A stretch of DNA of 64,000 nucleotides from Arcobacteraceae bacterium (GCA_048268245.1 JBLWVX010000001.1:32001-96000); one strand, 5' to 3'. Shown: positions 1-64,000, counted from the first letter of the stretch. The notes: generated by a model from the sequence alone, not told the origin. Numbers and translations are program-made.

Positions 1-34
1 TCTTTGGTAATAATAAACTCTCTTTGTAATCCAT
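1..34 (-). CDS. ileS: Isoleucine--tRNA ligase, 5' end only (runs off window)
   Basis: ATG at 34 on minus strand gives MDYKESLLLPK, matching the IleRS N-terminus of Campylobacterota (MDYKxTLLLP); AAGG upstream; only 11 codons visible. Confidence 0.6.
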   Translation of the reverse strand, partial: MDYKESLLLPK

Positions 35-139
35 CTTAAAGTACCTTCAGTTATCTAAATATTTATAGTTTTTATTAAATCGTAGATTATATCTAATAAT
101 GATTAAAAAAATGATTAGGCATATTTTTTGTTTTCACAA

Positions 140-156
140 TGTACAAAAATTGTACA
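140..156 (+). promoter_or_regulatory. TGTACA-N5-TGTACA direct repeat upstream of mqo (putative regulator site)
   Basis: TGTACA at 140 and 151; identical arrangement at 17142/17153 upstream of pta. Confidence 0.45.
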
Positions 157-302
157 ATCATTTTTGCTATATCTCAAACATAGGTGTTACGAAACTCTAT
201 AATTTATTGTTAAATTGAACAACTATTTATTTTATTTAACTTAAATATAACTTCAATATGATATACTCCTTTCATATTTCGAAACAGATAGGAACGATAG
301 AT

Positions 303-1661
303 ATGAATGAGAAACATTATGAAGTCTTAATTATTGGTGGAGGTATCTCTGGTGCAGCTTTATTTTTTGAGCTAGCAAAATACACTAATGCAAAAAGCAT
401 TTGTATGTTAGAAAAGTATGAAGATTTAGCTACTTTAAACTCAAAAGGTACAAGTAACTCTCAAACTATTCACGTTGGAGATATTGAAACTAACTATACT
501 TTTGAGAAAGCTAAGATTACAAAAAGAACTGCGAAAATGATTGAGAAGTTCTGTTTAATGTATAACTTACAAGATAAGATTATGTTTAAACACCAAAAAA
601 TGGCTTTAGGTGTAGGTGAAAAAGAAGTTGAATTTATTACAAATAGATATAATGAATTTAAAGAAATTTTTCCGTACTTAGAGTTATGGGATAAAGAAAC
701 TTTAAAAGAAAAAGAACCTTTATTAGTATATGCTGATAAAGAAAGAACAAAAGAAAGACCAGAGCCAATTGTAGCAATGGGTGCTGATGATCAATATACA
801 ACTGTTGATTTTGGTGAAATGACTAAAGAGCTTGCAAAAGCTGGTCAAGCAGCTAATCCAGAAAAAACAACTGATATTTTCTATAACTCTGAAGTTGAAG
901 AAGTTGAAAAAGTTGGTGATAAATTTAAAGTAACTACTGTAAATGGTACAGTTTATACTGCTGATTTTGTTGTTACAAATGCAGGTGCTCACTCATTATA
1001 CTTAGCTCACAAAATGGGTTACGGTAAACATATGGGATCATTATCAATGGCTGGTTCATTCTATATTACTAATGACAAATACTTAAATGGTAAAGTTTAC
1101 ATGGTTCAAAATGATAAATTACCATTTGCAGCATTACATGGTGACCCAGATATTTTAGAAGATGGCAAAACAAGATTTGGACCAACTGCTTTAGCATTAT
1201 TAGTTCTTGAAAGATATAAAGGTGGAAAATCATTCTTCCAATGTCTAAAAACAATGAACTTTGATGGTAATATTGTAAAAATCTTCTGGGATCTATTAAA
1301 AGACTCTGATATTAGAAACTACGTATTTAAAAACTTCTTATTTGAAGTTCCAGGAATTAACAAAAAACTATTTGTTAAAGATGCACAAAAAATTGTACCT
1401 TCTTTAAGTCCTGATGATTTAGAATACGCAAAAGGATTTGGTGGTGTTAGACCGCAAGTTCTAAATAAAAAAGAACAAAAATTAATGCTTGGTGAAGCTT
1501 CAATTACAGAATTACCAGGTATCATTTTCAATATGACTCCGTCTCCAGGTGCGACTTCTTGTCTTGGAAATGCTGAAAGAGATACAAAAATTGTTTGTGA
1601 TTACTTAAACTTAGAATTTGATCACGAAAAATTCTTAGCAGACTTTACAGACGAAAACTAA
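303..1661 (+). CDS. mqo: Malate:quinone oxidoreductase (epsilon/Helicobacter type, FAD-dependent)
   Basis: GGGISG FAD motif, NSQTIHxGDIETNY, HGDPD, C-terminal TPSPGATSCLGNA; start moved to ATG 303 (AGGA at 290). Confidence 0.85.
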   Translation: MNEKHYEVLIIGGGISGAALFFELAKYTNAKSICMLEKYEDLATLNSKGTSNSQTIHVGDIETNYTFEKAKITKRTAKMIEKFCLMYNLQDKIMFKHQKMALGVGEKEVEFITNRYNEFKEIFPYLELWDKETLKEKEPLLVYADKERTKERPEPIVAMGADDQYTTVDFGEMTKELAKAGQAANPEKTTDIFYNSEVEEVEKVGDKFKVTTVNGTVYTADFVVTNAGAHSLYLAHKMGYGKHMGSLSMAGSFYITNDKYLNGKVYMVQNDKLPFAALHGDPDILEDGKTRFGPTALALLVLERYKGGKSFFQCLKTMNFDGNIVKIFWDLLKDSDIRNYVFKNFLFEVPGINKKLFVKDAQKIVPSLSPDDLEYAKGFGGVRPQVLNKKEQKLMLGEASITELPGIIFNMTPSPGATSCLGNAERDTKIVCDYLNLEFDHEKFLADFTDEN

Positions 1662-1669
1662 TACCCTTA

Positions 1670-1703
1670 TATATAAAATAAGAGTTTCCTCTTATTTTAT
1701 ATA
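1670..1703 (+). terminator. Intrinsic terminator-like hairpin after mqo
   Basis: 15-bp stem TATATAAAATAAGAG-tttc-CTCTTATTTTATATA. Confidence 0.65.
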
Positions 1704-1784
1704 CTTATTATATAGACACAAAACTTTTTTTTTACTACAATATACATCAATAATCACAAAATAAGCTATCATAAAGGCACGAAA

Positions 1785-2294
1785 ATGGCATTTGGCAATA
1801 TATTTAATGAAAATGATATGATTACTCTTCAAAACCTTTTAAGAGCAAAAAATGAAACAATAACAACAGCTGAATCTTGTACAGGTGGTTTAGTTGCACA
1901 TATGATTACACAAATTGCAGGTTCTTCTGATATTTTTAATGGTGCAATAGTTTCTTATTCAAATGAGATAAAAGCAAAAGAGTTAGGCGTAAAAGAAGAT
2001 ACTTTAAAAAAACATGGTGCAGTATCAATTCAAACAGTTGAAGAAATGTTAGAAGGTGCTATAGAAAAATTTGATGCAACATATGCTATTGCAATTTCTG
2101 GAATTGCAGGTCCTCAAGGTGGATGTAAAGAAAAACCAGTTGGAACAGTAGTAATTGGCATCTGTGATAATAACAAAAAAAGTATTATTCGAGTAAATAA
2201 GTTTGATGGAAGCAGAAAAGACATACAAAACCTTGCCTCTCAGACATCTTTGAAAGAAATTTTAAAATTTCTTCAAAAAACTCTTGACAAATAA
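1785..2294 (+). CDS. cinA: CinA C-terminal domain protein / NMN amidohydrolase (PncC)
   Basis: TAESCTGG, YSNEIK, SGIAGPxGG, KPVGTV motifs. Confidence 0.9.
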   Translation: MAFGNIFNENDMITLQNLLRAKNETITTAESCTGGLVAHMITQIAGSSDIFNGAIVSYSNEIKAKELGVKEDTLKKHGAVSIQTVEEMLEGAIEKFDATYAIAISGIAGPQGGCKEKPVGTVVIGICDNNKKSIIRVNKFDGSRKDIQNLASQTSLKEILKFLQKTLDK

Positions 2295-2312
2295 ATTTTT
2301 TTCTATTATAAT
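2284..2312 (+). promoter_or_regulatory. Consensus sigma70 promoter of the tRNA cluster
   Basis: TTGACA (2284) - 17 bp - TATAAT (2307); overlaps the cinA stop codon. Confidence 0.85.
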
Positions 2313-2351
2313 TCCAGTCCAATTTAAGAAGAACAACTTAAATTAGAGCAT

Positions 2352-2427
2352 GACCCGTTAGCTCAGCTGGTAGAGCATCTCCCTTTTAAGGAGGTGGCCG
2401 AAGGTTCGAATCCTTCACGGGTCACCA
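2352..2427 (+). tRNA. tRNA-Lys (TTT)
   Basis: Cloverleaf; anticodon loop CTTTTAA, GGTTCGAA T-loop, encoded CCA. Confidence 0.97.
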
Positions 2428-2445
2428 TTTAAATATTACTTTGAT

Positions 2446-2520
2446 GGCCCCTTCATCTAGCGGTTAGGATCCATGGTTTTCATCCATGTCACAGGAGTTC
2501 GAGTCTCCTAGGGGTCACCA
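2446..2520 (+). tRNA. tRNA-Glu (TTC)
   Basis: Anticodon arm CATGG-TTTTCAT-CCATG, T-loop, CCA. Confidence 0.97.
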
Positions 2521-2524
2521 TCAA

Positions 2525-2600
2525 GGTCGATTAGCTCAGTTGGTAGAGCGCTACCCTTACAAGGTAGATGTCAGAAGTTCGAGTCTTCTATCGACCACCA
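2525..2600 (+). tRNA. tRNA-Val (TAC)
   Basis: Anticodon arm CTACC-CTTACAA-GGTAG, T-loop, CCA. Confidence 0.97.
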
Positions 2601-2620
2601 CTTTCTTATTATAAAATCAT

Positions 2621-2697
2621 GCGGATGTAGTTTAGTTGGTTAGAATGCCTGCCTGTCACGCAGGAGGTCGCGAGTTCGAGTCTCGTCATCCGCGCCA
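2621..2697 (+). tRNA. tRNA-Asp (GTC)
   Basis: Anticodon arm CCTGC-CTGTCAC-GCAGG, T-loop, CCA. Confidence 0.97.
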
Positions 2698-2811
2698 TGA
2701 TTTAAAATTTCACACTTATCTTTTAATAATTTATTTAATCCCTTATAAAAGTGTTATTTTATATAAAAAAGGCTATCCTATTATAGTTAAATTTCAGGAA
2801 GCAAAAAATAA

Positions 2812-4395
2812 ATGTTTAAAGCAAAAAGTTTATATCATCTAATAGTTTACAGTATTCTATTTATTGTAGTACTAATCTCATTTTTCACCTTCATTATTAT
2901 AAATAATGCCCATGACGAATTACAAGAAAAAATCGTAGCTTTAAAAGAAGACTTTACAAGTAACCAAAAAGAACTTTTAAAAAACGATATAAATTCTGTA
3001 ATTAGTTTTATAGATTATTATCATAAAAAATATGAAGGCACTAAATCAGAAGAACAAATAAAGAAAGAAGTATTAAAAGCTATTAGTGAAATGAAGAAAA
3101 GCAAAAATATAAATGACTATATATTTATTTATAGCTTTGAGGGTGAATTACTTTTCCACCCTATTACAAAGGAAAGAGTTGGAGCAAATAGAATAAGTAT
3201 GCAAGATAACAATGGAAAATTTGTTATCAAAGAACTTATTGAAAACTCTAAGAAATATATGGGTGGATATGTTGAATATATTTGGTATAAGCCAGATATC
3301 AATAAAAATGCAAATAAAATCTCATACTCTAATGCTTATAAAGAATGGAATTGGACTATTGGAAAAGGTGTTTACCTTGATGAAATAGATAAGTTAGTTA
3401 GAGAAAAGAATGAAGAGTACAATCAAAAAATGTCTGATTATACTTTACAAATCACATCATTGACAATAATGCTAGTTCTTTACTCTATTTTTATTTATAA
3501 GAATGCTACAATACTTATTGTAAATGATGTAAAAGAAATTGGTAAATATTTTAAAGAATCACAAGATAATGATGAAGAAATTGATCAAAATAGAATTATA
3601 TTTGGAGAGTTTAAAGTAATTGCAAATTATGCAAATGATGCTATGACAAATATAAAACTAAAAACTCATATGCTTGAAGACTTAAATAAAAACTTAGAAT
3701 ATAAAGTTGATGAAAAAACAAGAGAACTTACTAAGCTTATTCAATCACAAAAAGATTTTATTAAAAACTCAGTGCATGAAATAAATACACCACTTTCAAT
3801 AATACAAACAAATATTGACTTACTTAAAATGAAAGTTCCAAATAATAAATATATCACACATATTGAATCAGGTTCTAAAATAATTCAATATATTTATGAT
3901 GATCTATCTTATTTAATAAAAAAAGATAGAGTTGTGTATGAAAAAGAGTATTTAGAGTTTTCAGATATTTTAACACATAGAATTGACTTCTTTGATGAAA
4001 TAGCTGTATCTAACTCTTTATATTTTATTTGTAACATTGAAGAAGATATTTATATTAAATTTAATAAGACAGAACTTCAAAGAATAGTTGATAATAATCT
4101 TTCAAATGCAATAAAATACTCATTCCCAAAATCGCCTATTTTTGTTAGATTAGATTACATAAATGATAAGGAGGTTGAGTTCTCAGTTTGTACTAACTCC
4201 CAAAAGATAGAGTCTCAAAATAAAATATTTGATGACTTCTATAGAGAAAACAGTGCTAGAGGTGGCTTTGGTTTAGGATTAAGAATAGTAAAAGATATTT
4301 GTGATAAAAATAGCGTTACTATAAAACTAGAGTCTAATGACAAGGAAACAAAATTTACATATAGGTTTAAAATAAATGAAGATACTACTACTTGA
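2812..4395 (+). CDS. Sensor histidine kinase with periplasmic single Cache (sCache_2-like) domain
   Basis: Two TM segments flanking YIFIY..HP..D.NG..GGYVEYIWYKP..KISY..WTIGKGVY; H-box HEINTPL; N-box NNLSNAIKY; GGFGLGL. Confidence 0.85.
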   Translation: MFKAKSLYHLIVYSILFIVVLISFFTFIIINNAHDELQEKIVALKEDFTSNQKELLKNDINSVISFIDYYHKKYEGTKSEEQIKKEVLKAISEMKKSKNINDYIFIYSFEGELLFHPITKERVGANRISMQDNNGKFVIKELIENSKKYMGGYVEYIWYKPDINKNANKISYSNAYKEWNWTIGKGVYLDEIDKLVREKNEEYNQKMSDYTLQITSLTIMLVLYSIFIYKNATILIVNDVKEIGKYFKESQDNDEEIDQNRIIFGEFKVIANYANDAMTNIKLKTHMLEDLNKNLEYKVDEKTRELTKLIQSQKDFIKNSVHEINTPLSIIQTNIDLLKMKVPNNKYITHIESGSKIIQYIYDDLSYLIKKDRVVYEKEYLEFSDILTHRIDFFDEIAVSNSLYFICNIEEDIYIKFNKTELQRIVDNNLSNAIKYSFPKSPIFVRLDYINDKEVEFSVCTNSQKIESQNKIFDDFYRENSARGGFGLGLRIVKDICDKNSVTIKLESNDKETKFTYRFKINEDTTT

Positions 4396-5038
4396 AGATG
4401 AATTAATGTTAAATAATGCCATTTGTGAGTATTTAAGAAATATTGGTCACATGGTAGAGAGTTTTACTGATGGACAAGATGCAATAGATAATATAGATAC
4501 ATCTTTTGATTTATTGATATTAGATATAAATGTTCCATCTAAAGATGGTTTTACAATTCTAGAAGATTTAAATAGAAAGAAAATCTATATACCAACTATA
4601 TTTATTTCTGCGTTAATAGATATAGAAGATATTTCAAAAGCATATGAACTAGGTGCAAGGGAGTACTTAAAAAAACCTTTCCACTTAGAAGAGTTAGGAA
4701 TTAAAATTAATCTAATTTTGAAAAAAGAGCAAAGTAATACATCTCATATTAGATTTTCAGAGAATTACTCATACTCAAAAGACAAACAAACACTATACTT
4801 TAATGGTGAACCTCAAAGTCTTACAAAAAAACAATTAGAAATTATTCATATATTAGCACTTAATATTAACATGATTGTAGACTTTGAAAGATTTAGAATT
4901 GATATCTGGGATGGAGAAAATATCGACAATCCAACTATAAGAGCTGAAATTTCAAGATTAAAGAAAGCACTAAAAGAAGACTTTATCAAAAATATCAGAG
5001 GTTTAGGCTACAAAATTGACAGATATTATTCTTCTTAA
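4376..5038 (+). CDS. OmpR/PhoB-family response regulator
   Basis: LLLEDE, phospho-Asp in LILDINVP, KPF, winged helix ending IRGLGY; overlaps the kinase gene by 20 nt. Confidence 0.92.
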   Translation: MKILLLEDELMLNNAICEYLRNIGHMVESFTDGQDAIDNIDTSFDLLILDINVPSKDGFTILEDLNRKKIYIPTIFISALIDIEDISKAYELGAREYLKKPFHLEELGIKINLILKKEQSNTSHIRFSENYSYSKDKQTLYFNGEPQSLTKKQLEIIHILALNINMIVDFERFRIDIWDGENIDNPTIRAEISRLKKALKEDFIKNIRGLGYKIDRYYSS

Positions 5039-5049
5039 CAAAGTACTAT

Positions 5050-5074
5050 AAAATGGCTCTTTCAGAGTCATTTT
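5050..5074 (+). terminator. Terminator-like hairpin after response regulator
   Basis: AAAATGGCTCT-ttc-AGAGTCATTTT. Confidence 0.55.
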
Positions 5075-5156
5075 GCTACGTTCATACTACGTTTAAAAAA
5101 ACTTTTTCAAAATTTTTTTCAATTGCTACCTTTTTGCTATCTACACTTATTATACT
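5074..5156 (+). promoter_or_regulatory. Promoter of first symporter operon with 11-bp-period TGCTA direct repeats
   Basis: TGCTACGTT/TACTACGTT at 5074/5085; TGCTA at 5124/5135; -10 TATACT at 5151. Confidence 0.6.
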
Positions 5157-5218
5157 TTCAATGTTAGATTATTAAACGCTTTAGAGTTTAATATCAAAAT
5201 CAATAAGGAGAGCAGAAT

Positions 5219-5473
5219 ATGAGTCCAGAAAAAGCACAAGCATACTGGAAAGAAAATATTTCAATGATACTTAAACTATTAGTAGTTTGGTTCGTTGTTT
5301 CTTTCGGATGTGGAATTTTATTCATAAATGAACTTAACACTATCGAAATTAGTGGTGTTAAATTAGGTTATTGGTTTGCACAACAAGGTGCAATTTACGT
5401 ATTTGTTATCTTAATCTTTATATACGTAAAGGTTATGACAAGTATCGATGAGAAATACGGCGTAAACGAGTAG
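5219..5473 (+). CDS. DUF4212-type small subunit of sodium:solute symporter
   Basis: AYWKEN..LVVWFVVSFG..GYWFAQQGAIYVF signature; two TM helices; directly upstream of SSS gene. Confidence 0.85.
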   Translation: MSPEKAQAYWKENISMILKLLVVWFVVSFGCGILFINELNTIEISGVKLGYWFAQQGAIYVFVILIFIYVKVMTSIDEKYGVNE

Positions 5474-5486
5474 GGAGAAAGAAAAG

Positions 5487-7382
5487 ATGGAATTACAATC
5501 ATTAATTTACCTATTCGTAGGTATTTCATTCGCAATTTATATTGGTATTGCACTTTGGGCAAAAGCTGGTTCAACTAAGGACTTTTATGTTGCAGGTGGG
5601 GGAGTTCACCCAGTAGCAAACGGTATGGCGACTGCTGCGGACTGGATGTCAGCTGCATCATTTATCTCTTTAGCAGGTATCATTTCATTCAAAGGTTCTG
5701 ATGGTGGTGCTTACTTAATGGGTTGGACTGGTGGATACGTTCTACTAGCAATGTTATTAGCACCTTACTTAAGAAAGTTTGGTAAGTTTACAGTTCCTGA
5801 TTTCGTTGGTGACAGATACTACTCTGACACAGCTAGATTAGTTGCAGTTATTTCAGTTATTTTCGTTTCGTTCACATATGTTGCTGGACAAATGAGAGGT
5901 GTTGGTATCGTATTCTCAAGATTCTTACAAGTTGATGTAAATACAGGTGTATTAATTGGTATGGCAATTGTATTCTTCTACTCTGTTCTTGGTGGTATGA
6001 AGGGTATTACATATACACAAGTTGCACAATATGTAGTAATGATTTTTGCATACATGATTCCTGCAATTTTCTTATCATTACAAGTTACTGATACGTTCTT
6101 ACCACAATTAGGTATTTTTGCAACTACTACATTTGCATTTGATTCAGGGGTACAAGTAATCCCAGAAGGCACATATCTGTTACATGCATTGGATACAGCT
6201 GTTTCTGATTTAGGATTCAATGAGTATACTCAACCAGGTAACTTATGGAATATGTTTATGTTAACTACTGCGTTAATGTTAGGTACTGCTGGTTTACCAC
6301 ACGTTATTGTTAGATTCTTTACAGTTCCAACTGTTAAAGATGCTAGAATTTCAGCAGGTTGGGCGTTAATCTTTATTGCATTAATGTATACAACTATTTC
6401 ATCTGTATCTTCATTCTCAAGAGTGAACTTAATTAAAAACTTACAAAATACTGAGTATAAAGCATTTGTTGCTGGTGAATTAAAGCATGCTGATGGTACA
6501 CCAAATGATGGTAACTGGTTTAAAACTTGGGAAAATGGTGGATTAATCGCATGGAATGATAGAAATGGCGATGGTAAAATCCAATATGCTACTGGAAAAG
6601 CTTTCGAAGGTGCTAAAGGTAAGCCTGCATTCGATGGTGATAAAAGAGCAGAAGATGGTCATAGATTAACTACTAACCCTGCTGGACCTGCATCTGAAGC
6701 TGAATTAGCTAAAGGTAATGGAATTGCAAATGAGTTATATGTTGATAGAGATATTATGGTACTTGCTAACCCTGAGATTGCAAACTTACCTAACTGGGTA
6801 ATCGCATTCATCGCAGCTGGTGGTCTTGCAGCAGCATTATCTACAGCAGCAGGTTTATTACTTGTAATTGCTTCAGCAATTTCACATGACTTAATGGGTC
6901 AAGTTATATTTAAAGATAAAGAAACTGGTAAATCTACATTAAACGAGAAAACTGAGTTAATGTGGGCAAGAATTTCAGCTGTAGCTGCTATTTGTGTTGC
7001 TGGTTACTTAGGAATTAACCCTCCAGGATTCGTTGCACAAGTTGTTGCGTTCGCATTTGGTTTAGCGGCAGCAGCATTCTTCCCAACAATTATCCTTGGT
7101 GTATTTGATAAGAGAATGAACAAAGAAGGTGCGATTGCTGGTATTTTAACTGGTTTAATTTTCACATTCGGTTACATTATCTACTTCGTATTCTTAGGTG
7201 GAGATCCAAAAGATTACTTCTTAGGAATTCATCCAACTGGTATTGGTACAATCGGTACATTACTTCACTTAATCGTGGCAGTAGTTGTTTCTAGAATGAC
7301 ACCAGAACCACCACAAGAAATTCAAGATCTAGTAGAGAAAATCAGAATCCCTTCAGGAGCTGGTGAGGCTGTAGATCACTAA
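5487..7382 (+). CDS. actP: Sodium:solute symporter, ActP-like (DUF4212-associated subfamily), probable acetate/monocarboxylate uptake
   Basis: [52 protein letters not shown]. Confidence 0.85.
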   Translation: MELQSLIYLFVGISFAIYIGIALWAKAGSTKDFYVAGGGVHPVANGMATAADWMSAASFISLAGIISFKGSDGGAYLMGWTGGYVLLAMLLAPYLRKFGKFTVPDFVGDRYYSDTARLVAVISVIFVSFTYVAGQMRGVGIVFSRFLQVDVNTGVLIGMAIVFFYSVLGGMKGITYTQVAQYVVMIFAYMIPAIFLSLQVTDTFLPQLGIFATTTFAFDSGVQVIPEGTYLLHALDTAVSDLGFNEYTQPGNLWNMFMLTTALMLGTAGLPHVIVRFFTVPTVKDARISAGWALIFIALMYTTISSVSSFSRVNLIKNLQNTEYKAFVAGELKHADGTPNDGNWFKTWENGGLIAWNDRNGDGKIQYATGKAFEGAKGKPAFDGDKRAEDGHRLTTNPAGPASEAELAKGNGIANELYVDRDIMVLANPEIANLPNWVIAFIAAGGLAAALSTAAGLLLVIASAISHDLMGQVIFKDKETGKSTLNEKTELMWARISAVAAICVAGYLGINPPGFVAQVVAFAFGLAAAAFFPTIILGVFDKRMNKEGAIAGILTGLIFTFGYIIYFVFLGGDPKDYFLGIHPTGIGTIGTLLHLIVAVVVSRMTPEPPQEIQDLVEKIRIPSGAGEAVDH

Positions 7383-7385
7383 AAC

Positions 7386-7415
7386 TAACAAGTATACCTT
7401 CGGGTATACTTTTAG
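7386..7415 (+). terminator. Intrinsic terminator with cUUCGg tetraloop
   Basis: AAGTATACC-TTCG-GGTATACTT followed by T residues. Confidence 0.8.
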
Positions 7416-7474
7416 TGTTTTTTTATGTTATTATAACTACTAATATAAAAAAATACTATTACAAGGAGACTTCA

Positions 7475-9289
7475 ATGAGTCTACAAGACCAGGAAGCATT
7501 TCTATCAAAAATCCACCCTTTTGAAGTATTGACTGAAGAACAACTAGACACTTGTATCAAACACATGGACATAGCTTACTATGCTAAAGACTCAACTTTA
7601 ATTAGTCCAGAAAAGATTCCAAACTATTTTTTTATCATAATAAAAGGTACTGTATACGAATACAAAGAAGATGAAGTTGTAATGGATTACCATCAACAAG
7701 ACTCTTTTGATGCAAACTCTTTAATATATGGAGAGAGTAAAAATACTTTTAAAGTTCATGAAGATTTAATTTGTTATGAACTTGAGAAAAAGACTTTTTT
7801 AAATCTAATTGAAAATAATAAAGCATTTAAAGACTTCTTTTTAGAAAATCTTGTAAATAGAATTAAAACACTTAAAGATAAAGAGTACACTTCTCAATTG
7901 TCATCTTTCATGATTGCAAAAGTCGATGATGCTCTTGTTCATGATGCATGTATTGTAGAAGAAGATACAAAACTTTTAGATGCAATCGAAAAATCAATGG
8001 AATATAAAACATCTACAATAATAGTAAAAAGAGATAATGAATATGGAATTATTACAGATTCACTTTTGAAAGTAAAAGTTTTACTAGAAGGTAGAGACTT
8101 AAGTATTCCTGTAAAAGAGATTGCTATTTTTCCACTAATGACAGTTTTTAATGATGACTATTTATTTGATGCTCTATCAGTTTTAATAAAAAGAAATATA
8201 AAAAGAGTTGGAGTAGTAAATTCTCAAGGAGAAATGCAAGGAATTTTAGAACAAATTGATGTTTTATCACACTTTGCGAATAATACTTATATAGTAGATA
8301 CACAAATTAAGAAATCTAAAAACATTGAAGATTTAAAAAATGCAAGTAAAGATTTACTTGATATTATAAAATCCCTACAAGCAAAAGGGGTAAAAGTCCA
8401 TCATATTTCAAACTTAATAGGACAATTAAATACAAAAGTTTATAAAAAACTATACAAATTAGTTGTTCCTGAAGAACTACAAAAAAGTGCCTGCTTTATT
8501 GTAATGGGAAGTGAGGGAAGAAATGAACAAATTATAAAAACAGATCAAGATAATGCTTTAGTAGTAAAAAGTGGAATTGATGTTGAACAATACAGACCAT
8601 ATATGGAAAAAATGACTGAAACACTAATTGATTTTGGATACCCACCATGCGAAGGTAATATTATGGTATCAAATCCATTTTGGTGTAAAACAGTTGATGA
8701 CTATAAAAAAGAAACTGCAAGATGGATTGAAGCACCTGATATGCAAAACTATATGGACTTAGCAATATTTTTTGACTCTTATGCAGTTGCTGGGGATAAA
8801 GAACTTTTAATTAATTTAAAAGATGATTTATTTAATAAACTTCATGATAAAGATGTATTTATGGCATATTTTGCAAAAGCTACTTTAACATTTGATACAC
8901 CAAGTACAGTGGCTAACTTTATGACTAAAAAACACACAATTGATATTAAAAAAACTGCTGTATTCCCAATAGTTCAAGGTATTAGAAGTTTAGCTTTAAG
9001 AGAAAGAATTAGAGAAACTACAACAGTAAGAAGAATCAAAATTTTAGAGCAAAGAAAAATTTTAGAAAAAGATAGAGCTGCTGAGCTACTTGAAGCTTTT
9101 GATGTTGTAAACACTTTAAGATTAAATGCCCATTTATCTTACTTGCAAGAAAATAAAGAACTTACAAATGACATAGATACTCACACTCTTGGTAAAATAG
9201 AAAGAGATTTATTAAAAGATTCATTCAAAATAGTTATAGACTTCAAAAAGTTTATAAATTATACATTTAAAATAGATAAGATTTCATAA
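7475..9289 (+). CDS. cNMP-binding + 2xCBS + DUF294 putative nucleotidyltransferase (GlnD/GlnE-like fold), copy 1
   Basis: IHPF..L N-terminal cNMP-like domain, CBS pair, GSEGRNEQ..TDQDNAL Pol-beta-type motif, GYPPCEGNIMVSNPFW; start ATG 7475 with AAGGAG. Confidence 0.85.
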   Translation: MSLQDQEAFLSKIHPFEVLTEEQLDTCIKHMDIAYYAKDSTLISPEKIPNYFFIIIKGTVYEYKEDEVVMDYHQQDSFDANSLIYGESKNTFKVHEDLICYELEKKTFLNLIENNKAFKDFFLENLVNRIKTLKDKEYTSQLSSFMIAKVDDALVHDACIVEEDTKLLDAIEKSMEYKTSTIIVKRDNEYGIITDSLLKVKVLLEGRDLSIPVKEIAIFPLMTVFNDDYLFDALSVLIKRNIKRVGVVNSQGEMQGILEQIDVLSHFANNTYIVDTQIKKSKNIEDLKNASKDLLDIIKSLQAKGVKVHHISNLIGQLNTKVYKKLYKLVVPEELQKSACFIVMGSEGRNEQIIKTDQDNALVVKSGIDVEQYRPYMEKMTETLIDFGYPPCEGNIMVSNPFWCKTVDDYKKETARWIEAPDMQNYMDLAIFFDSYAVAGDKELLINLKDDLFNKLHDKDVFMAYFAKATLTFDTPSTVANFMTKKHTIDIKKTAVFPIVQGIRSLALRERIRETTTVRRIKILEQRKILEKDRAAELLEAFDVVNTLRLNAHLSYLQENKELTNDIDTHTLGKIERDLLKDSFKIVIDFKKFINYTFKIDKIS

Positions 9290-9921
9290 TGTTTGCTAAT
9301 TTTATTAAAAACTGGAAAAAAAGATCTCTTAAAGATAAAAAATATCAATATCTTTTTGATGAACCATTAACTGATGAATATGTTTGTTTAGACTGTGAAA
9401 CTACAGGATTAAGTCCAAGAAAAGATGAGATTTTGTCAATTGGGGCTGTTGTTATTAAAAAAAACAAAATACTTATGAGAAAAACCTTAAATATTTTTGT
9501 TAAACCATCTAAAAAAATTGATTCAGAATCTATAAAAATACACCATATAAGACCTATTGATTTAGAAAACGCAGTAGATCCAAAAGATGCAATTTTAGAA
9601 CTTTTAGATTTTATAGGAAGTAGACCAATAGTTGGCTATTACATAAAATTTGATGTAGCAATGATCTCAAAATATACAAAAAAATATATTGGTATTTCTT
9701 TACCTAATGAAACCATAGAAGTTTCCTCTATGTATTACAAAACTAGAAAAAAATCAAGTGACTATGAATTTATTGATTTAAAATTCGATACTATTATGAA
9801 AGAACTTGAGCTTCCAAAACTTGGAAAGCATGATGCATTAAATGATGCAATTATGACTTCTATGATGTTTTTAAAGCTTAAAGACTTAACTCCAGCTAAA
9901 ACAACATTCTATACTAATTAA
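9289..9921 (+). CDS. DEDDh 3'-5' exonuclease family protein, copy 1
   Basis: LDCETTGL, KFD, HDALNDA; TAATG stop/start overlap with upstream gene. Confidence 0.88.
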   Translation: MFANFIKNWKKRSLKDKKYQYLFDEPLTDEYVCLDCETTGLSPRKDEILSIGAVVIKKNKILMRKTLNIFVKPSKKIDSESIKIHHIRPIDLENAVDPKDAILELLDFIGSRPIVGYYIKFDVAMISKYTKKYIGISLPNETIEVSSMYYKTRKKSSDYEFIDLKFDTIMKELELPKLGKHDALNDAIMTSMMFLKLKDLTPAKTTFYTN

Positions 9922-10046
9922 AAAAGAGAATTTAAAACGTTATTAGTTTCTCTTTTTATTAGCTTCTAAAAGTTACACTTACAAATATTTCTAATTAAAT
10001 TACACTTAAATTACATAAATGATATTTTCTTGTAAATTTATATATG

Positions 10047-10116
10047 TATAATTAATCTTATTTTTATTTAAATGCTACACTAATGCTATTTTTGCTATTT
10101 TCAGTGAATTTAGCAT
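10047..10116 (+). promoter_or_regulatory. Promoter region of second symporter operon with TGCTA repeats
   Basis: TATAAT at 10047; TGCTA at 10073, 10084, 10093; TAGCAT at 10111. Confidence 0.5.
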
Positions 10117-10148
10117 TTTAATTTAAATAAAATAACTAAGGAGGCAAA

Positions 10149-10463
10149 ATGAATGATGAGTTAGTACAACGAATCAAAAACAACCCTAAATATCAGGAGT
10201 TGGTACAAAAGAGAAGTGCATTCTCTCTAAAATTGGCAATTTTTGTATTGGTAATGTTTTATGCATATATTTTAACTATTGCATTTGATCCAACATTACT
10301 TGGTATAAAAACAGGTGAAGGTGTTATGACTTATGCATTCCCAGTGGCTGCTGCAATTATCATAATTGGTTTTATTACAACATTAATTTATGTTAAAAGA
10401 GCAAACGGCGAGTTTGAAGACTTAACTAATGAAATAAAAGATGATGTAAAGGATATTATGTAA
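10149..10463 (+). CDS. yjcH: DUF485 (YjcH-like) small membrane subunit of ActP
   Basis: [10 protein letters not shown], two TM helices, [17 protein letters not shown] overlap with actP. Confidence 0.88.
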
Positions 10464-12112
10464 TGTTTAGAATTATAGCACTAATTTCAATTTTTGCTGT
10501 GGCATTATTTGCTGCAGGAGATGCAAACTTCGAAGCATCAAAAAGAGAACTAAATATTCCAGCAATTATTATGTTCTTTATTTTTGTTGGTGGTACTTTA
10601 GGTATTACATATTGGGCAGCTAAAAAAACTAAATCTGCAAGTGATTTTTATACAGCAGGTGGAGGAATTTCTGGTTTCCAAAATGGTATGGCTATTGCAG
10701 GTGACTATATGTCAGCAGCATCATTCCTAGGTATTTCTGGTCTTGTTTACTTAAGTGGTTATGATGGATTAATTTATGCAGTTGGATTCTTAGTTGGATG
10801 GCCTGTAATTTTATTCTTAATGGCTGAAAAATTAAGAAACTTAGGTAAATTCACATTTGCTGATATTGCAGCTTATAGACTTGGACAAAAAGAGATTAGA
10901 ACTCTTGCAGCATTTGGTTCTCTGTCAGTTGTTACTTTATATTTAATTGCACAAATGGTTGGTTCAGGTAAACTGATTCAAGTATTATTTGGATTAGAGT
11001 ATGAATATGCTGTAATTCTTGTTGGTGTAATGATGATTATCTATGTAACATTTGGTGGTATGTTAGCTACTACTTGGGTTCAAATTATTAAAGCAGTATT
11101 ATTATTATCAGGGGTTTCATTTATGGGATTCATGGTATTAAGCCATTTTGGATTCTCTTTTGAAGCCTTAGCTACAAAAGCAGTTGAAACTCATGAAAAA
11201 GGTCAAGCAATCATGGAACCAGGAGGTTTTATTTCTGATCCAATTTCTGCTATTTCTTTAGGATTAGCATTAATGCTTGGTACTGCTGGTCTTCCTCATG
11301 TACTTATGAGATTTTTTACAGTTGGAAATGCTAAAGAAGCTAGAAAATCTGTTGTTTACGCAACTGGTTTTATTGGTTACTTCTACTTAGTAATTGCTGT
11401 TATTGGTTTAGGTGCAATTGTATTCTTAAACTCTGATGCAGGAGCTGTATATTTTGTTGATGGTAAACTATTTGGTGGAAATAATATGGCAGCAATTCAC
11501 TTATCACATATAGTAGGTGGTAATGTATTCTTAGGATTTATTTCAGCTGTTGCTTTTGCTACAATTTTAGCAGTTGTTGCAGGTCTTACACTTGCTGGTG
11601 CATCTGCAATTTCACATGATATTTATGCTTGTGTTATTAATCCAAATGCTTCTGAAGAGCAAGAAATTAAAGTTTCTAAAATAGCTGTAATTACAATTGG
11701 TATTGTAGGTGTTGTACTTGGTATTGCATTTGAAAATCAAAATATTGCATTTATGGTTGGTCTTGCATTTGCTATTGCTGCATCTGCTAATTTCCCTATT
11801 TTATTCTTATCTATTTATTGGAGAGGTTTAACTACAAGAGGTGCTTACCTTGGTGGATTTATTGGGTTACTAACTGCTGTTGTTTTAGTTATTGTAGGTC
11901 CTATTGTATGGGTACAAATTTTAGGAAATGAAGAAGCTTTATTCCCTTATAAACACCCTGCTTTATTCTCTGTAACTACAGCATTTATTGCAATTTGGTT
12001 CTTCTCTAAAACAGATAACTCTCAAAGAGCAAAAGATGAAAAAGAATTGTTTGAAGCACAAAATATTAGAGCTCAAACAGGTATTGGTGCATCAGGAGCA
12101 GTTGATCACTAA
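10463..12112 (+). CDS. actP: Cation/acetate symporter ActP
   Basis: [59 protein letters not shown]. Confidence 0.9.
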
Positions 12113-12118
12113 AACCAA

Positions 12119-12147
12119 TTACTAAAGAGATTTTTTCTCTTTAGTAA
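12119..12147 (+). terminator. Terminator-like hairpin
   Basis: TTACTAAAGAGA-ttttt-TCTCTTTAGTAA. Confidence 0.7.
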
Positions 12148-12345
12148 CAAATTATTATAACTATTACTAATTTTCACACTATAATTACAACTTTTATGAA
12201 ACTTTATGAAATTATAAAAATTTTCTTAAAAATTACAACTAATCTCTATATATAAATATAGCTTTTTTTGTTACTTTTTTACATTTTTTACATTTTATTT
12301 ACATATTTAATCAATTTTTTTTAATTATAAATAATTTTTTACATG

Positions 12346-12403
12346 TATAATAGAACTGTTTTTTCTTATTTGCTATTTTATTGCTATTGGTTTTAAAGAG
12401 AAT
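12346..12403 (+). promoter_or_regulatory. Promoter region of third symporter operon with TGCTA-N6-TGCTA
   Basis: TATAAT at 12346; TGCTA at 12371 and 12382; weak GAGAAT at 12398. Confidence 0.5.
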
Positions 12404-12457
12404 AAGAATTAGTTTTATGCATAATTTAATTTATGCAATAACGAAAAAGGAAGCAGA

Positions 12458-12772
12458 ATGAACGAAAAGTTAGTAGAGAGGATTGACAATAACCCTAAGT
12501 ATCATGAGCTAGTTTCAAAAAGAAATAGTTTTGGTATCAAATTAGGGATATTTGTTTTAGTGATGTTTTATGCATATATCTTAACAATTGCATTCAACAA
12601 AGAAATTTTAGCAACTAAAATAGGTGATGGTTTAACAACTGTAGCATTTCCTATTGCATTAGCTATCTTAATTATCAGTTTTATCACAACAGTGATTTAT
12701 GTTAGAAGAGCAAATGGGGAGTTTGAAGACCTAACAAATGAAATTAAAGAAGATGTAAAGGATTTAGTGTAA
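12458..12772 (+). CDS. yjcH: DUF485 (YjcH-like) small membrane subunit, second copy
   Basis: Same length (104 aa) as, and clearly paralogous to, 10149..10463. Confidence 0.88.
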
Positions 12773-14421
12773 TGTTTAGAATTTTAGCGCTTATTTCAGT
12801 TATTTCTTTAACAGCATTTGCAGCAGGTGATGCATCTTTTGAAGCTACAAAAAGAGAATTAAATATTCCTGCAATTATTATGTTCTTCATTTTTATTTTA
12901 GGAACATTAGGTTTAACATACTGGGCAGCAAAAAAAACAAAATCTGCTAGTGACTTCTATACAGCTGGTGGAGGAATCACAGGTTTTCAAAATGGTTTAG
13001 CAATTGCAGGTGACTATATGTCAGCAGCTGCATTCTTAGGTGTATCTGGTCTTATTTATATGAAAGGTTATGATGGAGTTATCTATGCTGTATCATTCTT
13101 AGTTGGTTGGCCAATTATTCTTTTCTTCATGGCTGAGAAATTAAGAAACTTAGGTAAGTTTACATTTACAGATATCGCAGCATACAGATTAGGTCAAAAA
13201 CAAATCAGAACATTAGCTGCATTTGGTACTATCTCTGTTGTTATATTATACCTTATTGCACAAATGGTTGGTGCTGGTAAATTAATTCAAGTTTTATTTG
13301 GTATGGAATATGAATTTGCAGTAATCCTTGTTGGTGTTATGATGATTATCTACGTAACATTTGGTGGTATGCTTGCAACTACATGGGTTCAAATTATTAA
13401 GGCATGTTTACTTTTATCTGGTGTTTCATTTATGGCTATCATGGTTTTATATCACTTTGATTTTAGTTTTGAATCATTAGCTGTAAAAGCTGTTGAAAAT
13501 CACAGTGCTGGTGAGTCAATTTTAGCTCCTGGTGGATTTATATCTGACCCTATTTCAGCTATTTCTTTAGGTATGGCTTTAATGCTAGGAACTGCTGGTC
13601 TTCCACACGTTCTTATGAGATTCTTTACAGTTGGTAATGCTAAAGAAGCTAGAAAATCTGTTGTTTATGCAACTGGTTTTGTTGGTTACTTCTGGATTAT
13701 CATTACAATCGTTGGTTTTGGTGCGATTGCATTCTTAAACTCTGATGCAGGTGCTGCGTACTTTGTTGATGGTAAGTTATTTGGTGGAAACAATATGGCA
13801 TCTATTCACTTATCACATATGTTAGGTGGTAATGCATTCTTAGGATTTATTTCAGCAGTTGCATTTGCTACTATTTTAGCAGTTGTATCTGGTCTTACAT
13901 TATCAGCAGCAGGTGCTATTTCTCATGATCTTTATGCAAATGTAATTAACACAAATTCTACAGATGAACAAGTAGTTAAAGTATCTAGATATACAGTTGT
14001 TTTAGTTGGTATTGTAGGTGTTACATTAGGTATTGCGTTTGAGCAACAAAATATTGCTTATATGGTTGGTCTTGCATTTGGTATTGCAGCATCAGCTAAC
14101 TTCCCAATTTTATTCTTATCAATTTACTGGTCTCAGTTAACAACAAGAGGGGCATTCTTAGGTGGATTATGTGGTCTTATCTCTGCTGTTACACTTGTAA
14201 TTGTTGGACCAATTGTATGGGTACAAATTTTAGGAAATGAAGAAGCATTATTCCCTTATAAACACCCTGCTCTATTCTCTGTAACAATTGCATTTGTTGC
14301 TATCTGGTTCTTCTCTAAGACAGATAATTCAGAAAAAGGGAAAGCGGAGAAAAAATTATTTAAAGCTCAAAATATTAGAGCAAATACAGGTATTGGTGCA
14401 GCAGGAGCTGTTGATCACTAA
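12772..14421 (+). CDS. actP: Cation/acetate symporter ActP, tandem paralog
   Basis: Same length (549 aa) and collinear with 10463..12112. Confidence 0.9.
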
Positions 14422-14429
14422 GCCTTTTA

Positions 14430-14461
14430 AAATATCAAAGAAGGTTACTTCTTTGATATTT
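14430..14461 (+). terminator. Terminator-like hairpin
   Basis: AAATATCAAAGAAG-gtta-CTTCTTTGATATTT. Confidence 0.7.
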
Positions 14462-14603
14462 ATTATTAACTACAAATTTTAAAATCTAACTTATAACATT
14501 ACTATAAAATTTACTTATATTATATTTTACACTATTTAATTCTAGTAATTATTATTTTATTTTTTATTAGCTAAAATAAATAAAGAGAAATTAGGAAACA
14601 TAA

Positions 14604-16445
14604 ATGAGTATATTAGAACAGAAAACATTTTTAAGTTCAATTCATCCTTTTGAGCACTTAACAAAAGCTCAACTAGATGTCTTTTCAGAACATATAGATA
14701 TTGTATATTTCAAAAAAAATGAAATAATACAAAAGCAAGGAGCTGAACCAAAGTTTTTATACTTTGTATTAAAAGGAATAGTACAAGAAAAACAAGAAGA
14801 TGAAGTATTATCAATTTTTTCAAAAAACGAACTATTTGATGCAATTTCACTAATTGAAAACTATTCAAAACATACATTCGTTACAGCACAAGAAACAATT
14901 TGTTATTCTTTACCAAGAGAAATATTTATCAAAACTTTACATGAGAATCAAAACTTAGAAAGCTATTTCTTTCAATCAATTTCACAAAAACTTAACAATC
15001 ATGTTGACCAAGAAAAAAATAAAGAGATTGCAAATATCATGATTGCAAAAGTAAAAGATGCCAATGTACATAATGCAGTTATTACAGATACACAAAAAAC
15101 TATATTTGAAGCTGCTACAATAATAAAAGAAGAAAAGGTCCCAACTTTACTTCTAAGAGATGAAAATGATGAAATGTATATTGTTACAGATTCAGATTTT
15201 AGACAAAAAGTAATTTTAAATAGAATGGATTTTGATGATAAAATCATAAAGATAGCATCAAAAGGTTTAATCTATGTAAATGAAAATGATTTTTTATTTA
15301 ATGCCCAATTAATTATGGCAAAACATGGACTAAAAAGAGTTGTTGTTAAAAATGATAAAAATGAAATAGTTGGTATCTTAGATCAAATTTCACTATCTTC
15401 ATTTTTTGCAACTAATACATTCTCTGTTTCAAATCAAATTGTAAAAGCAGAAACTATTGAAGAATTAAAACAAGCTTCACTATCATTTATAAAAATAGTT
15501 AAATCTTTAAATGCAAAAGGTGTAAAAGTTGAATTTATTGCAAAACTAATAAATCAACTAAATAAAAAACTAATTGCAAAACTATTTAGTTTCTTAGCTC
15601 CTGATGAATTAAAAGGTAAATCATGTTTAGTTGTAATGGGAAGTGAAGGAAGAAGTGAGCAAATTTTAAAAACAGATCAAGATAATGCATTGATACTAGC
15701 AGATGATTGTGAAATAAGTGATGAGAAATTAAATGAGTTTACACATAAGTTTACAGAAACCTTAGTTAATTTTGGTTTTCCGAGATGTGAGGGTAATATC
15801 ATGGTTTCTAATCCATATTGGAGAAGAAGAAAAAAAGATTTTAAAGATTTAATTTACTCTTGGGTTAATGAACCAAGTCCTGATAATATGATGAATACTG
15901 CAATTTTTTATGACTCAATTTGTATAGCAGGTGACAAACAAATAATTCTTGATTTAAAAGAATACTTATTTAAGGTTGTAGGAGACACACAAACATTTAA
16001 CTCACAATTTGCAAAAGTTATCATGAGTTTTGATGTACCTTTAGGTTTCTTTGATGGTTTTGTATTTAATAGTGATGATAAAGAGCATAAAGATGAACTT
16101 GATATAAAAAAAGGTGGGATATTTATTTTAGTTCAAAGTATTAGAGCATTAAGTTTAGAAAAAAAACTATTTAATACAAATACAATAAAAAGAGTAAAAG
16201 CTCTAAAAGAGATGGGTATATTTGATGATGAATTTGCACAAGAAGTTATCATGGCATTTAACTATTTATCAAATCTAAAACTAAAATCAAATTTAGAAAA
16301 AATTGATAAAAAAGAAAATATTGACAACTATATTAATCCTGATGATTTAAATACAATGCAAAAAGACTTATTAAAAGACTCTTTTAAAATTGTTAATAAA
16401 TTAAAGAAAAAATTAGAATACCATTTTAAGTTGAACTATGTTTAG
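14604..16445 (+). CDS. cNMP-binding + 2xCBS + DUF294 putative nucleotidyltransferase, copy 2
   Basis: IHPF, CBS pair (VTDSDFR; GILDQ), GSEGRSEQILKTDQDNAL, GFPRCEGNIMVSNPYW, LDIKKGG. Confidence 0.85.
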   Translation: MSILEQKTFLSSIHPFEHLTKAQLDVFSEHIDIVYFKKNEIIQKQGAEPKFLYFVLKGIVQEKQEDEVLSIFSKNELFDAISLIENYSKHTFVTAQETICYSLPREIFIKTLHENQNLESYFFQSISQKLNNHVDQEKNKEIANIMIAKVKDANVHNAVITDTQKTIFEAATIIKEEKVPTLLLRDENDEMYIVTDSDFRQKVILNRMDFDDKIIKIASKGLIYVNENDFLFNAQLIMAKHGLKRVVVKNDKNEIVGILDQISLSSFFATNTFSVSNQIVKAETIEELKQASLSFIKIVKSLNAKGVKVEFIAKLINQLNKKLIAKLFSFLAPDELKGKSCLVVMGSEGRSEQILKTDQDNALILADDCEISDEKLNEFTHKFTETLVNFGFPRCEGNIMVSNPYWRRRKKDFKDLIYSWVNEPSPDNMMNTAIFYDSICIAGDKQIILDLKEYLFKVVGDTQTFNSQFAKVIMSFDVPLGFFDGFVFNSDDKEHKDELDIKKGGIFILVQSIRALSLEKKLFNTNTIKRVKALKEMGIFDDEFAQEVIMAFNYLSNLKLKSNLEKIDKKENIDNYINPDDLNTMQKDLLKDSFKIVNKLKKKLEYHFKLNYV

Positions 16446-17058
16446 AATTATAAAAAACTATTTTAATAAAAAAAATCTAAAAGACGATAAATATCAATAT
16501 CTATTTGATAAAGCTCATGAAGATGAATATGTTTGTTTTGATTGTGAAACAACAGGTTTAGATCCCAAAAAAGATGAAATAATCTCAATAGGTGCTGTAA
16601 TCATAAAAAACAATACAATTATTTCAAGTAAAAAATTTGTAAAGTTTGTAAAACCAAAAACTAAACTTCAAGAAGATGCTATTAAAGTACATCATATAAG
16701 AGAGATGGATTTAGAAAATGCTTTAAATATTGATGATGTTATTTATGAATTCTTAGATTATATAGGGAATAGAACACTTGTAGGATATTTTTTAGAGTTT
16801 GATATTGCAATGATAGATAAATATGTAAAACCTAGACTTGGTATTTCTTTACCTAATAAAAGAATTGAAGTATCTGCAATCTATCATGACTATAAAATAG
16901 AAGCTATACCACAAGGGAATATAGATTTAAGATTTGACACAATTATGAATGAATTACAAATTCCTGTTATGGGAAAACATGATGCATATAATGATGCATT
17001 AATGACTTCATTAATATTTTTGAAATTAAAAAATATTTCAAAGCTAAAAATACAATAA
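16438..17058 (+). CDS. DEDDh 3'-5' exonuclease family protein, copy 2
   Basis: FDCETTGL, EFD, HDAYNDA; 8-nt overlap with upstream gene. Confidence 0.88.
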   Translation: MFRIIKNYFNKKNLKDDKYQYLFDKAHEDEYVCFDCETTGLDPKKDEIISIGAVIIKNNTIISSKKFVKFVKPKTKLQEDAIKVHHIREMDLENALNIDDVIYEFLDYIGNRTLVGYFLEFDIAMIDKYVKPRLGISLPNKRIEVSAIYHDYKIEAIPQGNIDLRFDTIMNELQIPVMGKHDAYNDALMTSLIFLKLKNISKLKIQ

Positions 17059-17141
17059 AGGAAACTTAAACTATGCTAAACTATCAAAAGTGTTACATTT
17101 ACTTTTGATAGATACGTAAAACGTTAATTTTTTATTCATTT

Positions 17142-17342
17142 TGTACAATAATTGTACATTAATAAAGTAATATATAACACTTAAGAGCCATTTAGACCAT
17201 ATTTTATTACGATTCTGCACATTTTCTTTTTTTATCAAATTTTATGTATATTTTATGTACTTTTCGAAAAATATAATATACAATATAAATGATCAAGATT
17301 ATAAACCAATGCTATTTTTTTGCTATGGTTATAAATTATAAT
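17142..17342 (+). promoter_or_regulatory. Composite pta-ackA promoter region with three 11-bp-period direct repeats
   Basis: TGTACA x2 (17142/17153); TGTATA/TGTACT (17245/17256) then TATAAT 17272; TGCTA x2 (17310/17321) then TATAAT 17337. Confidence 0.6.
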
Positions 17343-17377
17343 CTTTCACAAGTTTTTAAAGTAGAAAGGATAACTTA

Positions 17378-18373
17378 ATGGGTTTAATTAAAAGCATTAA
17401 AGAAAAAGCAAAGTTACAGCTAAGAACTATCGTTCTTCCCGAAACAGAAGATGAAAGAGTATTAAAAGCTACTCAAAAAGTTCTTGAAGAGAAAACTGCA
17501 AATGTTGTATTAATAGGTAATGAAGAAACAATCAAATCTGATGCTTCATCATGTGATGCAAATATTGAAGGAGCAACAATTGTTGACCCTAGAAAGTTTG
17601 AAAACATTGATAAATATATTGATGAGTTAGTTGAACTTAGAAAAAAGAAAGGTTTAACAAGAGAAGAAGCTACTGAAATCATGTTAAATGAACCTAGATT
17701 CTTTGGTTGTATGATGGTTAGACTTGGAGATGCTGATGGTTTAGTTGCAGGTTCTAACTCTCCTACGGCTGATGTTTTAAAAGCTGCTATTCAAGTTATT
17801 AAAACTGCACCTGGTATTAATACTGTATCATCTGCATTTATTATGGAAACTGCTGATGGAAAGTTTGGAGACAATGGTTTAATTCTATTTGCAGATTGTG
17901 CTGTTATTCCAGAACCAAATGCAGAACAATTAGCTGATATTGCTTGTGCAACTGCTGCTACTGCTAACTCTGTTGTAGGATTAGATCCAAGAGTTGCTAT
18001 GTTATCATTTTCAACAAAAGGTAGTGCAAATCATCCATTAGTTGATAAAGTACAATACGCTGTTGATATTTTACAAGAAAGAAATGTTGACTTCTCATTT
18101 GATGGTGAAATGCAAGCTGATGCAGCAATCGTTGAAGCAATTGGAGCTAAAAAAGCACCAGGCTCAGAAGTAGCTGGTAAAGCAAATGTTCTTGTATTCC
18201 CAGATTTACAATCAGGAAATATTGGATATAAATTAGTTCAAAGATTTGCAGATGCTGCAGCTCATGGACCAGTTGTTCAAGGTTTAGCAAAACCTGTAAA
18301 TGACCTTTCAAGAGGTTGTTCAGTTGATGATATCGCAAACTTAGTAGCTATTACAGCAACTCAAATTAAATAA
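17378..18373 (+). CDS. pta: Phosphate acetyltransferase (short, catalytic-domain-only form)
   Basis: IVLPE.EDER, FADCAV, AMLSFSTKGS, DGEMQADAA, FPDLQSGNIGYK, NDLSRGC. Confidence 0.95.
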   Translation: MGLIKSIKEKAKLQLRTIVLPETEDERVLKATQKVLEEKTANVVLIGNEETIKSDASSCDANIEGATIVDPRKFENIDKYIDELVELRKKKGLTREEATEIMLNEPRFFGCMMVRLGDADGLVAGSNSPTADVLKAAIQVIKTAPGINTVSSAFIMETADGKFGDNGLILFADCAVIPEPNAEQLADIACATAATANSVVGLDPRVAMLSFSTKGSANHPLVDKVQYAVDILQERNVDFSFDGEMQADAAIVEAIGAKKAPGSEVAGKANVLVFPDLQSGNIGYKLVQRFADAAAHGPVVQGLAKPVNDLSRGCSVDDIANLVAITATQIK

Positions 18374-18402
18374 TTAAATCTATAAAAAAAAGGAAGCAAA
18401 AT

Positions 18403-19605
18403 ATGTTAGTATTTATCTTAAACGCAGGAAGTTCATCTCTTAAATATCAATTAATGAACCCAGTTACAAAAGAGACTTTAGCAGCAGGAATTTGTGAAAG
18501 AATTGGAATTGATGGTCTTTTAAAGCATGAGTTTGGTAATGATCAAGAATTAAAAATTGATGTAAATATGCCAACACATAAAGAAGCTATTGAGCTTGTT
18601 TTAAGAACATTAATTGATGGTGAAGGTAAAGTAATTGATTCTATTGATGATATTGAAGCAATTGGTCATAGAGCAGTTCATGGAGGAGAAGAGTTTGCTT
18701 CATCTGTAATAGTTACAGAAAAAGTAATAGAAACTATGAAAAAATTAATTCCACTTGCTCCATTACATAACCCAGCAAATATTATGGGAATGGAAATTTG
18801 TCAAGAATTAATGCCTGGAAAACCTAATGTAGCTGTGTTTGATACTGCTTTTCACCAAACTATGCCTGATTATGCTTATATGTATGCTTTACCAAAAGAT
18901 CAATATACTAAACATGGTATTAGAAAATATGGTTTCCATGGAACTTCTCACTACTTTGTTTCAAATGAAGCAAGAAAAATGTTAGATAAAAAACATAATA
19001 CTAGAATTATTGTATGTCATTTAGGAAATGGCTCTTCTGTTTCTGCTGTACAAAATGGAGAATGTATTGATACATCTATGGGACTTACACCTGTTCAAGG
19101 TTTAATGATGGGAACAAGAGCTGGAGATGTTGGAGCTGGTGCATTACAATACATGATGAGTCAAGAAGGTTTAACAATTGATGAAGCTTTAAATATTATG
19201 AATAAAAAATCAGGTATTTTAGGTATTTCTGGAAAATCTTCTGATTTAAGAGAAGTATTAGAAGGTATGCAAGAAGGTGATGATAATTGTAGATTAGCAG
19301 TAGATATGGTTGCATATAATATTAAAAAATATGTAGGTGCTTATGTGGCAGCTTTAGATGGAATAGATGCTTTATGTTTCACTGGTGGTATTGGTGAAAA
19401 TGCTGCATTAATTAGAGAAAAAGTTTGTGCTGGATTAGATGCAATGGGACTAGTTATTGATCCAGTTAAAAATAACAAAAGATCAAGAGAAGCAAGAGAT
19501 ATTGCAACAAATGGCTCTTCTTCAAGAATTTTTGTTATCCCTACTAATGAAGAATACGTTATTGCTAATGATACTTTTAAAATCGTTTCAGGACTTGAAA
19601 AATAA
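18403..19605 (+). CDS. ackA: Acetate kinase
   Basis: NAGSSSLK, GHRAVHGG, APLHN, FDTAFH, YGFHGTSH, HLGNG, TGGIGEN, PTNEE. Confidence 0.97.
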   Translation: MLVFILNAGSSSLKYQLMNPVTKETLAAGICERIGIDGLLKHEFGNDQELKIDVNMPTHKEAIELVLRTLIDGEGKVIDSIDDIEAIGHRAVHGGEEFASSVIVTEKVIETMKKLIPLAPLHNPANIMGMEICQELMPGKPNVAVFDTAFHQTMPDYAYMYALPKDQYTKHGIRKYGFHGTSHYFVSNEARKMLDKKHNTRIIVCHLGNGSSVSAVQNGECIDTSMGLTPVQGLMMGTRAGDVGAGALQYMMSQEGLTIDEALNIMNKKSGILGISGKSSDLREVLEGMQEGDDNCRLAVDMVAYNIKKYVGAYVAALDGIDALCFTGGIGENAALIREKVCAGLDAMGLVIDPVKNNKRSREARDIATNGSSSRIFVIPTNEEYVIANDTFKIVSGLEK

Positions 19606-19627
19606 TTTATTTTTTAAATTTTCTATA

Positions 19628-19662
19628 AAAAAAGGGATGAAGATAAACTTCATCCCTTTTTT
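19628..19662. terminator. Bidirectional terminator between convergent ackA and sppA
   Basis: AAAAAAGGGATGAAG-ataaa-CTTCATCCCTTTTTT. Confidence 0.85.
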
Positions 19663-19684
19663 ATTTTTAATATACAAATACTAT

Positions 19685-20575
19685 CTAATAAGCTTTTAAA
19701 GAGTTTACAAAAGTCATAGAAACTTTTGAAACTGTTTCATTTATAATTTTATCCATAAACTTTTCAAACTTATCTTGCTTTTTCCAAATAGGATAATCAA
19801 CTTTTGATAATTTCTCTAACTTATCTTTAGCATAAGAAATAGTAGCAACTTCATCTACAAGTCCAACTTCTTTTGCTTGTCTTGATGTAAAAACTCTAGC
19901 ATCTGCGAATTTTGTATGATTTTCTACTTTTAATCCTCTTGCACTTGCAACATCATTTATAAACATATTATAAGTGTCATCAATTATTGATTGTAATTGT
20001 TCTTTTTCATAATCAAACCATTTTCTAGTTGGTGTTCCTGACTCTTTATACTTACCAGCTTTTACAGTTTGTGTTGAAATACCAATTTTAGCCATCAACT
20101 CTTCTGTATTTACACCTTGCATAATAACACCAATAGACCCAACCATACTTCCAGGATTGGCAATAATTTCATTTGCCCAAATAGAAGCATAATATGAACC
20201 ACTAGCAATTACACCACTTGCATAAACAACAACAGGTTTTACTTCTTTTAACTCTTTAATTGCATAAGCTAATTCAACAGAAGGTGCAACAGCTCCTCCA
20301 GGGGAATTCACTTCAAGCAATACACCTTTTATATTATCAGACTCTTTTGCTTTTTGTAATTGTTCTAAAGTCTTATTCACATCTAATATTGGTCCAAATA
20401 ATACTATTTTTTGTAAATTAGCAACTTCATAAGAGCCTTTAGTTTCATTACTACTTCCTGTTCCATAAACTACAAAGTATACAATTGTCAAAAAAACTAC
20501 TGTTTTAAAATATTTTGTAATAAAATCCAAAACAGCAATTATTGGATAAAAAAGTTTCTTTATAAAATTAAACAT
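19685..20575 (-). CDS. sppA: Signal peptide peptidase SppA (S49)
   Basis: NSPGG, ASGSYY, GSIGV, KAGKYK. Confidence 0.92.
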   Translation of the reverse strand: MFNFIKKLFYPIIAVLDFITKYFKTVVFLTIVYFVVYGTGSSNETKGSYEVANLQKIVLFGPILDVNKTLEQLQKAKESDNIKGVLLEVNSPGGAVAPSVELAYAIKELKEVKPVVVYASGVIASGSYYASIWANEIIANPGSMVGSIGVIMQGVNTEELMAKIGISTQTVKAGKYKESGTPTRKWFDYEKEQLQSIIDDTYNMFINDVASARGLKVENHTKFADARVFTSRQAKEVGLVDEVATISYAKDKLEKLSKVDYPIWKKQDKFEKFMDKIINETVSKVSMTFVNSLKAY

Positions 20576-21791
20576 CTTCTCCTCCTATAATAGTTTTGTT
20601 TACAAATTTAGTATGTAAAATAATATGCATTGCTAAATCATCTTTATCATTAACCTCATCAGGTAAAGAAAATGAAATAATATCAGCATCTGCATCATTT
20701 TTTAACACACCTTTATTTAAACCAAGAGCTTTACTTCCACCATATGTAGCTGCTTTTAAAAGTTTATTTGATAATTCGATGATATTTTCATCAACATGAA
20801 TCATTAAAGCATTTCTTAACTCATCAAACATCGACAAAGAGTTATTGGAACTTAATCCATCAGTACCGATACTAAGATTAATATCATTTAAATTACTTAC
20901 ATCTAGTTTAGTATTATTTAAAACTCTATTTGAAGTAACACAATGATTAATTGTGGCATTTAAATCTTCTATCTTTTTTAAATCATCATTGCTTGCTTCA
21001 ACACAATGAGTAAAAGAGAGTTTTTCCACACCATTAAATTGATTTAAAAACTCCATTGGTTTTGTAACAGCTTTATCTTGCCCTAAAAAGTTTTTAAAGA
21101 AATCAATAAATAAACCTTCATCCCTATGAAGCCATTCAAACTCCTCAGGTGATTCTAAAAAATGAGAACTTACAGCTAAGTTTTCTTCTTTTGCAATATT
21201 TAAAGTCTCTCTTATTAAAAAAGGATGAACTGAATAAGGTGAATGAATAGCAATAGCTGGTATTAAACTTTTACTCGCATGTTTTTTAACATTTTTAAGT
21301 CTTGATTTAAAATCAGCAAATAAAGTATCAACCATATCAGCTTTACTTCCAATTACCTCACAAAAAAAGACTTTATTTAGTGGTGATTTTAAACATGGCT
21401 CTAAATCAAAAGAGTAAGAAGAAATAGCACCAATAGTTGTAGTACCAGTTTTTTTCATCTTTTTTAATTTATCTTCGATTAATTTACTATTTGCTTTTTC
21501 AATTAAATTATCTCTATTTTTAATAACAGAGTTTAGCCAATTCATGAAGTTACCATATTTCAAAGTTGTACTATTTGCACTAAACTCTAAATGCACATGA
21601 GAGTTTATAAGTCCTGGCATTAAAACAGAGTTTTCTTTTTCTTCTTGGATTTGGATATTTGGATATTTTTTTTGGATATTTTCTTTTGTGTCTATGTCTA
21701 TGATTTTATCGGAAAAAACAATAGCACCATTTTCTATAATGCTATTGTTTTCATCGCAGGTTACAACCCACTTTGAACTTAAGATTTTCAT
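20568..21791 (-). CDS. Metal-dependent amidohydrolase, probable aminofutalosine deaminase (MqnF-like)
   Basis: PGLINSHVHLEFS, HSPYSVH, HFLES, GTDG; sits beside aroQ and sppA as in Campylobacter. Confidence 0.7.
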   Translation of the reverse strand: MKILSSKWVVTCDENNSIIENGAIVFSDKIIDIDTKENIQKKYPNIQIQEEKENSVLMPGLINSHVHLEFSANSTTLKYGNFMNWLNSVIKNRDNLIEKANSKLIEDKLKKMKKTGTTTIGAISSYSFDLEPCLKSPLNKVFFCEVIGSKADMVDTLFADFKSRLKNVKKHASKSLIPAIAIHSPYSVHPFLIRETLNIAKEENLAVSSHFLESPEEFEWLHRDEGLFIDFFKNFLGQDKAVTKPMEFLNQFNGVEKLSFTHCVEASNDDLKKIEDLNATINHCVTSNRVLNNTKLDVSNLNDINLSIGTDGLSSNNSLSMFDELRNALMIHVDENIIELSNKLLKAATYGGSKALGLNKGVLKNDADADIISFSLPDEVNDKDDLAMHIILHTKFVNKTIIGGEDV

Positions 21792-21803
21792 AAAGTTTTT
21801 AAT

Positions 21804-22274
21804 TTATTCAGCGTTTTGAGAAGACTCTTCTACAGCTTTAATCTCTGAGATAATTTGCATTAAAGCTATAAGTCCCATGTGATATCCAAATGGTCCAAAT
21901 CCAGTAATAACACCAGTTGCTGCACCTGCTGTAATTGATTTTTGTCTAAACTCTTCTCTTTTATAAATATTTGAAATATGAACTTCAACTGTTGGTAATT
22001 CTACAGCTGATAATGCATCTTTAATTGCAATTGAAGTATGAGAGAATGCTGCTGGGTTAATCATAATACCATCAACCTCACCTAAACACTCTTGAACTTT
22101 ATCAACAATCTCACCTTCTAAGTTTGATTGGAAGAATTCTAACTCTACTCCATTTTGAGCTGCTGCATTTTTTAACTGCTCATGAATTTGATCTAAACTC
22201 ATTGGACCGTAAATATGTTGTTCTCTAATTCCTAACATATTTAAGTTTGGCCCTTGAATTACTGCTATTTTCAT
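21804..22274 (-). CDS. aroQ: Type II 3-dehydroquinate dehydratase
   Basis: [34 protein letters not shown]. Confidence 0.97.
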
Positions 22275-22349
22275 ATTATATTCCTTTTATAAAATTTAGG
22301 TAAGATTATATTTAAATTTATGTTAAATCATACCAAAGAAAGAGAGATT

Positions 22350-23375
22350 ATGAAAAATTTTATTTTATTAAATGAAAACGCTATTTATTTTGAAGCTAAT
22401 TTTTCATGCGACAATGTAATTTTTATAAATTTAGGTGCAGATAAATACTTTATTACTGATGCAAGATATACTATAGAAGCACAAGAGTACACAAAAAATT
22501 GTGAAGTTATAGAATCAAGTGATTTAATTAAAACTGCAAAAGAAATTCTTAAAAAGAATAAAATTAAAAAAATAGTTTTTGATCCAAATGATTTTAAATA
22601 TTCAACTTATACTAACCTAACAAATGATCTAAAAACACAATTTATTCCAAAAGCTAATTTTTCTAAAGAAAAAAGAATTATTAAAACAGATGAAGAGATA
22701 AAATACTTAAAAAAAGCTGCAAAACTAGGAAGAAAAGGCTTTGATAATTTTGCCAAATATATTAGAAAAAATGGTTTTAATCAAACAGAAGAGTTTTTAC
22801 ATTTTAAAGCTATTGAGAAAATGAGTCAAGCAGGAAAACTTGAACTTAGTTTTGACCCTATAGTTGCAATAAATAAAAATGCAGCAAAACCCCATGCTCT
22901 TCCTACAAATAAAAAACTAAAATTGAACAATCTACTTTTAGTTGATGCAGGAGTAAAGTATAAAAGATACTGTTCTGATAGGACATGTACTTCAAATGCT
23001 AATTTTGAAAATTTCTCTTTTAAAAGAGAGCAAAAATTCAAAAATAAAAAGCATCAAAAAATTTATGATTTAGTATATAAAGCTCAATTAAATGCCATAC
23101 AAAATGCAAGATCTGGTATGAAGGCAAGTCAAATTGACAAACTTGCTAGAGATGTTATTGAAAAAGCTGGTTACGGTAAATATTTTGTGCATAGTACTGG
23201 TCATGGAGTTGGTCTTGATATACATGAATTTCCAAATATCAATACAAGAAGTGATGTGATTATAGAAGATAATATGGTCTTTACAATAGAACCAGGTATC
23301 TACTTACCAGATGAATTTGGGGTAAGAATTGAAGATACAGTAGTAATGAAAAATGGTAAAGCCATAATTCTTTAA
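22350..23375 (+). CDS. Xaa-Pro aminopeptidase (M24)
   Basis: DAG...YCSDRT, HSTGHGVGLDIHE, TIEPGIY, GVRIED; start likely ATG 22350. Confidence 0.9.
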   Translation: MKNFILLNENAIYFEANFSCDNVIFINLGADKYFITDARYTIEAQEYTKNCEVIESSDLIKTAKEILKKNKIKKIVFDPNDFKYSTYTNLTNDLKTQFIPKANFSKEKRIIKTDEEIKYLKKAAKLGRKGFDNFAKYIRKNGFNQTEEFLHFKAIEKMSQAGKLELSFDPIVAINKNAAKPHALPTNKKLKLNNLLLVDAGVKYKRYCSDRTCTSNANFENFSFKREQKFKNKKHQKIYDLVYKAQLNAIQNARSGMKASQIDKLARDVIEKAGYGKYFVHSTGHGVGLDIHEFPNINTRSDVIIEDNMVFTIEPGIYLPDEFGVRIEDTVVMKNGKAIIL

Positions 23376-23449
23376 TTTAAATAAACTAAAAAAAATCAAA
23401 GTTGATTAAAATAATAAACTTTGATTTTTTGATTTAAAAAGAGATAAAT

Positions 23450-23941
23450 TTGAAAAAAAAATTAAATGAAAATCTAACACTTTATAAAACCTCAAACTTC
23501 CCCTTTACTTCAAAAAATAAATCAAATAAAAGATACTATGTAACTATCGGTATTGGCGGAAATATGGGCGATGTAAAAAAGACTTTTGATAAGTTGTTCT
23601 TATCTTTAATGAAGAATACAAAATTTGATATTCTTATGACGAGTCCACTTTTAAAGAATCCTCCTTTTGGTTATTTAGAACAAAATGATTTTTTAAATGG
23701 TATAATCGCGCTTAAAACTAATCTAGCCCCTAATGATTTTCTTAGAAATATGCAGAGGTTAGAAAAAAGATTTGGAAGAAAGCGATCCTTTCAAGATGCG
23801 CCTAGAACTCTAGATATTGATATAATATTTTTTGATAATAAAAAAATAAATACGCAGGACCTTATAGTTCCTCATAAAGATTGGGCCAATAGAGAATCAG
23901 TGATTATTCCTTTAGAAGAAATGAAAAGGATAAATAAATGA
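23450..23941 (+). CDS. folK: 2-amino-4-hydroxy-6-hydroxymethyldihydropteridine diphosphokinase
   Basis: IGIGGNMG, Q.DFLN, PRTLDIDI, VPH; TTG start. Confidence 0.93.
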   Translation: MKKKLNENLTLYKTSNFPFTSKNKSNKRYYVTIGIGGNMGDVKKTFDKLFLSLMKNTKFDILMTSPLLKNPPFGYLEQNDFLNGIIALKTNLAPNDFLRNMQRLEKRFGRKRSFQDAPRTLDIDIIFFDNKKINTQDLIVPHKDWANRESVIIPLEEMKRINK

Positions 23942-25035
23942 AGAAAAAAGTAGTTGTAGGTATGTCAGGTGGAGTTGATTCATCTGTTACTGCTCTTCTA
24001 TTAAAACAACAAGGCTATGATGTAGTAGGCTTATTTATGCGAAATTGGGAATATGGAATTAAAGGTAGCCAATGTCCTAACCGTATAGAATTTGAAGATG
24101 CAAAAAAAGTTGGTGAACTTATTGGAATTGAAGTAAAAGGTAAAGACTTTGTTGAAGAGTACAGAACAAAAGTATTTGATGTATTTTTAGAAGGTCTTAA
24201 AAAAGGTCTTACTCCTAATCCAGATATTCTATGTAATAGAGAAATAAAATTTAATGTATTTTTAAATGAAGCAAAGAAAATGGGTGCGGATATGATTGCA
24301 ACTGGTCATTATGCAAAGATAGCAAAATATAAAGACCATTTTGTATTAGATACACCAAAAGATAGCTCAAAAGATCAAAGTTACTTTTTACATGCCTTAT
24401 CAAGTGAGCAATTAAGTCATGCTATGTTCCCACTTGGAGACTTAACTAAAACAGAAGTAAGAGAGATAGCAAGAGAGCATAACTTACCTGTAAGTGATAA
24501 AAAAGACAGTACAGGAATTTGTTTTATTGGTAATCAAAGATTTGATGATTTTATTACACAACACCTAAAAGCAATTCCTGGAGATATGATTGATGAGAAT
24601 GGAAAAGTTTTAGGACAACACAAAGGTCTTATTTGTTACACATTAGGACAAAGAAAAGGTATTGGTCTTGGTGGTATTAAAGGAAATGAAGGTGAAAACA
24701 ATACTCATAAATCATGGTATGCTGCTAAAAAAGATGTAGAAAACAACACTTTAACAGTTGTTCAAGATACAAACCATCCTTTGCTAATGAGTGAACACAC
24801 AGAAGCTAGTCATATGCATTGGGTACTAGAAGAGACACCAAAAGTTGGTGATAAACTAATGGCACAAGTAAGATATAGACAACACAAACAAGCTTGTACT
24901 GTAATAGAAGCAAATAATGATAAAGTAATTGTTAAATTTGATGAACCTCAAAGAGCAGTTACTTTAGGTCAGAGTCTTGTTTTATATGATGGTAATTATT
25001 GTCTAGGTGGAGGATTTATTAGTAATTACTATTAA
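23938..25035 (+). CDS. mnmA: tRNA-specific 2-thiouridylase, DxxC (E. coli-like) type
   Basis: SGGVDS, FMRNW, TPNPDILCNREIKF, ATGHY, KDQSYFL, KKDSTGICFIG. Confidence 0.93.
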   Translation: MKKKVVVGMSGGVDSSVTALLLKQQGYDVVGLFMRNWEYGIKGSQCPNRIEFEDAKKVGELIGIEVKGKDFVEEYRTKVFDVFLEGLKKGLTPNPDILCNREIKFNVFLNEAKKMGADMIATGHYAKIAKYKDHFVLDTPKDSSKDQSYFLHALSSEQLSHAMFPLGDLTKTEVREIAREHNLPVSDKKDSTGICFIGNQRFDDFITQHLKAIPGDMIDENGKVLGQHKGLICYTLGQRKGIGLGGIKGNEGENNTHKSWYAAKKDVENNTLTVVQDTNHPLLMSEHTEASHMHWVLEETPKVGDKLMAQVRYRQHKQACTVIEANNDKVIVKFDEPQRAVTLGQSLVLYDGNYCLGGGFISNYY

Positions 25036-25124
25036 ATACACCTACTAAATTAACTCTACTAAAATATTGGGGATAAAACTATCCCCAATAACACTAACTC
25101 AAATAAAGTAAAAGATATTTTAAA

Positions 25125-26162
25125 ATGAACAAACAGAAAGTAATGGTAGGTATGAGTGGTGGAATTGATTCTTCAGTTACTGCTTATATGCTACAAAAAG
25201 AAGGATATGAAGTTGAAGGTTGTTACTTAAAACTTCACAATAGAACAGATGGTTATCACGAAAGTAATTTAAAGTATATTGAAGATGTAGCTAAATTTTT
25301 AGGTATAAAATACCATGTGTTAGATTTAGCAGATGATTTCTCAAAAGAAGTTTATGATTATTTTATTGATTCATATTTAGAAGGTACTACTCCAAATCCA
25401 TGTGTAAAATGTAATAAACAAATAAAATTTGGAGCAATGTTAGATTTTGCAAAAAGTCATGAAGCACAATATTTAGCAACAGGACATTATGCAAAAACTG
25501 ATGGCAAATATTTCTATGAAGCTGATGATAAATCAAAAGATCAAAGCTACTTCTTATCACAAGTAAGCCCTGAGGCACTTCCTTATATGATGTTTCCATT
25601 AAGTACATACAAAAAAGAAGATATTGTTAAATTTGGAGCAGAACTTGATGTGGCTTATAAAAAAATTACAGAAAAAAATGAGTCTCAAGAGATTTGTTTT
25701 GTTGAAACTGTTTATACAGATGTAGTAAAAAGACATGCAAATATTGATCAACCTGGCAAAGTATTAGATGAAGAAGGTAATGTTATAGGTGAGCATAAAG
25801 GCTATGCTCATTATACAATTGGTAAAAGAAGAGGTTTTACAGTTCACGGTGCACATGAACCTCATTTTGTTACTAAGTTAAATGCAAAAGAAAATACTAT
25901 AACTGTGGGTAAAAAAGCAGCACTTGAAGTAAATGAAGTGATTGCTAAGAATCTAAATATGTATACAAAAGATAAAGAGTTTACCTCAACTGTAAAATTA
26001 AGATATAGATCCAAATCATCACCGTGTAAAGTAAAAATAGAAAATGACATTGCAATAATAAAACTTGAAGAACCAGCATTTGGTGTAGCTTCTGGGCAAC
26101 TTGCTGTATTCTATGATAATGAAAAAGTAATAGGTAGTGGATGGATTGAAAGTGCAAAATAA
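25125..26162 (+). CDS. mnmA: tRNA-specific 2-thiouridylase, CxxC type
   Basis: SGGIDS, TPNPCVKCN, ATGHY, KDQSYFL, ESQEICF. Confidence 0.93.
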   Translation: MNKQKVMVGMSGGIDSSVTAYMLQKEGYEVEGCYLKLHNRTDGYHESNLKYIEDVAKFLGIKYHVLDLADDFSKEVYDYFIDSYLEGTTPNPCVKCNKQIKFGAMLDFAKSHEAQYLATGHYAKTDGKYFYEADDKSKDQSYFLSQVSPEALPYMMFPLSTYKKEDIVKFGAELDVAYKKITEKNESQEICFVETVYTDVVKRHANIDQPGKVLDEEGNVIGEHKGYAHYTIGKRRGFTVHGAHEPHFVTKLNAKENTITVGKKAALEVNEVIAKNLNMYTKDKEFTSTVKLRYRSKSSPCKVKIENDIAIIKLEEPAFGVASGQLAVFYDNEKVIGSGWIESAK

Positions 26163-26308
26163 GTAAAATAATTAAGTGAAGAATACAATTCTTCTCTTGA
26201 TTTATATTCCATAATACAAAAAATCTCTAGAAATACATCTAACATTTCATTAAGTACTCTTTAGATAAAATCACACAATACTAACAACAATCATTCAAGG
26301 AAAATTAT

Positions 26309-27241
26309 ATGTCAACATTTAAACTTTTTAGTGGTTCAGCTAATCCTGAGTTTACAGCAAAAGTTGGGGAATATTTAGGTGTTCCAGTTTCAAGTGCTAC
26401 TTTAAATAGATTTAGTGATGGAGAAATCTCTGTTCAAATTACAGAAAGTGTAAGAGGTCAAGATGTATTTATTATTCAACCTACTTGTGCTCCTGCTAAT
26501 GATAACTTAATGGAACTTCTAATTATGGTTGATGCACTAAAAAGATCAAGTGCCAAGTCAATATCAGCGGTTATTCCATACTATGGTTATGCAAGACAAG
26601 ATAGAAAAGCAGCTCCTAGAGTTCCAATTTCTGCAAAATTAACAGCTGATTTATTAGAAGCTGCTGGTATTCATAGAGTTGTAACTATTGACTTACATGC
26701 TGCTCAAATTCAAGGTTTCTTTAATATTCCTGCAGATAACTTATTTGGTTCAATTTTATTTGTAGATTATATTAGATCTAAAAACTTTAAAAACCCAATT
26801 ATTGCAAGTCCAGATATTGGTGGTGTTGCAAGAGCTAGATCTTATGCTGATAAATTAGGATATGACTTAGTAATTGTTGATAAAAAAAGAGAAAAAGCAA
26901 ACGTATCAGAAGTTATGAATATCATTGGTGATGTAAAAGATAAAGATGTTATCCTTGTAGATGATATGGTTGATACAGCTGGAACTTTAGTAAAAGCTGC
27001 TGAAGTTTTAAAGAAAAAAGGAGCAAATTCTGTTATGGCATGTTGTACACATGGTGTACTTTCTGGGCCTGCTTATGATAGAATTGAAAAAGGTGTTTTA
27101 GATGAATTAGTTGTTTCAGACACAATTCCTACACAAAAAAACGCTAAAAAAGTGACTGTATTATCGGCTTCAACTATGATAGGTGAGACTATTAGAAGAA
27201 TCCATAATAACGAATCAGTAAATTCAATTTTTATTGCTTAA
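26309..27241 (+). CDS. prs: Ribose-phosphate pyrophosphokinase
   Basis: FSDGE, YARQDRK, DLHAAQIQGFF, VDDMVDTAGT. Confidence 0.97.
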   Translation: MSTFKLFSGSANPEFTAKVGEYLGVPVSSATLNRFSDGEISVQITESVRGQDVFIIQPTCAPANDNLMELLIMVDALKRSSAKSISAVIPYYGYARQDRKAAPRVPISAKLTADLLEAAGIHRVVTIDLHAAQIQGFFNIPADNLFGSILFVDYIRSKNFKNPIIASPDIGGVARARSYADKLGYDLVIVDKKREKANVSEVMNIIGDVKDKDVILVDDMVDTAGTLVKAAEVLKKKGANSVMACCTHGVLSGPAYDRIEKGVLDELVVSDTIPTQKNAKKVTVLSASTMIGETIRRIHNNESVNSIFIA

Positions 27242-27297
27242 TAATAAATCAATAAATTTATTGTTATAATGTTGAAATTATCAAATAAGGATAAACT

Positions 27298-28395
27298 ATG
27301 AAAAAAATTATTCTATCTACAATTGCATGTGCATCTGTAATTTTAACTGCAAATGCTACTGAGTATAAGTATGAAATAACTCCAATGTATTCTACAGCTT
27401 TTGCTGAGCATAATACAGATTTACCTAAATCATATGGTAATGCTGGTTTAGCTATTGGGTTTAATCAAACAGATTCAATCTTTGACCAAGTAGAAGTTGG
27501 TTTCTTAAGATCTATTGAAGATGTAAACTACCAAAATGTAGCAAACAGAGATACAGGTGTAACAAGAATATTCACTAACTTAATTAAAGAGTATGACTTA
27601 AATTCTACATATTCTTTATATGCATTAGTTGGTGCTGGTGTTGAGTATTTTAATGATGAATTCGCAGGTAATGAAAGCGGATTATTTGGTAACTATGGTG
27701 CTGGTGTTAAAATCAAGTTTTATAAAGATATGGCTGTAAAAGTTGACTTAAGACATGCTATTGAAACTGACCATGGTGATAATACTTTATTATACAATGT
27801 TGGATTATCAATTCCATTTGGAAAAGTTGCAGCTCCTGCACCTGCTCCTGTTGTAGAAAAAGTTGTTGAGCCTGCTCCACTTGATTCTGACAATGATGGT
27901 GTAATTGATGCCAATGACAAATGTCCAAATACAGTTGCAAATGCAGTTGTAAATGCACAAGGTTGTGAATTAGATGATGATAAAGATGGTGTTGTAAATA
28001 GATTAGATCAATGTCCAAATACTATGGCAGATTCAAAAGTTGATACTGTAGGATGTATGACATTAGTTGATTTAAAAATTAACTTTGCTAACAACTCTGC
28101 TAAAATCAATGAACAATATACTTCAAAAATTGTTGAATTTGCAAACGTAATGAAAAACAATACAAAATTAAAAGCTACTATTGAAGCTCATACAGATTCA
28201 GTAGGAAGCAAAGCATACAACCAAAACTTATCTCAAAGAAGAGCTGCTTCAACTATAAAAGCTTTAACTGAGTTAAATGTAGAGGCTTCTAGATTAAAAG
28301 CTATTGGTTATGGTGAAGCAAAACCAGTTGCTAGTAATAAAACTGCAGAAGGTAGAGCAGAAAATAGAAGAGTTACAGCTGTAATATCTAAATAA
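27298..28395 (+). CDS. OmpA-family outer-membrane protein (CadF/OprF-like) with TSP3-like Ca-binding repeats
   Basis: Signal peptide, beta-barrel region, PAPAP linker, DSDNDGV..DKCP x2, AHTDS.G...N..LS.RRA, NRRV. Confidence 0.9.
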   Translation: MKKIILSTIACASVILTANATEYKYEITPMYSTAFAEHNTDLPKSYGNAGLAIGFNQTDSIFDQVEVGFLRSIEDVNYQNVANRDTGVTRIFTNLIKEYDLNSTYSLYALVGAGVEYFNDEFAGNESGLFGNYGAGVKIKFYKDMAVKVDLRHAIETDHGDNTLLYNVGLSIPFGKVAAPAPAPVVEKVVEPAPLDSDNDGVIDANDKCPNTVANAVVNAQGCELDDDKDGVVNRLDQCPNTMADSKVDTVGCMTLVDLKINFANNSAKINEQYTSKIVEFANVMKNNTKLKATIEAHTDSVGSKAYNQNLSQRRAASTIKALTELNVEASRLKAIGYGEAKPVASNKTAEGRAENRRVTAVISK

Positions 28396-28416
28396 TTTAA
28401 TATTATTTTTAAATAT

Positions 28417-28451
28417 AAAAAAGGATTAGTTTTTACTAATCCTTTTTTTTT
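28417..28451 (+). terminator. Intrinsic terminator
   Basis: AAAAAAGGATTAGT-tttt-ACTAATCC followed by T run. Confidence 0.85.
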
Positions 28452-28551
28452 GCTAATTTTTATGCTTATTTTTTATTCGATTTACAATTCTTCAATAAAT
28501 TCTCTATATTTTTATGATATAATTTGTCAAATTATTTCAAAAGGACTTTTG

Positions 28552-29673
28552 ATGAAAAAACTTATATTAGCATCTGTAATCTCATCTTCTTTATTATTTG
28601 CAGCTAGTAACCCAAGTAATGAATATGGTTATGAAGTTACAGGATATGCAGCAGGAATTTTAAGTGACTCTAGTAATAAACTAAAAGATGACAACTACTT
28701 AAATGGTGGGCTTTCAATAGCAAAGAATTTAGATGGCATGATGATTGATCAAATAGAGCTAGGCTTTTTAAGAAGTCAAAGTGTTGAATATAAAGCTGGT
28801 TCAAATACTAATATGAACACTCTATTTTTAAATGCAATTAAAAAGTATGGCATTACTGATAAATTATCAGCATATGGATTAGCTGGATTAGGAAATCAAG
28901 ATGTTTCACAAGAAGTAGGAGAAAATGAAGATTCAATTTTCTTTAACTGGGGTCTTGGTTTAAGATATGACATTCCTTATTACGGTATGGCTGTAAAAGG
29001 TGATGTAAGACATTTATATGCTTTTGAAAATGGTAGAAATGATATTATGTATACTTTAGGTTTAGCTATGCCTCTTGGTAAAAAATATATTGAACCAATT
29101 GTTGCAAAAGTTCCAGTAATCGAAGAAGAGCCAAAACCTATTGAAGTTGTTGAAGAAGCAGATGATGATAATGATGGTGTTATAAACTCAAAAGATTTAT
29201 GTCCGAATACATTAGCAGGTGTTAAAGTAAATAAAAATGGATGTGAGTTAGATGATGATAAAGATGGTGTTGCAAATAGACTTGATCAATGTCCTAATAC
29301 TTCTGCTGGTGTAAAAGTAAATGAAGTTGGATGTGTTGCAACAATTAACTTAAAAATCAATTTTGATTATAATTCAGCTGATGTAAAATCTATATATAAT
29401 AATCAAATTGCTAAATTTTCAGAAATATTAAAAGAAGATAAAAATCTAAGTGCTACTATTGAAGCTCACACAGACTCAAAAGGTAGTGAAAAATATAATG
29501 AAATTCTATCTTTAAGAAGAGCTAATTCTATTGTAAAAGAATTAATTAAAACGGGAATTGAACCTTCTAGACTTACTGCTGTTGGTTATGGTGAAACTAG
29601 ACCAATTGCTACAAATGATACTGCTGATGGTAGAGCACAAAACAGAAGAGTTACTGGACTTATTAACCAATAA
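28552..29673 (+). CDS. Second OmpA-family (CadF/OprF-like) outer-membrane protein
   Basis: Start ATG 28552 (MKKLILAS signal peptide, AAGGA upstream); same architecture as preceding gene. Confidence 0.9.
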
Positions 29674-29682
29674 TTGCTTCAA

Positions 29683-29717
29683 TTTAGAAGATTTGGATTT
29701 TTTCCAAATCTTCTAAA
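29683..29717 (+). terminator. Terminator-like hairpin
   Basis: TTTAGAAGATTTGGA-ttttt-TCCAAATCTTCTAAA. Confidence 0.7.
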
Positions 29718-29801
29718 AAACCCTTATTTTTTCTTTTAACTGTAAACTTACATAATTTTAGGTATAATCGCGAATATATAATTAAATAAATAGGATTAGC
29801 C

Positions 29802-31589
29802 TTGCAGAAAAATATTAGAAACTTTAGTATTATTGCTCATATTGACCATGGAAAATCTACATTAGCAGATAGAATTATTCAAGAGTGTGGTTCAGTAGCA
29901 GATAGAGATATGTCTGCACAAGTAATGGATACAATGGATATTGAAAAAGAGCGTGGTATTACAATCAAAGCTCAAAGTGTAAGACTTGATTATGTTAAAG
30001 ATGGAGAAAATTATGTTCTTAATTTAATTGACACTCCAGGTCACGTTGACTTCTCATATGAAGTAAGTAGATCATTAGCATCATCTGAGGGTGCTTTACT
30101 TATTGTAGATTCAACTCAAGGAGTTGAAGCTCAAACTATTGCAAATGTTTATATTGCAATGGATAATGACTTAGAACTTTTACCAGTTGTAAATAAAATT
30201 GACTTACCTTCAGCAGATCCAGATAGAGTTCTTGAAGAAGTTGAAGATGCTATTGGACTTGACTGTACAGAAAACAATCTAATTTCAGCAAAAACTGGTC
30301 TTGGAGTAAAAGATTTAATTGACTCAATTGTTGATAGAGTTCCAGCACCACAAGGTGATGAAAATGCTCCAACTAAAGCTTTAATTTATGATTCTTGGTT
30401 TGATAACTATCTTGGTGCACTTGCACTTGTAAGAGTATATGAAGGAAGTATTAAAAAAGGTCAAATGCTTAAAATGATGAATACAAAAGTTGAACATCCA
30501 GTTCTTAACTTAATGTATCCACATCCACTGAAAAGACAAAATACAGATGAAATTAAAACGGGTGAAATAGGAATTGTTGTACTTGGGCTTAAAACACTTG
30601 ATGGTATTGCTGTAGGTGATACTATGACAGATGCAAAAGAGCCAACGGCTATTGCTATTGATGGTTTTGAACCTGCTAAGCCATTTGTATTTGCTGGTCT
30701 TTATCCAATTGAAACTGATAAATTTGAAGATTTAAGAGAAGCTTTAACTAAACTTCAATTAAATGACTCTTCTATTTCTTTTGAACCTGAAAGTTCAGCG
30801 GCACTTGGTTCTGGATTTAGAACAGGTTTCTTAGGTATGCTTCACATGGAAGTAATCAAAGAAAGACTTGAGAGAGAATTTAATCTTGATTTAATTGCAA
30901 CAGCACCAACAGTTGTATATGAAGTTTTACAAAAAGATGGTGAGAGAATTGATATTCAAAACCCTTCTGAATTACCAGAACCAAATTATATTGAAACAAT
31001 TTTTGAACCATATGTAAAAGCTACTATTTTAGTACCTGATGAGTTCTTAGGAAATGTAATTAAACTTTTAAATGATAAAAGAGGTATTCAAATCAAGATG
31101 GATTACCTTGGAGCTAGAGTATTACTAGAATATGATATTCCAATGAATGAAATCGTAATGGATTTCTATGATAAACTAAAATCAACTACAAAAGGTTATG
31201 CATCATTTGATTATGAACCAGTAGGATTTAGAGAAGGAAATCTTAAAAAACTTGATGTTAGAGTTGCAGGAGATGTAGTAGATGCCTTATCTATTATTGT
31301 ACCTGAGGACAAAGCTGTAGCAAAAGGTAGAGAGTTTATCAAAGCCTTAAAAGAAATGATACCAAGACAATTATTTGAAGTAGCAATCCAAGCAAGTATT
31401 GGTACTACAATTATTGCAAGAGAAACTGTAAAATCAACAGGTAAAAACGTAACTGCAAAATGTTATGGTGGTGATATTACAAGAAAAAGAAAACTTTTAG
31501 AGAAACAAAAAGCTGGTAAAAAAAGAATGAAAGCTATTGGTAAAGTAAATGTACCACAAGAAGCATTCATGGCTGTTTTAAAAATCTAA
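29802..31589 (+). CDS. lepA: Elongation factor 4
   Basis: [56 protein letters not shown] start. Confidence 0.98.
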
Positions 31590-31606
31590 TTTCAACTAAC
31601 TTAACA

Positions 31607-31642
31607 ATATATACTAAAAGCACATATGCTTTTAGTATATAT
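31607..31642 (+). terminator. Terminator-like hairpin after lepA
   Basis: ATATATACTAAAAGCA-cata-TGCTTTTAGTATATAT. Confidence 0.7.
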
Positions 31643-31730
31643 GCTTTAATTTTTCTGTCTTTTTTTAATTTTATACCAAAACAATAAATATCTCTAGTTT
31701 ACATATAATATTTTATGTTATTATATATCT

Positions 31731-32303
31731 ATGAAATGCATCCTATGTGAAAACCTATCTTTCCAAATAATTTGTACAAAATGTCAAAGTACTTTACTTC
31801 AACCCTCTTTTCATAAAAGAGAGATTGAAAAAGATTTTTTTAACTACTCGTTTTATGCTCTAAGTGATATAGAAGAACTTATTAGTTCGAAGTACTATTT
31901 TCATGGAGATAGAGTTTTTAACCTTCTAGCTAAGTTGTCTTTTTATAAATTTGCACAAAATTTCACTTATGATAAAAACATTTTTGCTATTGCTATTGAT
32001 GATCATGTTAGACATGAGTTTTCCCATACAGCAATTCTTACTCGACATTTAAACTCACAAAATATCAAGCCTAAATTCAACTGCTTAAAAGCACAAAATA
32101 TAGTCAAGTATGCAGGAAAAGACTTAAAATTTAGGCAAAAAAATCCAAGAAAATTTAAATGTACAAAAATATCTAATCAAATGACAATTTTATGTGATGA
32201 TTTAATCACAACAGGTGCTACAATTAAAGAAGCAAAAAAAGCTTTAGAAAAAAGAAATAATCAAGTACTATTCTCTTTAACCCTAGCTGATGCAAAACTT
32301 TAG
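31731..32303 (+). CDS. ComF/CtsW-family phosphoribosyltransferase-like protein
   Basis: N-terminal CxxC..CxxC; PRPP-loop ILCDDLITTGAT. Confidence 0.85.
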   Translation: MKCILCENLSFQIICTKCQSTLLQPSFHKREIEKDFFNYSFYALSDIEELISSKYYFHGDRVFNLLAKLSFYKFAQNFTYDKNIFAIAIDDHVRHEFSHTAILTRHLNSQNIKPKFNCLKAQNIVKYAGKDLKFRQKNPRKFKCTKISNQMTILCDDLITTGATIKEAKKALEKRNNQVLFSLTLADAKL

Positions 32304-32331
32304 TATAATAGGCTTTTATTAAAGGGTATAT

Positions 32332-32940
32332 ATGATAGGAATTATTGATTATAACATGGGAAATTTAGCAAGTGTTTATAATGCTTGTCATCTAATAGAT
32401 GCAAAAGCTACAATTGTTAAAGATCCAAATGAATTAAAAAGTTTTGATAGAATAATCTTACCAGGAGTTGGTGCTTTTGCTGATGCAATGGAACACCTAA
32501 ATGAAACAGGTATGAAAGAAGCAATTTATGAGTTTTCTAAAACTGGAAAACCAATGATTGGTATTTGTTTAGGTATGCAGCTTCTATTTGAGAGTTCTCA
32601 AGAGTTTGGTCATACGGAAGGTCTTGGATTAATAGATGGAGAAGTTGTAAAGTTTGATAAATCAAAAATGCATGAGGATATAAAAATACCTCATATGGGA
32701 TGGAATACAATTATAAATAAAGAGCACTCTTTGTTTGATGGCTTAGAAAATCCATATTTATATTTTGTTCACTCTTATCATGCACAAACTAAAGAAGAAA
32801 ATATTATAGGTAAAACAGTTTATGGATATGAGTTTGCAAGTGCAGTAAATAAAGATAATGTTTATGGTTTTCAACCACATCCAGAAAAATCTCATGATAA
32901 TGGTATTAAGATTTTAGAGAACTTTATAAAAATTAAATAG
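32332..32940 (+). CDS. hisH: Imidazole glycerol phosphate synthase glutaminase subunit
   Basis: DY.MGNL.SV, LPGVGAF, GICLGMQ, PHMGWN, YFVHSY, QPHPEKS. Confidence 0.96.
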   Translation: MIGIIDYNMGNLASVYNACHLIDAKATIVKDPNELKSFDRIILPGVGAFADAMEHLNETGMKEAIYEFSKTGKPMIGICLGMQLLFESSQEFGHTEGLGLIDGEVVKFDKSKMHEDIKIPHMGWNTIINKEHSLFDGLENPYLYFVHSYHAQTKEENIIGKTVYGYEFASAVNKDNVYGFQPHPEKSHDNGIKILENFIKIK

Positions 32941-32960
32941 TATTTTTAAAGGAGTCACAT

Positions 32961-33809
32961 ATGAAAACAATAGCAATAACAGGATCAAGTGGATTTGTAG
33001 GAACAAATCTTAAAAGATATTTTACAGACCTAGGTTATGAAGTATTGCCAATTGCAAGAGGTGACTTATCAAATCAACAAAGACTACAAGAGATTATAAA
33101 TCAAAGTGATATAGTGATAAATCTTGCAGGAGCGAATATTATCAATAGATGGAGTGAGAGTTATAAGAAGCTACTTTACTCAAGTAGAATTGATACAACA
33201 AAAGCAATAGTTGAAGCAATAAAAGCAGTTGAAAATAAACCTTCACAACTTATATCAACTTCAGCTGTTGGTATTTATGATAATAAACAAACATATGATG
33301 AGAATGGAATTCATACAAGTGACTTTTTAGGGAAATTAGCTGAAGATTGGGAAGAAGAAGCATTAAAAGCAAGAAGTGAAAGTACAAAAGTATCTATTTT
33401 TAGATTTGGTATAGTCTTAGGAAAAGATGGCGGTGCACTAGAAAAAATGATAACACCTTTTAAACTTGGACTTGGCGGTGTTATTGGAAGTGGTAAACAA
33501 GCTTTTAGCTTTATTCATATTGAAGACTTATTAAATGCATATAGATTTGTAATTGAGAACAATCATGAAAATATTTTCAATTTAACAGCTCCTACTCCCA
33601 CAACAAATAGAGGTTTAACTCTTGCTTTAGGAAAAACACTAAAAAGACCTACTATACTTCCATTACCTGAATTTGTTTTAAATATAATATTTAGTGAAGG
33701 TGCAAAAGTTCTAACTGATGGACAAAGTGCTATTCCTAAAAACCTTATGGATTTAGGCTTTGAATTTAAATACAAAACTATTGATGAAACAATAGATAAT
33801 TTATGCTAA
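32961..33809 (+). CDS. TIGR01777-family NAD-dependent epimerase/oxidoreductase
   Basis: [36 protein letters not shown]. Confidence 0.88.
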
Positions 33810-33846
33810 AAGAAAAGAAGAATTAAAAACAGGAGACATTAAAAGT

Positions 33847-34560
33847 ATGGATATTTTACCAGCGATTGATTTAAAAGACGGGAAAGCTGTAAGATTAAGT
33901 AAAGGACTTATGGATAGTGCAAAAATCTATTCAGATGAGCCTTGGCAAGTTGCAAAAAGATTTGAAGAATTAGGTTCTAAATGGGTTCATGTAGTTGATT
34001 TAAATGGTGCATTTGCAGGTGAACCAGCAAACTTAGAGCAGATTAAAAAGATTAAAGAAAATTGTAATTTAAAAATCGAAGTTGGTGGAGGAATCAGAGA
34101 TGAAGAGACTATCAAAATGTATGTTGAACTTGGGATTGATAGACTTATTTTAGGTTCAATCGCTGTAAAAGATCCACAATTTGTAAAAGATATGGCAGCA
34201 AAATACCCTATAGCAGTTGGAATTGATGCTATGAATGGAATGGTTGCTGTTGAAGGTTGGGCAGAAGTTTCAACTATGAAAGCAACTGATTTAGCAAAAG
34301 AGTTCGCAAATGCAGGTGTTGAAGCGATTATTTGTACTGACATTTCTAAAGACGGTATGCTTTGTGGAGTAAATGTTGAATTTACAGAATCAATTGCATT
34401 AGCTTCAGGAGTTGATACAATTGCAAGTGGTGGAGTAAAAGACATCAATGATATCACAAACTGTCAATCAAATGGAAATATATCTGGTGTAATTGTAGGA
34501 AAAGCATTCTATGAAGGTACACTTGATTTAGAAGAGGGATTTAAAGCCCTAAAAAACTAA
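33847..34560 (+). CDS. hisA: ProFAR isomerase
   Basis: [37 protein letters not shown]. Confidence 0.96.
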
Positions 34561-34569
34561 TATACTAAT

Positions 34570-34737
34570 ATGTGTTTAGTAATCACCCTACTTTTTTCAG
34601 CCTTAGCATATACCTTCTATCAAGATGGAAATATGCAAGGCTTTTATATTAATATAAGTATTGCTTTTTTCTTTGCTATACTACTCATTAGAAATATACT
34701 TAAAACAAAAAAAGATAAAAATGACAAAAAAAACTAA
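34570..34737 (+). CDS. Unannotated 55-aa membrane protein (two TM helices, basic tail)
   Basis: Hand translation MCLVITLLFSALAYTFYQDGNMQGFYINISIAFFFAILLIRNILKTKKDKNDKKN; fills the hisA-MFS gap; no clear Shine-Dalgarno. Confidence 0.55.
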   Translation: MCLVITLLFSALAYTFYQDGNMQGFYINISIAFFFAILLIRNILKTKKDKNDKKN

Positions 34738-36037
34738 AACTGAATCTATCTATGAAAAACTTGTAAATGAAGAAGATGCAAGAGTCTGTAAAGCAATAGA
34801 TGAAAGTGCTTGTAAAGTAGTTCCTGGAAACTTTTTTATAACCTTGATAAGCTATTTTTTTAATAAAATAGCAGATGCAATAGCTAATGCAAAAGTAGTT
34901 CTGCCTTGGTTGATGGAAAGCCTTAGTGTACCAATATATTTAATAAGCTTCTTAGTTCCAATAAAAGAGTCTGGTTCATTAATACCTCAACTATTTATTG
35001 CAGCATTTATAAGAAAACTGCCTTTTAGAAAATATATATGGTCACTTGGTACTTTTTTACAAGCAGTTTGTATGATTTCTATTGCTATTGTGGCTTGGAA
35101 TATGGAAGGTTTAAATGCTGGGTTAACCATAATTGCTTTATTAATTGCAATGAGTTTATCAAGAGGCTTATGCTCAGTTGCAGCAAAAGATGTAGTAGGA
35201 AAAACTATACCAAAAACAAGAAGAGGTGCTTTAAATGGCTATTCTGCAATGCTTTCAAGTGTTTTAGTTGTAGCTTTTGGTATATACCTTTTAGTAAATT
35301 CACAAAAACCTTTTTCTCCTCAAAACTTTGGAGTTTTATTTTCAATTGCAGGTTTTTTCTGGATATTAGCATCTCTTACATATTTAAGAATAAAAGAGTT
35401 TGAAGGAGAAACTGATGGAGGAGGAAATGCTTTTAGCGTGGCAATAAGTAAATTATCAATTTTAAAAACGGATAAACCTTTTAGACTTTTTGTAATCACT
35501 AGAGCCTTATTTTTATGTGCGGTTTTAAGTGCACCTTTCTTTGTAGTTATGGCTCAACAAAATAGTGATGCCAATGCCTTTTTATTAGGTCTTTTTATTT
35601 TATCAAATGGTTTAGCAGATATGCTTTCAGCAAACTTTTGGGGTAAATTTTCTGATCAATCAAGTAGAAAAGTTATGATACTAGGAGCTAGTATTTCTAC
35701 ATCTATGGGATTTTTAGTTGTAGCTATTGACTTTTTTTATAAAGATTTATTTTCATATATTTGGTTAATGCCTATTATATATTTTATATTAAGTATAGGC
35801 TATCAAGGTATTAGAATAGGAAGAAAAACATATATTGTTGATTTAGCTGAGGGGAATAAAAGAACAGATTATGTAGCTGTAAGTAATACACTAATTGGAC
35901 TTATTCTATTAGTTAGTGGACTTATTGGGGCATTAACTTCATTTATTGGACTTAGTGGCGTTATTTTAGTTTTATCTATTATTGGATTAATAGCAATTAT
36001 TTTAGCAAATAAACTACCTGAAGTACAAGAAGATTAA
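34721..36037 (+). CDS. MFS-like permease
   Basis: About 12 hydrophobic segments; EDARVC..I.E.AC N-terminus, ESGSLIPQL, GRKTYIVDLA.GN.RTDYVAVSNT; start likely ATG 34721. Confidence 0.8.
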   Translation: MTKKTKTESIYEKLVNEEDARVCKAIDESACKVVPGNFFITLISYFFNKIADAIANAKVVLPWLMESLSVPIYLISFLVPIKESGSLIPQLFIAAFIRKLPFRKYIWSLGTFLQAVCMISIAIVAWNMEGLNAGLTIIALLIAMSLSRGLCSVAAKDVVGKTIPKTRRGALNGYSAMLSSVLVVAFGIYLLVNSQKPFSPQNFGVLFSIAGFFWILASLTYLRIKEFEGETDGGGNAFSVAISKLSILKTDKPFRLFVITRALFLCAVLSAPFFVVMAQQNSDANAFLLGLFILSNGLADMLSANFWGKFSDQSSRKVMILGASISTSMGFLVVAIDFFYKDLFSYIWLMPIIYFILSIGYQGIRIGRKTYIVDLAEGNKRTDYVAVSNTLIGLILLVSGLIGALTSFIGLSGVILVLSIIGLIAIILANKLPEVQED

Positions 36038-36049
36038 TACTCTATTTTC

Positions 36050-39007
36050 TTAATCTTCAAGCATAGTATAATGAAGCTCCAATCCATTTGAAGTTGCTAC
36101 GAAACCATTTACATTTATAGTACCATCATGTACCATTTTATGATGTTCTTTACAAAGAGGTATTAAATTATATTTATGATTAGCATTTATATGCTCAATA
36201 AAGCCATCTTTATTTGCTCTTGCCTGCTCTTTTATGTGGTGAACATCATCACAAGCTTTACCACATATCACACAAGTTGAAGCAAATACATTTTTATTGT
36301 ATTTAGATGTTTTTCTATGGGTAAGTCTTTCTATTTTATCATAATCATCAGTCAGTCTTTTTCTTATGTCATTTGCTACACTTAAAAATTCTTTGTCCAT
36401 GTGAAGTGATCTTGCATATTCTAAACCATACATAGATGATCCACTTCCAAAGGCTAGTTTTCTATCAAAAATAAGTTTATCTTCATCATCTTTATACATT
36501 ACAGATAAGTGCAGTGAGATTATATTTTTAAGCTTTTGAATCTCTTGAATTTCGGGAAGTTGATGTAAGTGAGTAGCAAACACAAAAATAGACTCTAATT
36601 TTGCTAATTTTAAAATTGCACTAGCAACTATACTTAATCCACTCATCGTTTCAGTAGAGTGAGAGATTTCATCACCTAAAATAAGTGACTTTTTACTTGC
36701 TCTATTGAAAATATTTTTAAGTTCTAGCATTTCAACTGCAAAAGAAGATAAACCTTTTGCAATATTATCAGCTCCACTAATTCTAGTATAAACAGCATCA
36801 AAAATTGAGAATCTCATAGACTTTGCAGGTACATAAAATCCTGCTTGGGCTAAGATAACTGCAATTCCTATTGATTTCATAAGAGAGGATTTACCTGAGG
36901 AGTTTATACCATAAAGTAAAACCCCATGCATTTTATTATCTTTAATATTAACAGGGTTTGAGTTTTTAATAATCACATTGTCTTTATACTCTTTAGAAGC
37001 ATAAGATAACTGTCCTAGAATAATATCATTTGGTACATAAATACCTTGTTCTTCATTTGCTTCAATAATAGGATGTCTTAAATCTATAAGCTCAATAAAA
37101 TTCTCTTCATCTTTTGTTTTTACTATTTTTGGACAAGTATAGTTGTATTTTTTTGCAGTTTTTATATTTGATACTGTTAAATCAACCTCAGCAATAAACT
37201 GTACTAATTCTTCCAAAAGTTTTGAAAATTTCTTTTCAAACTCTACTAGTTTTTCTTTAAATACTAATTTATTTAATTCAACAATCTTTTTTAAATTATG
37301 AACAAATTTATCACTTACACTTTCAGTTAGCTTACAAAAAATCTTAACTGAATTTGTTTGTACTTTTATCTTAAAATCTTTAAATAGTAGTAAGTCATCA
37401 TCAATAATTATATGAGAGTTCAATAACTCTTCTTTTATAAGATTGAACCTGTTTTTAGTCATTGTTAAGAAGAAACCTTCTTTATCAAGTCTATTAATAC
37501 TTACAAAGTTTGAATCATCTTTAGCATTTAAAAACTTTAAAATATGTTTTTTAAGAAGTTCTAACTTTGAATAAAGCTCAATATTTTCATTATTTAACTC
37601 ATCAATTTGAGTATTTATTCCCTCACAAACCATATTTGCTTCTACATCTTTTAACATATACTTCCCAGATACAGCTAAATCAAATGTTGAATCAATAGAT
37701 TGTATAAATAGTCCCAACTCAGCACTACTACAAGGGGGCGTTAGAAACTTATAGTTCTCCATAAAAGTAACTACTTCTTTTATACTAAGAAGTGAATCAT
37801 ATAAATAGTTTAATTCAAAAGGATGAAGTCTACTTAGTTTTATTCTTCTTGTAAGTCTTTCAATATCATAAATATTTGCAAGTTCATTCTCAATTGGTCC
37901 ATGATAATCAAATAACTCTTTTGAAAGATTGAATCTTCTAAGTATCTCTTTTGTATCTTTTACAGGATGAGTTAATCTCTCTTTTAAAAGTCTTTTCCCC
38001 ATTGCTGTAGAAGTATTATTCATAAGTTTTATCAAACTTGGATTATGAGTTGTCTCTATTATATTTAACTGTTCTAAAGCATTGTTTCCTAAATAGATAT
38101 ACTTTCCAATATCAAGTTTTTGAGGAAGAGATAGTTTTTGAACAATATTAGAATCATGTCCTATAACAAAATCAATTAAAATAGCTAAAGCTTCTGTACT
38201 TAAAGGAACTCTTTCCATATCCAAATGTTCAATTGCTGTTAATAAAGATTGAATATCAAATACATTTTTAAATAGTTCATTTTGATAATTAATTTTTGGT
38301 CTAAAAGTTCCTATATGAAAAGTTTTTAAATTTAATTCCAAATAATCAATTACTTCTTTTTGATTGATATTTTTATCTGCAAAACTTACAATTACTTCAT
38401 TTGTTTTATGCATATTCATATAGTTAAATACTTCATCTAAAGCATAAAACTTATCTTCACTAGTTCCATGAACTTCATTATAGTAACACTTACCAGTAGT
38501 TACATCTATAGCACTATATCCAACTAAATAAATACCTTTTATTTGCTCAATTACTAGTGATGTAATATTGTTTTCATCTTGGTCAATTACAAAATCAAAA
38601 TTTGTACCAGGACTTACAACAGTATCAAGATATCTTGATACTTTAGGAGGAACACCCTTTTGTCGTATTACAACAACTGTATATTTTTGCTCACTTATGA
38701 TTCTTGCTAAATGCTTATCAAAAGATATTGCAGGAACTCCTGCCATAATAGGATTTTCAGCAGAGTTTTCTAAGATAGTTTTGTTTTTTCTTGTTAATTG
38801 AATATTTAATAGTTCAGCTATTTCTTTAGCTTTTCCTATTTGCATTTCATCATTATTAACTTCGTAAACTTCAAAGAAAGTTCCAATTTCCATAAGAACT
38901 ACTGTATTTTCACCATATTTTTTTTCAAAAAGCTCTTGAAGTTTAAAATATGTGATTGTTAATAGTGTTTTTTTATCGGCTAAAAGTTCTGCTACTTCTT
39001 CTCTCAC
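36050..39007 (-). CDS. MutS-family ATPase with C-terminal HNH domain (MutS7 type)
   Basis: GTFFEVY mismatch-binding motif, Walker A GINSSGKS, SSFAVEM, LGDE, ATHLH; C-terminal CxxC..VHHI..N..NL..LC..HH...H; GTG start. Confidence 0.88.
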   Translation of the reverse strand: MREEVAELLADKKTLLTITYFKLQELFEKKYGENTVVLMEIGTFFEVYEVNNDEMQIGKAKEIAELLNIQLTRKNKTILENSAENPIMAGVPAISFDKHLARIISEQKYTVVVIRQKGVPPKVSRYLDTVVSPGTNFDFVIDQDENNITSLVIEQIKGIYLVGYSAIDVTTGKCYYNEVHGTSEDKFYALDEVFNYMNMHKTNEVIVSFADKNINQKEVIDYLELNLKTFHIGTFRPKINYQNELFKNVFDIQSLLTAIEHLDMERVPLSTEALAILIDFVIGHDSNIVQKLSLPQKLDIGKYIYLGNNALEQLNIIETTHNPSLIKLMNNTSTAMGKRLLKERLTHPVKDTKEILRRFNLSKELFDYHGPIENELANIYDIERLTRRIKLSRLHPFELNYLYDSLLSIKEVVTFMENYKFLTPPCSSAELGLFIQSIDSTFDLAVSGKYMLKDVEANMVCEGINTQIDELNNENIELYSKLELLKKHILKFLNAKDDSNFVSINRLDKEGFFLTMTKNRFNLIKEELLNSHIIIDDDLLLFKDFKIKVQTNSVKIFCKLTESVSDKFVHNLKKIVELNKLVFKEKLVEFEKKFSKLLEELVQFIAEVDLTVSNIKTAKKYNYTCPKIVKTKDEENFIELIDLRHPIIEANEEQGIYVPNDIILGQLSYASKEYKDNVIIKNSNPVNIKDNKMHGVLLYGINSSGKSSLMKSIGIAVILAQAGFYVPAKSMRFSIFDAVYTRISGADNIAKGLSSFAVEMLELKNIFNRASKKSLILGDEISHSTETMSGLSIVASAILKLAKLESIFVFATHLHQLPEIQEIQKLKNIISLHLSVMYKDDEDKLIFDRKLAFGSGSSMYGLEYARSLHMDKEFLSVANDIRKRLTDDYDKIERLTHRKTSKYNKNVFASTCVICGKACDDVHHIKEQARANKDGFIEHINANHKYNLIPLCKEHHKMVHDGTINVNGFVATSNGLELHYTMLED

Positions 39008-39008
39008 G

Positions 39009-39428
39009 TTACTTTCTAACTCCCGTCCAATCTCTTATTTGTTTTCTTTGCTCTTTTGTAAGATCAGCTTCTTCATGTAACCAAAGATATGAATTTAAAG
39101 GCATTACGGAATAAATGGTTCTATAAATACCTTTTAATTTTTTCTTCTTTTCTTCTTCACTATACTTCTCCCATTCAGAGAAATTTAACCATTTTCTTCC
39201 ATCATCTACATGCTCAGTAATAATCCAAGAAAATGGTGCTACTTTTGAGTACCAAGGCCAGTTAGCTTCATTTGAATGACAATCATAACAAGAAGTTTTA
39301 AACATTGTCATTATTTCATCAGGGGCTTGAATCTCTAAAGATTTATCAACAGCAAAGTTTTTTTGTTCTGTTTGTATCGCTTGCATTGCAATAAATACTA
39401 AAAGAAAAATTAAAAGTGTTCTTTTCAT
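39009..39428 (-). CDS. Heme-binding (Haem_bd) c-type cytochrome domain protein
   Basis: Signal peptide, SCYDCHS, WPWYS.VAP.SW, LNFSEW, MP..Y..H. Confidence 0.85.
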   Translation of the reverse strand: MKRTLLIFLLVFIAMQAIQTEQKNFAVDKSLEIQAPDEIMTMFKTSCYDCHSNEANWPWYSKVAPFSWIITEHVDDGRKWLNFSEWEKYSEEEKKKKLKGIYRTIYSVMPLNSYLWLHEEADLTKEQRKQIRDWTGVRK

Positions 39429-39434
39429 ATATCC

Positions 39435-39767
39435 TTACTCGCACATTAAAGTATATGGTCTTTTAAGCTCTTCAATAAATAAAGATATAGATATGTTTCT
39501 TCCATATCTTTTGAACTCTTTTGTATCAAAATAGACCAGTATTGTAGGTATAGAAAATACCGTAAAATGGCTTGTAAGTTCTTTATACAAATCAGTCTTA
39601 ACTTCATACATCACAAATCTTGAGAATTCTTTTTTTACACTTTGTTCAATTTTTGGTTTTAAAACTTTACATACTGAACAATTCTCACCGGAAAAATATA
39701 TTAATACAGGTTCCCCTGTATTAATACTATCTTGAAGCTGAAGTAGTTTTGTGGCTTGTTTCATCAT
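39435..39767 (-). CDS. Thioredoxin-family protein
   Basis: YFS..NCSVC..LKP, cis-Pro motif SIPT. Confidence 0.85.
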   Translation of the reverse strand: MMKQATKLLQLQDSINTGEPVLIYFSGENCSVCKVLKPKIEQSVKKEFSRFVMYEVKTDLYKELTSHFTVFSIPTILVYFDTKEFKRYGRNISISLFIEELKRPYTLMCE

Positions 39768-41736
39768 CTTTTTTTACTTCTTCTTTATCATTTTTATCAA
39801 TTTTAACTTCATAAGCTTTCTCTTTAAAAATATCTTTTTTTGATAAAGAGATACCTTTCATATGAGTTAAGGGGAAGGCAAAAGCAATACCTTTTCCTGT
39901 AGTTGTTATATGTAATGAATGAATAATTGATTTTATAACATCATTAACTAAATACTTAGGTAATAAGAATAAAAGCAATGCATCGTTTGCTTCAAAACTT
40001 GTTCTATAGAAATTAGCCATTTCTTCAAGACCGATACCATCCGCTCTTAATACAGTAACCCCTGAAGCCCCAGCTTTATGAGCAGCAGAAATTGCATCAA
40101 GTTTTTTATCAACAGGAACAATTATAACAACAGCACTGAACTCTAAATCTAAAGAGTGTCTAACAGAGGAACCATCAATATTAACTGTAGCTAAATTCAT
40201 ATTTTCAGCATCAACTAAAGCATCTTTTAATAGCTCTTCTTTTTCAATTTCTGTATCTGATTTTACACCTATTTTTTCAGTTATGATACCATAAAGCATT
40301 ACAGTAATCATTGGAAATAATGAAGCAAAAGCAATAAGTCCAAAACCATCAATAAGAGGACTTCTTCCCTCAATATTAGTAGCAAGTCCAATACCAAGTG
40401 CAGCAACTAATGGAACTGTTACAGTTGAAGTTGTAACCCCACCACTATCATAAGCAATAGGAATAATATACTTAGGTGCAATAAATGTAAGAATAATAAC
40501 TACCATATATCCAACAATAATATAATAGTGAATATGCCCACCATCTACAATTCTAAATGCACCTAAAGCAATACCAATAGCAACCCCAAAAGCAACAAAT
40601 ATTCTTAATACAAAGTCATTTATTTTACCATCAGAAATATCTTTTGCTTTTTTTGCAATAGCCATCAAAGCTGGTTCTGCCATAGTTGTTGAGAAACCAA
40701 TAGCAAAAGCAAAGGCATAAATCATCATTACAGAATCAGATTTTGTTAACTGGTAAGCCATTGTTTCACCAAGTGTGAATAGACCCATTTCTAGCCCAAG
40801 AATAAATGCATCAAGACCTAAAATAACAAGAAAAAATCCTAAAAATACAGTTTTAATGTTTTCTATTTTTTTCTTTAATACAGCATATTGAAAGAAAAGA
40901 ATAATTAATAAAATAGGTGCAACATCTTTTACAACATTTACTAATCCCATTAATAATGAAGAAACAGAAATAGTTGTATTTGTTGATACAGCAGCTTCTA
41001 CAGCAACAGCAGCTACATCTTTTGCATCAACTAAGTTATAAACTGCAATTCCGTAAATTTGCACAAAAATCATAGGAGTTAAAGATGCAAAAGCAATAAG
41101 TCCAAAGCCATCAACAACTGGGTTTCTTCCTTTTATAGTTGTTGCAAGACCAATACCAAGTGCAGCAACTAAAGGAACTGTTACAGTTGAAGTTGTAACT
41201 CCACCTAAGTCATATGCAAGTCCAATGATCTCTTTTGGAGCAAAGAAAGTAACACTTACAACTAGTAAGTACCCTGCAATAATATAGTAGTGTATAGGAT
41301 GTCCTTTATAAATCCTATATACACCTAAGAAAATAGCAAAACCAACAGAGCCTGCAACTACAAGTCTTAACATAGTTGCATCAATACGACCACTAGAAAT
41401 AGAAGCTGCTTTATCTGCAATTACTGCAAGTGCTGGTTCTGCAATTGTTGTACCAAAACCTATTAAAAAAGCAAAAAAGAGTACCCAAAGCATTGTTCCA
41501 TGCTTTGCAAAATCCCTTGCTAAACCTTCTCCTACTGGGAATATACCAATTTCAAGTCCCTGTAAAAAAATAGCTAATCCAACACCAACAATAGCTAATC
41601 CAATCGCAGTGCTAACCCACCCCTCGGGTACAGCTTGGATAATTGCTAGTTGAAAAAATAGAATAACTACAACTATAGGAATTAAATCCCGAAATGACTC
41701 TTTTAATAGCTTCAAAAAGAAGTTAAATTGCATCAT
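39727..41736 (-). CDS. Tandem DUF1538 membrane domains fused to a C-terminal PII-like domain
   Basis: Internal duplication (AEPAL; AYD.GGVTTSTVTVPLVAALGIGLAT; DGFGLIAFASL each twice); tail AGASGVTVL.A.G.G..GKGIAF resembles PII-like proteins. Confidence 0.8.
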   Translation of the reverse strand: MMQFNFFLKLLKESFRDLIPIVVVILFFQLAIIQAVPEGWVSTAIGLAIVGVGLAIFLQGLEIGIFPVGEGLARDFAKHGTMLWVLFFAFLIGFGTTIAEPALAVIADKAASISSGRIDATMLRLVVAGSVGFAIFLGVYRIYKGHPIHYYIIAGYLLVVSVTFFAPKEIIGLAYDLGGVTTSTVTVPLVAALGIGLATTIKGRNPVVDGFGLIAFASLTPMIFVQIYGIAVYNLVDAKDVAAVAVEAAVSTNTTISVSSLLMGLVNVVKDVAPILLIILFFQYAVLKKKIENIKTVFLGFFLVILGLDAFILGLEMGLFTLGETMAYQLTKSDSVMMIYAFAFAIGFSTTMAEPALMAIAKKAKDISDGKINDFVLRIFVAFGVAIGIALGAFRIVDGGHIHYYIIVGYMVVIILTFIAPKYIIPIAYDSGGVTTSTVTVPLVAALGIGLATNIEGRSPLIDGFGLIAFASLFPMITVMLYGIITEKIGVKSDTEIEKEELLKDALVDAENMNLATVNIDGSSVRHSLDLEFSAVVIIVPVDKKLDAISAAHKAGASGVTVLRADGIGLEEMANFYRTSFEANDALLLFLLPKYLVNDVIKSIIHSLHITTTGKGIAFAFPLTHMKGISLSKKDIFKEKAYEVKIDKNDKEEVKKDDETSHKTTSASR

Positions 41737-41866
41737 ATATTTTATGTCTCCTACTAATCCTAAAATTATTTCAACTTTAGTTAATATCTCTATTCTACAT
41801 TGTTTTTACTGAATTATTGGATAAAGTCGAGTATATTAGTTGCGTTATTTTAAATATGTAAGGGAT

Positions 41867-41897
41867 TATTATAAAGTAGAAAATCTACTTTATAATA
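41867..41897 (-). terminator. Terminator-like hairpin after leuA
   Basis: TATTATAAAGTAGA-aaa-TCTACTTTATAATA. Confidence 0.6.
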
Positions 41898-43451
41898 TTA
41901 AACTTGGTGTTCGTTTTTCTTAGAAAGTCTTTCTTTTTGAGAAAGATAAGAGTTTACACTTCCTAAATAAGCTTTTGCAGTTGCTAACATAGTATCAATG
42001 CTTAATCCATGTCCTACAAATGAAGGTGAATCATCATCAAAACTTACTCTTGTAGTAACTTTAGCAAGTGCATCTTTACCTTCTGTTACAGAAATTACAT
42101 TATAGCTTTCTAAACTTCCATTAATTCCTGTTAATCTATCAATTGTTTTAAAGATTGCATCCATTGTACCTTCACCAATATTTGCATCTTGCATAACTGA
42201 ATCATTATGTTTAATTGAAACAGCAGCCATTGGCATACCATTTGAGCAATCAGAGATTTGTAAACCAACTAATTCATAAATTTTACCACTATTTAATGAC
42301 TCATCAGTAATTAACATTCTTATATCATCATCTGTTACATCTTTTTTCTTATCAGCTAAGATTTTGAATCTTTCAAATGCAGCGTTTAATTCTTCGTCAC
42401 TTACTTTATCAAAACCTAAATGCTCAATTTTATCTCTAAACGCAGCTCTTCCTGAATGTTTACCTAAAATTAAAGTAGAGTCTTTAAATACTCCAACATC
42501 TTCTGGCTTCATAATTTCATATGTTTCTTGGTGTTTTAATACACCATCTTGGTGAATACCACTTTCATGAGCAAAAGCATTTTTACCAACAATTGCTTTA
42601 TTTTGTTGTGGTTCAACACCTGTAATAGTGGCAACTAATCTTGAAGTTGGGTAGATTTCAGGTGTATTGATACTTGTATATAATTCACCAAAAGCATCTT
42701 TTCTAGTTTTAATAGCCATCACAGCTTCTTCTAAAGATGAGTTACCAGCTCTTTCACCTAAACCATTGATTGTTACTTCAATTTGTCTAGCACCATTTGT
42801 AACTGCTGCTAAAGTATTTGCTGTTGCTAAACCTAAGTCATTATGATTATGAACAGAGATTCTAGCTCTATCTCCAGCAAATTCAGATAATTCTTTTACC
42901 ATTGCACCTAATTCATTTGGTAATCTATAACCAACTGTATCAGGTAAGTTAATAGTTGAAGCACCTGCATTTATAACTGCATCCATAACTTCTTTCATAA
43001 ATGGAATCTCAGATCTTCCAGCATCTTCTAATGAAAATTCAACATCTTCAACAAATGTTCTAGCATATTCTACTGCATGAACTGCTCTTTTTATAACTTC
43101 ATCAGGACTCATTTTTAACTTATATTGCATATGAATTGGAGAAGTAGCAATAAAAGTATGTATTCTATGTAATGGAGCTTTTGAAACTGCTAAACCAGAT
43201 TGTTTAATATCATTCTCAATTGCTCTACTTAAAGAACAAATTGAAGAATTTTTAACTTGTTCTGCAATTCTAGAAACTGCATCAAAATCACCAGGACTTG
43301 CAGCAGCAAAACCAGCTTCAATAACATCAACACCTAACTTTTCTAACTGTAATGCAACTTTTATTTTCTCTTCTGTATTCATAGAACAACCAGGAGATTG
43401 CTCACCATCTCTTAATGTAGTATCAAAAACTATAATTTTATTTTTATCCAT
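41898..43451 (-). CDS. leuA: 2-isopropylmalate synthase
   Basis: [33 protein letters not shown]-terminal regulatory domain. Confidence 0.97.
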
Positions 43452-43564
43452 TGTGTGTACCCTTTAAAATATACAATATTATATCTTTTTTTATTTTATA
43501 AAAAAGAAAACTATAACGATTTATTTTATATTTGATTTAAATATGTAAAGTCTAATTTTAGTAA

Positions 43565-43642
43565 TTAGAGAGAGATTTTAAGTAGAAGAAGAGAGTTAAC
43601 ACTTTTTATAAATTGATTGTTGTAAAAATCAAAAATTTTCAT
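43565..43642 (-). CDS. Putative leu leader peptide (25 aa, four consecutive Leu codons)
   Basis: MKIFDFYNNQFIKSVNSLLLLKISL; CTT CTT CTA CTT run; AGGAG 5 nt before ATG; ends 113 nt upstream of leuA. Confidence 0.75.
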   Translation of the reverse strand: MKIFDFYNNQFIKSVNSLLLLKISL

Positions 43643-43671
43643 TTTCTCTCCTGAATAAATTAATTAGCTTA

Positions 43672-43700
43672 AGTATAATTAATAAAATTAAATTTGTCAA
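43672..43700 (-). promoter_or_regulatory. sigma70 promoter of leader-leuA
   Basis: Minus strand TTGACA (43700-43695) - 17 bp - TATACT (43677-43672). Confidence 0.8.
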
Positions 43701-43702
43701 GA

Positions 43703-44983
43703 CTATTTTGATTTATTTGATAAATATACTTGATTCCTTCCATTTACTTTTGCTTTATATAGTGCTTTATCAGAAGATTTATATAATTCTTCTTCATTAT
43801 CTATATATTTTGAGTTTTGAACTATAAGACCTGCTGATATTGTTACATATTCACTAGCAGAATTAGCTGAGTGTTTAATTTTAAGGTTTTCAATATTTTT
43901 TATAATTCGTTTTGCATAACTCATTGAATCTTCTATATCTAAAGCTGAAAATATTATACAAAACTCTTCTCCACCAACTCTAAATACATAATCAGTTGCT
44001 CTTGATGTTGATTCTTTTAAAGCCTTTGCAACTTGTTTTAATATTTCATCACCTTTTGGATGTCCATAAGTATCATTATACTTTTTAAAGTAATCAATAT
44101 CTAAAGACAGAAGGCTTAAACTAATACCTTCTCTTTTTACTCTTCTTATTTCTTTTCCAAGAATTTCATTAAAATGTCTTCTATTATAAAGCTTTGTTAA
44201 ATCATCTTCAATTGATAAAAGTTCTAATTTCTTAGCATTTGTGATATCTTCTCTAATAGCTATAAAATTTACTATTTCACCATCATTAAAAACAGGAGTG
44301 ATAGTCAAATTTGCCCAGTAAATCTCTCCATCTTTTTTTCTATTTTTAATTTCTGAAGTGAAAACTTTTCCTGAAGATATTTGACTCCACATATTTTTAT
44401 AAAATTCATCTGGAGTGTCTTCATGTATTAATAATGAATGCTTATTTCCTATAAGTTCTGTTTTATTATAACCTATGAAATTTGTAAATGCTGTACTAGC
44501 ATCAATAATCACTCCATCTTTATCTGTAATAGATAATAAAACATTTTCATCAACTATTTCTAGTAAATTATCTTTTTCAAAAAGTTGATCTCTTAAATGA
44601 GTAGTTAAAAAACAATCTTGTATATCATATATCAACTGCATCAAATCAATAGGTTTTATTACAAATTTATTTACTTGAAGTTCTATTGCTTTTAGAAAAT
44701 AGTCTAAATCAGAATATGCTGTAGTTACAATAACAGGTACACTCTTTTTGTTAATCTTTTTTAGCATATCAATACCATTCATTTTTGGCATTTGAATATC
44801 AGTGATTATTAAATCAGGGTTTATTTCATGAAAAAGTTCATACCCCTCTTCTCCATTTTTAGCAGTATGAAAGTTAGGTATATTTCTACTTAAAAAATAT
44901 GTTACTTCTTCTCTAATCATATCTTCATCTTCAACATAAAGTACAATAAGGTTTAAAAGTAATTCTTTATTTATTTTTTTCAT
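43703..44983 (-). CDS. REC-PAS-GGDEF diguanylate cyclase
   Basis: VEDE..TDIQMP receiver; PAS (NRKKDG..YW); D.LT.LYNRR, DIDYFK.YND.YGH, RATD I-site, GGEEF. Confidence 0.92.
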   Translation of the reverse strand: MKKINKELLLNLIVLYVEDEDMIREEVTYFLSRNIPNFHTAKNGEEGYELFHEINPDLIITDIQMPKMNGIDMLKKINKKSVPVIVTTAYSDLDYFLKAIELQVNKFVIKPIDLMQLIYDIQDCFLTTHLRDQLFEKDNLLEIVDENVLLSITDKDGVIIDASTAFTNFIGYNKTELIGNKHSLLIHEDTPDEFYKNMWSQISSGKVFTSEIKNRKKDGEIYWANLTITPVFNDGEIVNFIAIREDITNAKKLELLSIEDDLTKLYNRRHFNEILGKEIRRVKREGISLSLLSLDIDYFKKYNDTYGHPKGDEILKQVAKALKESTSRATDYVFRVGGEEFCIIFSALDIEDSMSYAKRIIKNIENLKIKHSANSASEYVTISAGLIVQNSKYIDNEEELYKSSDKALYKAKVNGRNQVYLSNKSK

Positions 44984-45065
44984 CTTGTAATTGTTATACC
45001 TAGTTATTTTTTTAATTCTAACATTAATAATATTAAAGTTATATATATTTATACTATTTCAAAGC

Positions 45066-47630
45066 TTAAATGTAAAATATAATATTTACACATAATCCCT
45101 TCTTATAATTAAAGGCTTCAATTTTACCCTTCATATTCTTCTCAATGATTGTTTTTACCATATAAAGACCTATTCCTGTGCCTTTACCTTCTTCTTTGGT
45201 TGTAAAATAAGGCTCAAATATTTTTGGTAATATTTTATCCTTTACTCCAGTTGCATTATCAATAAAACTAATTACACATTCATTATTTTTTATTTCTGTT
45301 TTTATTATTATTTTTTTATCTTCAATTTTTTTCTCTATTAATGCATCTTTTGAATTGTTTAAAATATTTAATACTGATTGCTCAAATTCATTTTTAAATC
45401 CATTAATTTTGAAACTGTTGGCATCAAATTTTCTTTCTATTTCTATTTCATTATGCGAAAAAGTTGCCTCAACTAAAGAAATAGCTTCTTCAATTGATTT
45501 TTGTAAATTAAAATCTGCTTTTAATTTATTTGGTTTTACAAAATCTCTAAAATCATCTATAGTTTTTGACATATTAGATGTTAAAAGATTAGCTTTACTT
45601 ACAGACTTATCTAAATAGTCTTTATCTAAATCATCCATTTCATATGCAAACTTTATATTTTGAATTACTAAACTTAATGCATTTAAAGGTTGTCTCCATT
45701 GATGTGCTATGTTTGAAATCATTTCACCCATTGAAGCTAGCTTAGATTGATGAATTAATAGCTGTTCTTGTTTTCTTTGTTTTTTTATTTCTTCATCAAC
45801 TCTACTTTCCAAAGATTTATTTAATTTTTTGTATTTATTTAAAATTTTTTCAAGCTTTGAAGCCATATCATTAAATGAGTGTTCAAGTTTACCTATCTCA
45901 TCATTTGAAGTAACTTCAATTCGATAAGAAAAATCATTGTTTGAAAACATTTTTGTTCCAAGTAATAAGTTTTCAATTTTTCTACTTATATATGAAGATA
46001 AATATAAAGCAACAATTATTACTAATAAAACCATAACGATAGTAACAAATGTCAATTCATTTATTAAAGAATCAATAAATTTAATAATTTCAAATTCATT
46101 CTGCTTTACTACTTTTTCCATATTATTAGTTTGCTTAACTAATATCTCTTCAATATTCTTTTTTGCTTGATTAGCTGCTTCATGGAATTCATTTACATTT
46201 GCACCAATAGTTACAAAACCAAAACCTCTTTTATTGTCTTTATATTGTCCAGTATAGTATGGAATAGCTGCTGCTGTAGTTAATTTCCAAACTTTACTCC
46301 AATAAATTAAAAAAGATCCATAACCACCATTTTGAGTTAATTGCATCCATCCTGTACACTGTGGTGCAAAATTTAAATATCTACAATCTAATCCTACATT
46401 TCCATCGTGTAATAATTGTTCGATATTTGGTTTATTTTTTAAAGACTGATTATTAAAAGTTGAATATTGGGCTAAAAACTGCGTAAAGTTCTTACCAGAC
46501 TTTTGAAGTTCTTCTTCTAAAGCCTTACTTAACCAAGGTTTTTCATACTTACCTGTATCTTTATTAAAACCAACTATAAAGTAATCTCTTGGATGAGAAA
46601 TACTTCTTCCTTTATTATCCCACATAAAAGCATAATTTCCTACACTCGCATCAGCTATATCTTGAGTAGCTTGATTTGAAGTAGGATTAAGTGTATCAGT
46701 AAATTGCATAATGTGTTCATGATCCAATGCTAAAGATAAATAACCTACTTTTTTAGTACCCTTATAAATAGGTGTTATAAATCTAATAATCCCTTCAAAC
46801 TTTTTACCTAAAGGATTTTCTTTTCCTGCATAAGCATGTTTAGTTGGATCAAAATCTAAATTTTGTTTATTAGCTTTTTGTTTTGTAAATGTTCCAATTA
46901 CATTACTACTTACATACTCTCCAATAACATTAGAAACATAAATTTCACCTTTTTTTAATGAGTCAAGATCTTTAAAATAATTTTCCGAATTTACATATGT
47001 ATTTTTCTTTTTTGAAATATTAAGTAGAGTTTTGTTTATTGAAGAAACTTTATATTTTTCTATTCCATTTAAGTCAAAAAAAGAAACCTCTTTATAAATA
47101 GGAATTAATTCTTTGTTAAATTCTTTTAAATATGTATAGTTAAACTCTCTTTTATTATCTTCTAATATATTTTCTATTTTAGGTGTTTTTTGTTTACTTA
47201 CTTCTTTTTGAATCCAAGTATTTGATTTGTCATCATATATATATTCACCATGACTAATGATATATCTATTCTTACTTTCATAAAACTTTTCTAATATATT
47301 TTGATTTATATCTAATTTGGATAAGAAAAGTAAATCTTCATCCCTTTCATATAAAAATTGTGCAACTTTTTGTGATATTTCAAGAGATAGTCTCTCTAAA
47401 GATAATTGTGATTTCTTATCTAGATTCTTTATACTATCATCAATAGACTGATCTGCTGTTTGCATAATAATCTCTTTACTTTGAGAGAAAACATAATCCG
47501 TACTATTTTTAAGATATACATCTAACTTTAAAGCACCATTATAAGCTATATACGATATTAACAATAAAGGTATTATCTTAATTAAAATAAAGATTACAAT
47601 AAGTTTAATTTTTATACTCAAACTATTCAT
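45066..47630 (-). CDS. Sensor histidine kinase, large periplasmic domain + HAMP
   Basis: TM - ~490 aa periplasmic region - TM; DEIGKL..SFN.M HAMP; IAHQWRQPL; DNATG, GTGIGL. Confidence 0.9.
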   Translation of the reverse strand: MNSLSIKIKLIVIFILIKIIPLLLISYIAYNGALKLDVYLKNSTDYVFSQSKEIIMQTADQSIDDSIKNLDKKSQLSLERLSLEISQKVAQFLYERDEDLLFLSKLDINQNILEKFYESKNRYIISHGEYIYDDKSNTWIQKEVSKQKTPKIENILEDNKREFNYTYLKEFNKELIPIYKEVSFFDLNGIEKYKVSSINKTLLNISKKKNTYVNSENYFKDLDSLKKGEIYVSNVIGEYVSSNVIGTFTKQKANKQNLDFDPTKHAYAGKENPLGKKFEGIIRFITPIYKGTKKVGYLSLALDHEHIMQFTDTLNPTSNQATQDIADASVGNYAFMWDNKGRSISHPRDYFIVGFNKDTGKYEKPWLSKALEEELQKSGKNFTQFLAQYSTFNNQSLKNKPNIEQLLHDGNVGLDCRYLNFAPQCTGWMQLTQNGGYGSFLIYWSKVWKLTTAAAIPYYTGQYKDNKRGFGFVTIGANVNEFHEAANQAKKNIEEILVKQTNNMEKVVKQNEFEIIKFIDSLINELTFVTIVMVLLVIIVALYLSSYISRKIENLLLGTKMFSNNDFSYRIEVTSNDEIGKLEHSFNDMASKLEKILNKYKKLNKSLESRVDEEIKKQRKQEQLLIHQSKLASMGEMISNIAHQWRQPLNALSLVIQNIKFAYEMDDLDKDYLDKSVSKANLLTSNMSKTIDDFRDFVKPNKLKADFNLQKSIEEAISLVEATFSHNEIEIERKFDANSFKINGFKNEFEQSVLNILNNSKDALIEKKIEDKKIIIKTEIKNNECVISFIDNATGVKDKILPKIFEPYFTTKEEGKGTGIGLYMVKTIIEKNMKGKIEAFNYKKGLCVNIIFYI

Positions 47631-48525
47631 TAATTTTTAATTCCTTGCTTGAAGTATTAACTATTTCTTCTAGATATGATAAACTTTCATTATCTAATAT
47701 ATTCTTTTTTAAAATCTCTTTTGCAAGGTAGTTAATTTTATTTAATTTTATTTCATTTAGATCATTAAAAATAAAAACACTTTTATTTATTATTTCAAAA
47801 TGTTTATAATTTACAACAAATTGTTTATTAAAATAGTCTTTAAAAGTAGGATTTTTAAAAGATATAACATGTTGTTCTTTAGAGCTATTTTTTATATACT
47901 CAATCCAATTAACATTTTCATCTTCTATTTCTTCAATCTCAAAAAGGTCTTCACAACTTTTAATTTGACTTTGAAATGATTGTATATCATTACAACCTAA
48001 TAAATCTAAAAAGTAATCATTTGCATGTTCAATTTTTTCACTATGCATAATAAACATAAATGTTGGATTTGAATTTAGAATAAATTCAACATACTCATCG
48101 TAATATTCTAAATGTTTTTTCGTTTTTAAATTCAAGGATTTTTGAATAACAGCAAACATTTCTTTTATATTTATTGGCTTTAATATATATTTATCAATAC
48201 CTAATTCTATAGCTTTTAATATATAGTTCCCTTCACTAAAAGCAGTTGTTAGAGCAATTGGTGTCGATGGACTAATTTTAAGTATCTCTTCACTCATAGT
48301 AAGACCATTCATAATAGGCATTTGAACATCAGTTATAACCATATCAGGTCTATATTTTTTAAACAACTCTAATCCCTCTTGTCCATTTTTTGCTACATAG
48401 AATTTATTTATATATTTACGAAAGAAAAAAGAAACTTCATCTGATGTTATTGAGTCATCTTCTACATATAATATACTTATATTATTAAACAATTTTTTAT
48501 CAATTTTTTCCATTTTAATCTTCAT
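47623..48525 (-). CDS. Response regulator receiver with degenerate PAS-like C-terminus
   Basis: VEDD, TDVQMP, KP; no DNA-binding or enzymatic output recognised. Confidence 0.8.
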   Translation of the reverse strand: MKIKMEKIDKKLFNNISILYVEDDSITSDEVSFFFRKYINKFYVAKNGQEGLELFKKYRPDMVITDVQMPIMNGLTMSEEILKISPSTPIALTTAFSEGNYILKAIELGIDKYILKPINIKEMFAVIQKSLNLKTKKHLEYYDEYVEFILNSNPTFMFIMHSEKIEHANDYFLDLLGCNDIQSFQSQIKSCEDLFEIEEIEDENVNWIEYIKNSSKEQHVISFKNPTFKDYFNKQFVVNYKHFEIINKSVFIFNDLNEIKLNKINYLAKEILKKNILDNESLSYLEEIVNTSSKELKINE

Positions 48526-50335
48526 ACCTCTCTTTTATTTCAAGGAATTCGTCCAAATTACTCATAAATAATTCAATAAATTCTGGATCAAAATGTTTTC
48601 CTTTTTGTTCTTCAAAAAGATTTAAAATATCTTTTAAAGGCCAAGCTTGTTTATATACTCTTTTACTTCCTAAAGCATCAAAAACATCTGCTATTGCTGT
48701 AATCCTACCAAATATATGAATATCATCACCCTTCAGACCATTTGGGTAACCTGTACCATCCCACTTTTCATGATGAGTTAAAGAAATAATTGCTGCTGCT
48801 TGTAAAATTGGTCTAGAAGAACTTTCTAAGATATTATGACCAAGAGAAGCATGAGTTCTCATAATATCCAACTCTTTTTCATCTAATTTATCTGGTTTAT
48901 TTAAAATACTATCTGGAATTCCAATTTTTCCAATATCATGCATAGGTGAAGCTGTGTAAATTCTATTTACTTCGTCCTCATTTAAACCTAATTTTTTAGC
49001 TAAAAGTTTAGAGTATAATGCAACTCTTTTTACGTGGTTACCTGTTTCTTTACTTCTTGTTTCTCCAACTTCTCCAAGTCTATATATAAGTTCTCTTTGA
49101 GTATCTTCTAGTTCTTTATGAAGATTCTCAATTTTTGTAATATCATGTCTTATTCCCATATATTCATAAATTTCACCATCCGCATTTTTAAGGGGCACTA
49201 CATATGTATTACAATGAAAGTTTTTACCATCTTTGCCAATATTAGATACTTTTCCTTTCCATATTTTACCTTTTTGTAAAGTATCAAACATTTCATTAAG
49301 GAAACTCTCATACTCTTTTTCACTAGTGTCTGGGCTTTTTAATATAGTATAATCTTTTCCTTCCAAATCACTTTTCTCATATTTACTTACTCTACAAAAA
49401 GCTTCATTTACTGATTTTATCTTTCTATCTTTATCAATTTTTATAATCATGTTTGAATTATCAATTGCTTCTTGATAAGTTTTTGCAATACTTATTGATT
49501 CTTTTAAACTTTTTGTTGTTTTATAGTTCTCATTTTGAAAGTACTCTTTAGAACGTTCAAGCTCAGTTATATCACTTCTTAAAGCAATAAACTCTTGAAT
49601 ATTCCCATCTAAATCTAAAATAGGTTTTATAATAGTATCAACTATATAATAATCCCCATTTTTCTTTTTATTTTTAATTTTTCCAGTCCAAACTTTTTTA
49701 TTTAAAATAGTTGCCCATAACTCTTCAAAAAGTTCATCACTAGTATCCGTATGTCTTATAATATTATGAGATTTTCCTAAAACTTCATCTCGAGTAAAGC
49801 CTGAAATTTCTTCAAAAGGTTTGTTTACATAAGTGATATTTCCATTGATATCAGCTTTTGAAACTATAGTCTTTTCATCAACTACACTTTTATATTGTTC
49901 AAAAGTATTAATCAATTCTTGATTTTTATTCTTTAGATATAAATCATTTGCACTTTCAACCATAATATTTAATAATTTCATTAAATCAAGAGGTTTTGTA
50001 AGATAACTTTTTAAATTTAGATTTATTGCTTCAAGTAAATAATCACTATCATTAAATGCTGTAATTACAATAATTCTAGCGTCTTTGTTCATCGCTTTGA
50101 TTTGCTCACTCATTTTAATACCATCAAGTCTTGGCATTTGTATATCTGTTATGATTAAATCAACTTTATTTTCTTTATAGAGTTCTAATCCCTCTTGACC
50201 ATCTCGTCCTACGATTAGTTTTTTAACTCGTCGCTCTAGAAAAAAAACTATTTCTTCCCTTATTTTTTCATCATCTTCAACATATAGAACTACAAGCTCT
50301 TTTAAATATTCTAATTGCTTTTTAATTTCACTCAT
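48515..50335 (-). CDS. REC-PAS-PAS-HD-GYP c-di-GMP phosphodiesterase
   Basis: Receiver; two PAS; ETGNHVKRV, MHDIGKIG, HHEKWDGTGYP, ADVFDAL. Confidence 0.92.
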   Translation of the reverse strand: MSEIKKQLEYLKELVVLYVEDDEKIREEIVFFLERRVKKLIVGRDGQEGLELYKENKVDLIITDIQMPRLDGIKMSEQIKAMNKDARIIVITAFNDSDYLLEAINLNLKSYLTKPLDLMKLLNIMVESANDLYLKNKNQELINTFEQYKSVVDEKTIVSKADINGNITYVNKPFEEISGFTRDEVLGKSHNIIRHTDTSDELFEELWATILNKKVWTGKIKNKKKNGDYYIVDTIIKPILDLDGNIQEFIALRSDITELERSKEYFQNENYKTTKSLKESISIAKTYQEAIDNSNMIIKIDKDRKIKSVNEAFCRVSKYEKSDLEGKDYTILKSPDTSEKEYESFLNEMFDTLQKGKIWKGKVSNIGKDGKNFHCNTYVVPLKNADGEIYEYMGIRHDITKIENLHKELEDTQRELIYRLGEVGETRSKETGNHVKRVALYSKLLAKKLGLNEDEVNRIYTASPMHDIGKIGIPDSILNKPDKLDEKELDIMRTHASLGHNILESSSRPILQAAAIISLTHHEKWDGTGYPNGLKGDDIHIFGRITAIADVFDALGSKRVYKQAWPLKDILNLFEEQKGKHFDPEFIELFMSNLDEFLEIKERYED

Positions 50336-51879
50336 TTATCTGCCTTAAATAAAGGTATGCTTATTGTAAAAGTAGCTCCATCATCTTCATTTTTAACTTC
50401 TAATTTTCCATCCATATTTTGCTCAACTATAATTTTAGACATATAAAGACCAATACCTGTTCCTTTTCCCTCTTCTTTAGTGGTAAAATATGGATTAAAT
50501 ATTTTTTCAATAATGTCAGTAGAAACACCACCTGCATTATCATGAATAATCACTTTTCCAAACCTATCATCTTTTGATAAAGATATCCTTACTATTCCTT
50601 TACTTATATTATTTTCAACAATTGCATCTTTTGCATTATTTAATACATTAAGTATAGTTTGTGAAAATTCATTATCAAAACCATATACATCAATATCAAC
50701 AAAATCTTCATGTATTATATTAATTTCATGATAACTAAATGCAGACTCAACTAATAAGCTTGATTTTAAAACTAAGTCTTTTAGATTAAATTGTAACTTC
50801 TCTTTTGTTGGCTTAAAGAAGTTTCTAAAATCATCAATAGTTTTTGACATACTTTTTGTTAAAGTATTTACCTTATCAATTGATCTTTGCATAAATTCAT
50901 CATCTAACTCATCTATTTGATAAGAGAATTGTATATTTTGCATTACTAAACCTAAAGCATTTAAAGGCTGTCTCCATTGATGTGCAATATTTCCAATCAT
51001 TTCACCCATAGCAGCAAGTTTTGATTGTTGTATTAGAATTTGTTCTTGTTCTTTTTGTTTAGAAATTTCTTCTTTAACTCTATCTTCTAAGGTATCATTT
51101 AAAGCTCTTAACTCTTTTGTTCTTTCATAAACTCTCAATTCAAGTTCATCATGTGACTTTTTTAATTTATATTGAGATAACTCAAGATTATCAACCATAT
51201 TATTAAAACTTTTTGCTAATCTTCCTATTTCATCAGATGAATTAACTTCTGCTCTTTTTGTCAAATCTCCATTTGAAATTTCTTCAGATACTGCTTCAAG
51301 ATTTACTATAGGTCTACTTACCATCTTTGCAATGAAATAAGAAACAAAAAAGGCTACAATAACCATTGTAATAGCTAAGTAAAAAAACTGTGTGTACATA
51401 GTATCAAGTTTATTATAATACTCATCAAGTGATAATTCTAAATCAATCCAACCCCATTTTATTCCTGATAATATTACAGGATATCTATAAAAGTATGTCG
51501 CTTTTTGAGCATATTTTGAGTAAGTAATTTTTGAGTCACTCTTAAAGTTAAAATCTTTATTTTCTGTTGGTTGCACACTCCATTTAGACTTAGTAATAAT
51601 TAAACTATTTCCATTTTTTCTACTAATAATAAAAGAATGAAGATTATTTGACGTTTGAATGTAATTGTATGAGAATTCCAAAAGTTTAATTTCATCATCA
51701 ATTATCATAAAATCAGTATTTACATATGTAATAGAAGAGGCAATACTTTTAGCTTGAGTGTCAAGACTATCTAAAATAGATTTCTTTTGTAGTTCAATAG
51801 CTTTATAAGAGAATACTGCTAAAACTGCAAAAATAGAAGTAAATATAAGAATAAATACTTTAGTTATAATACTTTTCAT
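50332..51879 (-). CDS. Sensor histidine kinase with HAMP
   Basis: Two TM; DEIGRLA.SFN.M; IAHQWRQPL; DNAGG; GTGIGL. Confidence 0.92.
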   Translation of the reverse strand: MKSIITKVFILIFTSIFAVLAVFSYKAIELQKKSILDSLDTQAKSIASSITYVNTDFMIIDDEIKLLEFSYNYIQTSNNLHSFIISRKNGNSLIITKSKWSVQPTENKDFNFKSDSKITYSKYAQKATYFYRYPVILSGIKWGWIDLELSLDEYYNKLDTMYTQFFYLAITMVIVAFFVSYFIAKMVSRPIVNLEAVSEEISNGDLTKRAEVNSSDEIGRLAKSFNNMVDNLELSQYKLKKSHDELELRVYERTKELRALNDTLEDRVKEEISKQKEQEQILIQQSKLAAMGEMIGNIAHQWRQPLNALGLVMQNIQFSYQIDELDDEFMQRSIDKVNTLTKSMSKTIDDFRNFFKPTKEKLQFNLKDLVLKSSLLVESAFSYHEINIIHEDFVDIDVYGFDNEFSQTILNVLNNAKDAIVENNISKGIVRISLSKDDRFGKVIIHDNAGGVSTDIIEKIFNPYFTTKEEGKGTGIGLYMSKIIVEQNMDGKLEVKNEDDGATFTISIPLFKADK

Positions 51880-52787
51880 TCATATCTCTTTTTTAATTTT
51901 AAGTATTCATTATAATAGTTTTCTAAATCAACTAATGACTCTTCATTTATCTTGATAACCTTTTTAAACTTTAAAAGATCTATAACTTGACTACTTCCTC
52001 TTAAATCTTCTAAGTTAGCACTTAACTCAAAAAAAGCATCTATAGATCTTTTGTCTGTATACTTTGAAAAAAAGCCAATAAAAGGAAGATGTTTTTCTTT
52101 TGTTTCATCAATTATTTTAATTTTATTCTTAATTGATGGATTTAATTCATTCATTGTATCCCAAGTTCTTTTTGAGATAAGTGCTAAATCTCTTTTTTTA
52201 AAAAAAACATTAAGAAGTGCTGTTGACTCTTTCAACACTGGATGTATTTCTTTAAAAACATTTGTATAAGTGGTTTTAAATAGCTTTAAAGCATTTTTAT
52301 CTAGCCATACATTTCCTACTGTATCATTTGTAGCAAGACTAATTGTTTTACCTTTAACATCTCTAAAGCTATTTATATTGCTATTTTTTGAAGTAATTAA
52401 GTAATATTTTACATATCTATCTTCACTCATTGCTATTGACCATAACTCAACAGACTCGTTATCAATCTTTACTTTATTTTCAAAATAGTAAGGTAAATTT
52501 AAAACAATCATATCAACTTTTTGATTTTTAAAATCCTCATACAAAGTATCACTATTATCATAGAATTTTAAAGTTAAATCACCTCCATATGATAAGGCAA
52601 TATCTTCAAGCCATACTTTCACTGCTACTCTAGCATCCTTAAATCTATTTAAAATAGTTCCTGTTTGAAGAAAACCAAAGGTTGAAGAAAATTCATATGT
52701 TTTACTATTTGTTTCAGAGCTATTATTTGCTAACAAATTACTATTTAACAATAAAATGACAATAAAAAAGTTTAAGAGTAGTTTCAT
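51876..52787 (-). CDS. Periplasmic substrate-binding protein (PhnD/phosphonate-binding-like fold)
   Basis: Signal peptide, I.S..DVKGK.I, ALLNVFF.K.DLA; no ABC permease nearby; overlaps kinase start. Confidence 0.65.
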   Translation of the reverse strand: MKLLLNFFIVILLLNSNLLANNSSETNSKTYEFSSTFGFLQTGTILNRFKDARVAVKVWLEDIALSYGGDLTLKFYDNSDTLYEDFKNQKVDMIVLNLPYYFENKVKIDNESVELWSIAMSEDRYVKYYLITSKNSNINSFRDVKGKTISLATNDTVGNVWLDKNALKLFKTTYTNVFKEIHPVLKESTALLNVFFKKRDLALISKRTWDTMNELNPSIKNKIKIIDETKEKHLPFIGFFSKYTDKRSIDAFFELSANLEDLRGSSQVIDLLKFKKVIKINEESLVDLENYYNEYLKLKKRYE

Positions 52788-52840
52788 AAGTTATCCATAA
52801 TGATATATTATTTGTTATATTATAGTATATATTATAGTAT

Positions 52841-52870
52841 ATAAAAAGTAAGCATTCGCTTACTTTTTAT
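52841..52870 (-). terminator. Terminator after ftsH
   Basis: ATAAAAAGTAAGC-attc-GCTTACTTTTTAT. Confidence 0.8.
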
Positions 52871-52893
52871 TAAAAAAAATTTAGTTATTTATT

Positions 52894-54942
52894 TTAATCT
52901 TTATTCTCAGATGAGTTAGTTTCAGTATCTTCTGTAGTTTTGTTTTCATTTGAGTCTTCATCATTTTTTATTTCAGACTCTTCTGACTCTTTATTATCTT
53001 TAATTGGTGCAGAATGTAAGTCTTCTTCTTCAAAAACTTCTCCACCATTTTCTTTGATAATTTCTCTTACTCTTTCTCCTGAAATAACTTCAATTTCAAG
53101 TAATTCAGCAGTCATTTGTTCAATTGCTTCTTTATGATCTCTTAATGATTCAAGAACCGCTTTATATCTTTCATTTAATAAAGTTTTTACATGTTCATCA
53201 AGGCTTTTTGCCATATCATCAGAGAAATCTTTTTGAGTCTGACCACCTAAGAATTGGTTTTGTCTTTTTTCTAAAACCATAAGTCCTGCAACATCACTCA
53301 TACCATAAACAGATGCCATTGATTTAATAATATCAGTAGCTCTCTCTAAGTCATTTCCTGCACCAGTAGAAATCTCACCAATAAATACTTCCTCAGCAGC
53401 TCGTCCACCTAATAGTGTATCTACTTCTGCAATTAACTCATGTTTTTGCATTAAGTATTTATTCTCTTCAGGAGTATTTAACGTATATCCTAATGCTGCT
53501 AAACCTCTTGGTACAATAGATACTTTGTTTACCTTTTTAGCACCTTTTGTAATCTCAGCAATTAAGGCATGACCTGATTCATGGTAAGCTACAATTTCTC
53601 TTTCTTTTGGAGAAATTCTTCTTGATTTTTTCTCTAAACCAGCAATTTGTCTTTCAACTGCTTCTTTAAAGTCACTTGGATCTACTTGCTCTTTTTTAGC
53701 TCTACCTGCAAGAAGTGCAGCTTCATTAATAATATTTGCTAAGTCTGCACCTGCAAGTCCTGCTGTCATTTTTGCAACTTCTTTTAAATCAACGTTCTCA
53801 CCTAATTTAACATCTTTAATATGTACTTTAAGAATTTCAATTCTTCCTTCATAATCAGGTTTATCAACAAGTACTTGTCTATCAAATCTTCCTGGTCTTA
53901 ATAATGCTGGGTCTAAAACTTCAGGTCTATTTGTAGCAGCTAAAACAATAACAGGGGCAGCCTCTGTTGAGAAACCATCCATTTCAGCAAGTAATTGATT
54001 TAATGTTTGCTCTCTCTCATCATTTCCACCCATAGGTCCACCAGAAGCTCTACTTTTACCAATTGCGTCAATTTCATCAATAAAGATAATTGCAGGTGCA
54101 GCTTTTTTAGCTTGCTCAAATAAGTCTCTAACTCTTGAAGCACCAACACCAACAAACATTTCAATAAATGCAGAACCAGAAACAGATAAAAATTCAACAT
54201 CTGCTTCACCAGCAACTGCTTTAGCTAGTAATGTTTTACCAGTACCTGGAGGTCCAACTAATAAAACACCTTTAGGAATTTGAGCTCCAAGTTTTACATA
54301 TCTTTCAGGGTCTGATAAGAAATCAACTACTTCTTGTACTTCTTCTTTAGCTTCTTTATTACCAGCCATATCTTCAAATTTTACATTAGGTTTTTCAGAG
54401 TTAATCATTTTTTTAGATGAACCAATTCCAAGAAGGCCACCGCCTCCTCCTCCACCCATTGATTTTTGCATTCTTTTTGCAATAAACATCCAAATAGCAA
54501 AGAAAATAAAAATAGGTAATACCCATCCAAATAGAATATCAGCTAAAACATTTTCTTCATTTACTCCACCATAAGCAATTCCATTTTTTTCTAAAGTGGG
54601 GATTAATGTATCATCAGGAATTACTCTTCTTGCAGTGTAAGTAATAATTTGATTACCATTTTTTGATACTGCTTTTATTTGAGTATTTCCAATTCCAACA
54701 TACTCGATTTTTCCAGTTGTTATTAACTGTTTTAAATCAGAGTAAGGAACAGTTTTATTTTGAGACTGTCCAAATGCTGCAACTTGTGAATTGGAAGAAC
54801 CACCCATTTGATCTTCAGGGAATATTGCCTTAAAAGCGAAAATTGTAACTATTGAAAAAATTACAAATACTAATAATGGATTATTATTAAAAAAATTGTT
54901 ATTATCTCCACCATTATTGTTATTTTGAGGTTTATTGTTCAT
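52894..54942 (-). CDS. ftsH: ATP-dependent zinc metalloprotease FtsH
   Basis: Two TM, GPPGTGKT, DEIDA, RPGRFDR, HESGH. Confidence 0.97.
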   Translation of the reverse strand: MNNKPQNNNNGGDNNNFFNNNPLLVFVIFSIVTIFAFKAIFPEDQMGGSSNSQVAAFGQSQNKTVPYSDLKQLITTGKIEYVGIGNTQIKAVSKNGNQIITYTARRVIPDDTLIPTLEKNGIAYGGVNEENVLADILFGWVLPIFIFFAIWMFIAKRMQKSMGGGGGGGLLGIGSSKKMINSEKPNVKFEDMAGNKEAKEEVQEVVDFLSDPERYVKLGAQIPKGVLLVGPPGTGKTLLAKAVAGEADVEFLSVSGSAFIEMFVGVGASRVRDLFEQAKKAAPAIIFIDEIDAIGKSRASGGPMGGNDEREQTLNQLLAEMDGFSTEAAPVIVLAATNRPEVLDPALLRPGRFDRQVLVDKPDYEGRIEILKVHIKDVKLGENVDLKEVAKMTAGLAGADLANIINEAALLAGRAKKEQVDPSDFKEAVERQIAGLEKKSRRISPKEREIVAYHESGHALIAEITKGAKKVNKVSIVPRGLAALGYTLNTPEENKYLMQKHELIAEVDTLLGGRAAEEVFIGEISTGAGNDLERATDIIKSMASVYGMSDVAGLMVLEKRQNQFLGGQTQKDFSDDMAKSLDEHVKTLLNERYKAVLESLRDHKEAIEQMTAELLEIEVISGERVREIIKENGGEVFEEEDLHSAPIKDNKESEESEIKNDEDSNENKTTEDTETNSSENKD

Positions 54943-54945
54943 AAA

Positions 54946-55761
54946 CTATGACTCCTTATTTTTGTATACTATTGTAACCCATTCATTTTTATGGATTAAT
55001 TCAATTTGTTCTAAATCTTTAAATCTATTCTGAACTCTAGCAAGGTGCTTATCTAAAATACCTGAAATAATTAAAATACCTTTTTCATTTAAACATTTTT
55101 TCAAGTCACCTGCAATCATACTTAAAACATCTGCTACAATATTTGCAATCACTACATCATATTTTGACTGTGCATTGTTAGCAGAACCAATCCATGAAGA
55201 GTTAAAACTAACATTGTTTAATTCAAAATTTGATGTTGTATCTTTAATACATACTTCATCTGTATCACAAATATCTACTATACAATCTTTCTTAGCAGCA
55301 GCAACAGCTAAAATTCCACTTCCTGTTCCAACATCTAATATAGTTTGTTTACTTTGTACATACTTATCAATAGCTTCAATACAAGAAGATGTTGTTTCGT
55401 GATGACCTGAACCAAATGATAAAGCAGGATCAATTATAATATCTATTTTGTCATCTCTTTTTTCTTCCCAAGAAGGTCTTACAAAATAGTTACCAATCTC
55501 TACTGATTTTACAGATTCTTGATACTGTTTAATCCAATCAATATTTTCTTTTTCTAAACATGTAGTTTCACACTTGATTTCTAAAGCTTGAGCAAACTTT
55601 AAAATACCATTTTCTACATCACTTAAGTCTTCTTCACTTCTTGCTATTAAAGTGCCATCAAGCTCTTCAATAGCTTCATTAGTTAAAGAACTAAGTAAGT
55701 CTAAAAAAAGTTCATAATTTTTTTCTGGTTTTATTGTTAATTCATAATAATTATCAGACAA
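54946..55761 (-). CDS. prmA: Ribosomal protein L11 methyltransferase
   Basis: DPALSFGSGHHETT, LDVGTGSGIL, ANIVA, SGIL; TTG start. Confidence 0.95.
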   Translation of the reverse strand: MSDNYYELTIKPEKNYELFLDLLSSLTNEAIEELDGTLIARSEEDLSDVENGILKFAQALEIKCETTCLEKENIDWIKQYQESVKSVEIGNYFVRPSWEEKRDDKIDIIIDPALSFGSGHHETTSSCIEAIDKYVQSKQTILDVGTGSGILAVAAAKKDCIVDICDTDEVCIKDTTSNFELNNVSFNSSWIGSANNAQSKYDVVIANIVADVLSMIAGDLKKCLNEKGILIISGILDKHLARVQNRFKDLEQIELIHKNEWVTIVYKNKES

Positions 55762-55851
55762 ATATATCCTTTATACTTTATACGATTTAGATTATCTTGC
55801 GTATAAATAGGATATTTTATCTAAATAATTTTTTGAATATAATTAAGAGTA

Positions 55852-56781
55852 CTAAAAGAAGTTCTCTATCATATCTCTCATTACATTTTTATCTGAAACT
55901 CGATTAATGATATCTCTGAATTCATGGGCACCTTTATAGCCTTTTGAATAAGAGTGTAAAAGTTTTCTAAACATTAAAGCTCCATGTTCTCCATGGAATT
56001 CTAACACTGAATCAAAGTGTTCAAGTATAATTTCTTTTTTCTTTTCTTCTGATATATCTTCAATACCATGTTTTAATTGATAGAAAATCCAAGGTTTTCC
56101 AATAGCACCTCTTCCTATCATTACTCCATTGGCTTTAGTATATTCTAAAACCTCTTTTGCTTTATCATAGTCTTTTATATCACCATTTGCAATAACTGGA
56201 ATAGAAACAGCTTCTACCATAGCTTTAATTGCATCATAATCAACAGGTGCTTTATATTTACCTGCTCTTGTTCTTCCATGAACAGCTAAATAATCAACTC
56301 CACAAGCTTCAACTGCTTTTGCAATTTCAACTGGTATTTTTTCATTTACACCAATTCTTACTTTTGCAGTTGTGTACTGTTTTTTTGAGTATTTCTTAAC
56401 TGTACCAAGTATCTCTTCTAGTTTTTTTAAATCTCCTAAAAGATTTGAACCTGAACCATGATTAAATACTTTTGGAGCGGGACATCCACAGTTTAAATCA
56501 ATACCATCAATACCTTCAATATCATTAAGTATTTCAACTGCATCTCTTACTAGTTCAGGTTTATTACCTGCTATTTGAACAATATAAGGATCTTCACTTG
56601 GTGATTTTTCAATCATTCTTAGTGTTTTTTCAGATTTGTAAACTAATGCATTTGAAGAAATCATTTCAGAAATTGTAATATCAGCACCAAATTTCTTAAC
56701 TACTGATCTAAAAGGTAAATCTGTATACCCTGCTAGTGGTGCCAATACCACTAGAGGTTTGCTAAAATCAATTTTTTTCAT
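55852..56781 (-). CDS. dusB: tRNA-dihydrouridine synthase
   Basis: LAPLAG.TD.PFR, DLNCGCP, HGRTR, NGDI, MIGRG. Confidence 0.9.
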   Translation of the reverse strand: MKKIDFSKPLVVLAPLAGYTDLPFRSVVKKFGADITISEMISSNALVYKSEKTLRMIEKSPSEDPYIVQIAGNKPELVRDAVEILNDIEGIDGIDLNCGCPAPKVFNHGSGSNLLGDLKKLEEILGTVKKYSKKQYTTAKVRIGVNEKIPVEIAKAVEACGVDYLAVHGRTRAGKYKAPVDYDAIKAMVEAVSIPVIANGDIKDYDKAKEVLEYTKANGVMIGRGAIGKPWIFYQLKHGIEDISEEKKKEIILEHFDSVLEFHGEHGALMFRKLLHSYSKGYKGAHEFRDIINRVSDKNVMRDMIENFF

Positions 56782-57794
56782 TATTTGTAAGATATAGACT
56801 CTAAATCGTAGTGCTTACCAGCGTCTTTTAACTCTAATAAGGCTTTAAATGCAGTATATTCATCATCATCAGTTGGTGCTATTACATCTCTAATTTTATC
56901 AATCATTTCATATTCAAATAAAACATGTAAATAAGCAGGTGTTGCTTCATCTAATTCTGATGAAAGTTTTTCAAATAATGCAATAATTTGATCTGGTTGT
57001 AAAATAGATTCATAGTTTTTAGCTAAAGACATATAATCTTCTTTAGTATAATCTAAATCTTTTACAATTTTTAGTATCTCTTCACTAGTAAATCCAAACT
57101 CATTATTAGCTGCATCTTTTTCAAAAAGTCTTTTTGCTAAATGCTTATCTAACTTAATATTTTTGTAGATTTTCTTAACAGTTGTCATACTTTTATCTTC
57201 AAGTACTTTTTCAAATGCTGCTTTAACTACATTATCAGAATAGTTTTCACTTTTCTTAATAACATCTACTGCAAAATCAGGTTGTTCATTTACTTTATTT
57301 ATTAAGTTTCTATTTGTAATAGATGAAACTTCACTAAATTTAAGATTTTTGTTAACAACATGCTTACCTGCATTAATATCTCGAATTGCTGCTACTACAT
57401 TATTTAACTCTTCATCACTAGATGAAAACGTTTTATCTTTTACACTTAATTGGAATTGATTAAGAATATTAGATAAGTTTTTGAAACCTTTTGTTTTAAA
57501 TCTTTTATTAAAATTAGTTTCTAATAAATTGGACTTAATCATATTTATCATTGTTTCATGATCTTTATCTATAGCTCTTTGTTTGAACACATTTAATAAA
57601 CCATAAAATACGATATGTCCAATAGTTGCAATAAATAATAGCACTAATGGCACTATTATCCAAACAGCAACTGGTAAAGTAAGAGAAATATCAAGCAGTG
57701 TTACTTTATAATTTCCTAACTCTAAACTAAATACATAACCGTATATTGCTATGATAAATATTACAGAAAAAACAACATATTTCTTAAAACCCAT
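56781..57794 (-). CDS. Conserved membrane-anchored hypothetical protein
   Basis: Two N-terminal TM helices plus helical soluble domain; between dksA and dus as in Campylobacter. Confidence 0.75.
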   Translation of the reverse strand: MGFKKYVVFSVIFIIAIYGYVFSLELGNYKVTLLDISLTLPVAVWIIVPLVLLFIATIGHIVFYGLLNVFKQRAIDKDHETMINMIKSNLLETNFNKRFKTKGFKNLSNILNQFQLSVKDKTFSSSDEELNNVVAAIRDINAGKHVVNKNLKFSEVSSITNRNLINKVNEQPDFAVDVIKKSENYSDNVVKAAFEKVLEDKSMTTVKKIYKNIKLDKHLAKRLFEKDAANNEFGFTSEEILKIVKDLDYTKEDYMSLAKNYESILQPDQIIALFEKLSSELDEATPAYLHVLFEYEMIDKIRDVIAPTDDDEYTAFKALLELKDAGKHYDLESISYK

Positions 57795-57809
57795 CTTTAA
57801 TCCTTTTTA

Positions 57810-58163
57810 CTATTTTTCTACTTCGTAAATCTCTCTACAAGGTGTACAAAACTTTGCGAATGGTTTTGCCCTTAATCTTCCAATGGCAATTGATTCATCA
57901 CACATTTCACAAATACCATAAGTTCCTTTTTGAATTCTCTTTAGTGCATCTTCAATTTCTTCAAGCTCTTTAATTTGCTGGTTTGCAATAATACCTTCTT
58001 TAAAACTATCACTAGAAACCTCTGCATAATCAAAATCATCATTACACTCAGAATTTTTTAAAGAGTTGATACTTTCTCTACTATCGTTAATACTATTTGT
58101 AATTAACTCTTTTCTTTCAAGTAAAGTTTGTTTTAATTCTTCAATCTGTTTTGTGTTTGCCAC
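57810..58163 (-). CDS. dksA: RNA polymerase-binding protein DksA
   Basis: Coiled coil with D..D.A, YGICEMC..I..RL.A.P....CTPC zinc finger; GTG start. Confidence 0.92.
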   Translation of the reverse strand: MANTKQIEELKQTLLERKELITNSINDSRESINSLKNSECNDDFDYAEVSSDSFKEGIIANQQIKELEEIEDALKRIQKGTYGICEMCDESIAIGRLRAKPFAKFCTPCREIYEVEK

Positions 58164-58221
58164 TTCATATACCCTTATTTTTAAATTTTGAAATTATACA
58201 AAAATTCATATAACATATAAA

Positions 58222-58680
58222 TTATTTGTGGTATGGATGATTATGATTTATACTCAATGCCCTAAAAATTTGTTCCCCTAAAACAACATTTGCTACTTTA
58301 TGTGCCATTGTCAAATCACTTAAGGATATTATACTATCACATTTCTTTAGAAACTCTCTTTGAAAACCATAAGCTCCACCAATGAAGAAATTTATTTCAT
58401 TTTTACCCTCTAAAAGGTTTGCAAATTTGAAAGAATCAACTTTTTTTCCCAAAACATCTAAAGCAATATTGTAACCTTTTAATAATGGTTCATAAACATC
58501 ACTATAAGCTTGTTGAGCTTCTTTTTCTCCAATATTTTGAGATTTAGCAATAGTTTTATTAAAAATATAATGTAATTCTACTTTTGCATACTTTGAAGAC
58601 ATTTTATTAAACTCACTTACTAACTTATCAAATTCATCTTTTGAAGGTTTAGCAATAGTATATATATTTATTTTTTGCAA
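58222..58680 (-). CDS. rlmH: 23S rRNA pseudouridine-1915 N3-methyltransferase
   Basis: FFIGGAYG, SLS.LT.AH, EQIFRA, HPYHK. Confidence 0.95.
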   Translation of the reverse strand: MQKINIYTIAKPSKDEFDKLVSEFNKMSSKYAKVELHYIFNKTIAKSQNIGEKEAQQAYSDVYEPLLKGYNIALDVLGKKVDSFKFANLLEGKNEINFFIGGAYGFQREFLKKCDSIISLSDLTMAHKVANVVLGEQIFRALSINHNHPYHK

Positions 58681-58689
58681 ATCATACCT

Positions 58690-59298
58690 TTATATTGAAT
58701 AAATAGCAGAACCAACTACATTAAATCTTATATTTTCTATTTTATCTTCTATTTTAACACCACCAATAGCACAAACTGGGTGTTTTGAGATTTTTGCTAA
58801 ATAGGAAATTTTATCTCCTAAAAGAGTTGATACATCTTTTGTACTAGTGTTTCTATATGCACCTAAACCAATCATATCAAGGTCTAAGTCATTTGCTTCA
58901 AGTATTTCTATTTCATTATGTGTAGATAAACCTAAAAGCTTTTTTCCTATTTTTTTTCTAATTAATTTCGTTGCAATTTTTTTGTTATTGTGGATTTTTT
59001 CAAAATCCTCTTGACCTAAATGTAAACCATCTGCAAACTCTATTAAATCAATTTTATCATTAATGATAATAGGAATATTAAGATTTTGTTTTAAATACAA
59101 AAGATTTTGTTTTTGTATAAAGTTAGAAGATATTTTATCTCTGTATTGAACTACTTTAACATCTAGTTTTTTGCAAATTTGTACAAAATTTTCAAGATTT
59201 AAAGATTTTTTTTGAAGTGTTTCGAAATCACACAAAATATAGAGAAGGTTCGAGGCTTTAAGTTCAAAACCTAAAGCCTCTTCAAAGTTACTCATCAT
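58690..59298 (-). CDS. thiE: Thiamine-phosphate synthase family protein
   Basis: QYRDK, IIND, GLHLGQED, GLSTH, T.TK, AIGG. Confidence 0.8.
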   Translation of the reverse strand: MMSNFEEALGFELKASNLLYILCDFETLQKKSLNLENFVQICKKLDVKVVQYRDKISSNFIQKQNLLYLKQNLNIPIIINDKIDLIEFADGLHLGQEDFEKIHNNKKIATKLIRKKIGKKLLGLSTHNEIEILEANDLDLDMIGLGAYRNTSTKDVSTLLGDKISYLAKISKHPVCAIGGVKIEDKIENIRFNVVGSAIYSI

Positions 59299-60167
59299 TA
59301 GTTAGCAATTTTCTCTTTTTTAAACATACTTAATAAATCAGTTAGCGTTTTTTTCATTTCACTTCTATTTACAACCATATCTATTGAACCTTTTTCTAAT
59401 AAAAATTCAGCTCTTTGGAAGCCTTCTGGTAAATCAGCTCCAATTGTTTGCTTAATTACTCTTTGTCCTGCAAAACCAATTAATGCTCCTGGCTCTGCCA
59501 TAATAATATCACCTAAAAAGGCAAAAGATGCAGAAACACCACCCATTGTAGGGTCTGTTAAGATTGATATATAAGGAAGCTTAGCATGATCTAATCTTTT
59601 TAATGCTGCTGATGTTTTAGCCATTTGCATTAAAGCAAAAGTTGATTCTTGCATTCTAGCACCACCTGATGCTGAAACAATAATTAAACCTTGATGTTTT
59701 TCAATTGCTCTATCAACTGCTCTTACAATTTTTTCACCTTCAACTGAACCTAATGAACCACCCATAAATGAGAAGTCAAATACAACCACTTGTACTGGAA
59801 TCTCATTTATAGTAGCTTCACCGCTTACAACAGAAGAAGTTCTTCCAGTTTTCTTTTCAGCTTGTTCTACTCTTTTTTTATAAGAAGTTTTATCTACAAA
59901 TTTTAAAGGATCATTTGGTTTTAAATCTGCATCATACTCAACAAAACTATCTTTATCAGTTAGTATTTCAATTCTTCTTTTTGCTCCAACTCTCATATGA
60001 AAGTTACATTTTGGACAAATATTATCTTGATTTTCTACCTCTTTAAAAAACATTAAAGAATTACACTCTGGACACTTAACCCAGTGACTTGGTGCATCTT
60101 TTTTAGTAGGTTGTTCCTTTGAACTACTATCAAAAGAAATTTTGCTAAATAAATTCTTTAAATCCAT
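59298..60167 (-). CDS. accD: Acetyl-CoA carboxylase carboxyltransferase beta subunit
   Basis: W.KCPEC..CPKC zinc finger, [30 protein letters not shown]. Confidence 0.97.
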
Positions 60168-60187
60168 ATTAACCCTTTGTTTGTAAA

Positions 60188-61396
60188 TTATAAGTTTTTA
60201 AATTTGTCTAATTCGTCTAGTTTTTCCCAAGGATAATCACTTTGACCAACTTGACCTCTTGATGCTACATCTGCATAAAGGAAAGTTTGTGCACTTGGTT
60301 TATCTAGATTAAATTTTTCAGTTATCCATCTTGGTGTTAAAGCGAAATTCTCCATTACGAAAGAAGATAACTTATCATCATCATATTTTGTATATGTTCC
60401 ATATGTATCAACAGACACAGAAGTTGGTTTAGCAACTCCAATTGCATATGAAATTTGAACTAAAGCTTTAGTAGCTAATCCTGCTGCTACGATATGTTTT
60501 GATAACCATCTAGCTGCATATAATCCACTTCTATCAACTTTAGTATAATCTTTAGAACTTTGAGCCCCTCCACCAATTGGTGCATATCCACCAAATGAAT
60601 CAACAATAAGTTTTCTTCCTGTTAATCCACTATCATGTAATGATGAATGACTTACATATCTACCTGTTGGGTTGATATGAATAATTGTTTTTTCTTTGTC
60701 ATACATAGATGTTGGAAGTCCTGTATCATCAATTAAACCTTGAATCAACTCTCTTACTTCTTCTATTGGCATATCTTCAACTGAAGGTGCACTTACAACT
60801 ATAGTATGAATTTTTTGAGGTTTACAATTCTCAAAATTCTCTTTTGTTCCATAATCAACAGTAACTTGAGTTTTAATATCAACTCCAAGCTTGTGATTAT
60901 GTTTTAAAGCATAATTATACACTTTATCACATAACATTCTTGCATATGTGATAGCTGCTGGCATATAATCAGCTGTTTCAGTAGATGCAAAACCAAACAT
61001 AATTCCTTGGTCACCTGCACCGATTTCACCTGTTTCTTGATCAACTCCTTGACCAATATCTGCTGATTGTTGGTTTAATAAAACCTGAACTTTAACATCA
61101 TCAGGGTGTAAACACTGTTCATTTGTAAATGATGATTTTCCATCATAACCAATTTTAGCTAGTGCTTCTAGTACAATCTTTTCATAATCTTCATTAGTTA
61201 ATTGACAATTAGATTTTACCTCTCCACCAATAACGATATTTTTCCCTGCTACAAATACTTCCGATGCAACTCTACTGTTTGAATCTTCAATAATTAATTT
61301 ATCAACGATTGAATCGGCAATAATATCTGCACATTTATCTGGGTGTCCAGGGCTTACAACTTCACTTGTAAATAAATACTGTGTCTTGTTTTCCAT
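60188..61396 (-). CDS. metK: S-adenosylmethionine synthetase
   Basis: [34 protein letters not shown]. Confidence 0.97.
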
Positions 61397-61476
61397 TTTT
61401 GTTTTCCATCCTTTTGTTTTCCAAAGACCAAAGTCTCATTGTTTTCCATTCTTTTGTTTTCCATTTTTGTTTTCCA
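61386..61476 (-). repeat. Six copies of TGGAAAACAA spanning the metK leader and start codon
   Basis: Plus-strand TTGTTTTCCA at 61386, 61399, 61414, 61439, 61454, 61467. Confidence 0.9.
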
Positions 61477-61603
61477 ACTGCGTTTAAAGTTAAAAAATTT
61501 ATAAAAATAAAAATAAAAGTTTGAATTTTCTTAATTACAAAATTTGTAAAAAAGTGATAAATTTTATCTAAAATATTCTTTTATATGTGTAAAGTAGAAT
61601 TTT

Positions 61604-63406
61604 TTATTCTACTGTTACACTTTTTGCAAGGTTTCTTGGCATATCTACATCATTTCCTAATCTTATAGATATTTCCATAGAAAGAAGTTGTAAAGCAACT
61701 AGCATTTCAAAAAACTCTAACATATAATGATCAGTTATTTCAGTCTTTATAAAATCATCTGCTAGTTCAAAATCAAGTGGAGATACAGAACAAATAGTAC
61801 TATCTCTGGCGCTTAACTCTTCAACATTTGACTTAATCTTGTCATATAGTAAGTTTTGTGGCATTAATGCAATTGTAAATAATTCAGGGTCAGCTAAAGC
61901 AATAGGTCCATGTTTCATCTCACCTGCTGGATAACCTTCTGCATGTAAATATGAAATCTCTTTAAGTTTTAATGCACCTTCAAGTGCTAAAGGGAAGAAT
62001 ACATCTCTTCCAATAAAGAAGAACCCATGTCCATGTAAATATCTCTTTGATAATCTTTTTGTCTTTTCATGAATTTTATCATTTACTATAAGTGCCTTCG
62101 GAACTTCTCTTAAAGCATGTAATTCACTTTGTAATACATCGTTATCTATTACATTTTTTTCTTTTGCAAAATATAAAGCCAACATCCATAAAACAACTGT
62201 TTGTGTTGAAAATGCTTTTGTTGAGGCAACACCTTTTTCAATTCCTGCTCTTGTAAGTATTTTATAATCAGCAACTCTTGTCATAGATGAGTTATCAACA
62301 TTACATACTACAAGTGATTTTAAACCTGCATTTTTTGCCATTTTTAAAGCTTCTAAAGTATCAGCTGTTTCACCACTTTGCGAGATAACAATAAATAAAG
62401 TATCATCAGTTAATAAAGGCTCTTTATATCTAAATTCACTTGCAATTTCTACATTACACTTAACTTTTGAAAGTCTTTCAAATAAATAAGCTGCTGTTAA
62501 TCCTGCATGATATGATGTACCACAAGCACAAATTTTAATCTCTTTAATTCCTTCAATAATTGAAGCATCTATCTCATCAAAAAAAGTTTCATTATCTTTT
62601 ACACGTCCAAGCATACAATCACTTACAACATCACTTTGCTCGTAAATTTCTTTTTCCATGAAAAATCTAAAACCATCTTTTTGAGCATACTGTTTAGAAC
62701 TAGGTAAAGTTCCCCATGAGTAATCATCACAGAAAAATTCAATACCATCTTGTGCACTTGCTACTCCACCTACTCCGTCTTCAAGATATACTACATCATT
62801 TGCTAAGCCAATTAAAGGTGCATCAGAAGAAGCAAATAAAACTTCATTTTCTTCATTTCCTTTTGCTACGATTAAAGGACTTCCATGTTTAAAGAAATAT
62901 ACTTTTTTTGGTGCAGCTTTTGAGATTAGAAGAATTGAAAAGGCACCTTCTAATCTTCCAATAGTATTATGAAAGGCTTTTGTTGTATCATTTAATTCAT
63001 TTTGATAGTTTTCAAAAAGATGTACTATAACTTCTGTATCTGTTTGAGATACAAACTTATGTCCTTTTGCAATTAATTCTTCTTTTAATTCTTTATAGTT
63101 TTCAATAATCCCATTATGAACTACATAAGAGTATTCACCTAAATGTGGGTGTGCATTTAATTCTGTTGGTTTACCGTGAGTTGCCCATCTTGTATGACCT
63201 ATTCCAATTTCATAAGCATTAGTATTGGAATCTACTTTTTCTCTTAAGTTATTCAATTTTCCTAAAGCTTTATAAACATCAATTTTTTCTTGATTTAATA
63301 GTGCAATTCCAGCTGAATCATAACCTCTGTATTCTAACTCTTTTAAACCATCTAATAAAATTTCTTTTGTATTTTGTTTACCAATATAACCAACAATTCC
63401 GCACAT
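61604..63406 (-). CDS. glmS: Glutamine--fructose-6-phosphate aminotransferase
   Basis: True start MCGIVG at 63406 (catalytic Cys1), LEYRGYDSAG, GHTRWATHG, PRNLAKSVTVE. Confidence 0.98.
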   Translation of the reverse strand: MCGIVGYIGKQNTKEILLDGLKELEYRGYDSAGIALLNQEKIDVYKALGKLNNLREKVDSNTNAYEIGIGHTRWATHGKPTELNAHPHLGEYSYVVHNGIIENYKELKEELIAKGHKFVSQTDTEVIVHLFENYQNELNDTTKAFHNTIGRLEGAFSILLISKAAPKKVYFFKHGSPLIVAKGNEENEVLFASSDAPLIGLANDVVYLEDGVGGVASAQDGIEFFCDDYSWGTLPSSKQYAQKDGFRFFMEKEIYEQSDVVSDCMLGRVKDNETFFDEIDASIIEGIKEIKICACGTSYHAGLTAAYLFERLSKVKCNVEIASEFRYKEPLLTDDTLFIVISQSGETADTLEALKMAKNAGLKSLVVCNVDNSSMTRVADYKILTRAGIEKGVASTKAFSTQTVVLWMLALYFAKEKNVIDNDVLQSELHALREVPKALIVNDKIHEKTKRLSKRYLHGHGFFFIGRDVFFPLALEGALKLKEISYLHAEGYPAGEMKHGPIALADPELFTIALMPQNLLYDKIKSNVEELSARDSTICSVSPLDFELADDFIKTEITDHYMLEFFEMLVALQLLSMEISIRLGNDVDMPRNLAKSVTVE

Positions 63407-63534
63407 GTAATACCTTTTTAAGTGTAAATATATCCCGTGATTATATTTAAGTCTTACTAAAAAAATGCTTTGGTAACTGAATAACTTATTAAACAATTTA
63501 GATATTCATAATTTTTTTTTGATACAATTTGTTC

Positions 63535-64000
63535 ATGAAACAATTTATAGATACAAGCAATAACTATTTTACTTTCTCTTCATGTGAAACTTGTGAAGCA
63601 AACTGTTGTGATGGACGAAAAGGAACAGTGTTTTCTCAAATCATATTATCTGATTTTGAAGAGATTTATAAAAACTACCCTATACTTTTTATTTTTGGGG
63701 AATTAGGTTATTTAAAACCTGTAATTATTCTTACAAATGGAAAAGATTTTTGTCCACATTTAAAAGATTTCAAATGTGGTATATATGAAAAAAGATCTTC
63801 TATTTGTAGAACATACCCATTAAGTGCAAACATAGACAACAAAATTTATATTGATTCACTTTGTCCTGCCGTTGGAAAAAATCAAAATGATTCACTAATA
63901 GTAGAGAATTCAAATGTAAATAAAAAGTTTTTTGTTCCTATTTTAGATAATTATCAAGATAAATATATTGATACGTTCCATGAATTTGATAAATTTAATA
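63535..64000 (+). CDS. YkgJ-family cysteine cluster protein (3' truncated by window)
   Basis: Hand translation: CETCEANCC ... CPHL...CGIYEKR..ICRTYP; not in ORF track because no stop in window. Confidence 0.8.
   Translation, partial: MKQFIDTSNNYFTFSSCETCEANCCDGRKGTVFSQIILSDFEEIYKNYPILFIFGELGYLKPVIILTNGKDFCPHLKDFKCGIYEKRSSICRTYPLSANIDNKIYIDSLCPAVGKNQNDSLIVENSNVNKKFFVPILDNYQDKYIDTFHEFDKFN

Follow-up and report, generated by a model that had tools for sequence, protein, structure and literature searches.

The window (the whole stretch of 64,000 nt analysed here, from an Arcobacteraceae bacterium) carries, on one strand, a sensor histidine kinase and its partner regulator, operons for two kinds of symporter, two copies of a two-gene module, and pta-ackA (Table 1). 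The kinase aligns to the MctS family (NCBIfam NF052443) over residues 9–224 at 105 bits, below the cut-off of 700; by sequence its sensor part is MctS-like, and it is probably a carboxylate sensor. The direct-repeat motif TGCTAY-N5-TGCTAT has four matches where 0.04 would be expected and also stands 5' of the equivalent operons at 25 related loci, and the Cache kinase/OmpR pair, with this site of its own, is the likely regulator of the window's operons. The small- and large-subunit symporter genes are adjacent and score above the NCBIfam and Pfam cut-offs (PF13937, PF04341). The two ActP copies are 82% identical, and ActP reaches 842.7 bits on the actP equivalog TIGR02711, which is below that model's cut-off of 1099. 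The pta-ackA genes give the region a context of acetate metabolism. A sigma-70 promoter scan returned 78 matches, against 102 in shuffled sequences, in this DNA of 28% G+C. The hairpin behind the second ActP gene (few G-C pairs) was not picked up by the terminator scan.

Table 1. Features of the window that bear on the two DUF294–exonuclease pairs.
Feature	Position	Strand	Evidence
Sensor histidine kinase (sCache_2/dCache_2 - HisKA - HATPase_c)	2812..4395	+	Pfam
OmpR-type response regulator, the kinase's partner	4376..5038	+	Pfam Response_reg + Trans_reg_C
Direct-repeat motif TGCTAY-N5-TGCTAT, 5' of DUF4212/SSS operon	5124..5140	+	Motif scan
DUF4212, symporter small subunit	5219..5473	+	PF13937 E 1e-34; TIGR03647 115.9 bits (cut-off 26)
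VC_2705-family sodium/solute symporter (SSF), large subunit	5487..7382	+	PF00474; TIGR03648 795.8 bits (cut-off 320.75)
9-bp hairpin then T-rich run, right after VC_2705-type symporter stop codon	7390..7411	+	Terminator scan
Pair 1 candidate writer: cNMP-like - CBS pair - DUF294 NTase - DUF294_C	7475..9289	+	Pfam
Pair 1 DEDDh 3'-5' exonuclease (NF006601/PRK09145 family)	9289..9921	+	RNase_T E 2e-28; NF006601 277.9 bits (cut-off 189)
TGCTAY-N5-TGCTAT, three further copies	10073-10089, 12371-12387, 17310-17326	+	Motif scan
DUF485 (YjcH-like) 10149-10463 + ActP copy 1 10463-12112	10149..12112	+	Pfam; NF006903 904.8 bits (cut-off 750)
DUF485 12458-12772 + ActP copy 2 12772-14421	12458..14421	+	Pfam
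Perfect 14-bp hairpin, 4-nt loop, right after ActP-2 stop codon	14430..14461	+	Read by eye
Pair 2 candidate writer: cNMP-like - CBS pair - DUF294 NTase - DUF294_C	14604..16445	+	Pfam
Pair 2 DEDDh 3'-5' exonuclease	16438..17058	+	RNase_T; NF006601 275.1 bits (cut-off 189)
pta 17378-18373 + ackA 18403-19605, fourth motif copy in front	17378..19605	+	Pfam

As the first-pass annotation had recognized, two complete, paralogous copies of a DUF294 gene followed by an exonuclease gene are present (7475–9921 and 14604–17058), each directly behind a symporter: pair 1 behind the DUF4212/VC_2705-type and pair 2 behind the DUF485/ActP-type. The DUF294 gene of pair 1 starts at the ATG at 7475, after an AAGGAG ribosome-binding site; a longer GTG start at 7415 is unlikely. 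In pair 1 the exonuclease start overlaps the DUF294 stop codon (TAATG at 9287–9291), and in pair 2 the genes overlap by 8 nt (16438–16445), an arrangement that would fit the translational coupling already proposed. Aligned from end to end, the two DUF294 proteins share 40% identity (E 6e-156), and the two exonucleases share 58% (E 7e-81), similarities far above chance that mark an old duplication. Both pairs belong to an already known module of the Pseudomonas type, and the window's DUF294 proteins share 32–44% identity with gammaproteobacterial ActP-linked DUF294 proteins (L082–L092).

Both DUF294 proteins have the architecture of COG2905/DUF294 signal-transduction nucleotidyltransferases, in which a cNMP-like domain (PF00027) and a CBS pair (PF00571) precede a nucleotidyltransferase (NT) domain (PF03445) and a helical domain (PF10335). 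The last two exceed their Pfam cut-offs of 21 and 22.5 bits in copy 1 (133.8 and 120.4 bits; PF03445 E 5e-39) and copy 2 (133.3 and 142.3 bits), and the structural model shows two CBS-type beta-alpha units. The catalytic motif described earlier is intact in both copies, MGSEGR(N/S)EQI(I/L)KTDQDN (G-x11-D-x-D), and its positions G, S, E, G, R, E, Q, D, Q, D and N are invariant or at least 90% conserved among 84 DUF294 relatives, as are G346, D358-Q-D360 and a third acidic residue, D437. The sensor assignment held only in part: the cNMP-like and CBS domains are there, but the cNMP-like domain lacks the canonical phosphate-binding cassette, aligning FD...KH-TF where PKG has GE...RSAT. With other residues in place of the cyclic-phosphate contacts GE...R[ST]A, it is doubtful that this domain binds cAMP or cGMP.

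The predicted structure points to the kinship of the NT module. AlphaFold models of the pair 2 DUF294 protein have a pLDDT of 92 for the whole protein and 94 for the NT module alone. Only four solved structures matched the NT module in Foldseek at E ≤ 0.001, DrrA 6yx5_B, GlnE 3k7d_B and 3k7d_A, and 1v4a (E 9e-8 to 2e-6 for the DrrA and GlnE matches). The VIA aligner, an independent method run over 48,161 chains, gave Z scores of 26.0, 25.1 and 24.7 for DrrA/GlnE across 292–297 of 334 residues, and the next full-module match was an aminoglycoside nucleotidyltransferase at Z 8.8. Pol beta, CCA-adding enzymes, poly(A) polymerase, OAS and CD-NTases were absent from the 50 matches listed by Foldseek or VIA. 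As modelled, the whole-module fold (NT core plus helical substrate-binding domain) has high-scoring matches only in GlnE and DrrA, and this whole-domain match is new here. At the sequence level, the NT domain of the genome's own GlnD passes the PF03445 cut-off of 21 bits with a score of 25.7, and hhalign pairs it with the DUF294 profile over the catalytic motif (E 2.3e-4, probability 45%). Searched against solved structures, the NT-module sequence profile had no match even at E ≤ 10, and the full-length profile found only cNMP and CBS domains among its best 60 matches. The fold searches and the GlnD kinship agree with the earlier proposal of a GlnD/GlnE-type enzyme, and the models support a predicted nucleotidyltransferase of the GlnE/GlnD/DrrA kind. 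An AMPylase-like structure does not fix the acceptor; aminoglycoside nucleotidyltransferases belong to the same fold class.

The complete DEDDh catalytic set ascribed to the second gene was found in both exonucleases: D35, E37, D122, H181 and D186 (copy 2 numbering), within Exo I DCETTGL, Exo II FD and Exo III KHDA.ND, with all five residues at least 90% conserved in 57 relatives. Both proteins pass the NCBI cut-off of the NF006601 (PRK09145) equivalog over positions 1–203/207 (scores in Table 1). They also have a conserved N-terminal segment (L14, L22, F23) that is absent from fused forms. A tyrosine in this segment was considered as a self-target and rejected, as Y19 is only 60–90% conserved in 69 sequences and the segment is missing in the fusions.

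The association of the two enzymes extends well beyond this genome. Of 82 DUF294 genes followed by 700 nt or more of sequence, 73 have an exonuclease ORF directly 3'; two of the nine scored without one are ORF-calling artefacts that still show exonuclease signal, and in the Competibacteraceae/Thiomargarita group DUF294 has no adjacent exonuclease and is followed by ArgRS. Single-chain RNase_T-CBS-DUF294-DUF294_C fusions also exist: 648 proteins match at E ≤ 1e-3, and PF00929 and PF03445 occur together in 118 of the best 120 of these matches. The five DEDDh residues show 100% conservation across 117 full-length fusions, 116 of which also carry the NT motif. This adjacency, and the fusions with both active sites kept, are new here. 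The fusions (Gamma-, Beta- and Alphaproteobacteria) have the same two catalytic domains and CBS pair as the window's proteins, and some adjoin SSF symporters and Acs; they differ in that the exonuclease takes the place of the N-terminal cNMP-like domain, whereas the window's enzymes are separate and apparently translationally coupled. A 382-aa DUF294_C+RNase_T protein (P0275, a one-member cluster), the one candidate obtained when fusions were sought from the window's exonuclease, was not counted, its junction resembling a frameshifted read-through.

The module also keeps company with symporters. Of the 67 DUF294 genes preceded by 2.5 kb or more of sequence, 55 have a symporter upstream on the same strand (41 ActP-type and 14 DUF4212-type; 51 within 268 nt). 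DUF294 was found in about a quarter of 400 sampled gammaproteobacterial genomes (91, against 309 without) and is widespread in Campylobacterota. Either symporter occurs in 68 of the 91 DUF294-positive genomes and 35 of the 309 negative ones, an association (odds ratio 23, Fisher p 7e-31) whose statistic ignores shared ancestry; in 23 of the 91, neither symporter was found with the queries used. The genome-wide co-occurrence that the first-pass annotation had put forward as a check is borne out, and so is the congruence of trees: the exonuclease and DUF294 trees agree (r 0.75, a value reached in 0 of 500 permutations), and the ActP/DUF4212 label switches only twice on a DUF294 tree of 115 rows. 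The suggested cognate pairing fares less evenly. Each lineage does keep to one transporter subfamily, but the window's DUF4212-linked copy arose within the ActP-linked lineage, separate from the gammaproteobacterial DUF4212-linked clade; having been taken over from an ActP-linked ancestor, it shows that 'cognate' does not imply ancient co-evolution. The co-occurrence and this origin are new here. Specificity for acetate transporters did not survive, as the module also lies beside BCCT transporters (3 loci) and Acs, which adjoins the pair in several loci (L028, L019, L125, L126, L129); the target therefore need not be an ActP-type protein. A symporter C-terminal tail, ...G.GA..(A/G)..H, was tried as a mark of the target and rejected. 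It occurs in 64 of 68 ActP-type and 31 of 32 DUF4212-type symporters beside DUF294 and is missing from six more distant ActP-like sequences. In gammaproteobacterial genomes that gave no DUF294 match, it is also kept by seven of seven close ActP orthologues (55–66% identity) whose tails could be read (L134–L138, L140, L141; 16 stretches fetched, three without a usable ORF), and so is not specific to regulated transporters.

The yjcH-actP-DUF294-nuclease arrangement of Pseudomonas mentioned in the first-pass annotation is real, according to published loci. PP_0354/PP_0353 (P. alloputida KT2440), PA3233/PA3232 (P. aeruginosa) and Pflu5625 (P. fluorescens) represent the same two-gene module, a COG2905 protein plus an RNase T-like exonuclease, with the same domain order and tied to the use of yjcH-actP and acs. 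The papers leave its function unassigned, and the open-access literature yielded no biochemical function for it. The Pseudomonas module forms a separate operon under CrbS/R (MxtR/ErdR), whereas the window has two paralogous pairs, each directly behind a symporter, with the Cache kinase/OmpR pair and its motif as the likely control. In the published accounts, the Pseudomonas module is co-regulated with actP and acs, is induced on acetate or propionate, and contains genes that rank among those under the strongest control of the acetate/propionate regulator. In P. alloputida, pyruvate use is reported to suffer in the exonuclease knockout (PP_0353), as it does in those of actP-I and yjcH, and the DUF294 knockout (PP_0354) has a slight phenotype at most on this substrate. 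On propionate, growth falls in both module knockouts but not in those of actP and yjcH. Pseudomonas knockouts have weak phenotypes on acetate. In Shewanella amazonensis and P. stutzeri, cofitness is reported between the DUF4212 subunit and an 'RNAse T domain protein' encoded close by (Sama_1525/Psest_0349), which Price et al. speculate is needed for expression; from gene order we infer that these are the module's exonucleases. Protein nucleotidylation by this DUF294 protein is itself already in print as speculation.

The best reading, which we hold tentatively and at a little short of even confidence, is that each pair is an antagonistic nucleotidylation switch that tunes the secondary transporter encoded before it. 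The CBS pair would read a cytoplasmic ligand, probably an adenosine nucleotide, and the GlnE/DrrA-type site of DUF294 would place a nucleotide monophosphate on a hydroxyl of a transport-system protein, the candidates being the symporter itself, the small subunit that goes with it, or some factor that acts on either. This modification would lower uptake, making DUF294 inhibitory, and the co-translated DEDDh enzyme would hydrolyse the phosphodiester, release 5'-NMP and restore uptake. We know of no precedent for a DEDDh enzyme that removes NMP from a protein. Our own analysis contributes gene anatomy, motifs, the GlnE/DrrA fold, adjacency, fusion, co-occurrence and lineage fidelity; the papers contribute co-regulation with actP/acs and exonuclease mutants that resemble transporter mutants. 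The reduced growth on propionate, seen in both module knockouts but not in actP knockouts, does not follow from a simple on/off control of ActP.

Writers and erasers are joined in one protein in GlnD (NT + HD) and GlnE, and a GlnD with NT + HD is seen in this genome. Transporter control by way of nucleotidylation has a precedent in GlnD-GlnK-AmtB. GlnE, whose domains are among the top structural matches, and GlnD, the nearest by sequence, share with DUF294 the Pol-beta NT core with G-x11-D-x-D, the helical substrate-binding domain and the combination of writer and eraser in one system. The erasers are of different kinds (for GlnE a further NT domain, for GlnD an HD domain, for the window's pairs a DEDDh nuclease), as are the sensors (ACT domains and PII/glutamine versus CBS plus a degenerate cNMP domain), and no PII-like target is encoded near the window's pairs. 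The Legionella AMPylase DrrA/SidM is the best whole-module structural match (TM 0.66/0.65; Z 25.1) and likewise has a separate eraser, the de-AMPylase SidD. It differs in being secreted as an effector that targets host Rab1, in carrying GEF and lipid-binding domains, in having an eraser of phosphatase fold and in sharing only 11–14% sequence identity with DUF294.

Several other explanations have to be weighed. That the exonuclease is an ordinary DNA proofreading or repair enzyme, placed here by coincidence, would suit its DEDDh fold with all five catalytic residues, its nearest solved relatives by sequence, which are PolC and DnaQ (epsilon) exonuclease domains (2p1j, E 1e-16, and 8h18 are its best PDB matches), and the name 'DNA polymerase III subunit epsilon' that sources often give such proteins. 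Yet the two copies score 44.1 and 60.7 bits on TIGR01406 (dnaQ_proteo; cut-off 222.7) and 45.7 and 60.6 on NF004316 (cut-off 196), against 275–278 on NF006601. The epsilon C-terminal extension binds the polymerase alpha subunit; here the RNase_T domain spans residues 32–190/210 and 32–194/206, and the 12–20 residues that follow leave no epsilon-type tail, while the N-terminal segment is extra. The genome carries four other DEDDh paralogues, one above the NF006316 cut-off, and the adjacency and fusion to DUF294 are systematic. We regard this explanation as extremely improbable; adjacency, fusions, co-occurrence, published genetics and the paralogues all speak for a regulatory module, as first proposed, over replication or repair.

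Alternatively, the two enzymes may make and degrade a nucleotide signal, an option already named in the first-pass annotation. With its CBS pair occupied, DUF294 might turn NTPs into a small nucleotide or oligonucleotide, linear or unusual, a signal acting on transporter or metabolism that the DEDDh enzyme degrades like an Orn-type nanoRNase. Nucleic acids and short oligonucleotides are the natural substrates of DEDDh enzymes, which act on them as 3'-5' phosphodiesterases; a synthase/degrader pair would account just as well for the adjacency, the fusions and the mutant phenotypes of opposite sign; and a diffusible signal makes it easier to accommodate unrelated transporter families (SSS, BCCT). 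We nevertheless consider it unlikely: the whole NT module scores highly only against protein AMPylases, with OAS, cGAS and CD-NTases missing from the 50 matches listed in either fold search, the operon has no evident signal-receptor domain, and the cNMP-like domain lacks phosphate-binding residues. The same writer/eraser chemistry could instead be aimed at a short-chain-acid enzyme or regulator (acetyl-CoA synthetase, Pta/AckA or a PII-like adaptor), as the Acs neighbours, the pta-ackA genes after pair 2 and the propionate phenotypes would suggest. This is quite unlikely, given that a symporter is immediately upstream at 55 of 67 informative loci and Acs only occasionally adjacent, that BCCT-linked modules have no tie to acetate enzymes, and that the exonuclease knockout is reported to resemble transporter knockouts on pyruvate. 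Control could also lie at the RNA level, DUF294 adding 3' nucleotides to symporter mRNA or a small RNA and the exonuclease trimming them to set transcript stability. RNase T-type enzymes trim RNA 3' ends, and hairpins stand behind the transporter stop codons, immediately ahead of the two pairs; the expression role speculated on by Price et al. points the same way. It is very unlikely: the 50 matches listed in the fold searches include no RNA-tailing nucleotidyltransferase, Rfam returned four tRNAs and no other family over 2000–20000, and the C-terminal helical domain is of the GlnE/DrrA substrate-binding type, not an RNA-binding body domain.

Returning to an antagonistic nucleotidylation switch, its most far-reaching form is possible but doubtful. 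A DnaQ-type DEDDh exonuclease may have taken on the role of a protein de-nucleotidylase, or that of breaking down a nucleotide mark not yet described, and with a CBS-gated GlnE/DrrA-like writer would make up a general and portable post-translational gate for ActP, VC_2705-type SSS and BCCT transporters, a proteobacterial/campylobacterial counterpart of GlnD-GlnK-AmtB present here in two non-interchangeable copies, one per carboxylate symporter. With two diverged pairs behind different symporters in one small genome, the window is a natural experiment. If true, the switch would represent a new eraser chemistry for protein nucleotidylation and a new bacterial throttle on short-chain acid and osmolyte uptake by energy state.

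The two pairs, each a DUF294 protein followed by a DEDDh exonuclease, sit within a compact + strand locus devoted to the uptake of short-chain acids, delineated with ORFs, Pfam, and NCBIfam. G+C is 24–36% across window positions 1–24000. In the database, the window DUF294 protein has its nearest relatives in Arcobacter, Poseidonibacter, and Malaciobacter. Just 5' of the locus lie a malate:quinone oxidoreductase-like gene and a four-tRNA cluster. Nine related Arcobacteraceae loci carry one or two additional acetate-kinase-like genes between exonuclease 2 and pta, scoring about 500–540 bits against the window AckA (750–800 bits for the orthologue); the window has none.

Features of the uptake locus in window coordinates
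Feature	Position	Strand	Remark
Malate:quinone oxidoreductase-like gene	258-1661		just 5' of locus
Four-tRNA cluster	2352-2694		just 5' of locus
Cache-type sensor kinase and OmpR-type regulator	2812-5038	+	regulator 4376-5038
DUF4212 small subunit and VC_2705-family symporter	5219-7382	+	
Pair 1 cNMP-like/CBS/DUF294/DUF294_C protein	7475-9289	+	
Pair 1 DEDDh exonuclease	9289-9921	+	
Two DUF485-ActP units in tandem	10149-14421	+	ActP proteins 82% identical
Pair 2 DUF294 protein and exonuclease	14604-16445 and 16438-17058	+	
pta-ackA	17378-19605	+	
TGCTAY-N5-TGCTAT	5124-5140, 10073-10089, 12371-12387, 17310-17326		each 52-79 nt 5' of operon start
Hairpins	7390-7411, 14430-14461		3' of transporter stop, just 5' of each DUF294 gene
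Symporter C-termini	7290-7382, 12020-12112, 14329-14421		histidine-ended tail

The first-pass annotation described both pairs correctly: they are real, they lie behind symporters, and ORFs, motifs, and overlaps agree. The DUF294 proteins of pairs 1 and 2 (copies 1 and 2) share 40% identity end to end and the exonucleases 58%, and stop and start codons overlap within each pair. Copy 1 DUF294 truly starts at the ATG at 7475, with AAGGAG ahead. Both DUF294 copies retain MGSEGR.EQ...TDQDN (G-x11-D-x-D), whose positions, together with the third aspartate D437, show little or no variation across 84 relatives (24–67% identity); both exonucleases retain D-x-E, D, and H-x4-D. The sensor domains had been called as CBS and cNMP-like, and both folds are present, with one correction: in alignment the cNMP-like domain reads FD...KH-TF against GE...RSAT of cGMP-dependent kinase, and the predicted cyclic-phosphate contacts are gone, a loss equally evident in the DUF294 family consensus. 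The hairpins preceding the DUF294 genes may attenuate read-through, such that the regulators would be made at lower amount than the transporter.

Four copies of the direct repeat TGCTAY-N5-TGCTAT stand in the window (0.04 expected), ahead of DUF4212-SSS, both DUF485-ActP units, and pta-ackA, and none precedes either DUF294 gene. In 25 related loci the motif likewise lies ahead of the equivalent operons, as well as of acs and a porin gene; the OmpR-type regulator probably binds it. The partner kinase of this regulator has an MctS-like Cache sensor.

Structure prediction points to a family for the DUF294 enzyme. AlphaFold modeled copy 2 with pLDDT 92, and its NT module (nucleotidyltransferase plus DUF294_C) alone with pLDDT 94 and pTM 0.90. 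Foldseek gave the module four matches at E ≤ 0.001, including DrrA and both GlnE halves, followed by MntA and aminoglycoside nucleotidyltransferases at E 0.04 or worse. A Foldseek-independent aligner returned Z scores of 26.0 for the GlnE N-terminal domain, 25.1 for DrrA, and 24.7 for the GlnE C-terminal domain. GlnE and DrrA would share the whole predicted fold with the window DUF294 protein, their alignments covering 292–297 of the 334 module residues; subsequent matches cover one domain only. By sequence, GlnD is the nearest family. No nucleic-acid polymerase or cyclic-oligonucleotide synthase appears among the 50 matches listed in either fold search, which favors a protein or small molecule as the predicted acceptor. 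Both exonucleases fall in the NCBIfam equivalog NF006601 (275–278 bits; cut-off 189) and below the DnaQ equivalog cut-offs. The genome carries four further DEDDh genes, one above the NF006316 cut-off, so the window exonucleases are not needed as proofreader; an ordinary proofreading or repair role, repair having been set aside already in the first reading, is extremely unlikely.

The two enzymes are closely linked. In a survey of one genome per species (78 loci, 88 DUF294 genes), an exonuclease ORF, mostly of 194–223 aa, lies directly 3' of 73 of the 82 DUF294 genes with room downstream. Two neighboring exonucleases (loci L029 and L081) reach 709–716 aa, with RNase_T C-terminal behind a large N-terminal part in which PAS_4 was detected only in L081. 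Among the nine genes lacking the neighbor, two are ORF-calling artefacts, six belong to a Competibacteraceae/Thiomargarita group (arginyl-tRNA synthetase is next 3' in the three of these loci with a downstream gene scanned), and the ninth is from Sulfurospirillaceae. Two Competibacteraceae loci run ActP, DUF294, no adjoining exonuclease, arginyl-tRNA synthetase, and then a tRNA_edit-HDOD protein. Moreover, a single-chain RNase_T-CBS-DUF294-DUF294_C protein occurs in 3 of 16 gammaproteobacterial loci, a set chosen for odd ORF lengths rather than at random. When the first 330 residues of one fusion were searched against a database, 648 proteins matched; of the best 120, 118 have both PF00929 and PF03445. 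All 117 full-length fusions keep the five DEDDh residues (100% conservation), and 116 keep the nucleotidyltransferase motif. From fusions that keep both active sites, we infer that the nuclease and nucleotidyltransferase activities work together and that both are required. Two other loci encode a variant, an 858-aa sCache_2-PAS-CBS-DUF294 membrane protein without the cNMP domain.

Phylogenies were built by a quick method with SH-aLRT support only and no mixture model, leaving out rows <560 aa. Across an 87-protein DUF294 tree, placement 'behind ActP' versus 'behind DUF4212-SSS' switches once: the DUF4212-linked proteins of Campylobacterota form one clade (27 rows, support 99) whose sister is ActP-linked, from records titled Sulfuricurvum, Sulfurimonas, and Sulfurimonadaceae. 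Adding 28 gammaproteobacterial proteins (115 rows) makes it two switches. Gammaproteobacterial proteins linked to DUF4212 branch deeply as a clade of their own (17 rows, support 100) with about 24–27% identity to copy 1, and therefore pair 1 is not orthologous to those pairs, among which the Shewanella and P. stutzeri cases presumably fall. The DUF4212-type symporters, unlike the linked DUF294 proteins, share 59–67% identity between the two phyla. With a midpoint root, pair 1 descends from a duplicated ActP-linked pair that became attached to the other symporter. Hence the cognate pairing proposed earlier stands insofar as lineages keep one symporter type, and falls insofar as pair 1 derives from an ActP-linked pair rather than being an ancient DUF4212 partner. 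The exonuclease tree recovers copy 2 clades (12 rows and 20 rows) and, for copy 1, one of 22 rows. Distances in the exonuclease and DUF294 trees are correlated (r 0.75, a value reached in 0 of 500 permutations), a congruence that the first reading had proposed to check, so the pair moved as a unit. Both pairs persist in window order in ten related loci (titled Aliarcobacter, Arcobacter, Halarcobacter, and Campylobacteraceae), which speaks against redundancy between the copies.

A symporter lies upstream of most DUF294 genes that have 2.5 kb or more of sequence on that side (67 genes): 41 have an ActP-type, 14 a DUF4212-type, and 12 neither, with neighbors including Acs, a kinase/receiver pair, and lactate-utilisation genes. 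Of 400 sampled gammaproteobacterial genomes, 91 carry DUF294, 30 ActP, and 76 the DUF4212-type symporter. One or both symporters occur in 68 of the 91 DUF294 genomes versus 35 of the 309 others (odds ratio 23, p 7e-31, phylogeny ignored), bearing out the anticipated genome-wide co-occurrence. Four gammaproteobacterial genomes, three of them small (1.2–1.9 Mb) and one of 3.2 Mb, have a VC_2705-type match interrupted by one in-frame stop (TAA or TGA), which may reflect gene decay in reduced genomes or a sequencing error. The window symporters end in a tail, ...[IV]R..(T)G.GA..(A/G)..H, whose last residue is histidine; ActP-type and VC_2705-type symporters, about 30% identical overall, have the same tail. 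Beside DUF294 it is found in 64 of 68 ActP-type and 31 of 32 VC_2705-type transporters, and ActP proteins from genomes lacking a DUF294 hit retain it as well.

The yjcH-actP-DUF294-nuclease arrangement that the first-pass annotation described for Pseudomonas is borne out by papers on three species. They report that the P. aeruginosa PA3232-PA3235 cluster is about 16-fold up on propionate; that P. fluorescens Pflu5625 is in the CrbS/R regulon, that deleting it makes a negligible difference on acetate, with regulation by nucleotidylation predicted by the authors; and that the P. alloputida PP_0353-PP_0354 operon (exonuclease and DUF294 protein) ranks with the genes that depend most on MxtR/ErdR. 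Price et al. report cofitness between DUF4212 genes and a nearby 'RNAse T domain protein'; by gene number this would be the fourth gene, the exonuclease, of DUF4212-SSS-DUF294-exonuclease operons, an order we found in five gammaproteobacterial loci. No paper with biochemistry of the module was found in the open-access literature and preprints, and the window instance is a further member of a known, uncharacterised module.

How might the module act? DUF294 would be an inhibitory writer on transport and the exonuclease the eraser that relieves it. In the P. alloputida study, knockouts of the exonuclease, yjcH, and actP-I are impaired on pyruvate, unlike that of DUF294; loss of the exonuclease mimics loss of transport and loss of DUF294 is silent, as this scheme predicts. 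The propionate phenotypes from the same source fit less simply: exonuclease and DUF294 knockouts are impaired, and transporter knockouts are not. The same writer/eraser chemistry could instead have a metabolic enzyme as target, which we think quite unlikely. A nucleotide signal made by DUF294 and degraded by the exonuclease is unlikely, and RNA tailing by DUF294 with trimming by the exonuclease is very improbable. Of these readings, a writer/eraser pair acting on transport fares best: fold, fusion, co-occurrence, phylogeny, and published genetics speak for it, and we give it somewhat less than an even chance; the target, nucleotide, ligand, and eraser chemistry of this proposed switch are putative.

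The transport in question need not be that of acetate. In three gammaproteobacterial loci (L122, L123, and L124) a cNMP-CBS-DUF294 gene lies beside BCCT (betaine/carnitine/choline) transporters, with the exonuclease next in L123 and L124 and a universal stress protein gene near in L122. The link to acetate transporters proposed in the first reading thus holds for the ActP-linked loci but loses its acetate specificity: the association of the module extends to secondary transporters beyond those for acetate.
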